The position numbers and the translations under genes are program-made. Positions 1-64,000 of a DNA stretch of 64,000 bases are shown here, one piece after another. This stretch comes from Candidatus Levybacteria bacterium RIFCSPHIGHO2_02_FULL_40_18 (lineage in GTDB: Bacteria; Patescibacteriota; Microgenomatia; Levybacterales; GWA1-39-11), in NCBI GenBank assembly GCA_001782235.1, contig MFOC01000007.1, positions 86,799 to 150,798 on the forward strand. Direction: 5' to 3'. Position 1 is the stretch's first letter, and each line of letters opens with the position of its first letter. The notes under the pieces are model-generated. The model did no database searches, was not told the DNA's origin, and was given only the letters and a program-made list of their open reading frames with translations.

Positions 1-1501
1 AAACCATCTTTCGGCCCAATTCTATAACTATCTTCTCCTCTCGCATCCTGCTGGAAAACGCGCTCTCAAATATTTAATAGACGAAAGAAAATTGTCCATT
101 CCTTTGATCAAAACTTTCAATTTAGGATATGCACCCGAAAAAGACGCGCTTGTTAGGTATCTGATCGGTAAAAAGAAATACAAAGAAGACGATTTGCTCG
201 TGTCTGGATTAGCGTATCGCACGGGCCGGAATGCCTCCGGCCCTGGAGGGCCTCCGGCCCGGGGGGTTTCGGATTTCTTCCGCGATCGAATTATCTTCCC
301 AATAATTGATCAGAGAGGGAATATAATAGCCTTCTCCGGTAGGTTGCTCGAACCTACCGGCCCTGAGCTTGTCGAACGGGCAGGTGGGAAATACGTTAAT
401 ACCCGTGAAACCCCGGTTTATATTAAAGGCGACACTGTCTATGGATTGAATTTAGCGCGCGACGGGATAAAAAAAGAAGGAAAAGTAATTATTGTTGAAG
501 GGGAATTTGATGTTATAACTGCGCATAAGCAAGGCATTCCAAATATTGTTGCGGTAAAAGGGACCGCACTGACAGAAAATCAGATTAAGCTTCTTAAAAG
601 ATTTGCTCCCAAATTCGCCCTTTGCTTTGATACAGACCCTGCGGGAACCGAGGCACAGAGAAGATCAATTAAAATGATTGAGCGAGAAGGCATTACGGCA
701 ACTGTTATCAGTCTCCAGGGGACTCGTGGTGAGTCTGTCAAACCAAAAGACCCGGACGAACTACTAAATGAAAATCCGATTGCATTTAAAAAGGCGCTTG
801 TAAACGATATTAATATTTATGATTTTATAATTGATACGGCGCTTGGCGAATCGGACTCAAAAACCGCTGAGGGCAAAAAGAGAATACTTGATAGAACCCT
901 TCCTTATTTATCGAATATAGAAAATGATGTGATAAAAGAACACTATCTTAAGAAACTAGCAAATGCCATTGACGCAACTTTGGAAGCAATAATGAAACAG
1001 GCTGATAAAGCTGTGAGGCCTCGATCCGAGACTCCCAAAGCTTCCCCTCGCACGCAGCTGCCGCGCGAGGAACTCGCAGAGATCTATCTTATTTCTTTGA
1101 TTTTCCAATCGGAAAATCCTAAGCAATCTTTAAATTTTGCAAGAACGCTATTGTCAGGGGTCAAACTTTCAACGCCATCAATAGAGAAGCTTCTTTCTTT
1201 TCTTGACACCTATGCTCAAACAGGTGACTTTAATGCGCAAGATTTCTCAAAGTATTTGCCGCACGAATTGCATCTGCCTTTTGATACTTCTTATCTTGCG
1301 TCTATTCCAGAGTTTTTGGACAAAGACCATTTTTATCGCGAACTTGAAAAAGCGGCAAAACAAGTAAGAATTTTGGCAATTAAAAAAACACTTTCAAAAT
1401 TAACAACGCTTATTTCCCAAGCAGAGCAGGAACAGAATAAGGAAAATCTAAAAACTTATCAGGAAAAATTCTCAGAACTCTCAAAACTCCTAGCATCTTG
1501 A
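1..1501 (+). CDS. dnaG: DNA primase DnaG (N-terminus lies upstream of the window)
   Basis: Frame of ORF 92..1501 stays open back to nt 2 (..AQFYNYLLLSHPAGKRALKYLIDERKLS..); primase core FRDRIIFPIIDQRGNIIAFSGR; TOPRIM IIVEGEFDVITAHKQGIPNIVAVKGTAL. Confidence 0.9.
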   Translation, partial: NHLSAQFYNYLLLSHPAGKRALKYLIDERKLSIPLIKTFNLGYAPEKDALVRYLIGKKKYKEDDLLVSGLAYRTGRNASGPGGPPARGVSDFFRDRIIFPIIDQRGNIIAFSGRLLEPTGPELVERAGGKYVNTRETPVYIKGDTVYGLNLARDGIKKEGKVIIVEGEFDVITAHKQGIPNIVAVKGTALTENQIKLLKRFAPKFALCFDTDPAGTEAQRRSIKMIEREGITATVISLQGTRGESVKPKDPDELLNENPIAFKKALVNDINIYDFIIDTALGESDSKTAEGKKRILDRTLPYLSNIENDVIKEHYLKKLANAIDATLEAIMKQADKAVRPRSETPKASPRTQLPREELAEIYLISLIFQSENPKQSLNFARTLLSGVKLSTPSIEKLLSFLDTYAQTGDFNAQDFSKYLPHELHLPFDTSYLASIPEFLDKDHFYRELEKAAKQVRILAIKKTLSKLTTLISQAEQEQNKENLKTYQEKFSELSKLLAS

Positions 1502-1513
1502 AGGGTATCACGG

Positions 1514-1565
1514 GGTGACGCGAAGCAACTTTCAACGTGCGGAAACTGCGGAGCGGCAGGATCCC
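1514..1565 (+). promoter_or_regulatory. GC-rich element upstream of rpoD, homologous to the element upstream of smpB
   Basis: GGTGACGCGAAG..ACTTTCAACGTGCGGAAA..AGCGGCAGGATCC; the same blocks occur reverse-complemented at 49326-49372 and 49505-49516; followed by TTGCGT(1573-1578)-17-TAAAAT(1596-1601), 8 nt before the rpoD ATG. Confidence 0.4.
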
Positions 1566-1609
1566 ATGTGGCTTGCGTTCAGGCAGGCTTGAGAGTAAAA
1601 TAATCTCAC

Positions 1610-2716
1610 ATGATAAAAGTTGTAAAATCTAAAAAAATAAAAGTGGCCGGCTCAAAAACTGAAGAAGTGATTGCGATGGCCAAAAAACGCGGCTATATTT
1701 CTCAGGATGAAATTTTGGCCGCATTTCCAAAACCAGAGGATCACATATTAGAGCTTGATCTTCTTTACGATCAGCTACTAAAAAAGGGTGTTGATATATT
1801 TGAGACGGTTGAGGAGGAGAAGGAATCGCAAAAATCAATTGAAGATTTAGAAAGAGAACTTGAGGCCCTCAATATTATTCAAGGCGGTGCAGTAACAGAT
1901 CCTGTAAGGATGTACCTCAAGGAAATAGGCCGCATTCCGCTATTAACTTTTCCTGAAGAGGTGGATCTTGCAAAAAGAATTGAGAAAGGAGATCAAAAAG
2001 CTCGCAAGAAACTAGTCGAATCTAATCTTCGATTGGTAGTTTCAATCGCCAAAAAATATGTAGGGCGTGGAATGACGCTCCTTGATTTAATTCAAGAAGG
2101 CAACCAAGGATTAATTCGCGCGGTTGAAAAGTATGACTGGAAAAAAGGATTTAAGTTCTCGACCTATGCTACTTGGTGGATTCGCCAGGCTATAACCCGG
2201 GCAATTGCCGATCAAGCCAGAACAATTAGAATTCCTGTTCACATGGTTGAAAACATCAATCGCTTTATGAGAGTTCAAAGAAAACTCATGCAGGAATTGG
2301 GGCGCCAGCCAACGCCTGAGGAGATCTCGGAAATTTTGGAAATCGAACCCGATAAGGCTCGTGAAATTATCAAAATTTCCCAACAGCCGGCATCTTTGGA
2401 TACGCCGGTTGGGGATGAGGAGGACTCATATCTTGGCGATTTTATATACGATATCACGGCGCCAACTTTGTTTGATACTGCCGGCAGAACCATGCTTAAA
2501 GACCAACTACATCAAGTTTTGACGACTTTATCGGATCGTGAGAAAAGGGTGCTTGAAGAAAGGTTTGGTCTCCGCGACGGGAAACCAAAAACACTTGAAG
2601 AAGTAGGCCGCATGTTTGCGGTAACCCGCGAAAGAATCCGCCAAATCGAAGCCAAAGCATTAAGAAAACTCCGCCACCCCTCACGAGGCAACAAACTCCG
2701 CGATTATTTAGAATGA
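1610..2716 (+). CDS. rpoD: RNA polymerase primary sigma factor (sigma-70)
   Basis: Region 2 [30 protein letters not shown]; region 4 [29 protein letters not shown]; follows dnaG as in the classical operon. Confidence 0.95.
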
Positions 2717-2943
2717 ACCCTCCCCTTACTCCCTCTGTACGTAACGTCGCAGAAGTATTAAGTGGACTAGAGGGAAAAGAGGGATTAGAGGCAAGTGTAA
2801 ACTACATGATTGATCTCCTAACGCGCAGCGGCTATTTGCTTGATCGTCAGATGAACGCGGTTGAGGAAAAACATAGACGTGAAGGTGGATACAATGAAAA
2901 ATTACTCAAAAAGCGTTTAGATTATAAAAATTCTAGACACTAG
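2713..2943 (+). CDS. Small protein with a four-helix-bundle 'suffix domain'-like C-terminus (possible remnant of a 23S-IVS-family gene)
   Basis: ATGA overlap with the rpoD stop; ..[42 protein letters not shown] resembles the YLLdrQ..le..f..eGG..Erl..R tail seen after four-helix-bundle proteins; recognition by memory only. Confidence 0.35.
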
Positions 2944-2946
2944 TCG

Positions 2947-2986
2947 GGTTGGGAGCATGATATAACAAATGTGGCTGATTTACAAG
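2947..2986 (-). promoter_or_regulatory. Copy 1 of a conserved 40-nt promoter-like motif (orphan, points antisense into the rpoD 3' region)
   Basis: Minus strand CTTGTAAATCAGCCACATTTGTTATATCATGCTCCCAACC = TTGTAA-17-TATCAT + GCTCCCAAC; 37/40 identical to 4295-4334. Confidence 0.35.
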
Positions 2987-3004
2987 CGAAGTTTGCTTTC
3001 TGGG

Positions 3005-3628
3005 TTAGTCATTTGTCTTTGCAATTACCCTTACCGGAGCAGCGTCAGCTTGGAATTTTGCAGGAAGAGCTATCACTTCAAACTCCCCGGCATTTAATAA
3101 CTGATCAAGATTTGTTAAGTTTTCAAGAATGGTAATGTTATGTCCCAGCAGGATTTTATGAGTAAGCCAGGGCTTATCATAATCCGGCCCGAGCATATCC
3201 ATTCCAACCATTTTTACTTCTAACTCACCCATTCTCGTTGCAAAATCTTCTTTGAGTTCTGGGTAATCCTTAAAGTAATCGCTTGTTCGGTATTTGCTTC
3301 CAAAGCCTGTGAATAAAAGAACTACTGATCCCTTCTCAATTTCAATACCTTCTAATACTGACTCATCAATATTCATTTTCCCCCTAACATCAATTAGCAC
3401 GCCTTTGCCAAAAAAACGCTCTGGGGATATTTCGTCCATTTTCTTACCGCCTTCAATCATATGCAAAGGTGCGTCCATATGCGTCCCTACGTGCATTACG
3501 GAGGTAATTTTATGGTCGTTAAAGGTATCCTTCTCGATATGTGCGACTTGTTCAAGAGTTGCTTTGGGGTCTCCCGGATAAACCGGCATATCAGATGTGA
3601 ATGTGTGTGTAAGATCAATATACTTCAT
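3005..3628 (-). CDS. Cyclase-family protein (kynurenine formamidase-like)
   Basis: 207 aa; metal motif HVGTHMDAPLHM typical of the putative cyclase / arylformamidase family. Confidence 0.7.
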   Translation of the reverse strand: MKYIDLTHTFTSDMPVYPGDPKATLEQVAHIEKDTFNDHKITSVMHVGTHMDAPLHMIEGGKKMDEISPERFFGKGVLIDVRGKMNIDESVLEGIEIEKGSVVLLFTGFGSKYRTSDYFKDYPELKEDFATRMGELEVKMVGMDMLGPDYDKPWLTHKILLGHNITILENLTNLDQLLNAGEFEVIALPAKFQADAAPVRVIAKTND

Positions 3629-3662
3629 GGGGTAATTATATCAAAAGCAATTTATTTATAAG

Positions 3663-3971
3663 CTATAAGCTAATTTTCATTTTGCCTTCGGTGTAATTGT
3701 TAATAAGTAAATTTATGAGGGTTTGATATGGAATTTTGTTTCTCGCTGCTTTTGCTTTAAGTCTTATCAAGTCCTTTTTCTTAATTCTCAAAGTTATACT
3801 TTTACTATTTTCGAGATCAATGTGGCGTCTGGCTGCCTCTTCAAACATCTTTTTATTTTCCGCAAAATTCGGATCACTTACAAATTCGCCCCTTTCCAAA
3901 GCGTCTTCTATATCTTGCTCGTACTCATCAAGTACTAAATTTTCGAATGGATCAAATTTTTTCTTTTTCAT
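3663..3971 (-). CDS. BrnA-like (CopG/RHH) antitoxin
   Basis: 102 aa; LDEYEQDIEDALERGEF.. then C-terminal ..ITLRIKKKDLIRLKAKAARNKIPYQTLINLLI ribbon-helix-helix; 20-nt overlap with the upstream toxin ORF. Confidence 0.6.
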   Translation of the reverse strand: MKKKKFDPFENLVLDEYEQDIEDALERGEFVSDPNFAENKKMFEEAARRHIDLENSKSITLRIKKKDLIRLKAKAARNKIPYQTLINLLINNYTEGKMKISL

Positions 3972-4257
3972 AAGTTTTTAAATATTTCTTTGTAAGTTTT
4001 CTGCTCGGATAGAGCGTTTTTAAAAATAACACCTGTCTTTTGCGATCGATAATATATGGCACTACGTATAAATATGTTTTTATCTTTACAACAAGCAATT
4101 TTTGCCCGCGATATTTCTTTTGATTTGGATTCTTCTTATCTTCAATTAAATTCCCAGACTTAATTGCTTGTATGATATCTTCAAAATCAACACCTCTTAT
4201 TTGTCTTAAAATTTGATTCTTTTCGACAGAGAAATCAAATTTATACTTCACTGACAT
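3952..4257 (-). CDS. BrnT-like (DUF497-type) toxin
   Basis: 101 aa; FDFSVEKNQILRQIRGVDFEDI.. and C-terminal ..LKTLYPSRKLTKKY pattern; operonic with and overlapping the antitoxin. Confidence 0.5.
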   Translation of the reverse strand: MSVKYKFDFSVEKNQILRQIRGVDFEDIIQAIKSGNLIEDKKNPNQKKYRGQKLLVVKIKTYLYVVPYIIDRKRQVLFLKTLYPSRKLTKKYLKTYEKEKI

Positions 4258-4294
4258 ATTATACTACTTGTACATACTTTGTCAATACAATTTA

Positions 4295-4334
4295 GGTTGG
4301 GAGCATGATATAACAATTGAGGCTGATTTGCAAG
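4295..4334 (-). promoter_or_regulatory. Copy 2 of the 40-nt promoter-like motif, upstream of the BrnT/BrnA operon
   Basis: Minus strand CTTGCAAATCAGCCTCAATTGTTATATCATGCTCCCAACC: TTGCAA-17-TATCAT, about 40 nt upstream of the toxin ATG (4257). Confidence 0.5.
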
Positions 4335-4335
4335 G

Positions 4336-4665
4336 TTATTGTTTTTCTGCTTCTTCTTGAGGAACTATTTCTGCTTCATCAAGACCAAATGTCAAAGAAG
4401 GCATACCCTCGGGCAGCGCAAGCCTAAACCATCCAGCAGCGACAGGAGAACTTTGCTCTAGGGCGTCAAGCGCTTCTTTTGTAGGGACAAGATATCCTCC
4501 TCTATTTTGAATTGGCCGACCAGAAACAAAATCAACTTCATTTATCCTAGGTGGCATTTTATAAGCTGAGAACTCTAATCCTACCCATGCATTCCTTACA
4601 TCTTCGGGGGCTGGTCCTTCAGGAGTTTTTGTAATTCTTATTCTAAATTGTTCGGGATTCGCCAT
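4336..4665 (-). CDS. Hypothetical protein (109 aa)
   Basis: Clean ORF with its own promoter copy; no family recognised. Confidence 0.5.
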   Translation of the reverse strand: MANPEQFRIRITKTPEGPAPEDVRNAWVGLEFSAYKMPPRINEVDFVSGRPIQNRGGYLVPTKEALDALEQSSPVAAGWFRLALPEGMPSLTFGLDEAEIVPQEEAEKQ

Positions 4666-4702
4666 TTGGGAGCATGATACACCCGCAGTAATTGATTTTC
4701 AA
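4666..4702 (-). promoter_or_regulatory. Copy 3 of the TATCATGCTCCCAA motif; likely a leaderless promoter of 4336..4665
   Basis: Minus strand TTGAAA(4702-4697)-17-TATCAT(4679-4674)-GCTCCCAA-ATG(4665); only 8 nt between the -10 box and the start codon. Confidence 0.5.
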
Positions 4703-4703
4703 G

Positions 4704-5033
4704 TCAGAAGAGTTTTCCGCCAATGGGAACGTCTTTTTGGGGGACTACGAGGATTGCTTTCCCGTCCTCATCAGGAAAGCCAAGAGTTAGTGTTTCCGAA
4801 ACTTCCGAGCCCATCCGGAATAGAGGCAAATTAACAACTCCCGCCACTAACCTTCCTTCAAGTTCTTCCTTTTTATAATGTGTAAACTGACCAATTGATT
4901 GTTTAGCGCCAATTTCAGGCCCGAAATCTATTTTCATTTTGTAGGAAGGTTTGCGTGCTTCAGGATAATCCTCAACTTTAAGAATCTTGCCTACCCTGAT
5001 ATCAAGTTTGTGAAAATCATCAATTGTCGCCAT
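4704..5033 (-). CDS. csaA: tRNA-binding domain protein (CsaA/EMAP-II-like)
   Basis: 109 aa; FHKLDIRVGKILKVEDYPEARKPSYKMKIDFGPEIG..; typical CsaA length and OB-fold motif. Confidence 0.8.
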   Translation of the reverse strand: MATIDDFHKLDIRVGKILKVEDYPEARKPSYKMKIDFGPEIGAKQSIGQFTHYKKEELEGRLVAGVVNLPLFRMGSEVSETLTLGFPDEDGKAILVVPQKDVPIGGKLF

Positions 5034-5040
5034 TTGGCAA

Positions 5041-5220
5041 TTATAATTGCAAAAGCACTAATATAAACATTAGTGCAAGACCCAAAAAAAATACGCCCAT
5101 TATTCTTAATAACCATACGTAGATTCTTGATCTATATATTGCTAAAACCCATTTCGTAATCACTCCAATGATAGGAAAGTTCCCAAAATATTTTACTTGC
5201 ACTTTTGAGACCTCGACCAT
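5041..5220 (-). CDS. Small membrane protein, true start possibly upstream at a non-canonical codon
   Basis: My own translation (below the 60-aa track cut-off): MVEVSKVQVKYFGNFPIIGVITKWVLAIYRSRIYVWLLRIMGVFFLGLALMFILVLLQL. The frame stays open about 28 codons further up with a TM-like IPFIINILILTALGLSLLAKP but no ATG/GTG/TTG. Confidence 0.3.
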   Translation of the reverse strand: MVEVSKVQVKYFGNFPIIGVITKWVLAIYRSRIYVWLLRIMGVFFLGLALMFILVLLQL

Positions 5221-5403
5221 ATACCCTTGCCAAAATTTAGGTTTTGCTAGGAGGCTTAGACCTAAGGCGGTGAGAATCAGGATATTAATAATAAACGGAA
5301 TATATCTCGTATTAATTGTATTGTATCAAACTCTTTAGGATATTTTTCACGGACAGTTTTAAAAGGCCCCAATTCCCGGAATGTCGAGTGATTTTCCCAT
5401 GTA

Positions 5404-5607
5404 ATGACATTATCTCAAAACTTTTACGGATACGCCGAATTACAAACCGGCTTAACTACTGCTTTTGGGATGTGGCTTGGATTTGTGATGCCGGTCCAGA
5501 CAACAGCAACCATCTTTGGCGATAAAAAATGGGGGTTATTGGGAATTGATACAGGGTATCAACTGGTTTCGTTATTAGTGATGGCCGTTGTTATTGCCCT
5601 TTTGTAA
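5404..5607 (+). pseudogene. C-terminal half of a DUF1761-like membrane protein (truncated)
   Basis: GLTTAFGMWLGFVMPVQTTATIFGDKKWGLLGIDTGYQLVSLLVMAVVIALL resembles the C-terminus of ~130-aa DUF1761 proteins; in-frame TGA at 5389-5391 removes the N-terminal half. Confidence 0.35.
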
Positions 5608-5692
5608 CTTGATTGTCGATTATTTCTTGAAGTTTTGGGGGGATAGGCCGACAAGCACATTTTTGGGCATCACATTCTTGCGATGCCACTCT

Positions 5693-6067
5693 TCATTTAT
5701 CTTCATTGATGCGTCGGGATTTTAACAAGCCTACGGCGAGAGGGAGTATAAAAGTCAGACTGTAATAGAGATATATATCGAATTTGTAATATCCGTTTTC
5801 GGGATTAAATGCTTTAACAATAAAAAGATAGTCGCCGATTATAGCAACTAAGGTCCATGTAATTCCTATCAATAAATAATATTTTGGGGACGTGCTTTTA
5901 ATTTTTTTGATCAAAACAAAAAGAGTAATTGCTACGCCGATTGGCGTGACAAACCAGCCTATTTGCGAAGGCGGGACAAGAGTAAAAAGCATTATCCCAA
6001 GGCCGTAGCCGATCAACCAGAGTAAGAAACCCCATCCTAGTAAATCTATAAAGAGTTTTTTATTCAT
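5693..6067 (-). CDS. Integral membrane protein (4 predicted TM), unknown function
   Basis: 124 aa, four hydrophobic stretches. Confidence 0.55.
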   Translation of the reverse strand: MNKKLFIDLLGWGFLLWLIGYGLGIMLFTLVPPSQIGWFVTPIGVAITLFVLIKKIKSTSPKYYLLIGITWTLVAIIGDYLFIVKAFNPENGYYKFDIYLYYSLTFILPLAVGLLKSRRINEDK

Positions 6068-6078
6068 ATAAGCGCCAA

Positions 6079-6384
6079 CTATCTGACGGCTCCTGAAAAA
6101 AGCAAAACAAGAATAATTGCTGTAATTATAGCGAAAGCAGCTATTGTCTTAAGAGCAAGATCTAGGGCTTGCTTTTTCTTTCCATCAAAATAAAGCTGGA
6201 AAGGTTCATAACCAAAGACATATGCCATCACGGCAGCGGAAAGAGTAAAAAGAGATATAGCGGCAATTGGGCCAATAATGGAATCGACAGGACCGGAAAT
6301 TTTTGTCCCGTAAAACATGACCGACGCAACAACCGCAATATACAATATTGCGCCAATAGCATTCAAAAACGGATTTTTAGTCAC
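6079..6384 (-). CDS. Integral membrane protein (3 predicted TM), unknown function
   Basis: 101 aa, GTG start, hydrophobic throughout; immediately downstream of tRNA-Asn on the minus strand. Confidence 0.55.
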   Translation of the reverse strand: MTKNPFLNAIGAILYIAVVASVMFYGTKISGPVDSIIGPIAAISLFTLSAAVMAYVFGYEPFQLYFDGKKKQALDLALKTIAAFAIITAIILVLLFSGAVR

Positions 6385-6388
6385 GCTG

Positions 6389-6460
6389 CTCCTCCGGGAG
6401 GATTCGAACCTCCGACCAATCGCTTAACAGGCGAGTGCTCTACCACTGAGCTACAGAGGA
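6389..6460 (-). tRNA. tRNA-Asn (anticodon GTT)
   Basis: Hand-folded: TCCTCTG/CGGAGGA acceptor, GCTCAGTGGTAGAGC D-arm, CTGTTAA anticodon loop, GGAGGTTCGAATCCTCC T-arm; no encoded CCA. Confidence 0.9.
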
Positions 6461-6508
6461 ATGTATGTGAATTATATAAAATGAGCCTCTACTTGTAAAC
6501 TCCCCCGC

Positions 6509-6538
6509 TTGTCCTGAGTCATATCGAAGGACTATAAT
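6509..6538 (+). promoter_or_regulatory. Promoter of 6545..7201, probable leaderless transcript
   Basis: TTGTCC-18-TATAAT, with TATAAT ending 6 nt before the ATG and no SD sequence. Confidence 0.5.
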
Positions 6539-6544
6539 TGCCTC

Positions 6545-7201
6545 ATGAAGTTGCTTTTGACCTCATCAGGGAAGACGAACAAGTCTATAGAGAATGCGCT
6601 GTTGGAGCTTCTTGGGAAACCTTTTGAGAAGGCGAACTTAACTTTTATTCCGACTGCCGCAAACGTAGATGAGGGAAATAAAGCTTGGTTAGTCGACGAC
6701 ATGAATAACTTTAGGAAATTGAACTTTGCACTTTTCGACAGCATCGATATTTCTGCTGTACCAAAAGGAATTTGGCTTCCAAGTTTTAAAAAAGCAGATG
6801 TTTTGGTTTTTGGAGGAGGAGATACTTATTATCTTTTGAATTGGATAAAGAACTCCGGATTGGCAAAAATTCTTCCTGAATTATTAAAGACAAAAGTTTA
6901 TGTCGGAATAAGCGCAGGAAGCATGGTTACCGCCAAAAACATATCTCTTGCGACAGCTGGTATTTTATATTATGAAAAATATGGAAAATTTAAAGATAGA
7001 AAGGGTCTTTCTTTGGTTGATTTTGAAGTACGACCTCACTTAAACTCGGAATGGTTCCCAAAAGTAAGGCTGCCATATCTTAAAAAACTTGCAGAAAAGA
7101 TCCCATACAGTTTTTATGCCATTGATGACAACACCGCTATAAAAGTCGTGGACAATAAGGTTACAGTAATATCCGAAGGCGAATGGAAAAAGTTTAACTA
7201 G
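6545..7201 (+). CDS. Peptidase E-like, family S51 (class-I glutamine amidotransferase-like fold)
   Basis: MKLLLTSSG.., FIPTAA.., VLVFGGGDTYYLLNW.., nucleophile elbow VGISAGSMV. Confidence 0.75.
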   Translation: MKLLLTSSGKTNKSIENALLELLGKPFEKANLTFIPTAANVDEGNKAWLVDDMNNFRKLNFALFDSIDISAVPKGIWLPSFKKADVLVFGGGDTYYLLNWIKNSGLAKILPELLKTKVYVGISAGSMVTAKNISLATAGILYYEKYGKFKDRKGLSLVDFEVRPHLNSEWFPKVRLPYLKKLAEKIPYSFYAIDDNTAIKVVDNKVTVISEGEWKKFN

Positions 7202-7221
7202 GCCTCTGCTATAATTGCCGC

Positions 7222-7249
7222 TTGACAAAACCTCTATTTCTGTTACAAT
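7222..7249 (+). promoter_or_regulatory. Promoter of 7271..7810
   Basis: TTGACA-16-(TGt)TACAAT, extended -10; 21-nt leader without SD. Confidence 0.55.
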
Positions 7250-7270
7250 TTACGCATAGATTGTAACAAT

Positions 7271-7810
7271 ATGGATGCAAAAAGCCTTTTTACCGCACAG
7301 GAGCTTGAAGAGCTTTTGGGGAAAATGTACTTCTACAGACAGCGTATTTACAGAATGGCAGAGGACGGAAAAATATCCCCTTATCAAGTTGATGGCAAGT
7401 TTTATTTTTCAAAAGATGAGCTAATAATGGCAACCCTGAATCGATTATCCGCAAGGATAAGGCTAAGGTTCTCAAGGCTCGCCCCCTTTCTAAGGATAAG
7501 TTTTGATGAAAACAAAAATAAAGCCATAACTGTTTACGGATTCCCGGATAAAAGCATCATTACTGCAAATACTGAAAACGAAACAGAAGAAGAACTTTTA
7601 AAAAAAGTAGAAAACAAGGGGAGGGAGGTGAAAAACATGCCAGACATTCCTGTTGGACCAGGTAATCACGATCACGATCATCCACATCCACCTCACCACC
7701 CGCCACATCATCCGCCTCATGGGCATGATAATCCTCCACACGAAGAGATTTTGGAAGTTTTAAGACGGATAGAAGATAGGTTGGTAAGAATTGAGGAAAA
7801 ATTAGGATAG
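7271..7810 (+). CDS. Hypothetical protein: N-terminal excisionase-like HTH region, His/Pro-rich tract, C-terminal coiled coil
   Basis: ..FYRQRIYRMAEDGKISPYQVDGKFYFSKDEL.. ; GNHDHDHPHPPHHPPHHPPHGHDNPPH at aa ~130-155. Confidence 0.5.
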   Translation: MDAKSLFTAQELEELLGKMYFYRQRIYRMAEDGKISPYQVDGKFYFSKDELIMATLNRLSARIRLRFSRLAPFLRISFDENKNKAITVYGFPDKSIITANTENETEEELLKKVENKGREVKNMPDIPVGPGNHDHDHPHPPHHPPHHPPHGHDNPPHEEILEVLRRIEDRLVRIEEKLG

Positions 7811-7825
7811 GGTGGAAAATATATA

Positions 7826-7858
7826 GAATAGCAGTCGAGTCAAAATCGGCTGCTATTC
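7826..7858 (+). terminator. Strong hairpin after 7271..7810 (no U-tract)
   Basis: GAATAGCAGTCGA-GTCAAAA-TCGGCTGCTATTC, 13-bp stem with one G.U, 15 nt after the stop codon. Confidence 0.45.
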
Positions 7859-7999
7859 CACGTTGGCTCAGTTTGTACTAGTTTACTCCGTTTTGTCCTA
7901 GTTGACTTTTGAATCCATTTTTACTATTCTATTTTGTTTTCTTCAAAAACTTGAAATTTAGATTTGGGAAGACATAAAAGGGAAAGGGGGTGAAGAGTT

Positions 8000-8233
8000 A
8001 TGACACGCGGTAAGAGTATTACGAATAAGATAAGTTCCTCGCACGTAAGATTCGGAAGACGTACTTATTTCTTTGACGTTAATGAGAAAAACGACAGGAA
8101 ATATTTAAAGATCACTGAATCAAGATTCAACGGAGAAGGAAAAGATCGAACCTACAATTCTTTGGTTCTTTTTCCGGAAGATCTTGAAGGATTCCAACAG
8201 AATCTTTCTGAAGTTGCAGGTTATCTTGCCTAG
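8000..8233 (+). CDS. PUR-alpha-like nucleic-acid-binding protein (DUF3276)
   Basis: RFGRRTYFFDVNEKNDRKYLKITESRFNGEGKDRTYNSLVLFPEDLEGFQQNL; strong SD GGGGGTGA upstream. Confidence 0.7.
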   Translation: MTRGKSITNKISSSHVRFGRRTYFFDVNEKNDRKYLKITESRFNGEGKDRTYNSLVLFPEDLEGFQQNLSEVAGYLA

Positions 8234-8267
8234 AGTAAGATACGAGATGCCGGGCCCGGCAACAAGA

Positions 8268-8543
8268 TTATCTTCCAAATAGTTTTCTAAGCTCCGCTTT
8301 TGCTTGTTCGAGAGTTTGTTTTCTCTCCCGTTTCAAGTTTTTCCCAGCGCGGTTAATATAAAAGTTAAGCATGGACATTGCCGACTGGAATGGGGCTGCT
8401 TTTCTTCTCGTACTTTCTTCGGCCGACCGCTTAAGACTTTCGGCGATCCTTTTGGGGTCGCGCCATGTGAATACTCCTTCCTCAAGGTCAAGCGCAATAC
8501 TGTGCTTTGTAACCTCCCCCGACCAGTACTTTTTTCTTGTCAC
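8268..8543 (-). CDS. DUF3175-family protein
   Basis: ..ALDLEEGVFTWRDPKRIAESLKRSAE..SAMSMLNFYINRAGKNL.. matches the family pattern as I remember it. Confidence 0.65.
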   Translation of the reverse strand: MTRKKYWSGEVTKHSIALDLEEGVFTWRDPKRIAESLKRSAEESTRRKAAPFQSAMSMLNFYINRAGKNLKRERKQTLEQAKAELRKLFGR

Positions 8544-8761
8544 TATTTATTTTACTTCATTTTAAAAGTTTTCGAAGGGAACTATTTCAGTAACAATTTT
8601 ATTTTGATAGATATGCTCATCTTCCATTTTGTTTCGAATTTTCTCAGCGGTTTCTTTTTGGGCGGGCGAATGATAAAAAATAACCGTTCGACTCAGTCAA
8701 GCAATACTTGACTTCGGATAGGAGCAGGCTTAATACTTATTTATAAGGGGGTGAGAAAAAC

Positions 8762-8950
8762 TTGAAACAAAATGATTACATAAGAGTAACCGGAATAATA
8801 TTTCTTGTAATCGCGGTTCTTCATGTTTTAAGAATTTTTACAGGGTTTGATGTAGAAATTAATGATTACGAACTTCCGGTCTGGGTAAGCATTGTAGGCG
8901 CAGCTATTGCCGGATACCTAGCTTACAGCTCGCAAAAACTTAAAAAGTAA
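8762..8950 (+). CDS. Small two-TM membrane protein
   Basis: 62 aa, TTG start preceded by SD AAGGGGGTGA. Confidence 0.45.
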   Translation: MKQNDYIRVTGIIFLVIAVLHVLRIFTGFDVEINDYELPVWVSIVGAAIAGYLAYSSQKLKK

Positions 8951-8961
8951 GTTTCATTAAA

Positions 8962-9999
8962 TTACAGAAGGTTTTGCTGATTTTGTTTTTTCGACAACCT
9001 CGAACCAAGATGTTTATACGCTTCTCCTGTTGCGACGCGGCCGCTTTTTGTCCTTTTGAGAAACCCGATCTGAAGTAGATATGGTTCGACAATCTCTTCA
9101 ATTGTGCCGACGTCTTCTGCTAAAGATGCTGCGATTGTTTCAACTCCAACCGGTCCTCCGCCGTGCTTTTCAATAATGCTTTTAAGATAGCGCTTATCAA
9201 GCGCATCTAATCCTCGCGAATCTACCTCAATTAGCCCAAGTGCTTTTTCGACAAGGTCCAAAGTGATCTCGCCTTTTCCGTGAACCTGCGCATAGTCGCG
9301 GGCGCGTTTTAAAAGTCGAAGAGCGATTCGAGGAGTTCCACGAGCTCTCTTTGCGATTTCAGAAATTGATTTTTTATCGATTTTAACTTTAAGTTTTTTT
9401 GCAGCTTTCACAATAATTTCCTCAAGATCGGAAGGATTATAAAAAACCATCCGATGTACAACACCAAAGCGATCGCGAAGTGGACCTGAGAGCATACCGG
9501 CGCGGGTTGTTGCGCCAACAATCGTGAAGCGTGGCAGATCAAGACGAACAGTCCGAGCTGATGGTCCCTTGCCAAGAACAATATCGAGCGCATATTCTTC
9601 CATCGCTGGATAGAGCGTTTCTTCAACAACTTTATTTAACCTGTGAATTTCGTCTATAAACAGGACGTCTCCGGACTCAAGGTTCGTTAATATAGAAGCA
9701 AGGTCCCCAGCGCGCTCAATTGCGGGGCCTGATGTCACGCGAATATTTGATCCCATTTCTTTTGCAATTAGGTGAGAGAGAGTAGTTTTCCCTAAACCGG
9801 GCGGCCCATATAGTAAAATATGTTCGAGCGCCTCATTTCTTTTTTGAGCAGCATTTATGGCAATTTGAATTGACTTTTTAACAGACTCCTGCCCCACAAA
9901 ATCTCGCCATTCAGAGACCCTAAGAGATGTAAAAATTATTTCTTCTTCAGGTGTTGTTTCTTTCTCAACAATCGAGCCCTTTTGTTTAGATTTGGCCAT
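8962..9999 (-). CDS. ruvB: Holliday junction branch-migration helicase RuvB
   Basis: Walker [14 protein letters not shown], Walker [11 protein letters not shown], ..[18 protein letters not shown].. Confidence 0.95.
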
Positions 10000-10012
10000 A
10001 TTTAATAAGATA

Positions 10013-10121
10013 TTAGTTGTTAGAAATTAGAAAATGGTTATGGAAATTAGATGTTGGAAATTGGTTTTGGTTCAACTATTTTCCATTTCCCACTTTCTAT
10101 TACTATTTTCTATTCTCTAGT
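10013..10121. repeat. Heptamer-based quasi-palindromic spacer between ruvB and ruvA
   Basis: Purine-rich arm GAAATTA|GAAAATG|GTTATGG|AAATTAG|ATGTTGG|AAATTGG followed by the pyrimidine-rich arm CTATTTTCCATTTCCCACTTTCTATTACTATTTTCTATTCTCTAG. Confidence 0.7.
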
Positions 10122-10123
10122 GG

Positions 10124-10693
10124 CTATTTTCCTAAATATTTAAGTGCTGCCTTTATTTGCTCTTCAACGCTTGTAGCGCGATCAGTATTCCTTATTGCTT
10201 CATTTATTTCTTTTGTAGTAAATCCAAATGCTTTAAGGGCAGATACGAGTTCGTTTCTTTCTCCATTTGAAACTCCTGCCAAATCAAGTTCTCTACCGCC
10301 CACTTTATTTTTAAGTTCGATTATTATTTTTTGTGCATTTTTTGTCCCGAGTCTTGGAATTCCTGAGAAGAAAGTAACGTCAGCATCTATTATTGCCTTA
10401 GTAATTTCATCGCCTGTACCATTTGAAAAAATTGCAATCGCGGTCCTTGGGCCAACTCCCGGAACAGTGATAATTAATTCGAACAATTTAAGATCTGAAT
10501 ATTTTGAAAACCCGTAAAGCTCCAAGACATCCTCTCGAACATGAGTATATATGAATAATTTCAAATTCGAACCAATCGAAATAGAGGAGAGAACATCCGA
10601 GGCCGCATGAGTTTTATATCCAACTCCATTAACATCAATTATTAAATATGGATCATCCCGAATTATTGCAGAACCAGAAAGGTAACCTATCAT
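10124..10693 (-). CDS. ruvA: Holliday junction DNA-binding protein RuvA
   Basis: MIGYLSG.., HhH motifs VPGVGPRTAIAI and IPRLGTKNAQKIIIEL. Confidence 0.9.
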   Translation of the reverse strand: MIGYLSGSAIIRDDPYLIIDVNGVGYKTHAASDVLSSISIGSNLKLFIYTHVREDVLELYGFSKYSDLKLFELIITVPGVGPRTAIAIFSNGTGDEITKAIIDADVTFFSGIPRLGTKNAQKIIIELKNKVGGRELDLAGVSNGERNELVSALKAFGFTTKEINEAIRNTDRATSVEEQIKAALKYLGK

Positions 10694-10729
10694 GAAGCAA
10701 CTCGATTATACCACAGGATTTTTGTATGT

Positions 10730-11215
10730 TTATGCTGAGCGAAGTCGAAGCGAAAATGCGCAGGTAATGGCGCAGGCGAGAGCATCGACTGTATCGTCTG
10801 GTTTTGGTATCGAAGGCAAATTCAAAAGCATTTTTACCATTTTCCCCATCTGATCTTTTTGCGCCCTACCATATCCTGTTATTGCTGTTTTTACCTGGAG
10901 CGGGGTATAGGAAAAAACTTCCAGTCCCAAATCGGCTGCCGTTACTATTACAACTCCTCTTGCTTGCCCAACGATTAATGCTGTCTTTGCGTTCGTATTA
11001 AAAAACAATTCCTCAACCGAAAGCGCTTGAGGTTTGTGTTCTTTGATAATTCGAACAAGCTCCTCGCGAATTATTTGCAAACGACGCTCAATAGGTAAAT
11101 CGGCTCTTGTCTCAATACAACCAAAGCTTTTGGCTGTTAGCTTTTGGCTGTTATCTTTTTCGACGATGCCCCATCCGGTACGGGCAATCCCCGGATCCAC
11201 CCCCAAAATTATCAT
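10730..11215 (-). CDS. ruvC: Holliday junction resolvase RuvC
   Basis: IILGVDPGIARTGWGIV.., ..YTPLQVKTAITGYGRAQKDQ.., DDTVDALACAI. Confidence 0.9.
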   Translation of the reverse strand: MIILGVDPGIARTGWGIVEKDNSQKLTAKSFGCIETRADLPIERRLQIIREELVRIIKEHKPQALSVEELFFNTNAKTALIVGQARGVVIVTAADLGLEVFSYTPLQVKTAITGYGRAQKDQMGKMVKMLLNLPSIPKPDDTVDALACAITCAFSLRLRSA

Positions 11216-11249
11216 ATTGGTTATAAGATTATATACGATTGTAGATTAT

Positions 11250-11690
11250 TTAAAGTGTGTTGATTGTAATTTTTCCGATTTTTTTAGGAAGCCGCCGATC
11301 TAGAGTGATAAAAATGCCCGCACCGGATTCAAGCGCTGAAGCAAGATGAATAGCATCAGGAGTTCGAACACTTGGAAAATTTGCTCTTATCCAGGCGGCT
11401 CGGCGAGCAACGTTTCTGTCAATATCTTTAACCGTGAATAATCCTCCCCCAGTAATAAATTCTTCATAATAACCAATATCTTTTGAAAAATCATCTTTAT
11501 AAAAGTAGACCAAAAATTCCTCAAAAACCAGCGCTGAGATAAAAACCTGGGGGCTTGCCTGCTTAATTTCTTCTAAAATTCTTTGCGCTTTTTCCCCCAG
11601 TGGATTAGGTTTGGTGTATGCGTTGAATGCGGAAATAAATATATTACTATCAAGTGCTAAAATTTGCGAGGGCAAAATTCGATTACTCAT
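11250..11690 (-). CDS. PIN-domain toxin (VapC-like)
   Basis: ILALDSNIFISA.. and ..PDAIHLASALESGAGIFITLD; start moved to the ATG at 11690 (MSNRILPS), giving the typical 8-nt overlap with the antitoxin stop. Confidence 0.75.
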   Translation of the reverse strand: MSNRILPSQILALDSNIFISAFNAYTKPNPLGEKAQRILEEIKQASPQVFISALVFEEFLVYFYKDDFSKDIGYYEEFITGGGLFTVKDIDRNVARRAAWIRANFPSVRTPDAIHLASALESGAGIFITLDRRLPKKIGKITINTL

Positions 11691-11931
11691 CCCATGAACT
11701 TCTTTCTTCTTCAAGATATTTTAGAGGATCTACCCCTTTCCAGGGGTTTTTTAGCTTCTTATAGTAATCCTGGGGCCAGTTGAGTTTTTCTTCAAGGGTA
11801 GGGCGGGTTAATATAATCTGCTCTCCTGCCACGTGAACATTCATCTTCTGGCCGGGTTTAATATTGGCTTTCTTCCGTATCTCTTTTGGAATTACTATTT
11901 GATATTTTGTACTAACAAGTGTTTGATTCAT
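11683..11931 (-). CDS. AbrB/MazE/SpoVT-type antitoxin (VapB-like)
   Basis: TKYQIVIPKEIRKKANIKPGQKMNVHVAGEQIILTRP; start taken at the internal ATG (MNQTLVS). Confidence 0.7.
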   Translation of the reverse strand: MNQTLVSTKYQIVIPKEIRKKANIKPGQKMNVHVAGEQIILTRPTLEEKLNWPQDYYKKLKNPWKGVDPLKYLEEERSSWDE

Positions 11932-12003
11932 AATCGTATTACATTTTACATAATCGTAAAACAAAAGTCAACCCCAAAAATTATCATGCAGACTATTATC
12001 GCA

Positions 12004-12030
12004 ACTAGTGACTAGACACTAGCTACTAGA
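12004..12030. repeat. CTAGTGA-type heptamer array
   Basis: ACTAGTGACTAGACACTAGCTACTAGA; same word family as 17512-17546. Confidence 0.5.
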
Positions 12031-12039
12031 ATTTCTTAC

Positions 12040-12215
12040 GGCCTAAAACCTTCGCCAATTGGAGCGGAGTGCATGAGAAATGAACGAGCGTAGAGGGGGA
12101 CCCCTCACGAACTTGATGAGGAGGGGGAATGGTATCCCCCGCTAGTGAGTGAAATTTCGAAAGCACGAGTACCACTGGCGAGAGCTTTTGGTTCTTTTGT
12201 CGGCACAAAAGAATA
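12040..12215. ncRNA. Candidate structured RNA (unassigned family, strand unresolved)
   Basis: Locally GC-rich island in a divergent intergenic region. Ends pair: TCGCCA 12052-12057 with TGGCGA 12176-12181, GTGC with GCAC. Internal hairpins GAGGG-GGAC-CCCTC and GGGGGA-ATGGTA-TCCCCC with alternative pairings. 9-bp hairpin TTCTTTTGT-CGGC-ACAAAAGAA. No plausible ORF. Confidence 0.3.
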
Positions 12216-12224
12216 AGAGATAAA

Positions 12225-12252
12225 TTGACACTAAAGTATGCTATTGTATAAT
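12225..12252 (+). promoter_or_regulatory. Promoter of 12262..13359, near-leaderless
   Basis: TTGACA-16-TATAAT, 9 nt between the -10 box and the ATG. Confidence 0.55.
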
Positions 12253-12261
12253 ACTGTATAA

Positions 12262-13359
12262 ATGGAAAGACCGATACTTACGATAGCTCAGGCAGCAAAA
12301 TTATTGCAAGTTGATCCGAATACTATTTATCGCTGGGCCAGAGCGGGTAAATTTCCGGCGTCAAAGATCGGAAAAGAGTGGCGAGTACTTCGCTCTGACG
12401 TTATCAAGTTTGTAGAAAGTAAAAAATCGCGAGATCAGTTCCTGACAGAAAATCAAGAGGCTGAGCTTATTACAGCCTTAGTAGGAAGACGCGAAATTCC
12501 ATTAAAGTTCGAATATCTAGGAGAAGGGGCAGATAAATATGTTGCCATATCAGCACCAGAAATTGGGGGAGGTTCTGAAACAGAAATAATTTCAAACTAC
12601 AAAGGCCGTTTTTCAGATTTTTTAAAGAGTAAAAAATTTAACTTAGTGGACATTGGTTCAGGAGACGGGAAAAAAGCAGCGTTTGTTATTTCTCATGTTG
12701 CTAAAACCGTTTCCTCATATTCAGGGCTTGATATTTCAAAGCGGATGCTTGATCTTGCAGGGCAAACGATGCAGATTTCACACCCCGACTTAATGTATGA
12801 GAGATTCATTGAGGATTTTGAACATGGTAGTATTTCTAATGCTACCTATTATCTCAATCGGAGATATCAGAATAATAATTTAATTCTATTCTTAGGTAAT
12901 ACTATTGGAAATGTCTCCGATGCGCATCGTATTCTCATTAATCTTAGAGACGGAATGAGCGATCAGGATCTTTTATTGGTTGGGTTAGCATTCTATAACC
13001 CTCGAAATATTCCGCTTTCGACATATAACAGGAAGGTTGTCATCGATATGTTTTGGACTATTCCTGAAAAAATAGGCATAGAACGGGGAGATGCAAAAAT
13101 ATCGTGGATTTATAATGAGCATTTAAGGCAGGTAGAGTGCCAGCTTGAATTTGTACGCGGTTGGAGCAAGATTTTCGGGGGAAATCTGATTCGGTTTGGT
13201 AAAGGACAAAAGATAAGACTCGCCATCTCAAGAAGATTTACTAAAGATAATATTTTTGAACTTTTTGCCAAAGCTGGTTTTAAAATTGAGATCTTTGTTC
13301 ATGATAAAGATAATGCTTTAGTTTTATGCCGACCTCATGACTGGGAGAAAAGAATCTAA
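12262..13359 (+). CDS. Fusion: excisionase/MerR-type HTH + EgtD-like (histidine N-alpha-methyltransferase family) SAM methyltransferase
   Basis: N-term LTIAQAAKLLQVDPNTIYRWARAGKFPASKIGKEWRV; C-term LVDIGSGDGKK, YSGLDISKRML, LILFLGNTIGN, LLLVGL, ..FTKDNIFELFAKAGFKIE, colinear with EgtD-type enzymes. Confidence 0.6.
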   Translation: MERPILTIAQAAKLLQVDPNTIYRWARAGKFPASKIGKEWRVLRSDVIKFVESKKSRDQFLTENQEAELITALVGRREIPLKFEYLGEGADKYVAISAPEIGGGSETEIISNYKGRFSDFLKSKKFNLVDIGSGDGKKAAFVISHVAKTVSSYSGLDISKRMLDLAGQTMQISHPDLMYERFIEDFEHGSISNATYYLNRRYQNNNLILFLGNTIGNVSDAHRILINLRDGMSDQDLLLVGLAFYNPRNIPLSTYNRKVVIDMFWTIPEKIGIERGDAKISWIYNEHLRQVECQLEFVRGWSKIFGGNLIRFGKGQKIRLAISRRFTKDNIFELFAKAGFKIEIFVHDKDNALVLCRPHDWEKRI

Positions 13360-13988
13360 TCTGTTAGTTCGGCGAGGGAGTGGATTGTTTTTATCTTAGG
13401 ATCTGATTCGTCTGATTTCCTATTGATCCAAATAACGTCTACGAATTTTTGAAGAACCTCTACAACATCGTGTTTGTTATCTATGAACGTTGCCTCGCGA
13501 GGCAACAGTTCTATTGCCTCATCCGAAAGTTTTCTTTTGTGTATAAAAATATATTCGGGAGAAAAGTAGTCTCGTAATTCTGCCGCGTCAAGCTTTCTAT
13601 TTTGCAAATCGCGATTTCCCTGAGAAAAAATTCCAAGAATTTTTTCTCCTTTTAGTTTTTCCAGAACTTCCCGAGCCTCAGGGTAGAGTGAATTTTTATA
13701 TATATCGGTATCCTCCCAAAAAACCCGATCAAGAGGCGCCACATCTTTTCCGAATCTATCTGAAAGGTAGGCTGTTATCCCACGCGGATCAAAGTCGGTT
13801 CTTTCTGAAAGTTTCGAATAATAATCCGCATTTGCACTAATTAATTCTTCTTCAGAAATCCCCAAGATTTTTACAAATTTTGTGCGAATTAGCTTGCCGA
13901 ATTTTTCAGGATCAAAAATGACGCCATCTATGTCAAACAAAATTAACCCCGTTACAAGTTCGTTCCTAGAAGCGTAGGAGCTATCCAT
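13356..13988 (-). CDS. HAD-superfamily hydrolase
   Basis: Motif I LFDIDGVIFD; motif ..GIFSQGN..; 210 aa. Confidence 0.7.
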   Translation of the reverse strand: MDSSYASRNELVTGLILFDIDGVIFDPEKFGKLIRTKFVKILGISEEELISANADYYSKLSERTDFDPRGITAYLSDRFGKDVAPLDRVFWEDTDIYKNSLYPEAREVLEKLKGEKILGIFSQGNRDLQNRKLDAAELRDYFSPEYIFIHKRKLSDEAIELLPREATFIDNKHDVVEVLQKFVDVIWINRKSDESDPKIKTIHSLAELTD

Positions 13989-14124
13989 GGCTATATACTA
14001 TTAAAATATATTACAAACAATAAGCATATTTGTAACGGGGTTAAATTATGCATCCGAATTCATTATACTATAAGGGGAGAAGATTGCTTTAAGACGGCAA
14101 ATTATTTATAATAAACACTATAAG

Positions 14125-15102
14125 ATGAAAAGTTCTGTACTTTCCTTTTTTACGCAGAATCAAATATTAACCGCGCTTCTTATTATAGGCATAGGATGGA
14201 TAATTATTGAAATTCGAGGAGTTTTAATAGCTCTCTTTGTTTCATATATTCTTATGGCAGCAATCGCCCCTTATTCTGAGGCTTTAAAGCGTGCGAAAGC
14301 CCCTAGCGCGCTTGCGGTAATTATTCCATATTTTGTAGCCGTTATCTTTCTTATCCTAATTTTGGTTTCTCTTGTTCCGTTCCTTGTTTCGCAAGTTCAG
14401 GTTTTGCTATCGCGCTTTCCATCTTATCTTAACTCTGACGTAAGAGTGCTCGGCGTTCCACTTGGAGCAATAAAATTAGATGAGATTGCTACAAAAGAAT
14501 TTAGCAATATTGGACAAAACGCCATAGCCTTCACAAGCCAGATTCTAGGTGGAATTATATCTGCTATCAGCATATTTGCTGTATCTTTTTATCTTCTCCT
14601 TTATAGAAATACAGTGAGAGAGAATTTTGTTTCACTTTTCTCAAAGTCTTCCCAGAATAAGGTGCGAAAAATTACTTTGCTAATTGAAGAGAGGCTAGGG
14701 GGGTGGCTCCGGGGGCAACTAGTTTTGTCAGGTTTTATTGGTGTTATAACTTGGGTTGTTTTGACAATTCTTGGAATTGAATTTGCATTACCTCTTGCTG
14801 TAATTGCGGGACTACTTGAGATTGTTCCTACAATTGGACCAATAATTGCAGCTATTCCTGCAATAATAGTTGCCTTAAACATCTCTTTTCCAATGGCTAT
14901 TGTCGTTGGCGTTGCTTACTTTTTAATACAGCTTTTAGAGAATAATATTTTGGTCCCAAGAATAATGCAAAGAGCAGTCGGACTTAATCCAATTGTTATA
15001 ATCATAGGAATTATAATTGGAGGAAAACTTCTTGGTATAGCGGGTGCTCTTCTTGCGATTCCCTTTATATCGCTTCTTGTCGTTGTTTATAGAAAAATCT
15101 AA
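14125..15102 (+). CDS. AI-2E family transporter (PerM/UPF0118)
   Basis: 325 aa polytopic; GLLEIVPTIGPIIAAIPAIIVAL and QLLENNILVPRIM signatures. Confidence 0.75.
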   Translation: MKSSVLSFFTQNQILTALLIIGIGWIIIEIRGVLIALFVSYILMAAIAPYSEALKRAKAPSALAVIIPYFVAVIFLILILVSLVPFLVSQVQVLLSRFPSYLNSDVRVLGVPLGAIKLDEIATKEFSNIGQNAIAFTSQILGGIISAISIFAVSFYLLLYRNTVRENFVSLFSKSSQNKVRKITLLIEERLGGWLRGQLVLSGFIGVITWVVLTILGIEFALPLAVIAGLLEIVPTIGPIIAAIPAIIVALNISFPMAIVVGVAYFLIQLLENNILVPRIMQRAVGLNPIVIIIGIIIGGKLLGIAGALLAIPFISLLVVVYRKI

Positions 15103-17492
15103 CGAGGGGAGTTTGAAATTATAAATAGTAAGAAGATTGCTCCAAAAACAAAAGCCAGGGGCAAGAAAGCAAGACTCCCGGACATTTTTTCCGTTCTAAT
15201 TGTTGGAAAATTTAAAAATTTATCTTTATGAAGAAAAACTCTTGCAAAATAGGACGGGGCGTAGGTCAAAATTCCCAGTAGCAATCCATTTCTGTATCTC
15301 CTCCCTGAAACAAATACCAGAAAATTTATATCTACCAAAACCTTCCCGATCTCTCTTAATCTTTTTGCCAAGTCTATATCTTCACCTAGGGTTAGGGCAG
15401 TATTAAAACCTCCTATTTTTAAAAACGCAGATCTACGAACCGCCATATTAAAACCATTAAGATTCCATCCGCCCGAAAGAATTTTATCCAAAACCCAAAA
15501 TGCTTTAAAGAAGTATCTTCCTGCTGCTCGTGCCGTAACCGGTCCTGAATAGAGATTAGATAATCCACCAAACGCAGTAAGAGATTTATCGCGATCAAAT
15601 TCGGAGACTATTCTTGCAAGCCAATTCTCGGGAACTATTGTGTCTGAATCCGTTGATGCAATAATTTCTCCTTTTGCCTCAAAAAAGCCTGCTTGTCTTG
15701 CCTGTGCTACTCCCTTTTGTTTTTCAAGTATCACACGAGCTCCATATTTTTGTGCAATCTCAGAGGTTTTATCTTGCGAATTATTATCAACAACTATCAG
15801 TTCAAAATTCTTGTATGTTTGATTAACAAGACTCTTAAGAGTTGCGGGAATAAATTGCTCTTCATTGTATGCCGGAATAACAACAGTAACGCGAGGATTT
15901 GAAGGATTTATATGTTTCTGTTCCCTAAGACCTATATAAAATTGGGGAGGAATTTTCTTTTGAAATCTTGTAAATAAATAAGACATAAAGCCAAAAAGGG
16001 CGAGGAGCAATATGAGATTTGGCAGTGACCAATAGTCTTTTATATTAAGGTGCGAAGTGTTAATAAGAGCCCATGCCTCATCTACTATCCACCCAATCCC
16101 TGCTCCTACCAATACTACAGAGGCAAGTCCGATTCTTTTACTTTTAATAAACCCTGAAAGGACGAGGAGGAGGAAAGCAAGAGCAACTTGCGAATGATAA
16201 AACTCAATGCCTCCTATCATAAACTTGGGATAAAGGGATGAAGGGAACAAAAAAATTAAAAGTCTTGTTAAGAGAATGGTTATCAAAAACGACAGAAAAC
16301 CAACATAAAGTTGTTCTCCTCGTTCATTACGGCTCATTATTCTAAAAATGCTCTCCTTGTTATATTTATCTAAAAGACCGTAGTAAATAGACTCAAGTGC
16401 GTCAACGGTTTTGCCTACAGAAAAGCTTTCGGATAATTCTACAGCTTTCTCTGAAAGGCTCTTTCTAAGTTCTTTGTTTTCAAGAATTGATAAAATTTTA
16501 AGAGCAAATTCCCGTTTATCTTTGGGGACTAAAAATCCATTTTCGCCGTTTTTAATACACTCAAAAGCAGGATCATCAATTGCTACTACGGGGACTCCGG
16601 ATGCCAAAGCCTCAGGGACCACCATACCTTGGGTCTCGGTAGTTGAAGAGAATACAAAAACATCAGCGTCTTTATAAACATTTGGCATCTCGTCATTTTT
16701 TACTTCTCCTAAAAAATGTGTTTTTTTAGATACCCCAAGTCTTCTTGAGAGAGACTCCAATTTCCTTTTCTCCGGCCCGTCTCCTATTATGACAAGCTGG
16801 GATGCGCGGTTATCTTTGAGCACAAGCGCGAAGCTTCTGATTATAAAATCAACCGATTTTTCTTTCCCAAGCCTTCCGACAAAAAGAAGAATAGGATCTT
16901 TTTTAATTCCTGTGATCTTTCTTAATAAACCGCTTTTGGCATTGTAGAATTTTTCTACATCAATACCACTTGGAATAACGGTTATTGGTTTTTTAACCCC
17001 ATATGATTTAAGTTCTGCAAGAACTCGCTCTGCCGGAGCAATTAAATGATCAATCCTATTCCCAAATATTTTTGTAGCGCGTTCAATCATTTTGGGCGTG
17101 ACTTTCCCTTTCAAAAAGTAGTGAGTATATCTATTCCAAAGAGTATGATAAGTAACAACAAAGGGAATGCCTTTGAGTCTTGCTGTTTCCCATCCAATGA
17201 GCGTTATCGTTCCTCCTCCATGACCATGGATAATATCAAAGTCCATTCCAAGAACTCTCCTTAAAGATTTGTCAGGAAGATGAAGCGCCATCCGAATTTC
17301 CGGCCGTGAAAGAACTTTGAGCGAAGTGAGTCTAACAACATTGAGATCAGAATCTACATACCCCGGGTATTTTGGCGCAACAATAATAACTTCGTGCCCG
17401 CGCCGCTCAAGTTCTTTTGCTGACTCAAAAACGCTCGTCGCAACACCATTAGGCTGTGGCAAAAATCCGTCAGTAAAGAAGCCAATCCTCAT
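15099..17492 (-). CDS. Bifunctional membrane glycosyltransferase (N-terminal GT4/GT1 + TM block + C-terminal GT2)
   Basis: MRIGFFTDGFLPQPNGVATSV.., ..ETQGMVVPEALASGVPVVA.. (GT4); VTVVIPAYNEEQFI.., ..STDSDT.. (GT2); central hydrophobic region. Confidence 0.75.
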   Translation of the reverse strand: MRIGFFTDGFLPQPNGVATSVFESAKELERRGHEVIIVAPKYPGYVDSDLNVVRLTSLKVLSRPEIRMALHLPDKSLRRVLGMDFDIIHGHGGGTITLIGWETARLKGIPFVVTYHTLWNRYTHYFLKGKVTPKMIERATKIFGNRIDHLIAPAERVLAELKSYGVKKPITVIPSGIDVEKFYNAKSGLLRKITGIKKDPILLFVGRLGKEKSVDFIIRSFALVLKDNRASQLVIIGDGPEKRKLESLSRRLGVSKKTHFLGEVKNDEMPNVYKDADVFVFSSTTETQGMVVPEALASGVPVVAIDDPAFECIKNGENGFLVPKDKREFALKILSILENKELRKSLSEKAVELSESFSVGKTVDALESIYYGLLDKYNKESIFRIMSRNERGEQLYVGFLSFLITILLTRLLIFLFPSSLYPKFMIGGIEFYHSQVALAFLLLVLSGFIKSKRIGLASVVLVGAGIGWIVDEAWALINTSHLNIKDYWSLPNLILLLALFGFMSYLFTRFQKKIPPQFYIGLREQKHINPSNPRVTVVIPAYNEEQFIPATLKSLVNQTYKNFELIVVDNNSQDKTSEIAQKYGARVILEKQKGVAQARQAGFFEAKGEIIASTDSDTIVPENWLARIVSEFDRDKSLTAFGGLSNLYSGPVTARAAGRYFFKAFWVLDKILSGGWNLNGFNMAVRRSAFLKIGGFNTALTLGEDIDLAKRLREIGKVLVDINFLVFVSGRRYRNGLLLGILTYAPSYFARVFLHKDKFLNFPTIRTEKMSGSLAFLPLAFVFGAIFLLFIISNSPR

Positions 17493-17511
17493 ATGATTGT
17501 ATTATAGACAA

Positions 17512-17546
17512 CCTAGTGACTAGTTACTAGCCACTAGTGACTAGTT
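17512..17546. repeat. CTAGTGA heptamer array upstream of dnaA
   Basis: CTAGTGA|CTAGTTA|CTAGCCA|CTAGTGA|CTAGTTT. Confidence 0.6.
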
Positions 17547-17553
17547 TGATGTC

Positions 17554-17583
17554 TTGACAAAAAGTTATCCACATCTTTATACT
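17554..17583 (+). promoter_or_regulatory. dnaA promoter with a consensus DnaA box in the spacer
   Basis: TTGACA(17554-17559), TTATCCACA (17565-17573, perfect DnaA box), TATACT (17578-17583). Confidence 0.6.
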
Positions 17584-17631
17584 CAAACCCCGCGAGAATT
17601 ATTTCGCATCTTTGGGGCAACCCTATTTTTT

Positions 17632-18966
17632 ATGGAAAAGCTCTGGAAGCAAGTTTTAGAAGAAATAGAACTCGAAGTATCAAAACCAATATTTCTCACT
17701 TTTTTCAAACCTACCGTTCTTGTTTCGCTTGAAAACTCCGTAGCAACCATTAATTCTCCAACACATATAACAGCGGAGTACATTGAAAAAAGATATTATT
17801 CTTTAATAAAAAAAGCTCTAGATAAAAAAACAGGACAAAATATAAGTATTATCTTTGCTGCAGGCGGATCCTCTCAGATAAATTTTAAAAGCAATAAGGG
17901 AGTAGGCCCTCTTTTTGTTAGCGACATAGAAAAAGATTCTAAAAAAATGCGGCCTGCAAGAATTAGGCCGGATTATACTTTTGAATCTCTGGCAGTATCA
18001 GACAGCAACCAGCTCGCCTATACGGCGGCTATGACTGTTGCCTCGTCTCCTGGAACAAAATACAATCCTCTTTTTCTTTATGGAACTGTCGGAGTGGGTA
18101 AAACTCATCTTATGAATGCTATAGCGAATAAAATTTTTGACGATAAAAAGAGCTTTAAACCCCTCTATTTAACGACGGAGGAATTCACGAACGAGGTTGT
18201 AGAGGCAATAAGAGATAAAACTACGGCAAATTTGAGAAGAAAATTTAGAAATGTTGATATACTTCTTTTGGATGATATCCAGTTTCTTGCCGGAAAAGAA
18301 AAAGTACAGGAAGAACTTTTTCATACATTTAACACTCTTATTGATAAGGGAAATCAAGTAGTTTTATCTTCCGATAGCCCCCCCCAAGAGCTTAAAAAAA
18401 TAGAAAAAAGATTAGCCTCCCGGTTTGAAGGAGGGCTCTTGGTTGACATAGAACCTCCTGACTTTGAGCTAAGATGCGCTATTTTATTAATAAAAAGCAG
18501 AAAATACGGCTTAAACCTAAGTCTTGAAGCTGCAAAAATTATTGCTGAGAAAATTGAGGACACGCGCGCACTCGAGGGGTTTTTGCTAAGACTTTCCTCT
18601 GTTTCTCAAGAAACTGACGATATCGATTTTGACCATGTTCTCTCTATTCTTAAGAAGAATAAAACATCCCCAGTTGTCTTTCATCCAGACACGATTGTTT
18701 CTACCGTCTGTTCTTTTTATAATATAAAACCAACACAGTTAAAAGGGGCAAAAAGAGATTCTTTTTTGGTAAGGCCAAGACATATTTGCATGTATCTTCT
18801 TAAAGAGGAGGCGGGCCTCACTTATGTTGAGATTGGAAATCTTCTTGGGGGTCGCGACCATTCAACCGTAATACATGCTGTGGAAAAGATTGGGAAACTT
18901 GCCTCTTCGTCTGATAAGACCCGTGAGGAAATTATGTTTATAAAAGGAAAAATAAAAGAATTTTAA
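17632..18966 (+). CDS. dnaA: Chromosomal replication initiator DnaA
   Basis: Start taken at ATG 17632 (MEKLWKQVLEEIE..); Walker A GTVGVGKTHLMNAI, LLLDDIQFLAGK, C-terminal DNA-binding ..GGRDHSTVIHAVEKI. Confidence 0.95.
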   Translation: MEKLWKQVLEEIELEVSKPIFLTFFKPTVLVSLENSVATINSPTHITAEYIEKRYYSLIKKALDKKTGQNISIIFAAGGSSQINFKSNKGVGPLFVSDIEKDSKKMRPARIRPDYTFESLAVSDSNQLAYTAAMTVASSPGTKYNPLFLYGTVGVGKTHLMNAIANKIFDDKKSFKPLYLTTEEFTNEVVEAIRDKTTANLRRKFRNVDILLLDDIQFLAGKEKVQEELFHTFNTLIDKGNQVVLSSDSPPQELKKIEKRLASRFEGGLLVDIEPPDFELRCAILLIKSRKYGLNLSLEAAKIIAEKIEDTRALEGFLLRLSSVSQETDDIDFDHVLSILKKNKTSPVVFHPDTIVSTVCSFYNIKPTQLKGAKRDSFLVRPRHICMYLLKEEAGLTYVEIGNLLGGRDHSTVIHAVEKIGKLASSSDKTREEIMFIKGKIKEF

Positions 18967-19151
18967 TTTTATTAACAAAACATGCACATGTTTATCTACA
19001 AAATATGCACAAAAAAATACGCATTGCCTTGTGGTTTTTTCCAGATATCAACACCCCCTACTACTAATACTAATATAATTATATTGCTGCATTGTTCAAT
19101 TGTTTTTATTGTTATACATATATTAATAAAGCCGTATAATAATATAATTTT
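18967..19151. other. Candidate oriC (dnaA-dnaN intergenic region)
   Basis: DnaA-box-like TTATCTACA (18992-19000), repeated ATGCACA words, then a very AT-rich stretch 19060-19150 (possible unwinding element). Confidence 0.5.
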
Positions 19152-20249
19152 ATGAAAGTCGAATTTTTAATAGAAAATATTGAAAAATTTTTACCCCTAG
19201 TTTCTAAAATTATTCCTATTCATTCACAAATTCCTATTCTTTCAAATATTCTTCTTGAGGCAACAAAGCAAGGATTTTATATAAGCGTTACAAACCTAGA
19301 AATAGGAGCAAGAATTAAAATACCGGCAAAAATTGAAGAGATGGGAGCAACAACAGTTCCAGGAAGACAGTTCGTTGAAACACTCTCATCATTACCGAAA
19401 GACAAAGCATTATTGTTTCTAGAAAAAGATGCTTTAAAAATAAAATGCAGAGGCAATAATATTACTTTTCAAACAATTACAAGAGACGAGTTCCCAAATG
19501 TTCTTGATGAGAAGGGAGAAAAAAAACGTACCTTTTCAGAAGAAGAGATGAGGAGTATATTTGAAAAGTTAATAATAGCAGTCTCGCAAGATGACTCAAG
19601 GCCAGAGCTTACGGGAATATTGTTTTCTCAAAGAGATGGAAAAACAGATTTTGTTGCAACTGACGGATTTCGTCTCTCGTTAAAGAAGATGAAGAAAGAG
19701 AAAATGCTTTTAGGTCAGGAGTCAATAATTCTCCCCGCAAGATTAATTCTGGAGGCTATGGGCCTTCCTGGAGAAACATCTTTATATATTTACAAAAAAG
19801 GCAACCAGGTAGTTTTGGAAAACGATGAAACCCTTCTTATCGGGAGACTAATAAATGGCGAGTTCCCAAACTATGAAAGGGTAATTCCAACGTCTTTTAA
19901 AACAAGTATAACTTTAGATGTCCAAGAGCTTTTGCAAAAGTTAAGACTCGCATCCGTTTTTGCAAGAGACGCGGCAAATATTATCAGGTTAATAATATCA
20001 GAGGGTAAAGTGAAAATAACAGCCCGGGCAAGTGGTATAGGTGAGGGCGAGGCAATTATTGAGGGAGAACAGGAAGGAGAAGATAATGAAATAGCCTTTA
20101 ATATAAAGTTTTTAATAGATCTTTTGAAAAACACTCAGGAAAAGACATTGGTGATGGAACTTTCAAGCCCTGTTGAGCCGGCGACATTCAAGATCCCCGA
20201 GGACCCCGACTTTTTGCACATTATAATGCCCGTGCGTGTCCAAGAATAA
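19152..20249 (+). CDS. dnaN: DNA polymerase III beta sliding clamp
   Basis: 365 aa directly after dnaA; ..SRPELTGILF.., ..FVATDGFRLS.., ..GEFPNYERVIP.. Confidence 0.9.
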   Translation: MKVEFLIENIEKFLPLVSKIIPIHSQIPILSNILLEATKQGFYISVTNLEIGARIKIPAKIEEMGATTVPGRQFVETLSSLPKDKALLFLEKDALKIKCRGNNITFQTITRDEFPNVLDEKGEKKRTFSEEEMRSIFEKLIIAVSQDDSRPELTGILFSQRDGKTDFVATDGFRLSLKKMKKEKMLLGQESIILPARLILEAMGLPGETSLYIYKKGNQVVLENDETLLIGRLINGEFPNYERVIPTSFKTSITLDVQELLQKLRLASVFARDAANIIRLIISEGKVKITARASGIGEGEAIIEGEQEGEDNEIAFNIKFLIDLLKNTQEKTLVMELSSPVEPATFKIPEDPDFLHIIMPVRVQE

Positions 20250-20251
20250 AT

Positions 20252-20755
20252 TTAATAAGTTTCCCCCTCTTCAGCGTCAGGAATAGGGGGGGAAGATGTA
20301 TTAAGCTCATAAATAAATGGAGGATATAGGGCTGATCCTTCTGTTGATTTTGTTTCTTGCGTAACTGTGATTTTTGTCCTTCCTTCCGCCCAAGAGATAG
20401 CAGGGGTGATTATCAATGAGTTTGGAACAGTGCCTTGCCGGACAGATGTTTTAACAAAAGGTTCAACAGTGTACTTTAAGTTTTCTGGGATTACAACACC
20501 ACTAAACAAAAATTCTACTGGTTGAAAAGTTAAGTAGAAAAGATCAGAGGATTGACGAGGTGAAGATCTAATAACTTGAAAAGTTTTTACCTGCGGCCCA
20601 AGTGTTGGGGAAGAGGTTATTTCTCTGGTTGGTTCGGGTGTGGTTTCGGTCCGGGGCACATAGGGTCTCAAAATTAAAGACAAAAGCAGGAAAAAAACGG
20701 GTATTACGATAATAAATAAAACAATGAATAAGTATATGGTTTTTATTTTTTTCAT
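20252..20755 (-). CDS. Membrane-anchored exported protein, last gene of the T4SS-like minus-strand block
   Basis: 167 aa, N-terminal TM IYLFIVLFIIVIPVFFLLLSLIL, P/T/S-rich linker, beta-rich C-terminus. Confidence 0.5.
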   Translation of the reverse strand: MKKIKTIYLFIVLFIIVIPVFFLLLSLILRPYVPRTETTPEPTREITSSPTLGPQVKTFQVIRSSPRQSSDLFYLTFQPVEFLFSGVVIPENLKYTVEPFVKTSVRQGTVPNSLIITPAISWAEGRTKITVTQETKSTEGSALYPPFIYELNTSSPPIPDAEEGETY

Positions 20756-20764
20756 TTTATAAAT

Positions 20765-22981
20765 TTATAAACAAAAATTTGCCGCAGTATCAATAGGTTT
20801 TCTTCCTCCTGTTCCGAGAGAGGCAAACTCAAAATGAACATGATTACAATTGGGATTGTTTGTACAAATTTTGGCCCCAACATCCCCTGATTTTCCCTCT
20901 GAAGTGCCGCTTCCCTGGTCTACATGATGGAATCTAAGCCAGTAGAGCTTACTGGAAGGGCTTGTTCCTCTATACTCTATTATATAACCGACGCCGCTAT
21001 TAGTCCTATCTTCGGAAAGTAGTATCCAGTCAAGAATCTCCCCATCAATTTTTGGAAAATACACATTTTGCCCAGGAGGGCCGGGTATGTCTTCTGCGTA
21101 GTGTATATCTTCATATATGCATAGTTCGGGCGCAGGATAGTTGAGGCCGCAATGCCCGCATTCGCTTCTTGGTGTGAACTCGCTTCCGCAGGAAACAGTA
21201 GATGCAGTTGCTCCCGGAATCGGGCATGTAGCTGAAAACAATGGCCCTGAGGGTGGTGCAACTTCGATCAGCGCGCCATAAGACCCTGCCGGAACAAGTT
21301 TTTCATACCAAAATCTTATATTCGGAGGGAAGTTTGGATTTTGTGCGAATGTACAAGGCGCATCATGCCCGTCACTGTACCTACACATAAAATCAGCAAA
21401 TCTATCATTTGATAAAAAACCGAAACTAATAAAAACACAAGCGAGGCTTTTATTAATATCATCATTTTGCTGACCCGGTGCGCACCCAAGTGGGTCTGCG
21501 GCAGGCACCCCTTGCGCCCCCGACTCCTCAATCCATAGAGCAAGAAGAAACGCAGGATTCCATCCGTTTGCAACTGCCTGCGACACAATGGTATCCCAAT
21601 TGCCAATCTTTGCATCGGGCCAGTTAGCAGTGATTTGTCCGCGAATATCTTGCGGGATTACGTTTGGGTCACGAAAGGGTATAGAGTAGTTAAGTCCTGC
21701 CGCCTGTTGTCCTCCATCTCCAGGGCCGGTCCCCTGACCCCCTCCTCCCCCGCCTCCAAGACCAAGGCTGGGAGCAAAATTGCCTGGGTTAAATATAATA
21801 ATGAATAATGCAAGAGCAAAAATTACAAGAAGACCAATTCCTGCCCATCCGATAGGCGTGAGTTTTGCGAAAAAGCCAAGCGGCTGTGTTGCTGTTTGTT
21901 CAACTATTCGTCCCGCTGTTTGGACATTGCTTAACAAAGATGGGAGTTTGTTAATCCGATCCACTAAGCCCCTTCCAAGCCTTGATCCCGGAGCGCTTCT
22001 TATAGGCGTAGTGCCTATAGGTTTCTCAAGCGGAATATATAATTTATGGGGAGGGACAGCAGGTTTTATGGCTTCAAGTCTTTTTGTTGCTTCCGAAACC
22101 GATATTTTTGGAGCCTCGCGCTTAGCCTTTTCTACGTACTTTATTTCTTTCCCCGTGCTCTCTTGGAAAGACCGAAGACTTCTTTGAATACTCTCTCTTT
22201 CGACGGTTCTCCGTATATCATTATTGCTTGCTTGGTAAGCGCTAGATTTAGTAGGGTATTGCTTTGCAAACCTATCCCACTCCCGACTCTTGATCTTCTT
22301 TTCAATCTCGTCCCAATTCTCTTCGAGCTTTCCCGCTTCAAAAAGAGCTTTTCTTGCCTTAATGTGCTCGTCTATATTGCTCTTCGCTCGATTAACAGCG
22401 GGATCTTCATCAAGGGTTTTATAAATCTTTTTTGCGCGCTCGTCATAATATGCTGCCCGGCTTTTGTTTTTTTCGCGAAATTGTCTCTCGGCATCGCTAC
22501 GAAGCGTTGGAGCATCTGGGTTGTCCAAATTGCCATAGCGATAATCTAACCATTCGTGGCTCTCAGAGGTCTTCCCGGGATTATTTTTCTGCCACTCTTT
22601 TGCTAAATTCTCCTCTATTTTTTTAAACTTAGGGTCATCCTCCAATAGATCTGGCCGCCGCCGGATAAAGAAAAGAGGAGACGCTAGAAGTCCTGCAAAA
22701 TTTGCAAAACCCCCCTGCCCTCGAGCGGTTTCTTGTGGAGCTTCAGGTTCTTGCGTGGGTATTGTTGAAATAGCCTCAAGGATTTGACTTCCTATCCAAA
22801 TACGTTCTAGTTTGTTTGGATCAACGCTCAGGTCATTTGCGCGAAGATATGCCGCCAGTTCTGCGCGAGTTTTAAAAGGAGGTACGCGGTTTTCTTTTAG
22901 ATACTCATTTGTTTCTATTGCATAGCTTTGAGCGCGCTCACGGTTATTCTTTATAAATTTTGAAATATTGTCCATTGGCAA
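20765..22981 (-). CDS. Bitopic cell-wall hydrolase candidate (VirB1/PrgK analogue): long N-terminal domain, TM, poly-Gly linker, lysozyme/SLT-like + M23-like C-terminal region
   Basis: TM IGWAGIGLLVIFALALFIIIF, GLGGGGGGGQGTGPGDGG linker, ..NGWNPAFLLALWIEESGAQG.. (glycosidase-like E-S), Cys-rich region, terminal ..NCNHVHFEF (HxH). Confidence 0.5.
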   Translation of the reverse strand: MPMDNISKFIKNNRERAQSYAIETNEYLKENRVPPFKTRAELAAYLRANDLSVDPNKLERIWIGSQILEAISTIPTQEPEAPQETARGQGGFANFAGLLASPLFFIRRRPDLLEDDPKFKKIEENLAKEWQKNNPGKTSESHEWLDYRYGNLDNPDAPTLRSDAERQFREKNKSRAAYYDERAKKIYKTLDEDPAVNRAKSNIDEHIKARKALFEAGKLEENWDEIEKKIKSREWDRFAKQYPTKSSAYQASNNDIRRTVERESIQRSLRSFQESTGKEIKYVEKAKREAPKISVSEATKRLEAIKPAVPPHKLYIPLEKPIGTTPIRSAPGSRLGRGLVDRINKLPSLLSNVQTAGRIVEQTATQPLGFFAKLTPIGWAGIGLLVIFALALFIIIFNPGNFAPSLGLGGGGGGGQGTGPGDGGQQAAGLNYSIPFRDPNVIPQDIRGQITANWPDAKIGNWDTIVSQAVANGWNPAFLLALWIEESGAQGVPAADPLGCAPGQQNDDINKSLACVFISFGFLSNDRFADFMCRYSDGHDAPCTFAQNPNFPPNIRFWYEKLVPAGSYGALIEVAPPSGPLFSATCPIPGATASTVSCGSEFTPRSECGHCGLNYPAPELCIYEDIHYAEDIPGPPGQNVYFPKIDGEILDWILLSEDRTNSGVGYIIEYRGTSPSSKLYWLRFHHVDQGSGTSEGKSGDVGAKICTNNPNCNHVHFEFASLGTGGRKPIDTAANFCL

Positions 22982-22991
22982 GACAAGCTAT

Positions 22992-25049
22992 CTATGAAGA
23001 AACTATTTTTATTCCTTGAGAGCTTTCATCTAGGTTGGCTTGCGAAATTTTTTCTTGCTCTTGAACGGGAGACGTGTTAGCAGGGGGGGCTGTCATATCT
23101 TGCGCCTGTGTCTCTGGTTGCTCTCCGGGAGCGGATTGAGCGTCAGCGATGGAGGCATCCTCGCTGACAGGCGTGGGCGACGTAGCGGTGGCTGCCTCTT
23201 CTTCATGGGCAAGAATATCTTGAGGTTTTGAGGTGATCAGATCATATTCATATTGTGACGCTATGAACTGCGCGGTTACATGGTTTTGTCCTGCAAAAAG
23301 AAGTCCTTCCCCAACCTGGGCGGTTACTAAAAATTGTTTCTCTCCTTCTGATAAAAATAACGTTTTTGCCAAAACTTCAACTTCTGACGAGTTCTGTTTC
23401 AAGAGAATTTGGACTGAGGAGTTTGAAAGAATAGACTTTCCATAGTCGCTTGACAGGAAATCTTCAATATCCTGAGTAAGGGTTGTCACGCCAAGAAAAT
23501 ATTTTCTTGCGCGCTTTGCTATCCCTTGCAAAAAGGAGGCAGAATCAGGATGCTTCATAAGATACCATGCCTCATCAACCACCAAAATTCTTTTCTTAAG
23601 TTTTGTTCTGACGCGATTCCAAATAAAATCTAAAACCACGTGCATTGCAATTGGACGCAAAACATCCTCGAGCTGTTTAAGAGAAAAGACGGTTAATTGA
23701 TTTTTTATGTTGTAATTCGTCTGCTGATTAAATAGCCCAGAGAATCCACCTTTTACATATTTTTCAAGACGGAAAGAGAGATCCCTTGCCTCCGGCTCCT
23801 CCATATTAAGTAAGGTTTTATAAAGGTCCTCCAAGATCGGCGGCTCGTTTTTGTAGGTTGCAGGATCCGGCGTTATTCCCTTTTGCTTGTAACAAAGAAC
23901 AATCGCTCTATCTAAAATTGCCTCTTGTGTTGGAGACATCTCCCCAAGCATTGTTTTTAGGAGTCCGTGAAGAGATAATATTTTTATTCCAAGCTGGGCA
24001 TCTGTCATGTCTTCTTGGAGAAGGGCAAACGGGTTAATTTTTACCTCAGAACTTTTTGAGAAGTTTATATATTCGCCATCCAAAGCATGACATAAGGTTT
24101 TGTATTCATCTTCGGGATCTATTATTAAAATCTCGGCGTCAAACATCATTTGCCGCAAAATTTCAAGCTTTACCAAAAAAGATTTTCCGGCGCCCGATTT
24201 TCCAAAGACCACTTCATTTGCATTCTCAAAAGAAAAGCGGTCAACAATCGCAAGCGAATTATTTATGGTATTCACGCCATATAGAATTCCGTTTGGATGG
24301 GAAATTTCATAAGACGTAAATGGAAAAGTTGAAGCCAAAGACGTTGTGTCCATATTGCGGGTTATAAATAGCTTGTCGATTCCTGCTGGAAGACAGGTTT
24401 TGAATCCGTCTTCCATCTGAAGCGTTGCGGGTTTTACAACCAAAAGGTTTGAGGAAAGCAAAGACTGAAGTTCTTTGGTTTTTATATCTAAATTCTCAAC
24501 TGAATCTGCTGCCAGGGTTATATATAGACCAAATTGGAAAAACCGTTCAAGACCTCGCGCTAGCTCTTCTCGGAGCGCTATAGCATCTTCAAGCCCCGCC
24601 TGAATTTTAGGATCCGGCTCAAGCCCCTGTTCCGCATCTGACTGAAGTGTTGCCTCCATCTCGGAGATTTTCCTTCGCAGGTTTCCCAAAACATCCTTGC
24701 TTTCAACCGGATATACAAACATTGATATGTTCATTGTTTCTTTATAGTCAATAAGAATTGAGAGCCAGTTTGGAGAAACCTGACGAGGGTAATCTACAAC
24801 AAAAAACGTTCTGAAAAACTTATCGCCAACTCTTATATTTTTAAAATCTACCTCAACTGAGGAGGGGGATATAAGGTCAACAACAGAAACCGAGCCTGAC
24901 TTGAGAGCATTATATCCTTGCGAGGAGGCGCGTTTTTGAGCAGGCCCCGCACCGTCCCGGTGCGGGGCAGGGACTTTCTGGATCTGAGCGTTAGCGGCGG
25001 TTGGATCCGATATAGCCTGTGTCTGTTGTTTTTTATCTTCATCAAACAT
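22992..25049 (-). CDS. virB4: VirB4/TraC-family type IV secretion ATPase
   Basis: 685 aa; Walker A VVFGKSGAGKSF, Walker B KRILVVDEAWYL, ..FLGVTTLTQD..; N-terminal VirB4-type domain (..FFRTFFVVDYPRQVSPNWL..). Confidence 0.85.
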   Translation of the reverse strand: MFDEDKKQQTQAISDPTAANAQIQKVPAPHRDGAGPAQKRASSQGYNALKSGSVSVVDLISPSSVEVDFKNIRVGDKFFRTFFVVDYPRQVSPNWLSILIDYKETMNISMFVYPVESKDVLGNLRRKISEMEATLQSDAEQGLEPDPKIQAGLEDAIALREELARGLERFFQFGLYITLAADSVENLDIKTKELQSLLSSNLLVVKPATLQMEDGFKTCLPAGIDKLFITRNMDTTSLASTFPFTSYEISHPNGILYGVNTINNSLAIVDRFSFENANEVVFGKSGAGKSFLVKLEILRQMMFDAEILIIDPEDEYKTLCHALDGEYINFSKSSEVKINPFALLQEDMTDAQLGIKILSLHGLLKTMLGEMSPTQEAILDRAIVLCYKQKGITPDPATYKNEPPILEDLYKTLLNMEEPEARDLSFRLEKYVKGGFSGLFNQQTNYNIKNQLTVFSLKQLEDVLRPIAMHVVLDFIWNRVRTKLKKRILVVDEAWYLMKHPDSASFLQGIAKRARKYFLGVTTLTQDIEDFLSSDYGKSILSNSSVQILLKQNSSEVEVLAKTLFLSEGEKQFLVTAQVGEGLLFAGQNHVTAQFIASQYEYDLITSKPQDILAHEEEAATATSPTPVSEDASIADAQSAPGEQPETQAQDMTAPPANTSPVQEQEKISQANLDESSQGIKIVSS

Positions 25050-25057
25050 AATTTATT

Positions 25058-25170
25058 TAATTCAAAACTCAAAAGTCAAAAGTTAAAAATTAAAGTTAAA
25101 ATTTAAAAGTGTTTTTAATACTTTTTACTTTTGAATTGCAATTTTGAATTTTGCATTTTGACTTTTAACT
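25058..25170. repeat. Heptamer-based quasi-palindromic spacer (CAAAAGT word family)
   Basis: CAAAACT|CAAAAGT|CAAAAGT|TAAAAAT|TAAAGT.. then the complementary ..ACTTTTG|AATTGCA|ATTTTGA|ATTTTGC|ATTTTGA|CTTTTAA; fills the whole VirB4 / upstream-gene gap. Confidence 0.7.
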
Positions 25171-25812
25171 TTACAATATTACATTCTTAATATCATTCGA
25201 ATCAAAATCCAAAGTAATAAACTCCTGATTGAATAGTTCATAGTAAAGCTTTATAAGCTCATTAGTTGAAAGTGGTCGAGCAGAGAGTCCCATTCTCTCA
25301 ACTTGCGTAGTAACATTGTTTCTTTTTGAAATAAGCGCTGATTTTACCCTCTCATTTAATGCCAGGTTTTTTTTGTCCGTTGTTTTCGCTTGTGCAGCAG
25401 AGGCTACCCCAAGCTCCAGTTGAGAAAACGGGATTACAATATAAATCTTTTTGTCTAAAAGTCCCTCACCCTTTATCAGATCTTTTATAAAATCTCTATA
25501 TAATGTTAATTGTTCCTTGACCTTAGGGTTTTGGATTCCTGCTATTTTATCCTCGATTAGTTTTATGTAACTGACAAGATCTACGCGCCGTGAGACAATC
25601 AATATTTGAATAGATGAAGAGAGAGAATTAAGAAGAGACATGTAGCCATAGATTCTTGCGTTTTGTTCATCTTGTGAGAGAAGGAAAAAATTAACGGACG
25701 AAACTTCCATAATCATACAAGCATTGCCGCCTTTTAAGAAGACAATATCGTCCTGGATGTCAACAATCTCAGTAAAATCTTGCGTGCTTGAGTGAATCTT
25801 TGACTTAGCCAT
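25171..25812 (-). CDS. Stand-alone protein resembling the N-terminal domain of Gram-positive VirB4/TraC-type ATPases
   Basis: STQDFTEIVDIQDDIVFLKGGNACMIMEVSSVNFFLLSQDEQNARIYGYMSLLNSLSSSIQILIVSRRVDL..; start moved to ATG 25812 because the first 11 track codons read through repeat words. Confidence 0.45.
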   Translation of the reverse strand: MAKSKIHSSTQDFTEIVDIQDDIVFLKGGNACMIMEVSSVNFFLLSQDEQNARIYGYMSLLNSLSSSIQILIVSRRVDLVSYIKLIEDKIAGIQNPKVKEQLTLYRDFIKDLIKGEGLLDKKIYIVIPFSQLELGVASAAQAKTTDKKNLALNERVKSALISKRNNVTTQVERMGLSARPLSTNELIKLYYELFNQEFITLDFDSNDIKNVIL

Positions 25813-25880
25813 AATCGATATAGAAATTGGTTGTAGGATTTCCATTACTAATTTCCATTTTCCAATAACTATTTTCTAGT

Positions 25881-26954
25881 CTATGCTGTTGCTTGGACTC
25901 CGCCGAATAGTTCGCGTCTTAGTTTCTCACGTGCGTCGATTGACGTAGTTTCTAGTGGATTAAAAATCTCGCCGTTCAAAGTAATTTCCGTTGCTTCAAA
26001 TTCATGATTTTTCTGTGGGTCCTCAAAATAGATTTTATAGGTGCCGTTTTGAAGCTGAGTAGCAGAGGCAAATTGTCCAAGAGCATTTGTTTTAAAGGCC
26101 CTAACCGGAATGCCGTTTGAGTCAATTACCTCAACTAAAATATTAGGCAAGGTTTTACCTCGTGCATCACGGATAATTCCAAGCACTACATTGGGGACAT
26201 CGGGTAGAGTTGGAAAGCCTCCGGTAAGGCTTGGATTTGCACGCACAGGGGTTGGCTGTGGCAGAGTTGTTTCTTTTGGAATTTCATGCCGAGTTTCCTT
26301 CATTGAAAATTCAGCGTCCCCAGCCTCTTTTTTGGGGACAGGCGGGGGGCGTTGAGCTTCCTTTGCGATTTCATCAAGTCTTTTTTTGTTCAGCTCCGAA
26401 GCCGTGTTTTCTTGATTTACCACCATAGGACTTCCTAAAACCGGCGGAGTAGAGACCGCACTTGATCCGTTTGTAAAATAGCTATTGATGGTGTCCAATA
26501 TGCGAGTTTCTGATTGATCCGGACGGAAAGGAGAATTTCTGAGTCTGCTTAATAAAACTGCTCTTTTTTCATCTTGTGGATTCGCAACCTTTGCTATCCC
26601 GCCTTGGCGGGGGGCACCTTGCTTTTTGGGAAGCTCGCCAAACACTTGAAACGTTGCCAGATTTGCACCCCTTTTTCTATATAGATAGCGATTTTCAGAA
26701 GGAATTGCTTTTGCAAAGTTGACGAGCATTACATCCATTGGTCTTCCTTCAATTGGAACAAATGCAAGAGCAACTCCTACAAGCGCAAAAGCCGCCATAG
26801 TTGGAGCTTTAATTAAAATATTGATTGGAAGTACAAAAGCAACAGTTGTTAAAATTCCAAATCCGAGAAGATATAAAAATTGCTTTACAGTAATGCTTCC
26901 AATGAGTTTAAACTTGAAACCCGTAACATCTTGCGGAATAGGGTGATTTTCCAT
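25881..26954 (-). CDS. PrgI-family (VirB3-like) membrane protein fused to a C-terminal carboxypeptidase-regulatory-like beta-sandwich
   Basis: N-term HPIPQDVTGFKFKLIGSITVKQFLYLLGFGILTTVAFVLP..ALAFVPIEGRPMDVMLVNFAKAI (PrgI pattern, 2 TM); C-term VLGIIRDARGKTLPNILVEVIDSNGIPVRAFKTNALGQFA..GTYKIYF. Confidence 0.6.
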   Translation of the reverse strand: MENHPIPQDVTGFKFKLIGSITVKQFLYLLGFGILTTVAFVLPINILIKAPTMAAFALVGVALAFVPIEGRPMDVMLVNFAKAIPSENRYLYRKRGANLATFQVFGELPKKQGAPRQGGIAKVANPQDEKRAVLLSRLRNSPFRPDQSETRILDTINSYFTNGSSAVSTPPVLGSPMVVNQENTASELNKKRLDEIAKEAQRPPPVPKKEAGDAEFSMKETRHEIPKETTLPQPTPVRANPSLTGGFPTLPDVPNVVLGIIRDARGKTLPNILVEVIDSNGIPVRAFKTNALGQFASATQLQNGTYKIYFEDPQKNHEFEATEITLNGEIFNPLETTSIDAREKLRRELFGGVQATA

Positions 26955-27143
26955 AATAACGATTTTCGCTGATTTTTTAGCTGATTTACGCCGATCTGCG
27001 GCAATCCGCCATTAATCCGCGAGAATCCTATAGCTGATAGATCAAAATGACCAATAGGTCTATCTATTAGTTATTAAGACTCTTCCGTATAAACAGGTTA
27101 CTATGTGAAAATTCTGAATGCAAGATTATCAAAATATGTCAGA

Positions 27144-27160
27144 ACCGCGTCAGACGCGGT
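27144..27160 (-). terminator. Hairpin downstream of 27196..28479
   Basis: Minus strand ACCGCG-TCTGA-CGCGGT then TCTGACATATTTTG; nearly the same CCGCGT..ACGCGG hairpin follows ssrA at 48487-48501. Confidence 0.4.
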
Positions 27161-27195
27161 CAGACTAGAGGAAAATTAAAGCTTTCTCGTGAAAA

Positions 27196-28479
27196 CTATT
27201 TCTGAGAGGCCATGTCCATACCCATATCCGCCACAGCCATAAGAAGAAACAGAAGACCTAGCAGTCCTATCCCGCCAATTGTTTTTGCCTTTTTGATGGC
27301 GGCTTCTCTCTTTAATTTTTTTTCAGCTTTTTGTTCCGGAGAATCTTTAGGATCATCCTGCAATTCATGAAAAATAGCATTTACAGCTGTTTCAAGATTA
27401 CCGCTTTTTAATGCATTTTTTACTTCTCTTGCGGTTTTAGTGTCTACTTGTGCAGTGCGGACCTTTTCAAGATAAATTTGCATGCCCTGGTCCTGCCTTA
27501 GGTAGTCTGAAGCTTTTTCATAAAAAGATACATATTCTCTTTCCAATGCAAGCTCTCGTTCTAACTGTTTTCTCGTTTCTCCATCAAGATTTCCACTATT
27601 TAAGCTCTTCTGAATTTCTTGTACTCTACTTGAAGCTCTTGTAGAGAGCGTATCAAGATCCAAGTTCTGCATAATTTTTGCAGCGGTTTCTGGGTCAAGC
27701 AAATTTCTACCTGCGAGCGAATCTAAAAACTCTTGTTTTTGAGCTGGATCTTCAATAGTGCGTTCAGCAAACCCCCGCATGTCTTCTGTGGTTATAATTT
27801 CTGTTTCATCCGCAGCTTTTTTGCTGAGAGCATTTATATTATTTGAGTCTTTTCCTTCAAGCGCTTGTTCTCCTCCTTGGAGCACATCTATATGCAACTG
27901 GAGTAGCTCCCTTTGCCCGGGGGGCATGCGTGCCATTATTACAGAAGCAGCATCCGGGTTAGAAGTTAAAATTGATTGTTGGATTTGCTCTCGCGTTAAA
28001 GTTTCTGGGACTTGTACATTTTCATTTTCAGGATCCTGCAAGAAACAGGAAAATTTTCCATCTGCAGTTACCTCAAGGCTTTTTACAGTCATTACCTTAC
28101 CGTCTTTTGTATATTTCAAAGGGTCACTGGATTTAAATGTTAGTGCCTCACCTGTATGAGTGCCATCGCTCAAGGTTTCTATTTGCCACATTCCAAAGAG
28201 TAGATTTTTACCCTTATCAGTTTCGAGCAAATTGATTCTTTCCTGCTCTGTCAAGCCCTCGACTTCTTGAGCTGCTTGCCTCATTTCCCTGTAGACCGAG
28301 CGGCTTCCCACAGTCCCTATCTCTCTTATTTGAGTTTGCCTGGAGACTTCTCTTTCTGAAGTTCTTGATTCCTCTTGTTCAAGAGATGAGTCCTGGCGAG
28401 AAGGAGTATCTCGCTGCACTGGTGGCGGCACTACAGCTGTTGCTTCAGGGGTCGCACCTTCTATTGCGTCTGGTCCCAT
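27196..28479 (-). CDS. Tail-anchored coiled-coil protein, unknown family
   Basis: Start taken at M21 (MGPDAIEG..) to avoid overlap with the divergent gene; E/Q/K-rich helical body; C-terminal TM IGGIGLLGLLFLLMAVADMGM. Confidence 0.5.
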   Translation of the reverse strand: MGPDAIEGATPEATAVVPPPVQRDTPSRQDSSLEQEESRTSEREVSRQTQIREIGTVGSRSVYREMRQAAQEVEGLTEQERINLLETDKGKNLLFGMWQIETLSDGTHTGEALTFKSSDPLKYTKDGKVMTVKSLEVTADGKFSCFLQDPENENVQVPETLTREQIQQSILTSNPDAASVIMARMPPGQRELLQLHIDVLQGGEQALEGKDSNNINALSKKAADETEIITTEDMRGFAERTIEDPAQKQEFLDSLAGRNLLDPETAAKIMQNLDLDTLSTRASSRVQEIQKSLNSGNLDGETRKQLERELALEREYVSFYEKASDYLRQDQGMQIYLEKVRTAQVDTKTAREVKNALKSGNLETAVNAIFHELQDDPKDSPEQKAEKKLKREAAIKKAKTIGGIGLLGLLFLLMAVADMGMDMASQK

Positions 28480-28530
28480 AAACTTATCATACTTGAAAAA
28501 ACAAGCTGCTTCAAGTAATAATAGTGATAT

Positions 28531-31500
28531 ATGGTTCAATTCAATTCACATGAATTGGCAGTAGCAGGTCCTGCCACAAGACAACCGCGACAAGGGCGGA
28601 AAGAAGAGCAAGCACCCCCAGGATCGGAAACTGTTTTAAAAGTTCGGAAAAGCGCATTCTTAAGAGAAGAAACATCAGGTACTCGTGTAAGAAGCATTAG
28701 AGGACGAGAACGCGGAATCCAGTCAGAGTGGGTTTCTTTAGATGAACATATAAAAGAAGAGTATCGAATTTTTCTAAAAGACCATGCTGAAGGTTTATTA
28801 AGGCTTTACAACAACCACCAAGAAATCCTCCAAAGCGAACCTCACAGACACGATGAGGAATTATTCAACATGTTTACATCTGAGAGAAGAAACGCAGACG
28901 GTACCATTAAGAAAATAATAGATGAACAAAAAATTGAGGGCTTCTTAAAAAAACCGGAAGGATGGATGGTAACAACGCAATTACTTGAGCATCAAACCGC
29001 AATGCAATTGTTTGCGTTAGGGTTGCACGCAGCTGCTAATCCTCAGGGAGAAAGAAATGCTTTGGGTGGTAAGGTAACTATTCCACTTGGAATAGATCAG
29101 GGTATTTTAAACAGGCTTGGGAGGGAAGTGGTAGAAGGTTTAAGACTTAATGAGTTTGCTGCTACCTTTGGAGGAAGAAGAGGGGAGGCAAGAATTTTGG
29201 GCTTAATTAGGGCTCCCTGGGCAGATAATTTAAGGCGATGGCATGTAGCAGGAATAACGGGCGGTGCATCCGCTTTGGGAATAGCAGGCACCGCAATGCT
29301 TGGACCGGAGGCAATGATTGGAGCAGGTATTGCCCCATGGGCATTTCAATGGCTCCAAGCCTCAATTGGCACTGGTGTTCAGGTTGACATGAGGCAGTGT
29401 AGCGCAGCTTTTCAGGCAATAAGAACGAATCCCACAGAGGTTGAATATGTAAAAGAAGTTTTTGGAGTAGATATGCGAGATTTTGTCGATCTTGGCTATA
29501 ATCAAATCGGCCTAGCACCACATAGAGCGGTGGGAGGCAATCTTGAAACCTATACAGACGTAAACAATCTGAGAAATAATGCCGTAGGAAATATAATTAC
29601 GCGCATGGAATTCTACACCAAAATTGGTGTTCCGCTTGAGAAGCTTGATGCCTTACCCGAGCAATTTCTATATTTATATACTAACCAACAGGAGCAAACC
29701 GGAACCGAATGGCAGAGAAGAATTCAAGAAGTCTTCCTTCCGAATGCCGGAGGCATCAGAGACATAAATGGTAATAACATTGAAACTGCTCCCGGAGTTC
29801 CCAATCCGGCTTTTGACGCCAACAATTTGGATTTTGCCGGAAACATCTCAAGATACATGGATGCAAGAAGACAGATAATGGTAGGAATGGTACGGGATAT
29901 GATTCAAGAAGAAAGAAGTGCGGCGGCTTCTTTAGATCAATCAAAGCAAGCAATTACCCAAATGATAACAGAGAGAAGATCTGAAGGTTATAGACAAAGA
30001 AGAACAGAAAGACTGGGTCAAGAAAGAACAAGACTCGAAGCCTATAGAAATATTTTAGATGGGCAGACAGGTGCATTCACTATATATAACCAAACAATAA
30101 CGGAGCTTAATGAAGAGAGAACAAATCTTGCGACCGAACTTTCAAGGACTTTTGCAGGAGCATTTGGAGGAGATGTTGATGCTGCTTTAACCTCGGCCAG
30201 AAGTATTTTATCGACGCCTGGAACTACCATAACTATTAATGGAAATGTAATTGCTTCTACTCGTCAGAGATTTACAGATCTTGATGCCTGGAGGTCAACA
30301 GAGATAGCCGATATAAAAAATCACAGACCAGCACATTTAGACCCGACAGACGATGAGTATCCAGTATGGGTTCAATCAGAGAGAGAAAGAATACTTAGCG
30401 ATTATCAGAACCAGAAAGCTGATATTCAAGCAGATGTAAATATAATCAACCAGCAGATTGAAAATCTTGAGGGGTTTAGAACTAGAGTTACAGTAGCTGA
30501 AAGGCGGCTTGAGAACAACGAAGAGGGACAGCCATCAAGGATTCTCATTCAACAACTCGAGGGTTGGGAGAGGGATCGCGCTCAAATTACTGGTTGGGGC
30601 ACGCCTGCTAATGTTTTGGATAATGCGTTTTTAGCTAGCGGCGATATAGATGCGATTATGGCAAGAATTAACACTGCTAATGCTGCTACTCCCGCAAACG
30701 GTTGGCCGGAGGCAAGAAATAATGATCCGGCTTATAGAACTCGAGTTTTTCAAGCAGTTCTTGAGTCAAGAGCTCAAGTAGCAGAAGCAGCTGACACAAC
30801 AAGAGCAGCAAGACTTCCTGATTATGTCATTATAACTAACCCTGCAGTATGGAATATTAGTCAGAATGAGTTAAGACACATGACTCCTGCCGATTTAACA
30901 GCCGCACTAACAGCAAGGGCCCCGGCATTAGGGGGAATACCAATTCCAAATCCAGCTCAAATTGAAAACGCTATTCGTGAAGCACAAAATAGAATTCAAG
31001 TTAGATTAGGAGCTATCACAGAGCAAACAAGAATTACTGACGAAGCGATAGAAAACAGAAGGTTCCAAATAGAAGGCGTTAACTTTGATGATGAGATCAG
31101 ACAACTTGAAACAGCATTAACTTTGCTTAATCGACAGCCGGATATTATTGCAGGACGCCCGACTCGTGAGAATCGTGCTACATTTACCGACAGGACTGTT
31201 ATGGCAGGAGATACAACATATTCACAATCTGAAAGAGACGTAGGTTCTGTCAGGGGCTATTATGAATTTATGAATCTCCTCTTTAATTATAGAGAAAGAG
31301 GCGTAGTTGAGGGAGTGGACCGCGACGAATATTTTAGAAGAATTTCTCAAGTTTTACCACCAGCAAGATTAGGGCAATTACTAAATGAAGCTTTGGGATT
31401 GGGAGGTTCCGGAATAAATCTCAATACTGTCTTAGCAAGACTTGATGCAAGACTTGCCTCAGGACAAATAAACGACAGAGATATGGTAAGGGTTTTATTC

Positions 31501-31545
31501 AATGTAATAGAAAGAAATAGACTTGAGGCTCTTGCCCTAAGTTAA
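28531..31545 (+). CDS. Large (1004 aa) orphan protein with a Gly/Ala-rich hydrophobic hairpin and a long R/E/Q-rich helical region
   Basis: Uninterrupted 3-kb ORF; hydrophobic ITGGASALGIAGTAMLGPEAMIGAGIAPWAFQWLQASIGTG at aa ~240-285; no family recognised. Confidence 0.6.
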   Translation: MVQFNSHELAVAGPATRQPRQGRKEEQAPPGSETVLKVRKSAFLREETSGTRVRSIRGRERGIQSEWVSLDEHIKEEYRIFLKDHAEGLLRLYNNHQEILQSEPHRHDEELFNMFTSERRNADGTIKKIIDEQKIEGFLKKPEGWMVTTQLLEHQTAMQLFALGLHAAANPQGERNALGGKVTIPLGIDQGILNRLGREVVEGLRLNEFAATFGGRRGEARILGLIRAPWADNLRRWHVAGITGGASALGIAGTAMLGPEAMIGAGIAPWAFQWLQASIGTGVQVDMRQCSAAFQAIRTNPTEVEYVKEVFGVDMRDFVDLGYNQIGLAPHRAVGGNLETYTDVNNLRNNAVGNIITRMEFYTKIGVPLEKLDALPEQFLYLYTNQQEQTGTEWQRRIQEVFLPNAGGIRDINGNNIETAPGVPNPAFDANNLDFAGNISRYMDARRQIMVGMVRDMIQEERSAAASLDQSKQAITQMITERRSEGYRQRRTERLGQERTRLEAYRNILDGQTGAFTIYNQTITELNEERTNLATELSRTFAGAFGGDVDAALTSARSILSTPGTTITINGNVIASTRQRFTDLDAWRSTEIADIKNHRPAHLDPTDDEYPVWVQSERERILSDYQNQKADIQADVNIINQQIENLEGFRTRVTVAERRLENNEEGQPSRILIQQLEGWERDRAQITGWGTPANVLDNAFLASGDIDAIMARINTANAATPANGWPEARNNDPAYRTRVFQAVLESRAQVAEAADTTRAARLPDYVIITNPAVWNISQNELRHMTPADLTAALTARAPALGGIPIPNPAQIENAIREAQNRIQVRLGAITEQTRITDEAIENRRFQIEGVNFDDEIRQLETALTLLNRQPDIIAGRPTRENRATFTDRTVMAGDTTYSQSERDVGSVRGYYEFMNLLFNYRERGVVEGVDRDEYFRRISQVLPPARLGQLLNEALGLGGSGINLNTVLARLDARLASGQINDRDMVRVLFNVIERNRLEALALS

Positions 31546-31553
31546 AGTATTAT

Positions 31554-31901
31554 ATGAGTCTACAGACTAAAGATTTAATAAAAATATTACCCTTTGACGA
31601 GGCTTTTAAGAAAGAGCTTGGTGATTCCTTCGATAGCTTAGACACTGACAAAAGAAATAGTATTGAAAAGCTGCTTTGGGGAACATATTTTGCTCTTTAT
31701 GACTTTAAATTAAATGAGAACCTTTCAATTGCTCTTGCGGAAGCAAAAAAAAACAGAGAAAAGCTAGATGAGAATTTTTATTGGAGAGTGAAAGAATTGA
31801 CGGATCGGGAGATAGAACATGTAAGCGCTGAAGATATAAAAACAGCCGATTTAGAAGAAGCAAGAGATAAACTCGCAGAAATTGTAAGCCCTGATAAATG
31901 A
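31554..31901 (+). CDS. Hypothetical helical protein (115 aa), co-oriented with the 1004-aa gene
   Basis: 8-nt gap after the preceding stop; acidic, helical. Confidence 0.45.
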   Translation: MSLQTKDLIKILPFDEAFKKELGDSFDSLDTDKRNSIEKLLWGTYFALYDFKLNENLSIALAEAKKNREKLDENFYWRVKELTDREIEHVSAEDIKTADLEEARDKLAEIVSPDK

Positions 31902-32210
31902 CTATCTTGGGGCGAGCTGCCCTACGCCCGTGATTTGGGATATGGCGTTAAGGAAGAAAAATGAGAGAAAGATAAATATCAGACCAGCAAGCGCATAGAC
32001 TAAAGTTTTCCTAGCGCTTGATATCTTTTCAGGATCCCCTTCTGACATAACATATTTATATCCTGCATAAATTATCATAAAAACCGATACAATACCCGCA
32101 ATTACAATAAGGGCATTGATGATATTTTGAAGAACCACAGGGATACACGAAAGAGTTGCGACGCCCTCAGGGCTAACACAACTTCCCCAATCAGAAATAA
32201 TATCAAACAT
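31902..32210 (-). CDS. VirB2/TrbC-type T4SS pilin paralogue 1
   Basis: 102 aa, two TM; motif YAGYKYVMSEGDPEKISSARKTLVYALAGLIF. Confidence 0.65.
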   Translation of the reverse strand: MFDIISDWGSCVSPEGVATLSCIPVVLQNIINALIVIAGIVSVFMIIYAGYKYVMSEGDPEKISSARKTLVYALAGLIFIFLSFFFLNAISQITGVGQLAPR

Positions 32211-32260
32211 ATATATATTTTATAGATAACCTAATCTTAAAATCAATAAAGAAGGTTTTG

Positions 32261-32659
32261 TTATTTGAATTCAGGGAGGGTGAGGATCTTGAGATTTCTT
32301 AGGTCTCCAAGTCCAAGAGCCTGAAGCACAACATTTATAATGACAAAAGAAAGAGCTATTATAATAAGACCTATTACTGCGGCAATTATATGATTTCTTG
32401 CATCTGCAACTTTTTGTTTGTCTCCGCCTGATGTGATCCACTGAAATGCCCCAATGACTATAAAAAGAAGTGCCGCCAAAAAGGCTATAACTATTATAAA
32501 GGCAACCAAAAACCCTACCACTTGGCCAATGGTTGTTTCAGGAGGAATAACAGTTGCGCCCGCGGGAGTTTTGACTCCGGCATCTATCGCGGCAAAAGCA
32601 GGTGCGGCAAGTGAGGAATAAGAAATTAGAGCGAAGGCACCTGATAATATCTTTCTCAT
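32261..32659 (-). CDS. VirB2/TrbC-type T4SS pilin paralogue 2
   Basis: 132 aa; signal peptide ..SSLAAPAFA; GAFQWITSGGDKQKVADARNHIIAAVIGLII. Confidence 0.7.
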   Translation of the reverse strand: MRKILSGAFALISYSSLAAPAFAAIDAGVKTPAGATVIPPETTIGQVVGFLVAFIIVIAFLAALLFIVIGAFQWITSGGDKQKVADARNHIIAAVIGLIIIALSFVIINVVLQALGLGDLRNLKILTLPEFK

Positions 32660-32698
32660 AAATTAATTAGAGCATGTTTCAAACCCTTTGTCAATAGT

Positions 32699-33034
32699 CT
32701 ATGGATTAACAACTGTTTTAACACCAAACGCGCCTGCTACGAGATTTACAAAGACAAGCGCCAATGACATAACTATTAATCCAAATATCGCATAGATAAC
32801 TATTCTTCTTGCTTTATCCCATTTTTGCTTGTCCCCGGACGCTTGTAGCCAATAAAAACCCCCATAAACAATATAGAATAGAGAAAGAAAAATTCCAATA
32901 ATTAGCGCTAGTTGAATGAAAAAAGATGCAATATTGCCTATTGTAAATTGAGGTCCGGTAGGAATACCGGGAGGCGCCTCAATATCAACTTGGCCTCCGC
33001 CTGAACCCGGTACTTTTAATGATAAATATCTCAT
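32699..33034 (-). CDS. VirB2/TrbC-type T4SS pilin paralogue 3
   Basis: 111 aa; GGFYWLQASGDKQKWDKARRIVIYAIFGLIV. Confidence 0.65.
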   Translation of the reverse strand: MRYLSLKVPGSGGGQVDIEAPPGIPTGPQFTIGNIASFFIQLALIIGIFLSLFYIVYGGFYWLQASGDKQKWDKARRIVIYAIFGLIVMSLALVFVNLVAGAFGVKTVVNP

Positions 33035-33168
33035 ATTAGAAATTGGTTATTAATAATTAGAAAATAGTTCAGAAATTAGAAATTAGAAATTGGTTCTTGA
33101 TTTTTAACTATTTTCTATTCTCTATTTTCCATTACCATTTTCCATTCTCCTATAACTATTTTCTAATA
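33035..33168. repeat. Quasi-palindromic heptamer spacer (GAAATTA/GAAAATA family), orientation A
   Basis: Arms of about 62 nt, about 70% complementary; core 33084-33135 is the perfect reverse complement of 34625-34676. Confidence 0.8.
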
Positions 33169-33171
33169 TAT

Positions 33172-34530
33172 TTAGCGGGTGATTCCTGGTATTTTCAAAA
33201 TATCAACTCCTATTATCTCAAGTATAACAATTGAGAAAATGATGAACAACAATCCTACGACTGCAGAAGTTATCGTTTCCCTTGCTCCTGCGATTTTCTC
33301 TTTATCCCCTCCTGACGTTATTAATATATAGCCTGAGTAGATTATTATTATGATTGCCCCAAATCCCGCAATTGTTAATATAAATCTAAAAATTGTCTCA
33401 ATGAATCCTTTTGGAGTGACATTAATTGGTCCGATTGCCGAATTTATGGTTTTACAGTCACCAGGGCGAAGATTAATATCACCTTCCCCACTTCCACAAG
33501 GCAGTATTGCACCGGGAGCAACCTTATTTAACGCCGCAAGGTCTTTAAGAAAGGTACGATACTCCTCGCCTTTGGGATCTTGTCTATAATGCAGGGGATC
33601 ATCACATGTTCCACCTTCCTTATTATTAGCTGATGTGATTATGCATGTTGCTTCATAATATGTAAATCCACCTTTACAACCAGGTGGGTTTGGAACTGAA
33701 GGAAATACGCTGACGCTTACCCAAGCCCATGCGGTTGGGTTATCATCATCAACCTGTTCTCTTACAGTTATTGTGTATTTTCCAGCGGAAAGTTTTTGAA
33801 ACTCAATTCTTTTTCCACTCTCATTCTCGCTCGTAAAGGCAAGACATCCTCCCTGTCGGTAACCATTGTTTCCAATCATCAAAATTTGGTAGTTATTCCT
33901 TCTCCACCCTCCAGGCCTGAACGAATTATTAATGGCATTGCCTAGATTTACGGTGATTGTTGCGCCAGGTCTCAAGTCTGTACCAGGATAGATTGATAGA
34001 GAAGGATAAGTTCTATGAACATAAAAACCTCCTATTTTAATTGGTTTGTAATAGGCATCTTTTATTAGGGTTCCGATACTCAGCGCATAGACATTCCCAC
34101 CATGAAAATAGACAGTGCCACCACAGTCAGTTTTGACCTTGCTACTTCCTGCTCCGCATACCCCCTTAACAGTTACATTGCCTTTGCTATCTGATTTTAG
34201 CCCTAAGATAAAATTGTCCAATATATCTGGGCCGTTTATCCCAGGTACAAATCCTTCTTCTCTAAGACATGCGCTGTCTCCCGTACAAATTATATAACCA
34301 GACTTATCACTCTCAAGTCCATAAAAAGTAATATCAATTATTTTATCTGCTTCATCAAGACATTCAGGTCGCTCGCTTGTTGAAAATTCAACGTCTGTTC
34401 CCTCAAGAATTGTCTCAGTGGGAGAAGGACTTGTCTGACATGGATCAAGCTGGGCAAAAGCAGGAGTTTTGAAAAGTAAAAATATCGCGGCGAAGAGGAA
34501 GGACGCGGTTAATATAAGAAGCTTCTTCAT
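33172..34530 (-). CDS. Secreted Cys-rich protein with a C-terminal T4SS-pilin domain (candidate pilus adhesin)
   Basis: Start taken at MKKLLILTASFLFAAIFLLF (signal peptide). About 380-aa domain with >14 Cys. C-terminus IIIIIYSGYILITSGGDKEKIAGARETITSAVVGLLFIIF has the same motif as the three short pilins. Confidence 0.65.
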   Translation of the reverse strand: MKKLLILTASFLFAAIFLLFKTPAFAQLDPCQTSPSPTETILEGTDVEFSTSERPECLDEADKIIDITFYGLESDKSGYIICTGDSACLREEGFVPGINGPDILDNFILGLKSDSKGNVTVKGVCGAGSSKVKTDCGGTVYFHGGNVYALSIGTLIKDAYYKPIKIGGFYVHRTYPSLSIYPGTDLRPGATITVNLGNAINNSFRPGGWRRNNYQILMIGNNGYRQGGCLAFTSENESGKRIEFQKLSAGKYTITVREQVDDDNPTAWAWVSVSVFPSVPNPPGCKGGFTYYEATCIITSANNKEGGTCDDPLHYRQDPKGEEYRTFLKDLAALNKVAPGAILPCGSGEGDINLRPGDCKTINSAIGPINVTPKGFIETIFRFILTIAGFGAIIIIIYSGYILITSGGDKEKIAGARETITSAVVGLLFIIFSIVILEIIGVDILKIPGITR

Positions 34531-34572
34531 ATATTTATGATAGGCAGAAGGAGTAGGGGAAGTCAACATCCG

Positions 34573-34722
34573 CTAGAAATTAGTTATTAATAATTAGAAA
34601 ATAGTTGTTGGAAAATGGAAATTAGTAATGGAAAATAGAGAATAGAAAATAGTTAAAAATCAAGAACCAATTTCTAGTTTCTAATTTCCGAACCATTCTC
34701 TAATTTCCCATAACTACTTTCT
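34573..34722. repeat. Quasi-palindromic heptamer spacer, orientation B (inverted relative to 33035-33168)
   Basis: 34625-34676 is the exact reverse complement of 33084-33135; right arm 34666-34698 is the reverse complement of 36073-36105 (1 mismatch). Confidence 0.8.
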
Positions 34723-34723
34723 G

Positions 34724-36040
34724 CTACTCTGTGAGTTTGTAGCCGCGGCCTTTTATGGTTTGGATAGAATTAGGATTATTGGGATCATCTTCTATTTTCT
34801 TTCGTAAGCGATAAATTATTTGATCAAGGGCTTGGTCTGTTACACCTTCTTGAGTTTTAGTGTCTTTCCAGACATTTGAGATTATTTCGTCTTTTTCACA
34901 TACCCGCCCTTGGTTTTGAAGCAAAAATCTAAGTAGTCTAAACTCCTGCGGAGAAAGAATTTCGGTTAAGTTTTGATCTCCCTTGAGGATCTCATTGCGC
35001 TCCTGATCATAAGACAATCTTGGGGAGGTGGGGGTTAAAGTTTTTAGGTATGTGTCGAACAATGGAATAACGAGTTTGCCATCACGGGTTAGTCCTGCCT
35101 TTTCTAAAAATTCATTTTTATTATTTGCTTTTATATCCTTCTTTTCTTCCGGTGTCAGGAAATTCCATATCTCTGAAAGCGCGCTCCTAACCTGTGGTTT
35201 TAACAGTAAGACTTCGGATAATCGGCTGTTGGCTGTTGGCTGTTGGCTATTGGCCAGGGTAGCTTCATAACAAATTCGTGCGAGTTTTCCGTGGCCGCCG
35301 GTCAGTTTTATAATTTCACTTTTAATTCTTTCATCAGCCGACTTTCCCGAAATTTCTTCAAGATGCTTGAATCGAAATTCTAGTCCCACCTTATCATAAA
35401 GCGAAAGATATACTATGTTACCGATTAAAAACTCAGAGAATTCGGCATAAATAGAAGATTCTAAAACCTCCTCGATTGGACGCGTTATGCCAAAAACAGC
35501 AGTAAATCTATACTTTGCGCGGTTTCGAAGAATCTTTAAGTTAAGAAAAAAGGAAGAGTCAATATTTTGTACATATTCCTCAAAACGGTCCAGCAGAAAA
35601 ACAATATTTAATTCGCATTCATTTGCAAGATAGTCTATAGCTTTTTTTAAGTTTTGAGAAAAGACCATCTCATCGGAGAATTTAAGAGCGTCTGAGAGAA
35701 ATTTATTAACAACCGACTCTTCTTCTTTTAATCTTCTTTCGCCAAAAGAGGAAGCAATAGAGATTAAGATAAATTTTAATATGTCGGAAAGGGACCTTTT
35801 GGCTACTTCTGAGAAGTCCATATAAACAAAATGATAAGAAGATTCCCTTTTACCTAAGTGGAGCTCCCGGACCGTTCTATTATAAGGAAGTAAACGAAGC
35901 GCGTTGCTTTTCCCTGTGCCCGGTAGCCCAATTACCTGACAGGATTTGCCCGATGATACGAATTCGATAATTTTGGCGATCTCAGCCTTTCTTGTTTCTT
36001 TTGGGTATAGGCTCTCAAAATGAGAAGGCTCGATAATCAT
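34724..36040 (-). CDS. AAA/P-loop ATPase fused to an OmpR/PhoB-type winged-helix DNA-binding domain
   Basis: Walker A VIGLPGTGKSNAL, Walker B-like IVFLLDRFEEY; C-term LSPQEFRLLRFLLQNQGRVCEKDEIISNVW..ALDQIIYRLRKKIEDDP..IQTIKGRGYKL. Confidence 0.7.
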   Translation of the reverse strand: MIIEPSHFESLYPKETRKAEIAKIIEFVSSGKSCQVIGLPGTGKSNALRLLPYNRTVRELHLGKRESSYHFVYMDFSEVAKRSLSDILKFILISIASSFGERRLKEEESVVNKFLSDALKFSDEMVFSQNLKKAIDYLANECELNIVFLLDRFEEYVQNIDSSFFLNLKILRNRAKYRFTAVFGITRPIEEVLESSIYAEFSEFLIGNIVYLSLYDKVGLEFRFKHLEEISGKSADERIKSEIIKLTGGHGKLARICYEATLANSQQPTANSRLSEVLLLKPQVRSALSEIWNFLTPEEKKDIKANNKNEFLEKAGLTRDGKLVIPLFDTYLKTLTPTSPRLSYDQERNEILKGDQNLTEILSPQEFRLLRFLLQNQGRVCEKDEIISNVWKDTKTQEGVTDQALDQIIYRLRKKIEDDPNNPNSIQTIKGRGYKLTE

Positions 36041-36103
36041 AGAAAATAGAAAATAGTTATTAGAAAATAGACAATGGTTCGGAAATTAGAAAATAGAAAT
36101 TGG
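36041..36103. repeat. Purine-rich arm flanking the four-helix-bundle gene
   Basis: AGAAAATAGAAAATAGTTATTAGAAAATAGACAATGGTTCGGAAATTAGAAAATAGAAATTGG; complementary in composition and words to 36490-36552. Confidence 0.7.
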
Positions 36104-36505
36104 TTAACGATCATGGTAATTCTTCCAAGATTTCTTAAGATTCGTTAGTTGCTTACAGGAGATTATATATAAATTTATGACTTCGTTGCAAAGTTTAGGA
36201 TCGACGTATTTACTATAAACATCTATGCATACTGATAAATGATTTATCATTTCGTAACATTCACCTATCGTATCATCTATATATTTACTCCATGCTTTTT
36301 TCTGATATCTTTTGGCAAACCCCTCAGCAAGTATGGCTGGTCCTGCTTTGCAACTACGTCTCATTTGATCAACAAGATCAAACTTCTCTTCCTTCGGTAG
36401 ATTAGTAATTATTTCCTTCAATACTGTGACCATTGCCTTATATAAATTTTGGTACACCTCAAGATCTTGAAAAGTTCTGATTGGCTTTTTCTTTCTATTT
36501 TCCAT
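36104..36505 (-). CDS. Four-helix-bundle protein (23S rRNA intervening-sequence protein family)
   Basis: ..IRTFQDLEVYQNLYKAMVTVLKEIITNLPKEEKFDLVDQMRRSCKAGPAILAEGFAKRYQKKAWSKYIDDTIGECYEM.. fits the family pattern; start moved to ATG 36505 because upstream codons are repeat words. Confidence 0.75.
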   Translation of the reverse strand: MENRKKKPIRTFQDLEVYQNLYKAMVTVLKEIITNLPKEEKFDLVDQMRRSCKAGPAILAEGFAKRYQKKAWSKYIDDTIGECYEMINHLSVCIDVYSKYVDPKLCNEVINLYIISCKQLTNLKKSWKNYHDR

Positions 36506-43168: not shown

Positions 43169-45673
43169 ATGAAATTACAAGGACTTTCGCAAAAAGTATT
43201 TTTGGATCGCTATTCTTTAAAAGATAAGAAGGGGAAGGCTCTCGAAAAAACCCCTGACCGCATGTGGAGGAGAGTGGCCGCGGCTGTTGCCGGTGTTGAG
43301 ACAACTTCCCAAAATAAGAAGCGCTGGGAAAAGGAATTTTATTCTGCGATGCAGGATTTTAAATATGTTCCCGGAGGAAGAATTTTGGCAGGCGCTGGGA
43401 CCGGTTTTGAAGTTACCTACTATAATTGCTTTGTAATTCCATCCCCCAAAGACTCACGTGAAGGGATTCTTGAAACCCTCAAGCAAATGGTAGAGATTAT
43501 GGCTCGCGGTGGGGGAGTCGGAATAAATCTTTCTTCCTTGCGACCGCGCGGGTTTCGCGTTGAAAAAGTAAACGGCTTCTCTTCAGGTCCCTGCAATTGG
43601 GCAGAACTTTTCTCCGTTGCAACAAAAGACATTATTCAACAGGGAGGTAGTCGCCGAGGGGCATTAATGCTTATGCTCTGGGATTGGCATCCTGATATTG
43701 AAGAATTTATTACTGTTAAACAAGATCTTTCCCGTATAAATGGCGCAAACCTTTCTGTCTGTGTTTCAGATTCTTTCATGGAGCAGGTTGAGCGCGATGG
43801 AGATTGGGACCTTGTCTTTCCGGACAGAAGAGATCCCGAGTATGATACAAAATGGGACGGAGATATATACACATGGCGTGCAATGGGCAAAAAGGTTGTA
43901 AAACATAAGACTATCAAAGCGCGCTACATGTGGGATCTAATTGCCGAGGCCGCCTGGAGATCTGCAGAGCCGGGAGTTGTCTTCATGGAACGATACAATA
44001 AACTGCACAATAATTGGTATTGGAACCGAATTAACTGCGTAAATCCATGCGGAGAGGAGGGCTTGCCGCCGTGGGGAGTTTGCAATCTTGGATCAATTAA
44101 TCTTTCAGCTCTTGTTCACGGCGATAATATTGACAAGAAGGGAAAGTTTGATTTTTCTCTACTTAAGAAAGTCACTCGGGCCGCTGTCCGATTTCAAGAC
44201 AATGTTATTGAAATGGATCCTTATATTTTTGATGGGATCAAAAAGACCCAATATGAAGGAGAAAGAAGAATAGGTCTTGGGACAATGGGTCTTGGAGATG
44301 CTTTGATTAAGCTTCATTTAAGATATGGGTCACCTGAATCCCTTCAGTTTATCGATCGCGTTTATAGAATTATAAGAGACGAGGCGTATAGGACCTCAGT
44401 TGAAATTGGCGCTGAGAAAGGATCTTTTGGAAAGTTTGACAAAAAACTTTATCCTCAGGGCAAGTTCATACAACTGTTGCCTGCTGATATTCAGAATGGA
44501 ATTAAGAAAAAAGGCATTAGAAATTCCATACTTCTTATGCAAGCGCCAACCGGGTCAACATCTCTTCTTGTTAATACAACCTCTGGAATTGAGCCGGTTT
44601 TTGAATTCGAATTTGTGAGGCGCGATAGAATAGGCGAGCATGTTGTCCGCCACTACTTATATGAACAATGGTATAAAAAACACGGCAAGGATATTGAGGC
44701 AGGCAAAATTGAGCGGCCCGATTTCTTTGTGTCGGCGAATGATCTGACGCCAGAAGATCATGTCAGGGCTCAGGCAATAATTCAAAAATATGTTGATGCA
44801 TCTATTTCAAAAACAGTTAATGCGCCTAATGCCCACACAGTTGAAGAAGTAAAAAAGCTTTACAACATGGCATACAAACTTGGTTGCAAAGGCGTTACAT
44901 ATATGAGAGAAGGATCCCGCGCAGGGGTCTTGGAACGCATAGATGATAAGAAGAAGGAAGAAGCTCCAAAGGTTGAAGTAAAAGCCCCACCGGTTACAAA
45001 GAGGCCGCCTGTTATGTATGGCTTGACTTACAAAACCCAAACGCCACTTGGAGACGCATTCATTACTATCAATAAAGATGAAGGAGGAAATCCCTTTGAA
45101 GCCTTTATAACCATTGGCAAATCAGGTTCTGATGTTGCTGCCATGACTGATGCTTTGGGCCGAATGATTTCCCTGACTCTTCGCCTTCAGAGTCCTATAC
45201 CGGCACGAGAACGCGTCAGACAGATTGTCGCACAGCTTTCGGGAATCGGCGGCATGAGAACAATCGGATTTGGAGAAAACAGGGTTCGGTCTGTGCCTGA
45301 TGCTGTAGCAAAAGTTTTAGCAGAGGAATTTGGATTTTCAGTCAACGGGATAGTTCGTGATCTAAAGACTTCGGAAAATACCGTAACAAACGGCCAGGTA
45401 GTTTCGGTATCGAATGGCGCAAACGGAAACGGAATTGTGGCAAAAACAAATGGCATCGTCACAAGTGCCAATGGTATAGCAAGTCCTGCGACTGCGCTAA
45501 ATGAATCGCAAAGCGAGGCGGCAGAGCAGACAGTTGTTATGGAACAATTAAGTATTGGGAGTGAGACCTCGACGCATAGCGCATTTGATTTTTGTCCCTC
45601 ATGCGGAGCAGCAACGCTCGCGCATGAAGAGGGATGCAAAAAATGCTATAGCTGCGGCTATAGTGAATGTTAA
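43169..45673 (+). CDS. nrdJ: Class II (adenosylcobalamin-dependent) ribonucleotide reductase
   Basis: 834 aa; ..GGGVGINLSSLRPRG.., ..NPCGEEGLPPWGVCNLGSINL.., ..APTGSTSLL..; C-terminal Cys4 finger CPSCG..CKKCYSCG. Confidence 0.9.
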   Translation: MKLQGLSQKVFLDRYSLKDKKGKALEKTPDRMWRRVAAAVAGVETTSQNKKRWEKEFYSAMQDFKYVPGGRILAGAGTGFEVTYYNCFVIPSPKDSREGILETLKQMVEIMARGGGVGINLSSLRPRGFRVEKVNGFSSGPCNWAELFSVATKDIIQQGGSRRGALMLMLWDWHPDIEEFITVKQDLSRINGANLSVCVSDSFMEQVERDGDWDLVFPDRRDPEYDTKWDGDIYTWRAMGKKVVKHKTIKARYMWDLIAEAAWRSAEPGVVFMERYNKLHNNWYWNRINCVNPCGEEGLPPWGVCNLGSINLSALVHGDNIDKKGKFDFSLLKKVTRAAVRFQDNVIEMDPYIFDGIKKTQYEGERRIGLGTMGLGDALIKLHLRYGSPESLQFIDRVYRIIRDEAYRTSVEIGAEKGSFGKFDKKLYPQGKFIQLLPADIQNGIKKKGIRNSILLMQAPTGSTSLLVNTTSGIEPVFEFEFVRRDRIGEHVVRHYLYEQWYKKHGKDIEAGKIERPDFFVSANDLTPEDHVRAQAIIQKYVDASISKTVNAPNAHTVEEVKKLYNMAYKLGCKGVTYMREGSRAGVLERIDDKKKEEAPKVEVKAPPVTKRPPVMYGLTYKTQTPLGDAFITINKDEGGNPFEAFITIGKSGSDVAAMTDALGRMISLTLRLQSPIPARERVRQIVAQLSGIGGMRTIGFGENRVRSVPDAVAKVLAEEFGFSVNGIVRDLKTSENTVTNGQVVSVSNGANGNGIVAKTNGIVTSANGIASPATALNESQSEAAEQTVVMEQLSIGSETSTHSAFDFCPSCGAATLAHEEGCKKCYSCGYSEC

Positions 45674-45699
45674 GTTAGCAATTAGCAATTAGTTTCAAA

Positions 45700-45838
45700 T
45701 AAGAGTATATATTTGGTAATCGCCGTGAAAGTCGGCGGAACTGCCGGTACTGTAATATCCAGAAAACAATATATACTTTCATCCCCGAGCAGGGTTAAGC
45801 GAAGAAGAATTCCTCTCGGGTTATCGAGAGGTTTTTTT
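45700..45838 (+). promoter_or_regulatory. Candidate cis-regulatory RNA leader (cobalamin-riboswitch-like core + terminator/antiterminator) ahead of the adenosyltransferase gene
   Basis: Closing helix AGTATATATT(45703-12)/AATATATACT(45768-77). Inside, CGCCG-UGAAAGU-CGGCG and ..CUGCCGGUACUGUAA resemble the GGUG..AA.UCC hairpin and CCCGCCACUGUAA core of B12 elements. CCCGAG (45784-89) can pair with CUCGGG in the terminator. Confidence 0.3.
45812..45838 (+). terminator. Intrinsic terminator
   Basis: CCTCTCG-GGTTAT-CGAGAGG followed by TTTTTTT. Confidence 0.75.
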
Positions 45839-45856
45839 GTGAGCAATAGTTGAACT

Positions 45857-46408
45857 ATGCCTATATATACAAAGACAGGGGATCGCGGAAAAACATCGCT
45901 CTTTTCAGGAAAAAGAGTCTGGAAGCATGATCTCCGTGTCGAAGCATACGGAACCGTTGACGAGCTAAATACTATTTTGGGGCTAGCGCTTGCAGCGCTT
46001 CCTCACAAGAAAAATAAACAAATAGCATATCTTCGTGACTTAATTTTAGAGGTCCAAAAATCCCTTTTTTACATTGGTTCTTATTTTGCCGACCTTCCTG
46101 ACACTCTCGAAGAGATAGATTTGATAGGTAAAACTAATCGGTTCGAAAAAGAAATCGATCTAATGACGAACAAGATGCCAAAGCTTGCGAACTTTATTTT
46201 TCTTGATGGCGGATTGGCCGGGAGTTTTCTCCAGAATGCCCGGGCAATTGCCAGACGGGCAGAAAGGCAAATTGTGAAACTTTCTAAAAAAGAGAAGATA
46301 GATGTGAGACTACTTAAATATATAAACAGGCTCTCCGATTTGTTTTTCACTATGGCGCGTTACGCAAATCATATTGAAGGGAAAAAAGAAAGGATTTGGG
46401 AAAGATAA
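45857..46408 (+). CDS. pduO: ATP:cob(I)alamin adenosyltransferase, PduO type
   Basis: MPIYTKTGDRGKTSLFSGKRV.KHDLRVEAYGTVDELN..; 183 aa. Confidence 0.9.
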   Translation: MPIYTKTGDRGKTSLFSGKRVWKHDLRVEAYGTVDELNTILGLALAALPHKKNKQIAYLRDLILEVQKSLFYIGSYFADLPDTLEEIDLIGKTNRFEKEIDLMTNKMPKLANFIFLDGGLAGSFLQNARAIARRAERQIVKLSKKEKIDVRLLKYINRLSDLFFTMARYANHIEGKKERIWER

Positions 46409-46409
46409 T

Positions 46410-47471
46410 ATGCCAGCAGTTGCCGAAAGAGAAAGGTACGAAATAGTTGGATCTAATGCTTTTAATTTAGAGTACCAAGAAGGTTTACATTCAGAGTCCT
46501 CGATTAAAGAAGATATAATTTCATACTTAGGTGAATATCGTTTTGAAATTCCTAAATACGAATATAGCTTGTTTTTCTCAAGGAATCATAGTGGGACTTC
46601 AATCTTCACCTCTGATGGCGAGACGATGCTTGAAAAATCTCGCAGGGCAATAGCAAAGAAAAAATTACGGCAAGACCCAACGCATCGGGAAGAAAACGAA
46701 ACATTAGGATTAGTAAACCTTGAGAGTCAATTAAAACAGGCAAAAGAAGGCGATACTATTTTCTGGGGGAGTCCGCCTGGGCCAGAAGATGAGGGATATG
46801 GAAACTATGGATTTATTTATAAAGGAAGAATACAGAGTGGGAAAATTCTGATGGCGGCATTGAGAGTCGATAATCCAACAATAGAACAATATAATCGGGC
46901 AATGACCACTTTGACCGGAGCAAGATTTGATCTTCAACATGCCGATGATTTTTTAAGATCCCCGCGCGTTGTAAATAGAGAAGTCTCTGATTCATATATA
47001 GAGCACGTTCTAAAGCAAGGGTTCTCTTATTCTCCAAATCCTGAAAAACAGAAGGATTTTGAGGGGGCCATAAGAATACTTGGGCCTCTTATTGATCGTA
47101 CTATTTTTGCAATACAAAATGGAACCCGCGAAGAAAAACAAAGAACTTTTTATGCTCTTGAAAATTCTGCAATAGAGCTTTGCAACAGTGGTCATGGAAC
47201 TCTTCTTCGCGGGGGATTAGATTATATTATTTTAACACGCAGTTTCGAGCCACCAGTAGCCCGGGGTAGCTGCGGTTCAACCGCAAGTAACATGCTCTTT
47301 TCAGGAGAATCGAGTATAAACGGTATATTAATGCCTGATAAATATGGAGATCGCGAGTTTGAATGTCCTAATTGTCACCAGATAAATGTTCGTCCTATGG
47401 ATCAGCTTCTTGAAAAGTGCCAGCATTGTGGGAGCAGCGCAGTTAGCTGTGAGAGCGATGAATCTTCTTGA
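46410..47471 (+). CDS. Hypothetical protein with a C-terminal zinc ribbon
   Basis: Start taken at ATG 46410, 1 nt after the pduO stop; C-term FECPNCHQINV..CQHCGSS; no family recognised. Confidence 0.5.
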   Translation: MPAVAERERYEIVGSNAFNLEYQEGLHSESSIKEDIISYLGEYRFEIPKYEYSLFFSRNHSGTSIFTSDGETMLEKSRRAIAKKKLRQDPTHREENETLGLVNLESQLKQAKEGDTIFWGSPPGPEDEGYGNYGFIYKGRIQSGKILMAALRVDNPTIEQYNRAMTTLTGARFDLQHADDFLRSPRVVNREVSDSYIEHVLKQGFSYSPNPEKQKDFEGAIRILGPLIDRTIFAIQNGTREEKQRTFYALENSAIELCNSGHGTLLRGGLDYIILTRSFEPPVARGSCGSTASNMLFSGESSINGILMPDKYGDREFECPNCHQINVRPMDQLLEKCQHCGSSAVSCESDESS

Positions 47472-48141
47472 TATTCTTTTTCCTAAGAAATGTATAAATT
47501 GTAAAAAATTTGGGGATTTTTTGTGTGCGGACTGTTTTGCCAAGATTAAATACAATGAATCATTTGAGCCAGTTTCAGGCGAATTAGATGGTGTGATATC
47601 GGCAGTTATTTATAATTCGATAATTCGAAAGTTAATCCGCCAATTCAAGTATAAACCGTACGTCTCAAAGCTTGCAGAAATAATTTCCGAGATTATGAAT
47701 GAGGGACTAGCACAAAATGAAGCTTTTTATAATTTCATCGAACAATTCGAGTCGGTTATTATCCCGATTCCATTAAGCCCAAGGCGCCTGCGCGAGCGCG
47801 GGTATAATCATGCGGAAATCCTAGCATCTTTTGTCGCAAAGTATTTCGATTTAAAAATAGAGCCTAAGATTTTAGTTCGCATTAAAGAAACAAAACCTCA
47901 GTTTAGATTAAATAAAGAGGAACGGAAGAAAAACGTCGAAGATGCGTTCTCGGTTCGCAAAGATCCTAAAACCCCCCTTCTGGGCCAGAGGCCCACCGGT
48001 CCGGCGGCAAACATCCCTAAAGCCGTAGTAATCATAGACGATCTTGCAACAAGTCTTGCGACTCTCAAAGAAGCCGCAAAAGTATTAAAAAGCGCAGGGG
48101 CAAAAAAAGTCCTCGGTGTCACCTTCGCGAGAGAGGTTTAA
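47458..48141 (+). CDS. comF: ComF-family phosphoribosyltransferase-like protein
   Basis: Start at MNLLDILFPKKCINCKKFGDFLCADC (Zn finger); PRT motif VVIIDDLATSLATL. Confidence 0.8.
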   Translation: MNLLDILFPKKCINCKKFGDFLCADCFAKIKYNESFEPVSGELDGVISAVIYNSIIRKLIRQFKYKPYVSKLAEIISEIMNEGLAQNEAFYNFIEQFESVIIPIPLSPRRLRERGYNHAEILASFVAKYFDLKIEPKILVRIKETKPQFRLNKEERKKNVEDAFSVRKDPKTPLLGQRPTGPAANIPKAVVIIDDLATSLATLKEAAKVLKSAGAKKVLGVTFAREV

Positions 48142-48422
48142 AGCATCGATAATGTCCTTTTTAAAGCTTCTTTAAATTGTCTTCTTCCAAAGCCGCTTTT
48201 GAGAAATTCTTCGCGGGCTTTAGCATCCTCTTCATTTATAAAATATTCGTAATAAATGAGCTTTACAGGTAGCCTGAATTTTGTAGCTTTAATTTCTCCT
48301 CTTGCATGTTTTGTTAATCTATTCTTTAGACTTGTCGTAAAGCCAATATATAAACCTTTATCTTTAAGGCTATGGAGGATATATACGTAGTATCTTTTTG
48401 AAACGTCAAACGTTTCTGACAT
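48138..48422 (-). CDS. GIY-YIG nuclease-family protein
   Basis: YYVYILHSLKDKGLYIGFTTSLKNRLTKH..; start at internal ATG (MSETFDV). Confidence 0.75.
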   Translation of the reverse strand: MSETFDVSKRYYVYILHSLKDKGLYIGFTTSLKNRLTKHARGEIKATKFRLPVKLIYYEYFINEEDAKAREEFLKSGFGRRQFKEALKRTLSML

Positions 48423-48486
48423 AAAAATATATCTTTTGAGTGTCGCGTCCAACGCGATCACCTTACAAACGCTGCTTCGTGCGAAG

Positions 48487-48501
48487 CCGCGTTTGACGCG
48501 G
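48487..48501 (-). terminator. Hairpin immediately after ssrA
   Basis: Minus strand CCGCGT-CAA-ACGCGG, followed by a second palindrome GCTTCG-CA-CGAAGC. Confidence 0.4.
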
Positions 48502-48854
48502 TGGAGATGGGGGGCTTTGAGCCCCCGTCCAAAAAAGCATCTATAAAAACATCTACAAGCTTATTCAATTATTTATTGTCATCATGCAAACTCCAATTGA
48601 AAGGATTGAACATGACTAAGATTTAAATTGTTCGAACAAAATCTAAATCGGAACTTTGTCTATATCCAAACTTTGTTTATGCCCATATCTGATCGTTTGG
48701 AAAAATCTAGATATGAACACCAGTTTAAGCTACTGCGTAGCTGTAGGCCGGACTAACATTTCTGTTAGCATTTATTTTTGATACATTTTTACGATTAGTA
48801 TCATTATCGGCTTGCAGTTTTTAAAGAGCAATTCTGTCGATGCAATGCATCCCC
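48500..48854 (-). ncRNA. ssrA: tmRNA (SsrA)
   Basis: 5' GGGGATGCATTGC.., 3' ..GGACGGGGGCTCAAAGCCCCCCATCTCCACC; internal tag frame GCT AAC AGA AAT GTT AGT CCG GCC TAC AGC TAC GCA GTA GCT TAA = ANRNVSPAYSYAVA*. Confidence 0.9.
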
Positions 48855-48874
48855 AATGAGGCTATTATAGCACA

Positions 48875-49312
48875 CTAGAGGATGGTTTTCAACTCGCGCT
48901 CCTGTTCGCGCTCGATGGCCTCTCGACGCTTGTCGCGGCGCTTCTCGCGCTTGTTTTTGCTCTCAACTAAGGCCAGTTCAAGCTTAAAATTGCCGTCCTT
49001 AAGATATATTGACAAAGGAACAATCGTGAATTTTCCCTGGTCGAGCTTTGATTTTAAGGCCAGAATTTCCTTTTTGTGAAGCAAAAGTTTTCGTGTTCGG
49101 TCTTCTTGATAACCTTCAATCCGAGAAAATTCATAAGGGAAAATTTTTGCATTGATTAAGTTTGCTTCGCTTCCTGAAATTCGAACATAAGCCCCAGTGA
49201 TGTCGGCATGGCTAGCGCGAAGTGCTTTTACTTCGCTCCCGAGCAAAACAATCCCAGCCTCAATCTTTTCAAGAGGTTTATATGATTTTATAAAACGATT
49301 AACAATTCTCAT
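48875..49312 (-). CDS. smpB: SsrA-binding protein SmpB
   Basis: ..GIVLLGSEVKALR.., ..RTRKLLLHKKEI.., basic C-tail; ATG 49312 lies 6 nt after TATAAT (49324-49319). Confidence 0.9.
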   Translation of the reverse strand: MRIVNRFIKSYKPLEKIEAGIVLLGSEVKALRASHADITGAYVRISGSEANLINAKIFPYEFSRIEGYQEDRTRKLLLHKKEILALKSKLDQGKFTIVPLSIYLKDGNFKLELALVESKNKREKRRDKRREAIEREQERELKTIL

Positions 49313-49325
49313 CAATCCATTATAT

Positions 49326-49516
49326 CATCGGGTCCTGCCGCTTCGTGATTTTCGCACGTTGAAAGTGACGCTCAGCTTCCTTTAGTTGAAATATTCCATA
49401 TCGTTATCTCGTTCTTCGCTATGTGAACGCAAGTATATGTAAGTTTTATGTAGTTCGAAAATATATTTAAACTTGCATTCGAATCACTTTCAAGTGAAAA
49501 ATCACTTCGCGTCACC
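49326..49516 (-). promoter_or_regulatory. smpB upstream region: conserved element shared with rpoD plus a long-range inverted repeat
   Basis: GTGATTTTCGCACGTTGAAAGTGA (49345-49368) against TCACTTTCAAGTGAAAAATCAC (49484-49505), about 115 nt apart. Reverse complement of 49353-49366 equals 1528-1541 exactly; reverse complement of 49505-49516 equals 1514-1525 exactly. Confidence 0.4.
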
Positions 49517-49525
49517 CAATGGAGT

Positions 49526-51295
49526 TTATAAATCGAAGGAGTAAAGCTTGTTTCCGGTCACGACGTAGGCTGTTTCGCTCTCCTCATCAATTGCAAGAGA
49601 GGAGGCTTTCGACAGATCTTTCCATGAATACTGATTTTTGAGTTCGCCAGTCTTTGAAATAGAAATAATTCTTGCGTTTGTGCGATCCAGAATATAAATA
49701 TTGTCATAATCAACGTCTGTAAAGATCAGCGAATCGGACGATAGATTTTTTGCCAGGCCCGAAATTGTAAACGTGTCTTCCTTTCCTCTTGTGAACTTTC
49801 TTACCTTGCCGCCATCGATAATCCAAATAGAAGCATCAATACTCATGCTTGCGGGATTGCTAAGCGTTATGTCTTCGGTAAAATAATCCGATCTTGCAAA
49901 AGAGGACCCGGAATATTTATCTACAGTTTTGTTAGATGTGCTAAGCCCATACAGGCTTGATCCAAATGTATCAAGGGCAACTGTTGTATCAGGATCTTCT
50001 ACAATTGTTTGAGTTTGTCCCGAGCTTTTTGTTGTTCTTGTAATGCCTTCTGTCCCAAGCAAAAATACAGAATCTTTATTGGCGGCAATTGCCTTAACAT
50101 CTTTATTCTCAGAGTCGATTTCTTTCTCCGATTCCCCATCTTTTGAAAGAAGAGCAATTTTGCCATCTTCGCGAGTTGCAACAAGAGCGCCATCGCGAAC
50201 TATTACCAAATCAACATTTTCAAAAACTACTTTCTGATTAGCAATTGTTGCGCCCGCTCCTAGTTCGCCTATTTTACTTTCTACCTTTCCTATAAACTCA
50301 TCAAGTTTCTTTCTCTCAGAAGTGTTGGACGCAAATTTGTCCCGCGATTCTTCTAGAGTGGTTTTTAATGTGTCAAATTCTTCAAGCGCAAGCCCTTTAT
50401 TTAAACTGATTAGAGCCTCTGCTTCGTCAAATTTTTCTTGCGCGGGTGTCAAAATCTCGGCTAGAAGCTCTCGCCGGCTTGCACTTTCTTGCCTTTGTCT
50501 TTCAAACAAAACGCTTACTATCAACAACAAGCTTAGGAGAATTATTCCCAGTATTATTAATCTTTTTTTACCCACATTGAAAAGATCCAAGCTTATTGTT
50601 GGAATTTTGATTTGGGGAAGCCTGATTTTCCCGCCTTCGCGTTCATGTCCAAGTTCTTCAATGGATTCGTCTTCTTGCGGCGCAGGACCCTGCGTTTCGC
50701 GAGAGGCAGGTTCCTCAATGCCTTTGTACGTAAGAACAATTGCCGCTTCTGACCCTTCCGATTTTTCATGAATTAGGGGGGCCAGGTGTTCTGAGATTTC
50801 CGAGACTTCCCGGTCATCCAAAATACCTGATAATTTGTTAAGAGGGACCTTTTTTGAAAATCCTCCTGTCTCAAGCACAACAATATCATCAGATTTTATA
50901 TTCCCAGAGTAGGCTACAATATTGTCCGCATCACCCCTTGCGATCACGCCAATTTTCCCGTCTCTTTTAAGAATTATCTCTCCCTCGTTTGCAATAACAA
51001 GATAAAGAACATTATCCTTCACTGTTGCAAGGACAATAGAGATAGAATTTTTGTTAATACCTTCAAGTGATTTGTCTAATGCCCCTTTTATATTTGTGAT
51101 GTTTTTGTCATCAAGCGAGAAATATTCTCGCTGAATTTTTTCAAGCAATTCTTTACCTGACGTTACTATGCCAGCCTCGGCATCTTCGGACCTTATGGAA
51201 AGAACTATGTAGAGATTTAAGGTGGAATAAGCCTGAGCCCATGTTGTATCAGTAGGATTTGCAACGACTTTTGATAAGAGAATATTTTGATCCAT
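49526..51295 (-). CDS. Bitopic protein: N-terminal cytoplasmic domain, one TM, C-terminal beta-rich extracellular domain; unknown family
   Basis: 589 aa; TM LIILGIILLSLLLIVSVLF near aa 245. Confidence 0.5.
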   Translation of the reverse strand: MDQNILLSKVVANPTDTTWAQAYSTLNLYIVLSIRSEDAEAGIVTSGKELLEKIQREYFSLDDKNITNIKGALDKSLEGINKNSISIVLATVKDNVLYLVIANEGEIILKRDGKIGVIARGDADNIVAYSGNIKSDDIVVLETGGFSKKVPLNKLSGILDDREVSEISEHLAPLIHEKSEGSEAAIVLTYKGIEEPASRETQGPAPQEDESIEELGHEREGGKIRLPQIKIPTISLDLFNVGKKRLIILGIILLSLLLIVSVLFERQRQESASRRELLAEILTPAQEKFDEAEALISLNKGLALEEFDTLKTTLEESRDKFASNTSERKKLDEFIGKVESKIGELGAGATIANQKVVFENVDLVIVRDGALVATREDGKIALLSKDGESEKEIDSENKDVKAIAANKDSVFLLGTEGITRTTKSSGQTQTIVEDPDTTVALDTFGSSLYGLSTSNKTVDKYSGSSFARSDYFTEDITLSNPASMSIDASIWIIDGGKVRKFTRGKEDTFTISGLAKNLSSDSLIFTDVDYDNIYILDRTNARIISISKTGELKNQYSWKDLSKASSLAIDEESETAYVVTGNKLYSFDL

Positions 51296-51298
51296 GCT

Positions 51299-51535
51299 CT
51301 ATAAGAATAGCACCGCAAAGAATAATAACGCAACTGTTGCCAGAAGATGTACGAGCGTAAAAACAATAAAGATGGGTGAGAATGTTATTTGATTTATAAT
51401 TCTGTTTAAATTCCTAATCTGTAAAAAAAGAATTAGTGCAAAAAGGCCGTATATAGAGATCAATATAATCAGAATGATTCTGAAAAGAGCATCCTGATTG
51501 GAAAAGATCTTAAGAAAAAAATTAAATATTTCCAT
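51299..51535 (-). CDS. Small two-TM membrane protein
   Basis: 78 aa, hydrophobic. Confidence 0.45.
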   Translation of the reverse strand: MEIFNFFLKIFSNQDALFRIILIILISIYGLFALILFLQIRNLNRIINQITFSPIFIVFTLVHLLATVALLFFAVLFL

Positions 51536-51581
51536 AAATTAGAGATCCCGATTTTCATCGGGGTGATCTCATTTCGCCCGG

Positions 51582-52217
51582 TTACTTTAGTGGCTTTCTT
51601 CCTATCATCTCGGCAATAATTTGAACAATTCTGGCCGGTTCCGGCGCGCGGTCAAACTCAAAGTTTGCTTGAGTCGCCGCGGTTTGTACTAACACGTCCC
51701 CATAATTAAATACTGATCTTACAGCTCCGACTTGTGAGTAAGAAACGTCCTCGATAAGATTAATTTTTGTTTCACTGGCGTGCTTAAAAAGAATACCTGA
51801 AACATCAAGATCAATGATTCTTTTGTTAGTTACAAGACCTACATTAAAATACCAAATAGTAAACTCAACCAAAATGAATCCGGCCACAACAAGATAATAA
51901 AAAAGGACCGAAACTACTTGAGTTTGTATGGCAATCTGGAAAAAGGGAGAAAACAAATCGTTGAAAAGAAAAAGGAGCGGAGGAATAAAGATTAATATCA
52001 GAGCGGTAAGAATCCAAGGGACATTGGTTATGAGATCTCGTCTTACGAGAAGCATTATTTCTTCATCTCCCTCCTGATTTTCAAACACTACATTATCGGG
52101 ATTGATTCCAAGCGAGGAATAAAAGTGGACGGATTTTTTGTGGGAAGGTTCTGGTGTACCTTGCGGTATCCGTTCTGAAATAACGAATTCACCACTAAGA
52201 CCATTTTCCCCTGGCAT
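51582..52217 (-). CDS. Membrane protein with a bacterial PH-like (YdbS/T-type) domain; paralogue of 59153..59938
   Basis: Two TM then ..FTIWYFNVGLVTNKRIIDLDVSG..YGDVLVQTA..FEFDRAPEPARI. Confidence 0.5.
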   Translation of the reverse strand: MPGENGLSGEFVISERIPQGTPEPSHKKSVHFYSSLGINPDNVVFENQEGDEEIMLLVRRDLITNVPWILTALILIFIPPLLFLFNDLFSPFFQIAIQTQVVSVLFYYLVVAGFILVEFTIWYFNVGLVTNKRIIDLDVSGILFKHASETKINLIEDVSYSQVGAVRSVFNYGDVLVQTAATQANFEFDRAPEPARIVQIIAEMIGRKPLK

Positions 52218-52234
52218 AATGAGATTATTATATC

Positions 52235-52322
52235 AGAAATAGAATAGCTAAATGGCTATAATGGTTAAAATAGTTCTGGCTCGAAAAACTATTCTAGCTT
52301 ATTCTAACTATTCAACTATTTG
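52235..52322. repeat. Quasi-palindromic word-repeat spacer (ATAGAAT/ATAGCTA family)
   Basis: AGAAATAGAATAGCTAAATGGCTATAATGGTTAAAATAGTTCTGG / CTCGAAAAACTATTCTAGCTTATTCTAACTATTCAACTATTTG. Confidence 0.55.
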
Positions 52323-52328
52323 ATCTTT

Positions 52329-54053
52329 TTATTGGCGTTCTACATTGAATAGTGGACCGACGATTTGAATATTTGCCGGGGCTCTGAGATTAAACCAGTT
52401 TTTAAATTCATCACCTGAAAAACTTTGTGATCCGCCGTCCCCCAAGATACCTACAGAAGTTGTTCGGCCAGCCGAAAAATCTGCTCCAATAGAAACGTCT
52501 GAGATATTTGAAAAAGGAGTTACTCCTCGATTTGAGAGCTCTTGCCGAACGCGAGCTTCATCCCATGTATCGGTACCCGCAGGATTTGGCTTATCAGTTT
52601 GATAAAGATGCTCTCCAGCGGATGAGTCAGCTTTTGCAAGCAAGATCACATTCATAATGTCTGCTACTTCAGAAGATTTAAGCCAGGCGGTTTTATTATA
52701 CTCTGATCGAGACCCCCAATCGCAATAAAACCACGGAGATTCGCGATCATAGGCATTTGAAAAAAGATCAGAGAATCCCGAGGCCGCGCCTGTTGTTGTA
52801 TCTATTGCATGTTTTGTCCAAGAGGTCGCGCTCCAGCCTGGAAGTTCTGACGTCGATAAAATATATCCGCCGTGAGTTGAAGAGTACCAAGCCTTAATTG
52901 GCGATCCGCCCTGAACCATGACCCAGCCGCGCGTGCTGTTCACTGCCTCTTCCCATGCGCCGCCTTTAGGTTCGGGTTTAAAGACCTGACAGGATTGAGT
53001 GGTGCAAATAGATCCCGCTCCATTGTTTGTATAAGAAAGAGCATAGGAGCGAGCGGCCACAGCCTGAGCTTTTAAGGCTTCCATTGCAAATGATGAAGGC
53101 ATTTCATAAATTCTTTTTACGTACTCCTCGATATTATAAGAGCCGTATCCCTCAACATTAATATTTATATCTTGGGAGTAATCTTTTTTCAGTTCGTAAT
53201 TTACATAATATGCTTCAAGGATTTGTTCTGCAGACTGTCCGGCGCGGGCTCTTCCGTCCGCTCCATATTGATTAAGACCGGTTCTGTTTGGGACGCCGTA
53301 GGTGAAGAAGGCGATTCTGGGAGAAAATCCCGGATCGCGGGTTCTATCATCAACACAGGCAGGAGCCGCGGTCGCGGCAGATCTTGGAATGTTTAATGCG
53401 GCAAGCCTTTGACCTAAAATTTCTTTTTGGCGGGCAGATAACTTTGCAATTTCACTTGACAATGTTGCTTGATATGCTTTTGCGCCCTTTACAACTTTTT
53501 CGATTTCTCCCTTTTCCTGTGCAAGCCTTTCTTTAATGCTCGCAAATTTTATTTCTTCCTCTTCAAGTTTTGCTTTTCGCGTTTCAAGATCAACAATCTT
53601 TAATGCAATGGAGGTTATCGTTTCTTTATCGCGGTCAGCATCTCTTTTTTGATAAATAATGATTCGAGTCATTTCAGCAGCATCTGCCTGGGAAATAAAG
53701 ACGAGAAGAGGGGAGAGAAAATAGCTTTTTATGTAGTAGTCGCGGACGGTTTTATTAAAAATAATTTTACTCTCTTCAAGCTCTTGATAGCCTTGTTCAA
53801 TGAATTTCTTCTTTTCTGCCAAATCGCGCTCAATTGCGGCAACCTGATTTTCTATACCTGTAAGTTGTTTTTGCAAGCTATTAAGTTGTGATTCAAGGGG
53901 TGCCGTTGCTTTTTGAGAGGCAGAAAGCGCTGCCTGAAGTTCGGTCAGTTTTTTATTGATATCGTCAAGCTCATCAGAGAAAACTTGAGGAACAACAAAA
54001 AGTTTGAACGCGAACAAAATACCCACAAGGAGGAGCAAGAAAAATCTTCCCAT
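52329..54053 (-). CDS. SpoIID/LytB-domain protein with an N-terminal coiled coil
   Basis: ..EALKAQAVAARSYALSYT..CTTQSCQVF.. ..AWYSSTHGGY..; signal/TM + about 200-aa coiled coil. Confidence 0.75.
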   Translation of the reverse strand: MGRFFLLLLVGILFAFKLFVVPQVFSDELDDINKKLTELQAALSASQKATAPLESQLNSLQKQLTGIENQVAAIERDLAEKKKFIEQGYQELEESKIIFNKTVRDYYIKSYFLSPLLVFISQADAAEMTRIIIYQKRDADRDKETITSIALKIVDLETRKAKLEEEEIKFASIKERLAQEKGEIEKVVKGAKAYQATLSSEIAKLSARQKEILGQRLAALNIPRSAATAAPACVDDRTRDPGFSPRIAFFTYGVPNRTGLNQYGADGRARAGQSAEQILEAYYVNYELKKDYSQDININVEGYGSYNIEEYVKRIYEMPSSFAMEALKAQAVAARSYALSYTNNGAGSICTTQSCQVFKPEPKGGAWEEAVNSTRGWVMVQGGSPIKAWYSSTHGGYILSTSELPGWSATSWTKHAIDTTTGAASGFSDLFSNAYDRESPWFYCDWGSRSEYNKTAWLKSSEVADIMNVILLAKADSSAGEHLYQTDKPNPAGTDTWDEARVRQELSNRGVTPFSNISDVSIGADFSAGRTTSVGILGDGGSQSFSGDEFKNWFNLRAPANIQIVGPLFNVERQ

Positions 54054-54096
54054 CGGAAATTCTATTATAGCAGATGTTATAGGTGCGAGAGAATTA

Positions 54097-54190
54097 TGGG
54101 TGCGCTTGGATTCGAACCCCGTACAAAACTTACTTGTTCCCGAGGCTTACAGCCTCGCGTCACAAGAGCGTTTCTACGGGGCAAGCCAAA
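54097..54190 (-). other. tRNA-like remnant / structured element (not a foldable canonical tRNA)
   Basis: Contains CGAGG-CTGTAAG-CCTCG (GTA anticodon-like hairpin) and GGGGTTCGAATCC, but the T-stem has two G.A mismatches, there is no GG D-loop and no acceptor pairing. Instead CCCCGTA(5')/TACGGGG(3') pair. Confidence 0.3.
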
Positions 54191-54198
54191 GACATCTG

Positions 54199-54269
54199 TA
54201 GGCCCGGAAGGAGTCGGACCTTCGTGTCGACTTTATAAGAGTCGTGTCCTACCGTTGAACGACGGGCCT
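54199..54269 (-). tRNA. tRNA-Ile (anticodon TAT), atypical
   Basis: AGGCCCG/CGGGCCT acceptor (A1:U72), D-arm GTTC-AACGGTA-GGAC, CGACT-CTTATAA-AGTCG, 4-nt variable loop, T-arm GAAGG-TCCGACT-CCTTC (C at position 55). Confidence 0.65.
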
Positions 54270-54335
54270 AAAAATTTCTAAAACGCTTGCTTATTATACC
54301 AATACTGGGGTTAAACTTGAAGCCGACAAGTGGTT

Positions 54336-54371
54336 ATACCTTAATACTTTATACTTGATACTGAATACTTA
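54336..54371. repeat. ATACTTN heptamer array abutting the stop of 54372..56789
   Basis: ATACCTT|AATACTT|TATACTT|GATACTG|AATACTT. Confidence 0.55.
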
Positions 54372-56789
54372 CTAAATGGAGCCGCCAGGTCCGAGCCTTC
54401 CTTCTGGGCCTTTGTCAACGCTTGATTGAATATCGCCAAGCACTTCGTATAATCGCGATCTCTTAGCAATTTCTGCCTCAACCAATTCTTTTTGTTTTCC
54501 GTATTTGAGTCTTGATAATTCTCTAATTAATTCTGCGACTCTTGGATTTTCAAGCTTTTTCTCGGCAACCAAATCTCGAGTTAAGTCCAATGAAAATGGC
54601 GTGGTAGGCTCAGAATTAATCAGAGTTTTTACGTATGCATGGAATCTTTCAACATTAATTAAATCCGCTTCGTTAAACACCGGTTGAAATTCATGTTGCA
54701 GGTAATTTGCATCAGAAACTCCTACCCGAAATGAAATTAATGTTCCGACATTTCCAAAGATTGCGTTTTTAACATCCTCCTCAATTTGACCGATAAACTG
54801 GTTCGCAACCGTTAGGTTTAATCTATATTTTCGGGCCTCTGACAAAATTTGTCCAAAATCGGGAGTCGCAAAATTCTGAAACTCATCAACGTAAAGATAG
54901 AAATCCCTACGTTGGTCTTGCGGCACATCTTGCCTTGACATTGCTGCGGCAAGAATTTTTGGAACCAAAATTAAACCCAAGAAGGAGGAATTATCTTCTC
55001 CAATTTTTCCTTTGGCAAGAGAGATAAGTAAAATCTTTCCCTGGTCCATAACTTCTCGCAGTGAAAATGCGCTTTTTGATTGCCCTATGATATTTCTCAT
55101 CATGCGGTTTGTGACAAAGCGGCCGAATTTTGAAACTATATAATCCAACACCTCAGACTTATGAAAATCTGAGGTTTGCGCAATCTGATCAGTCCAGTAG
55201 CGGCGAACAATTGGATCTTGAACTTTCGGCAAGAGCTCCTGCACAAAGGAAGAATCGGTTAGGACTCGGACAACCTCAACAAAAGTATTCCCCGGCTCTG
55301 ACATAACAGTGTACATGGCATTTCTTATAGCATGCTCAAAACGCGGTCCAATAATGCCAGTTTTATTAGGATCATATAATTTGTACATAAGTCCTATTAT
55401 TGACGTAATTATTAGGTCTTTTTGCTCTTCGGTTTGAACGTCCAACATGTTTAGTCCCATTGGGCGTTCCGTGTCTCCCGGATCAAAAAGAATTACGTCT
55501 TCTGCGCGCTCCGGAGGAATGAGAGGCAAGAGCATATCGATTGTGTCATGAGGATCAATAAAACAAACTCCATATCCAGCGCGAATGTCTTGTAAGATCA
55601 TGTCTTTTAAAAATTCTGATTTTCCTACGCCTGTCTTACCTATAATATACATATGACGGCGTCTGTCATCCTCCCCGATATAAACAGGCCGCGAGATCCC
55701 GCGATAAATGCTTTTCCCAGTGTATAATCCGGCGGAAGGAATATTTGCGGGTGCAGGCGCGACTCGGGCACCTAGCCAATGGATAGCAGGTGTCTCAACC
55801 GTTTTATTTGGAAAATGAAAAATTGTTGCAAGTTCATCTGTTGTTAAAACTCCGGGGTTGTTTGGCACAAGCGGAAGTTGACGATAGATAAAATCAATCA
55901 TTGCCATTCCCTTAAACAATCTATGCTTCACTTTTTCAAAGGAGTTAAAAGAAGAGAACTGTGAGAATGAGCCCACAATATTTGTAAGATGTGCTTCTGC
56001 GGATTCCTTTGTTGAAGAAGCAGTAAGGATTCTAACATGCGTTTCAAATCCGGGCTTTGTAATCTTTTGCTCAATTGCCTCAAGTTCTTTTTGATCAACC
56101 GAGTATTTTGCAGTTTCAGGATTCGCCTCTCTCTTTTTAGTGGTTGTAATGTATGATCGGCCGCTTTTTTTCCAAGCGTCGCCGGTAAGGGTTATCAAAA
56201 TTTGTAAAGCCGCAGCTTCTCCTTCCTGCATTTTTCCTAATGTGCTTGTAATTGATGAAAGAGGATCAACCGGAAGATCCTTATAGGTTTTTATTGGAAG
56301 ATAATGAGCTTTTGAGAGCTTTAGTTGTGCGTAGGCGATTTTACCTGGATTTTCAAAAAGATTATATTCTTCAACCTGAAGAATCTGCGCGTCTGGATAG
56401 CTTCCATGAATCTGCTTTTCAACCATGTCGCGAAGCCTATTTGGCACGCCAACATAAAATCTTATATCTTGAGGTTTTGCGACTATTTCAAAAGATATAA
56501 TGTCGGGAACTTTAAGAAATCCAAAAATTCCCTTAGTTCCTGCGATTGAAGTAAGACCTGAGAATAATTGATCTGCAGCGTCTATTTTTATCTCGTTTTC
56601 GCGTGGGAGTGATACCTCAAGAAGAGATGAGTCAAGAGCCTTCTCGTGTCTTTCTTGGGATTTTCGCCAAAACCCTAATGCCAAAAAAATCCCTAACAGG
56701 CACGCAATAACTACGGATGCCATTAAAAAGGCTAGGAGAAAAACAAAGACTAGATTAATAATGGCTTGCGAAAAAGCATCAAGCTGCAC
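54372..56789 (-). CDS. Type IV coupling-protein-like ATPase (VirD4/TraD/TraG family)
   Basis: 805 aa; N-terminal TM pair; Walker A HMYIIGKTGVGKSEFL, Walker B FYLYVDEFQNFAT, ..RKYRLNLTVANQ.. Confidence 0.6.
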   Translation of the reverse strand: MQLDAFSQAIINLVFVFLLAFLMASVVIACLLGIFLALGFWRKSQERHEKALDSSLLEVSLPRENEIKIDAADQLFSGLTSIAGTKGIFGFLKVPDIISFEIVAKPQDIRFYVGVPNRLRDMVEKQIHGSYPDAQILQVEEYNLFENPGKIAYAQLKLSKAHYLPIKTYKDLPVDPLSSITSTLGKMQEGEAAALQILITLTGDAWKKSGRSYITTTKKREANPETAKYSVDQKELEAIEQKITKPGFETHVRILTASSTKESAEAHLTNIVGSFSQFSSFNSFEKVKHRLFKGMAMIDFIYRQLPLVPNNPGVLTTDELATIFHFPNKTVETPAIHWLGARVAPAPANIPSAGLYTGKSIYRGISRPVYIGEDDRRRHMYIIGKTGVGKSEFLKDMILQDIRAGYGVCFIDPHDTIDMLLPLIPPERAEDVILFDPGDTERPMGLNMLDVQTEEQKDLIITSIIGLMYKLYDPNKTGIIGPRFEHAIRNAMYTVMSEPGNTFVEVVRVLTDSSFVQELLPKVQDPIVRRYWTDQIAQTSDFHKSEVLDYIVSKFGRFVTNRMMRNIIGQSKSAFSLREVMDQGKILLISLAKGKIGEDNSSFLGLILVPKILAAAMSRQDVPQDQRRDFYLYVDEFQNFATPDFGQILSEARKYRLNLTVANQFIGQIEEDVKNAIFGNVGTLISFRVGVSDANYLQHEFQPVFNEADLINVERFHAYVKTLINSEPTTPFSLDLTRDLVAEKKLENPRVAELIRELSRLKYGKQKELVEAEIAKRSRLYEVLGDIQSSVDKGPEGRLGPGGSI

Positions 56790-57114
56790 GTTCTCTCCTT
56801 TCCTGTTGTTTTCTCATAAATATTGAGCCCCAAAAAGAAGGATCATCAAATTTCCCAGGTCCCTGTGCTCTAGGGGGTTTAACTGTAGCCTCTGATTTTA
56901 TTTCGAACTGTGAGGAATCAAGAGCTTGAGGCTCTGTTGAAACTTGCGTAAGTTCTCCCCTTGTCTCCACACCGTGCGATGAAAGCTCTGAATGAATTCT
57001 TGCTAAATGTTCCATATCGCTTACTGTTTCGACATGAGGCGAAACTTCAGGAGGAACAAAAGGCGTAACCGCTTCAGCGCTTGGTTTTACAATTTCTTTT
57101 GTGCTGTCTGGCAT
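56779..57114 (-). CDS. Hypothetical protein (111 aa) translationally coupled to the coupling-protein-like gene
   Basis: Start moved to ATG 57114 because the track N-terminus overlaps tRNA-Ser; 11-nt overlap with the downstream gene. Confidence 0.4.
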   Translation of the reverse strand: MPDSTKEIVKPSAEAVTPFVPPEVSPHVETVSDMEHLARIHSELSSHGVETRGELTQVSTEPQALDSSQFEIKSEATVKPPRAQGPGKFDDPSFWGSIFMRKQQERRERAA

Positions 57115-57197
57115 GGATACATGATAGCACAAGAGCCGTTCGGCGGCAACCAAACCAGCCTCATAAAAAGGTAACAAAAAGGCAACAAAAATGAGGG

Positions 57198-57281
57198 CGG
57201 AGGGTGTGGGAGTCGAACCCACTAGCCCCTTGCGGGGCGTGGTTTAGCAAACCACTCTCGTGACCGTCTGAGTCACCCTCC
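57198..57281 (-). tRNA. tRNA-Ser (anticodon GCT)
   Basis: GGAGGGT/ACCCTCC acceptor, GTGGT-TTGCTAA-ACCAC, long variable arm GCCCCGCAAGGGGC, GTGGG-TTCGACT-CCCAC. Confidence 0.9.
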
Positions 57282-57300
57282 AAAACTAGAACGGAGTGTG

Positions 57301-57385
57301 CGGAGGGTACAGGATTCGAACCTGTGAAGGGATTGCTCCCTCGAGTTTTCAAGACTCGCGCAATTGGCCTCTATGCGAACCCTCC
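57301..57385 (-). tRNA. tRNA-Ser (anticodon TGA)
   Basis: GGAGGGT/ACCCTCC acceptor, CGAGT-CTTGAAA-ACTCG, variable arm GGGAGCAATCCC, ACAGG-TTCGAAT-CCTGT. Confidence 0.9.
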
Positions 57386-57438
57386 ATTTGACCTCAATAT
57401 TATATCCGATTACGCTCTACCGAACAAGCTCGCGGGGC

Positions 57439-57467
57439 TTGACCAAGAATTAATATATTGATACGAT
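57439..57467 (+). promoter_or_regulatory. Promoter of 57474..57956, probable leaderless transcript
   Basis: TTGACC-17-TACGAT, 6 nt before the ATG. Confidence 0.5.
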
Positions 57468-57473
57468 GACTTT

Positions 57474-57956
57474 ATGGACGTATTCGGTTTTCTTTTAAGT
57501 AAGCCTGTTTTAATAGGTCTTCATCTTGGGTTTGCGATTGTTGGAATTGATGCATTTTTATGGCTTTTTGGTGAGCTGAAAAACAGAACTTGGAACACAA
57601 GACACATTCGCATAACCGCAGTTATCGGCGTTGTGGGATTTGTTTTAAGTTGGATCTTTGGAGGATACTACTATGTGGCATATTACGGCTCTTTGGTTAA
57701 GCCTGTGATTAAAAGCGGTCTTGCGCCTTGGGCACACAACATCATTATGGAAACAAAAGAGCATATCTTCCTCTTCATCGTACCCCTTGCTATAACTGCT
57801 ATTACAATTGCTTTTCTTAATCAGGATGAATTTCAAAAGTTAAATATTCGTCGTTCAACATTCTTATTGGTAGGTTTTGTTGCCGTTTTGGGACTTACAG
57901 TCGGTCTTATGGGCTTTATTATCTCATCGGCCGCACGCTGGGGAGCGCTGCAATAA
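57474..57956 (+). CDS. Integral membrane protein (4-5 TM), unknown function
   Basis: 160 aa hydrophobic. Confidence 0.5.
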   Translation: MDVFGFLLSKPVLIGLHLGFAIVGIDAFLWLFGELKNRTWNTRHIRITAVIGVVGFVLSWIFGGYYYVAYYGSLVKPVIKSGLAPWAHNIIMETKEHIFLFIVPLAITAITIAFLNQDEFQKLNIRRSTFLLVGFVAVLGLTVGLMGFIISSAARWGALQ

Positions 57957-57958
57957 AA

Positions 57959-58279
57959 ATGAAAAAATCTCGTGTTATTTATGCTTCATCAATTGCTGCT
58001 TTTATAAATGCTGTTTTTGTGACGGCAATTACCATATCTGCAGAGCTTAGCGTGGCATTTAAGAGTTGGCTACAAGAGATATCGGGCCATCACTGGGTCT
58101 CAAAAAGCATACTCGCGATGGCGCTTTACACAATAATATTGCTTCTCGTATATACGATTTCCCAAGATGTAAGTTCAAAAAAAGTAAGAAATGCAGTATA
58201 TTTTGCTACCTGGTCAGCCTTCGCCGGGGCAATTGTGATTTTTGCCTTCTTCGCTGGTCATCACCTCAAGTTGTATTAA
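57959..58279 (+). CDS. Integral membrane protein (3 TM), unknown function
   Basis: 106 aa; 2-nt gap after the previous gene. Confidence 0.5.
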   Translation: MKKSRVIYASSIAAFINAVFVTAITISAELSVAFKSWLQEISGHHWVSKSILAMALYTIILLLVYTISQDVSSKKVRNAVYFATWSAFAGAIVIFAFFAGHHLKLY

Positions 58280-58290
58280 AAATATTACGG

Positions 58291-58851
58291 TTAGAGTTTT
58301 ATGAATCGAGAGGCCAGGAGTACAAGAATTACACCTGAGACATTTAGAATAAATGAAAGAAGTAAAAAGGTTCTGGTCTTCATTTTTGAGATTCCCATGA
58401 GCGTCACGCCCACCTCATCGGGAAGTGGCGATGCAATCACTATTGCCCCAAAAACCGGAAACATCCAGCGGAAATGTTTTGTATGAAGAAGTTTTATTAA
58501 GTGGTGGTTGTGATCCATGCTGTCATAAATAGGTTTTATTTCAGTGACGAGCCTATCCTTAACAAATCGAAATAGCATAAAATCTCCAAAAACTCCACCG
58601 GCGCCTGCAATTATTCCTATCAGTGGAAGACTCAATTTTTCTGCTAAAATCAAAAGAGTTACGACACCCGTAGAAAAACCAAAAGTTGACACAAAGAGCA
58701 TTCCGGCAAAGAAGGCTCCTGCATATCCGTAATTGCCTAGATTTAGGAGAAGTTGATGGAACGGTTCAAATCTTCCTAAGAAAAAGGCAAAGGTTAGAGA
58801 AACAAAAAGAAAAGTAAGGTTTTTATATTTCCAGGATTGCCAAAAGCTCAT
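58291..58851 (-). CDS. DedA/VTT-like membrane protein
   Basis: 186 aa polytopic; ..FGAIVIASPLPDEVGV.. resembles the VTT-domain loop. Confidence 0.4.
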   Translation of the reverse strand: MSFWQSWKYKNLTFLFVSLTFAFFLGRFEPFHQLLLNLGNYGYAGAFFAGMLFVSTFGFSTGVVTLLILAEKLSLPLIGIIAGAGGVFGDFMLFRFVKDRLVTEIKPIYDSMDHNHHLIKLLHTKHFRWMFPVFGAIVIASPLPDEVGVTLMGISKMKTRTFLLLSFILNVSGVILVLLASRFIKL

Positions 58852-58922
58852 TTTATTCTTAAGTATAACAAAAAGGAAGTATAGTCAATTTGTCTTTCGA
58901 CAAATTAACCAAACGAAGACGA

Positions 58923-59165
58923 TTACAGGATGGCCGGAATTCTTATAGATGCAAGCGTATTTGCGAGCACTAGCGCTATTATGACCGCTACGGTAAATGC
59001 AATTAATACATTTATTTCAAGCGCTCTTTTTAAAAATCGAGGCATGCTAAATCCCAGCCTGTAATTTGCGCTGTATATCCTAAAAGAATAGAGAACATTA
59101 AACATTACCAAGAATACGGCAGTCGCAAAAAACAGAGAATACACGATAAGTTTCACAAATTCCAA
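58923..59165 (-). CDS. Small two-TM membrane protein
   Basis: 80 aa; 13-nt overlap with the upstream gene. Confidence 0.4.
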   Translation of the reverse strand: MEFVKLIVYSLFFATAVFLVMFNVLYSFRIYSANYRLGFSMPRFLKRALEINVLIAFTVAVIIALVLANTLASIRIPAIL

Positions 59166-59938
59166 ATTGTTTCACCTCCCTCCGGGCCAGAGGTCCTCAA
59201 GGGCGGGTGGCTTTTCTGTCCGTTAAAACCCTGATTCTTAATTTCTTCTACGTATTTCCATTTCCCCTCTTGATCCTTATCTTTTAAATACCAAGCATTA
59301 GCATCTTTTACCTGGCTATTTACATAAGGGTTAGTGGGGCTCAAAGTTCTATGTAGATGGGATTCTATTTTTTTGGGATTGGGAATAGAGGTAAAGACGA
59401 ATTCCACTTGGTGGGTGGGTCTATCGAAAGTTATTATTACGTCTCCAACGTCCAATAACTCATTAATAATCCCCTCAATCCTCGTATCAATTTCCGTGCA
59501 TCTGACTTGGTCAAGAAGGACCTCATTAACATGGCGAGCCGAAAGAGGCCTGTAGGCTACCTCGGTGATTTTTCTGTTTGTTACAATATACAAATTGAAG
59601 TACCAATCTACTATGGATTTGAGCACCATGGTGAATGTAAATATGAATATCAATGAGAACGCGATGATAATAAGCGGCAGAAGACTTGGGAAAAAGGGAT
59701 ATAGAACAAGGAATATAATGAAGGAAAGAAGTACAATAGCAACTGCGAATAGGGAGGGGAATACAAATATTGACCAATGCTTTCTCTGGACAAGAATGAG
59801 TTCTTCTCCTGGGAGGGTAAGGAATTTTGATTTAATCGCTCTGGCAGCGCGAATTTCTTTTTCAGGCATATCTTTCCTCCTTTCTTTCGAAATGCCTATT
59901 CTAGTTGTTATCCTCCGTCCATAAGTTTGAAAAAGCAC
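59153..59938 (-). CDS. Membrane protein with a bacterial PH-like domain; paralogue of 51582..52217
   Basis: ..EELILVQRKHWSIFVFP.., ..VDWYFNLYIVTNRKITEVAYRPL..VGDVIITFDRP..FVFTSIPNPKKI. Confidence 0.5.
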   Translation of the reverse strand: MLFQTYGRRITTRIGISKERRKDMPEKEIRAARAIKSKFLTLPGEELILVQRKHWSIFVFPSLFAVAIVLLSFIIFLVLYPFFPSLLPLIIIAFSLIFIFTFTMVLKSIVDWYFNLYIVTNRKITEVAYRPLSARHVNEVLLDQVRCTEIDTRIEGIINELLDVGDVIITFDRPTHQVEFVFTSIPNPKKIESHLHRTLSPTNPYVNSQVKDANAWYLKDKDQEGKWKYVEEIKNQGFNGQKSHPPLRTSGPEGGETIWNL

Positions 59939-60019
59939 CTTGTTTATACTCTATGAAAAATATTCATTCAGTAAACAACATTACCCATAAATTGTAATCT
60001 TACTTACATTTTAGGCATG

Positions 60020-60028
60020 TGATATAAT
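60020..60028 (+). promoter_or_regulatory. Extended -10 box of the Crp/Fnr-family gene, probable leaderless transcript
   Basis: TGaTATAAT ending 6 nt before ATG 60035. Confidence 0.5.
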
Positions 60029-60034
60029 TGCTTT

Positions 60035-64000: not shown

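What the first reader, a model, noticed from the sequence alone, without database searches (positions are those of the whole stretch)
54372..57385. Coupling-protein-like ATPase located 13 kb from the T4SS-like locus, next to a tRNA cluster
The only VirD4/TraD-like ATPase (GKTGVGKS, YLYVDEF) is separated from VirB4, VirB6 and the pilins by nrdRJ, pduO, comF, smpB-ssrA and envelope genes.
It is translationally coupled to a 111-aa orphan. tRNA-Ser x2 lie upstream. A heptamer array, tRNA-Ile(UAU) and a tRNA-like remnant lie downstream.
A coupling protein without a relaxase raises the question of what substrate, if any, is recruited.
Basis: partly seen in the sequence, partly recalled or inferred. 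Interest (0 to 1): 0.5.

Follow-up and report, generated by a model that had tools for sequence, protein, structure and literature searches.

The report
Orphan VirD4/VirB4-hybrid ATPase of Patescibacteria
This gene encodes a membrane-anchored motor ATPase, conserved across the whole Patescibacteria (CPR) phylum, that joins a coupling-protein-type motor to a VirB4-type N-terminal domain; that it lies away from the secretion-system genes with no relaxase nearby has already been published for this phylum.

Summary
The ORF, its Walker motifs, the overlapping 111-aa ORF, two tRNA-Ser genes and tRNA-Ile(UAU) are all present as described. The heptamer array is weak and is not conserved in relatives.

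The window is core chromosome of a Levybacteria-type Patescibacterium, not an ICE. Its T4SS-like genes lie next to dnaA/dnaN.

The motor domain scores best against coupling-protein models (TraD/VirD4/TrwB), ahead of VirB4 and HerA and well ahead of FtsK. It reaches no curated NCBIfam family cut-off.

Full-length orthologues (38-75% identity) occur across Patescibacteria classes. About half of the loci have a small, fast-evolving ORF directly upstream.

A 2025 paper already reports about 5,700 VirD4-like genes in Patescibacteria, mostly far from virB4 and without relaxases, and suggests exaptation. The hybrid architecture and the small partner ORF are incremental additions.

The parts
57121..57149 (-). 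Promoter-like site TTGCCG-17 nt-(TG)TATCAT ending 6 nt before the ATG of the 111-aa ORF. This implies a leaderless transcript for the two-gene unit.
   Evidence: Consensus scan. Both hexamers, the extended -10 and the ATG are invariant in two relatives with about 90% identical ATPases, while the spacer varies. Function is inferred.
56779..57114 (-). 111-aa small ORF: a hydrophilic, Pro/Glu-rich protein with no TM segment and a C-terminal FWGSIFMRKQQERR helix-like tail. Its stop overlaps the ATPase GTG start by 11 nt. It is a probable partner or adaptor subunit.
   Evidence: Four homologue clusters, all Levybacteria. dN/dS is 0.17-0.21, against 0.04 for the ATPase, and the overlap is kept in L085 and L086. 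A small same-strand ORF lies within 30 nt upstream in 39 of 75 loci across the phylum; in Microgenomatia and Dojkabacteria these share a C-terminal W-LAEW..R..K motif.
54372..56789 (-). 805-aa ATPase (DUF8128 + T4CP-like motor), GTG start with an AGGAG Shine-Dalgarno sequence 5 nt upstream.
56667..56765 (-). Single N-terminal hydrophobic helix (residues ~9-41) followed by RKSQERHEK: the membrane anchor, leaving the rest of the protein cytoplasmic (topology inferred from the positive charges).
   Evidence: Kyte-Doolittle scan finds only this segment. AF2 models a helix at residues 2-52.
55734..56630 (-). DUF8128 domain (residues 54-352) with a VirB4 N-terminal-domain-like fold.
54570..55727 (-). 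RecA-like nucleotide-binding domain (residues 355-740). Walker A is at nt 55617-55640 and Walker B at nt 54879-54899. An all-alpha insertion spans residues ~454-582 (nt 55044-55430).
57198..57385 (-). tRNA-Ser(GCU) 57198-57281 and tRNA-Ser(UGA) 57301-57385, upstream neighbours.
   Evidence: The same pair lies next to the ATPase in six Levybacteria-type loci.
54199..54269 (-). tRNA-Ile(UAU), downstream neighbour, with its own conserved promoter-like sequence.
   Evidence: A tRNA-Ile(UAU) occupies the same position in relatives, on either strand.
54095..54198 (-). Structured spacer with a tRNA 3'-end-like segment (54097-54120); possibly a decayed tRNA-Ile copy.
   Evidence: Fold z = -4.3. No tRNA call. 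Resembles the 3' end of the L085 tRNA-Ile.
54340..54371 (.). Weak heptamer repeat (CTTAATA, 4.6 copies) just after the stop codon; probably AT-rich spacer.
   Evidence: TRF score 43. Not conserved in L085 or L086.
51582..54053 (-). Coiled-coil SpoIID-domain envelope protein (52329-54053) and bPH_2 membrane protein (51582-52217). This block travels with the ATPase in Levybacteria and, in permuted order, in Dojkabacteria, where it abuts a T4SS pilin array.
22992..25049 (-). The window's bona fide VirB4-family ATPase (685 aa), 29 kb away and next to dnaA/dnaN.
   Evidence: P-loop_TraG 117 bits and a weak CagE_TrbE_VirB hit. Sources name homologues VirB4. Profile comparison with the DUF8128 family gives 62% probability, over the motor domain only.
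31902..34569 (-). Four T4SS_pilin (VirB2-like) genes.
   Evidence: PF18895 hits.

Best explanation
The gene encodes a chromosomal core protein of Patescibacteria that is inherited vertically; it is not part of a mobile element.

Shown:
- One N-terminal membrane helix.
- A cytoplasmic domain with the fold of the VirB4 N-terminal domain (Pfam DUF8128).
- A catalytically intact RecA-type motor with an all-alpha insertion. By sequence this motor is closest to type IV coupling proteins (TraD/VirD4/TrwB); by structure it is equally close to the VirB4 C-terminal domain, HerA and TrwB.
- It forms its own two-gene unit with a small, fast-evolving upstream ORF whose stop overlaps its start.

Inferred:
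- Like its relatives, it probably forms a ring-shaped ATPase at the inner face of the membrane.
- It probably acts as the second, VirD4-position motor of the relaxase-less, dnaA-proximal Patescibacteria T4SS.
- The VirB4-like N-terminal domain would dock it onto membrane partners, as the VirB4 NTD holds VirB3 and VirB8 tails in R388.
- The small partner protein would serve as an adaptor or regulator for a substrate that is not a relaxase-DNA complex (protein, or DNA handled in another way).
For: Family and catalytic integrity:
- Walker A and B and downstream motor residues are invariant in 55 homologues at 33-80% identity.
- T4CP models are the best sequence hits for the window protein and for 51-55 of 55 relatives. 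The profile hits TrwB and DotL first in the PDB.

Structure:

Core gene, not an ICE:
- Full-length orthologues at 38-75% identity in about 16 candidate phyla/classes, with identity falling as taxonomic distance grows.
- 22,495 representative clusters. dN/dS is 0.04.
- Housekeeping neighbours and conserved synteny, including the tRNAs. GC content is flat.

Link to the T4SS:
- VirB4, a PrgI-like gene and pilins are in the same window.
- VirB4 and this ATPase appear to lie on the same long contigs of relatives, judged from matching contig lengths.
- In L026, VirB4 and a PrgI-like gene lie 7 kb away. In Dojkabacteria, a pilin array abuts the SpoIID/bPH_2/DUF5657 block next to the ATPase.

Partner ORF.

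Literature: T4SS near dnaA, few relaxases, T4CP homologues mostly unlinked to virB4 (PMC12102498).
Against: - No experiment links this family to the T4SS.
- Only 3 of the 80 loci examined here, and 148 of 5,713 in PMC12102498, lie near T4SS genes.
- The paper reports T4CP homologues in 2,918 of 3,035 genomes but VirB4 in only 2,417. It also states that the t4cp homologue of S. epibionticum was not essential whereas the T4SS genes were. Both points fit a T4SS-independent role. Whether that homologue is the DUF8128 orthologue was not checked.
- The protein fails every curated NCBIfam cut-off.
- The N-domain similarity is structural only and rests on AlphaFold models.
- The small upstream ORFs of different classes are not detectably homologous to each other. 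A small co-directional neighbour is not unusual in compact genomes.
Confidence: 0.45

Rival explanations
1. Exapted, T4SS-independent membrane DNA translocase. The family has left the secretion system and works on DNA at the membrane, for example in chromosome segregation or dimer resolution with a Xer-type recombinase, or in DNA uptake or export.
For: - T4CP homologues are more widespread than VirB4 (96% against 80% of genomes). The S. epibionticum homologue is reported as non-essential while the T4SS genes are essential, and the authors themselves raise exaptation.
- A convergent XerC/D-like tyrosine recombinase lies 0-3 kb downstream in 19 of 80 loci. dnaX lies downstream in 14 loci and RNR upstream in 10.
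- Relatives give weak hits to the archaeal DNA-import ATPases CedD (46 of 55) and CedB (9 of 55).
Against: - The Xer gene is absent from this 64-kb window, and the linkage could be inherited synteny.
- There is no FtsK gamma-type or other DNA-binding domain. The FtsK Pfam model is below threshold (16.3 against 24 bits) and hits only 2 of 55 relatives.
- TM7x is annotated with a separate ftsK.
- A VirB4-like NTD is so far known only in T4SS machines.
- comEC-dependent transformation is not essential in S. epibionticum.
Confidence: 0.25
2. Divergent second VirB4 paralogue. The protein works like VirB4 (assembly or pilin-extraction ATPase, with the N-terminal helix replacing VirB3) and not as a substrate receptor. 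The T4CP-like HMM hits would be an artefact of divergence.
For: - The length (805 aa) and two-domain layout match VirB4.
- The linker motif LxTxELAxxFHFP aligns with TTSxASTFPFTS of the window's VirB4.
- The order 'small ORF overlapping the ATPase start' recalls virB3-virB4.
- The window holds four pilin genes.
Against: - Sequence models rank T4CP above VirB4: VirB4_CagE hits 15 of 55 relatives and P-loop_TraG 1 of 55, against 55 of 55 for TraD models.
- Comparison with the genome's own VirB4 profile gives only 62% probability.
- T4CP structures align over more residues (359-386) than the VirB4 CTD (333).
- The gene is not in the T4SS locus, which already has a conserved VirB4.
- The small ORF has no TM segment, unlike VirB3.
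Confidence: 0.15
3. HerA/FtsK-type ATPase unrelated to type IV secretion (for example a defence or repair helicase).
For: - DUF87 (HerA central domain) reaches its threshold (24.1 against 23.2 bits) and hits 49 of 55 relatives.
Against: - DUF87 is a generic P-loop module that the window's VirB4 also hits.
- NCBIfam HerA models hit only 12 of 55 relatives.
- No HAS-barrel-like or nuclease-partner signal was seen. The N-domain matches VirB4, not HerA.
- No NurA/Sir2/defence-type neighbour recurs in the 80 loci.
Confidence: 0.07
4. Canonical conjugative coupling protein of an ICE or mobilisable element, whose relaxase and integrase lie elsewhere, with the tRNAs marking an integration site.
For: - tRNA genes flank the unit on both sides, and a tRNA-like fragment lies nearby.
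- A few Patescibacteria carry relaxases, and 39 of 109 of these are near a t4cp gene.
Against: - The same tRNAs and neighbours flank the gene in several Levybacteria-type relatives.
- 38-75% identical orthologues across the phylum track taxonomy. dN/dS is 0.04. There is no GC shift.
- No integrase or relaxase was found among the scanned window ORFs.
- Relaxases occur in only 103 of 3,035 genomes.
Confidence: 0.03

Closest known systems
Type IV coupling proteins (VirD4/TraG/TraD/TrwB; Pfam TrwB_AAD_bind, T4SS-DNA_transf, TraG-D_C)
   Same: - N-terminal membrane anchor.
- RecA-like motor with Walker A (GxTGxGKS), a DPxGD-type motif, Walker B (DEF) and an all-alpha insertion at the same topological position.
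- Best HMM and PDB-profile hits.
   Different: - A 300-residue VirB4-NTD-like domain sits between the anchor and the motor.
- One hydrophobic helix, whereas canonical T4CPs usually have two TM helices (own knowledge).
- Below all curated NCBIfam cut-offs.
- No relaxase or Dtr genes in the window.
- It is a phylum-wide chromosomal core gene, not cargo of a mobile element.
VirB4/TrwK/TraC-family T4SS ATPases
   Same: - Two-domain layout of similar size.
- A shared linker motif.
   Different: - The window protein has no hit to the VirB4 models PF03135 or PF19044 and none to TIGR00929.
- It is encoded 29 kb from the genome's real VirB4, which is only distantly related (62% hhalign probability, motor domain only).
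- It carries its own TM helix.
Patescibacteria 'T4CP homologues' of Quinonero-Coronel et al. 2025 (PMC12102498)
   Same: - VirD4-like hits in 96% of genomes, about 2 per genome, nearly always far from virB4.
- Relaxase-less T4SS near dnaA. The authors discuss possible exaptation.
- This gene fits that description exactly.
   Different: That paper classifies by HMM only. In the text searched, it does not describe the DUF8128/VirB4-like N-domain, the TM helix or the small upstream ORF (no paper mentions DUF8128). Whether this exact protein is in their table was not checked.
HerA / FtsK-SpoIIIE translocases
   Different: No HerA-type or FtsK-type accessory domains. FtsK Pfam is below threshold. 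HerA NCBIfam models hit a minority of relatives.

Membership tests
Type IV coupling protein (VirD4/TraG/TraD/TrwB) | N-terminal transmembrane anchor | tested here: met
   One hydrophobic segment at residues 9-41, followed by a basic cluster. AF2 models a helix at 2-52. Canonical T4CPs usually have two TM helices (own knowledge).
Type IV coupling protein (VirD4/TraG/TraD/TrwB) | Motor domain recognised by T4CP sequence models above curated thresholds | tested here: inconclusive
   Pfam TraG-D_C (25.4 against 22 bits) and TrwB_AAD_bind (24.0 against 20.5 bits) pass narrowly. NCBIfam TraD and VirD4 models are the best hits but fall far below their cut-offs, e.g. SXT_TraD 50.8 against 366 bits. 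Across relatives, 51-55 of 55 hit T4CP models.
Type IV coupling protein (VirD4/TraG/TraD/TrwB) | All-alpha domain inserted in the RecA-like fold between Walker A and Walker B | tested here: met
   Helices at residues 454-582 lie between strands 432-435 and 586-590. 359-386 residues align with TrwB and Cag-beta. This feature is not exclusive: the VirB4 CTD also has a helical insertion (own knowledge).
Type IV coupling protein (VirD4/TraG/TraD/TrwB) | Motor follows the membrane domain directly (no VirB4-type N-domain) | tested here: not met
   Residues 54-352 form a separate domain with the VirB4-NTD fold.
Type IV coupling protein (VirD4/TraG/TraD/TrwB) | Genetic association with a relaxase or Dtr module, or with the T4SS locus | tested here: not met
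   No relaxase among the scanned ORFs of the 64-kb window. The nearest HMM-supported T4SS gene is 20 kb away. The whole genome was not available.
Type IV coupling protein (VirD4/TraG/TraD/TrwB) | Recruits substrates to a T4SS channel | not testable with these tools
   Needs genetics or biochemistry.
VirB4 family | N-terminal domain with the VirB4 NTD fold | tested here: met
   [not shown]
VirB4 family | Recognised by VirB4 sequence models (PF03135, PF19044, TIGR00929) | tested here: not met
   No hit for the window protein. Among relatives, 15 of 55 give weak hits to TIGR00929 and 1 of 55 to PF19044. The N-domain profile has no PDB sequence hit to VirB4.
VirB4 family | Encoded in the T4SS locus next to virB3-like and virB6/8-like genes | tested here: not met
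   It is 29 kb from the locus, which has its own VirB4. Only 1 of 80 related loci has VirB4 within 10 kb.
HerA / FtsK-SpoIIIE | Family-specific sequence models and accessory domains (HerA HAS barrel; FtsK alpha/gamma domains) | tested here: not met
   FtsK_SpoIIIE scores 16.3 against a 24-bit threshold and hits 2 of 55 relatives. HerA NCBIfam hits 12 of 55. The N-domain hits VirB4, not HerA. The generic DUF87 module does pass.
Integrative conjugative element | Integrase, relaxase, flanking repeats at a tRNA, atypical composition, patchy distribution | tested here: not met
   Conserved synteny including the tRNAs. Flat GC content. Phylum-wide orthologues. dN/dS 0.04. No integrase or relaxase in the window.

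The most novel reading that the evidence does not exclude
The DUF8128 family is a third, ancient lineage of T4SS-type ATPases. It keeps the VirB4-type N-terminal domain on a coupling-protein-type motor, making it a living intermediate between VirB4 and VirD4. Together with a rapidly evolving small adaptor, it selects a non-relaxase substrate (host-directed proteins or DNA) for the essential, relaxase-less T4SS of Patescibacteria, or it drives a separate, still unknown membrane translocation process.
Probability: 0.2. Interest if true: 0.65.

Novelty: new variant of a known kind. Interest (0 to 1): 0.35.

Why it matters
The T4SS of Patescibacteria is essential for the epibiotic growth of the one species tested. 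It lacks relaxases, and its substrate is unknown (PMC10633639, PMC12102498, PMC12857230). The unlinked VirD4-like gene is the obvious candidate for the substrate receptor, yet it is reported as non-essential. This analysis indicates that the phylum-wide version of that gene is a TM + VirB4-NTD-like + T4CP-like hybrid with a fast-evolving, translationally coupled partner. That gives concrete handles for interaction predictions and for mutants. It also bears on how VirB4 and coupling proteins diverged.

Tried and rejected
- Single-sequence phmmer against the PDB gave only E of about 0.2. A family profile was needed.
- The afdb50 fold library was unavailable, so the spread of the N-domain outside the PDB was not examined.
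- Sequence-level tests of N-domain homology to VirB4 were negative: hhalign probability 0.6% and no PDB profile hit.
- Tests for homology between the upstream small-ORF families of different classes by hhalign were negative, at 0.1-0.3% probability.
- The listing of cluster members returned no names for distant relatives.
- A literature search for 'DUF8128' returned nothing.
- The ICE/tRNA-integration reading was rejected on synteny, composition and selection.
- The FtsK-replacement idea was kept only as part of a rival explanation. Xer linkage occurs in 19 of 80 loci but not in this window, and TM7x has an annotated ftsK.
- The heptamer array was rejected as a functional element.
- Not tested: a relaxase search of the whole genome, a reference phylogeny, and VirB4/DUF8128 co-occurrence per genome. 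No reference sequences or whole genomes were available in the tools.


Full report
**1. What is in the sequence**

ORF 54372..56789 (- strand) encodes 805 aa. Translation starts at a GTG that lies 5 nt after an AGGAG. GKTGVGKS is at residue 384 and YLYVDEF at residue 631.

A 111-aa ORF (56779..57114, from its ATG) ends 11 nt inside the ATPase ORF. ARAGORN and Rfam at default settings find tRNA-Ser(UGA) at 57301-57385 and tRNA-Ile(UAU) at 54199-54269.

The heptamer array (54340-54371) is weak, with a TRF score of 43, and is absent from close relatives. No tRNA tool recognises the 'tRNA-like remnant'. Even so, 54095-54198 folds as a stable hairpin (z = -4.3), and its last 24 nt resemble the 3' end of the tRNA-Ile(UAU) found at this position in relatives.

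HMM-supported T4SS genes in the window:
- VirB4, 22992-25049.
- A PrgI/VirB3-like gene, 25881-26954.
- Four T4SS_pilin genes, 31902-34569.

The '13 kb' distance holds only if the polytopic ORF 39722-41335 is VirB6. That ORF has at least 6 hydrophobic segments but no HMM hit.

**2. Genomic setting**

The window is ordinary core chromosome of a Levybacteria-type Patescibacterium. It carries dnaG, rpoD, ruvABC, dnaA, dnaN, nrd and smpB/ssrA. The identical protein is on JGI groundwater contigs, and the identical small ORF and VirB4 are named as Levybacteria RIFCSPHIGHO2_02_FULL. GC content is flat.

The unit 'small ORF - ATPase - tRNA-Ile - SpoIID-domain protein - bPH_2 protein - DUF5657 - about 590 aa - SmpB' recurs in relatives. 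So do the two tRNA-Ser genes. No relaxase or integrase was found among the ORFs scanned. The unit is not an island.

**3. Family assignment of the motor**

Sequence evidence:
- For the window protein, Pfam gives marginal hits to TraG-D_C (25.4 bits), TrwB_AAD_bind (24.0) and DUF87 (24.1). FtsK_SpoIIIE is below threshold at 16.3 bits.
- NCBIfam's best hits are the TraD and VirD4-like coupling-protein models, all far below their curated cut-offs.
- A 55-sequence family alignment (A1) searched as a profile against the PDB finds TrwB (2.3e-7) and DotL (1.3e-6) ahead of HerA (1e-3).
- Scanning each of the 55 members separately gives:

| Model | Members matching (of 55) |
|---|---|
| TraD (SXT and TOL models) | 55 |
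| TrwB_AAD_bind | 51 |
| CD1115 VirD4-like | 50 |
| DUF87 | 49 |
| T4SS-DNA_transf | 27 |
| VirB4_CagE | 15 |
| HerA (NCBIfam) | 12 |
| FtsK_SpoIIIE | 2 |

An all-alpha insertion at residues ~454-582 lies between Walker A and Walker B, as it does in T4CPs.

**4. The N-terminal domain**

Residues ~54-352 carry the precomputed Pfam family DUF8128. No paper in the library mentions that name. I modelled this domain separately (pLDDT 88.5, pTM 0.88) and searched it against the PDB.
- Foldseek returns 14 TrwK chains at E 3e-9 to 8e-7 before anything else.
- No CTD-only VirB4 structure, TrwB or HerA appears among these hits. The matched part is therefore the VirB4 N-terminal domain.
- At sequence level there is no signal. 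The exception is a short linker motif (LxTxELAxxFHFP) that aligns with the corresponding VirB4 segment.

Before this domain lies a single hydrophobic helix at residues 9-41, followed by basic residues. The architecture is thus a TM helix, a VirB4-NTD-like domain, and a T4CP-like motor with an all-alpha insertion. Canonical coupling proteins lack the middle domain (own knowledge). Canonical VirB4s are recognised by VirB4 HMMs, which this protein is not. It is only distantly related to the window's own VirB4 (hhalign 62% probability, motor domain only).

**5. Distribution**

The family is very large. It has 22,495 representative clusters at E <= 1e-3 and 5,887 at E <= 1e-30.

A scan of one genome per GTDB species returned more than 599 matches. 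The best 80 are full-length orthologues. Identity falls stepwise from Levybacteria (about 75%), through other Microgenomatia (55-65%) and Dojkabacteria, WWE3 and Saccharibacteria (45-50%), to the Berkel-, Doudna-, Magasanik-, Uhr-, Falkow- and Staskawiczbacteria groups (38-42%). This is the pattern of a vertically inherited core gene. dN/dS against two relatives is 0.04. The catalytic residues are invariant.

Longer relatives exist. Forms of about 1,440 aa carry the motor at the C-terminus, and forms of 1,500-2,000 aa have C-terminal extensions.

**6. Neighbourhood**

Clustering the ORFs of the 80 loci shows no neighbour that is conserved across the whole phylum and no relaxase.

Three observations stand out.

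(a) The small upstream ORF.
- A small same-strand ORF lies directly upstream in 39 of 75 loci (gap <= 30 nt, <= 210 aa). With a gap of up to 130 nt the count is 58 of 80.
- Within classes these ORFs are conserved. Microgenomatia and Dojkabacteria share a C-terminal 'xLP[ILM][TS]...W-LAEW..R..K' motif.
- Between classes they are not detectably related.
- The window's 111-aa ORF has only four homologue clusters. Its dN/dS is 0.17-0.21, and the 11-nt overlap is kept in relatives.
- It has a conserved promoter whose -10 element ends 6 nt before the ATG, which suggests a leaderless mRNA.
- It is therefore a real, fast-evolving gene and a probable partner, not a spurious orphan.

(b) Links to the T4SS are rare but present.
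- In L026, VirB4 and a PrgI-like gene lie 7 kb away.
- In Dojkabacteria (L045, L046), an array of T4SS pilins is followed by SpoIID, bPH_2, DUF5657, a large protein, SmpB, the small ORF and the ATPase. This is the same block as in this window, in permuted order.

(c) DNA-metabolism neighbours.
- A convergent XerC/D-like recombinase follows the ATPase in 19 loci.
- dnaX follows in 14 loci.
- The Xer gene is not in this window.

**7. Literature**

Quinonero-Coronel et al. 2025 (PMC12102498) analysed 3,035 Patescibacteria genomes.
- VirB4 occurs in 2,417 genomes.
- There are 5,713 VirD4-like T4CP homologues in 2,918 genomes, and only 148 lie near virB4.
- There are 109 relaxases in 103 genomes.
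- T4SS genes are often near dnaA/dnaN.

Wang et al. 2023 (PMC10633639) found the T4SS cluster and its pilins essential, and found no recognisable coupling protein or relaxase in the cluster. A 2025 review repeats this picture (PMC12857230).

None of these texts describes the VirB4-like N-domain or the small upstream ORF.

**8. Interpretation**

Shown:
- A core, phylum-wide, membrane-anchored, catalytically intact ATPase with a hybrid VirB4-NTD / T4CP-motor architecture.
- It sits in its own two-gene unit.
- It is not part of a mobile element.

Inferred, and my best reading (confidence 0.45): it is the VirD4-position motor of the chromosomal, relaxase-less T4SS. The VirB4-like N-domain would dock it to membrane partners, and the small protein would act as an adaptor for a substrate that is not a relaxase-DNA complex.

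Rivals:

| Rival | Confidence | Main support |
|---|---|---|
| T4SS-independent DNA translocase | 0.25 | Wider distribution than VirB4; reported non-essentiality; Xer and dnaX neighbours |
| Divergent VirB4 paralogue | 0.15 | Both halves have VirB4 as the top structural hit |
| HerA/FtsK-type enzyme | 0.07 | DUF87 hits and HerA structural similarity |
| ICE coupling protein | 0.03 | Flanking tRNAs |

**9. Verdict**

The 'no relaxase, far from the locus' puzzle is a known property of Patescibacteria. What this analysis adds is the hybrid domain architecture and the conserved small partner ORF. Interest is moderate to low (0.35).

Noticed in passing
window 45704-45777 (+): An AdoCbl-II (B12) riboswitch lies between the B12-type ribonucleotide reductase (43169-45673) and the PduO-type cobalamin adenosyltransferase (45857-46408). 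It scores 39.8 bits against a gathering score of 36.5.
   Followed up: no
window 54095-54269 (-); L085, L086, L003-L007: The window's tRNA-Ile(UAU) differs in sequence from the tRNA-Ile(UAU) at the same site in close relatives, and the gene's strand flips between relatives. Next to it lies a hairpin-forming spacer whose 3' end looks like the relatives' tRNA 3' end, which may be a decayed older copy. A UAU-anticodon tRNA-Ile is itself uncommon in bacteria (own knowledge)..
   Followed up: partly
window 57121-57149 (-) and ATG at 57114: A conserved TTGCCG-17-TGnTATCAT promoter ends 6 nt before the ATG of the 111-aa ORF, implying a leaderless mRNA. It is invariant in two relatives.
   Followed up: partly
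window 17554-26954: The VirB4/PrgI-like T4SS genes sit directly beside dnaA (17554-18966) and dnaN (19152-20249). This matches the origin-proximal placement reported for Patescibacteria T4SS.
   Followed up: partly
L046 1686-12361; L045 2078-12298: In Dojkabacteria, an array of 5 (or 2) T4SS pilin genes is followed by DAGK (scanned in L046 only), SpoIID, bPH_2, DUF5657, a 778-922-aa protein, SmpB, a small ORF and the DUF8128 ATPase. This is the same envelope block as in the window but permuted, which suggests the SpoIID/bPH_2/DUF5657 block is T4SS-associated.
   Followed up: partly
19 of 80 related loci, e.g. L046 12532-13419 (-), L011, L013, L024: A XerC/D-like tyrosine recombinase (Phage_integrase + SAM_1 domains) lies convergent to the ATPase, 0-3 kb downstream, in Microgenomatia and Dojkabacteria. 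It is absent from this window.
   Followed up: partly
window 36104-36532 (-), next to the 1073-aa ORF 36481-39702 (+): A four-helix-bundle protein (TIGR02436, 48 bits) gives a weak, sub-threshold hit to the diversity-generating-retroelement Avd model (19.7 against 80 bits). The large neighbouring ORFs (1004, 1073 and 447 aa) have no family hits.
   Followed up: no
P0180, P0141, P0145: Long relatives of the motor exist. Proteins of about 1,440 aa carry the motor at the C-terminus, about 50% identical to the window's motor, after an unrelated ~950-aa N-terminal region with a TPR-like hit. Forms of 1,500-2,000 aa have long C-terminal extensions.
   Followed up: partly
[not shown]
   Followed up: no
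record titles of L005, L008-L010, L012, L013 and others: Many GTDB/TPA assemblies that carry this Patescibacteria gene in Patescibacteria-like context are titled 'uncultured Gammaproteobacteria', 'Bathyarchaeia' or 'Bdellovibrionales'. These are probably mislabelled or mis-binned records.
   Followed up: no
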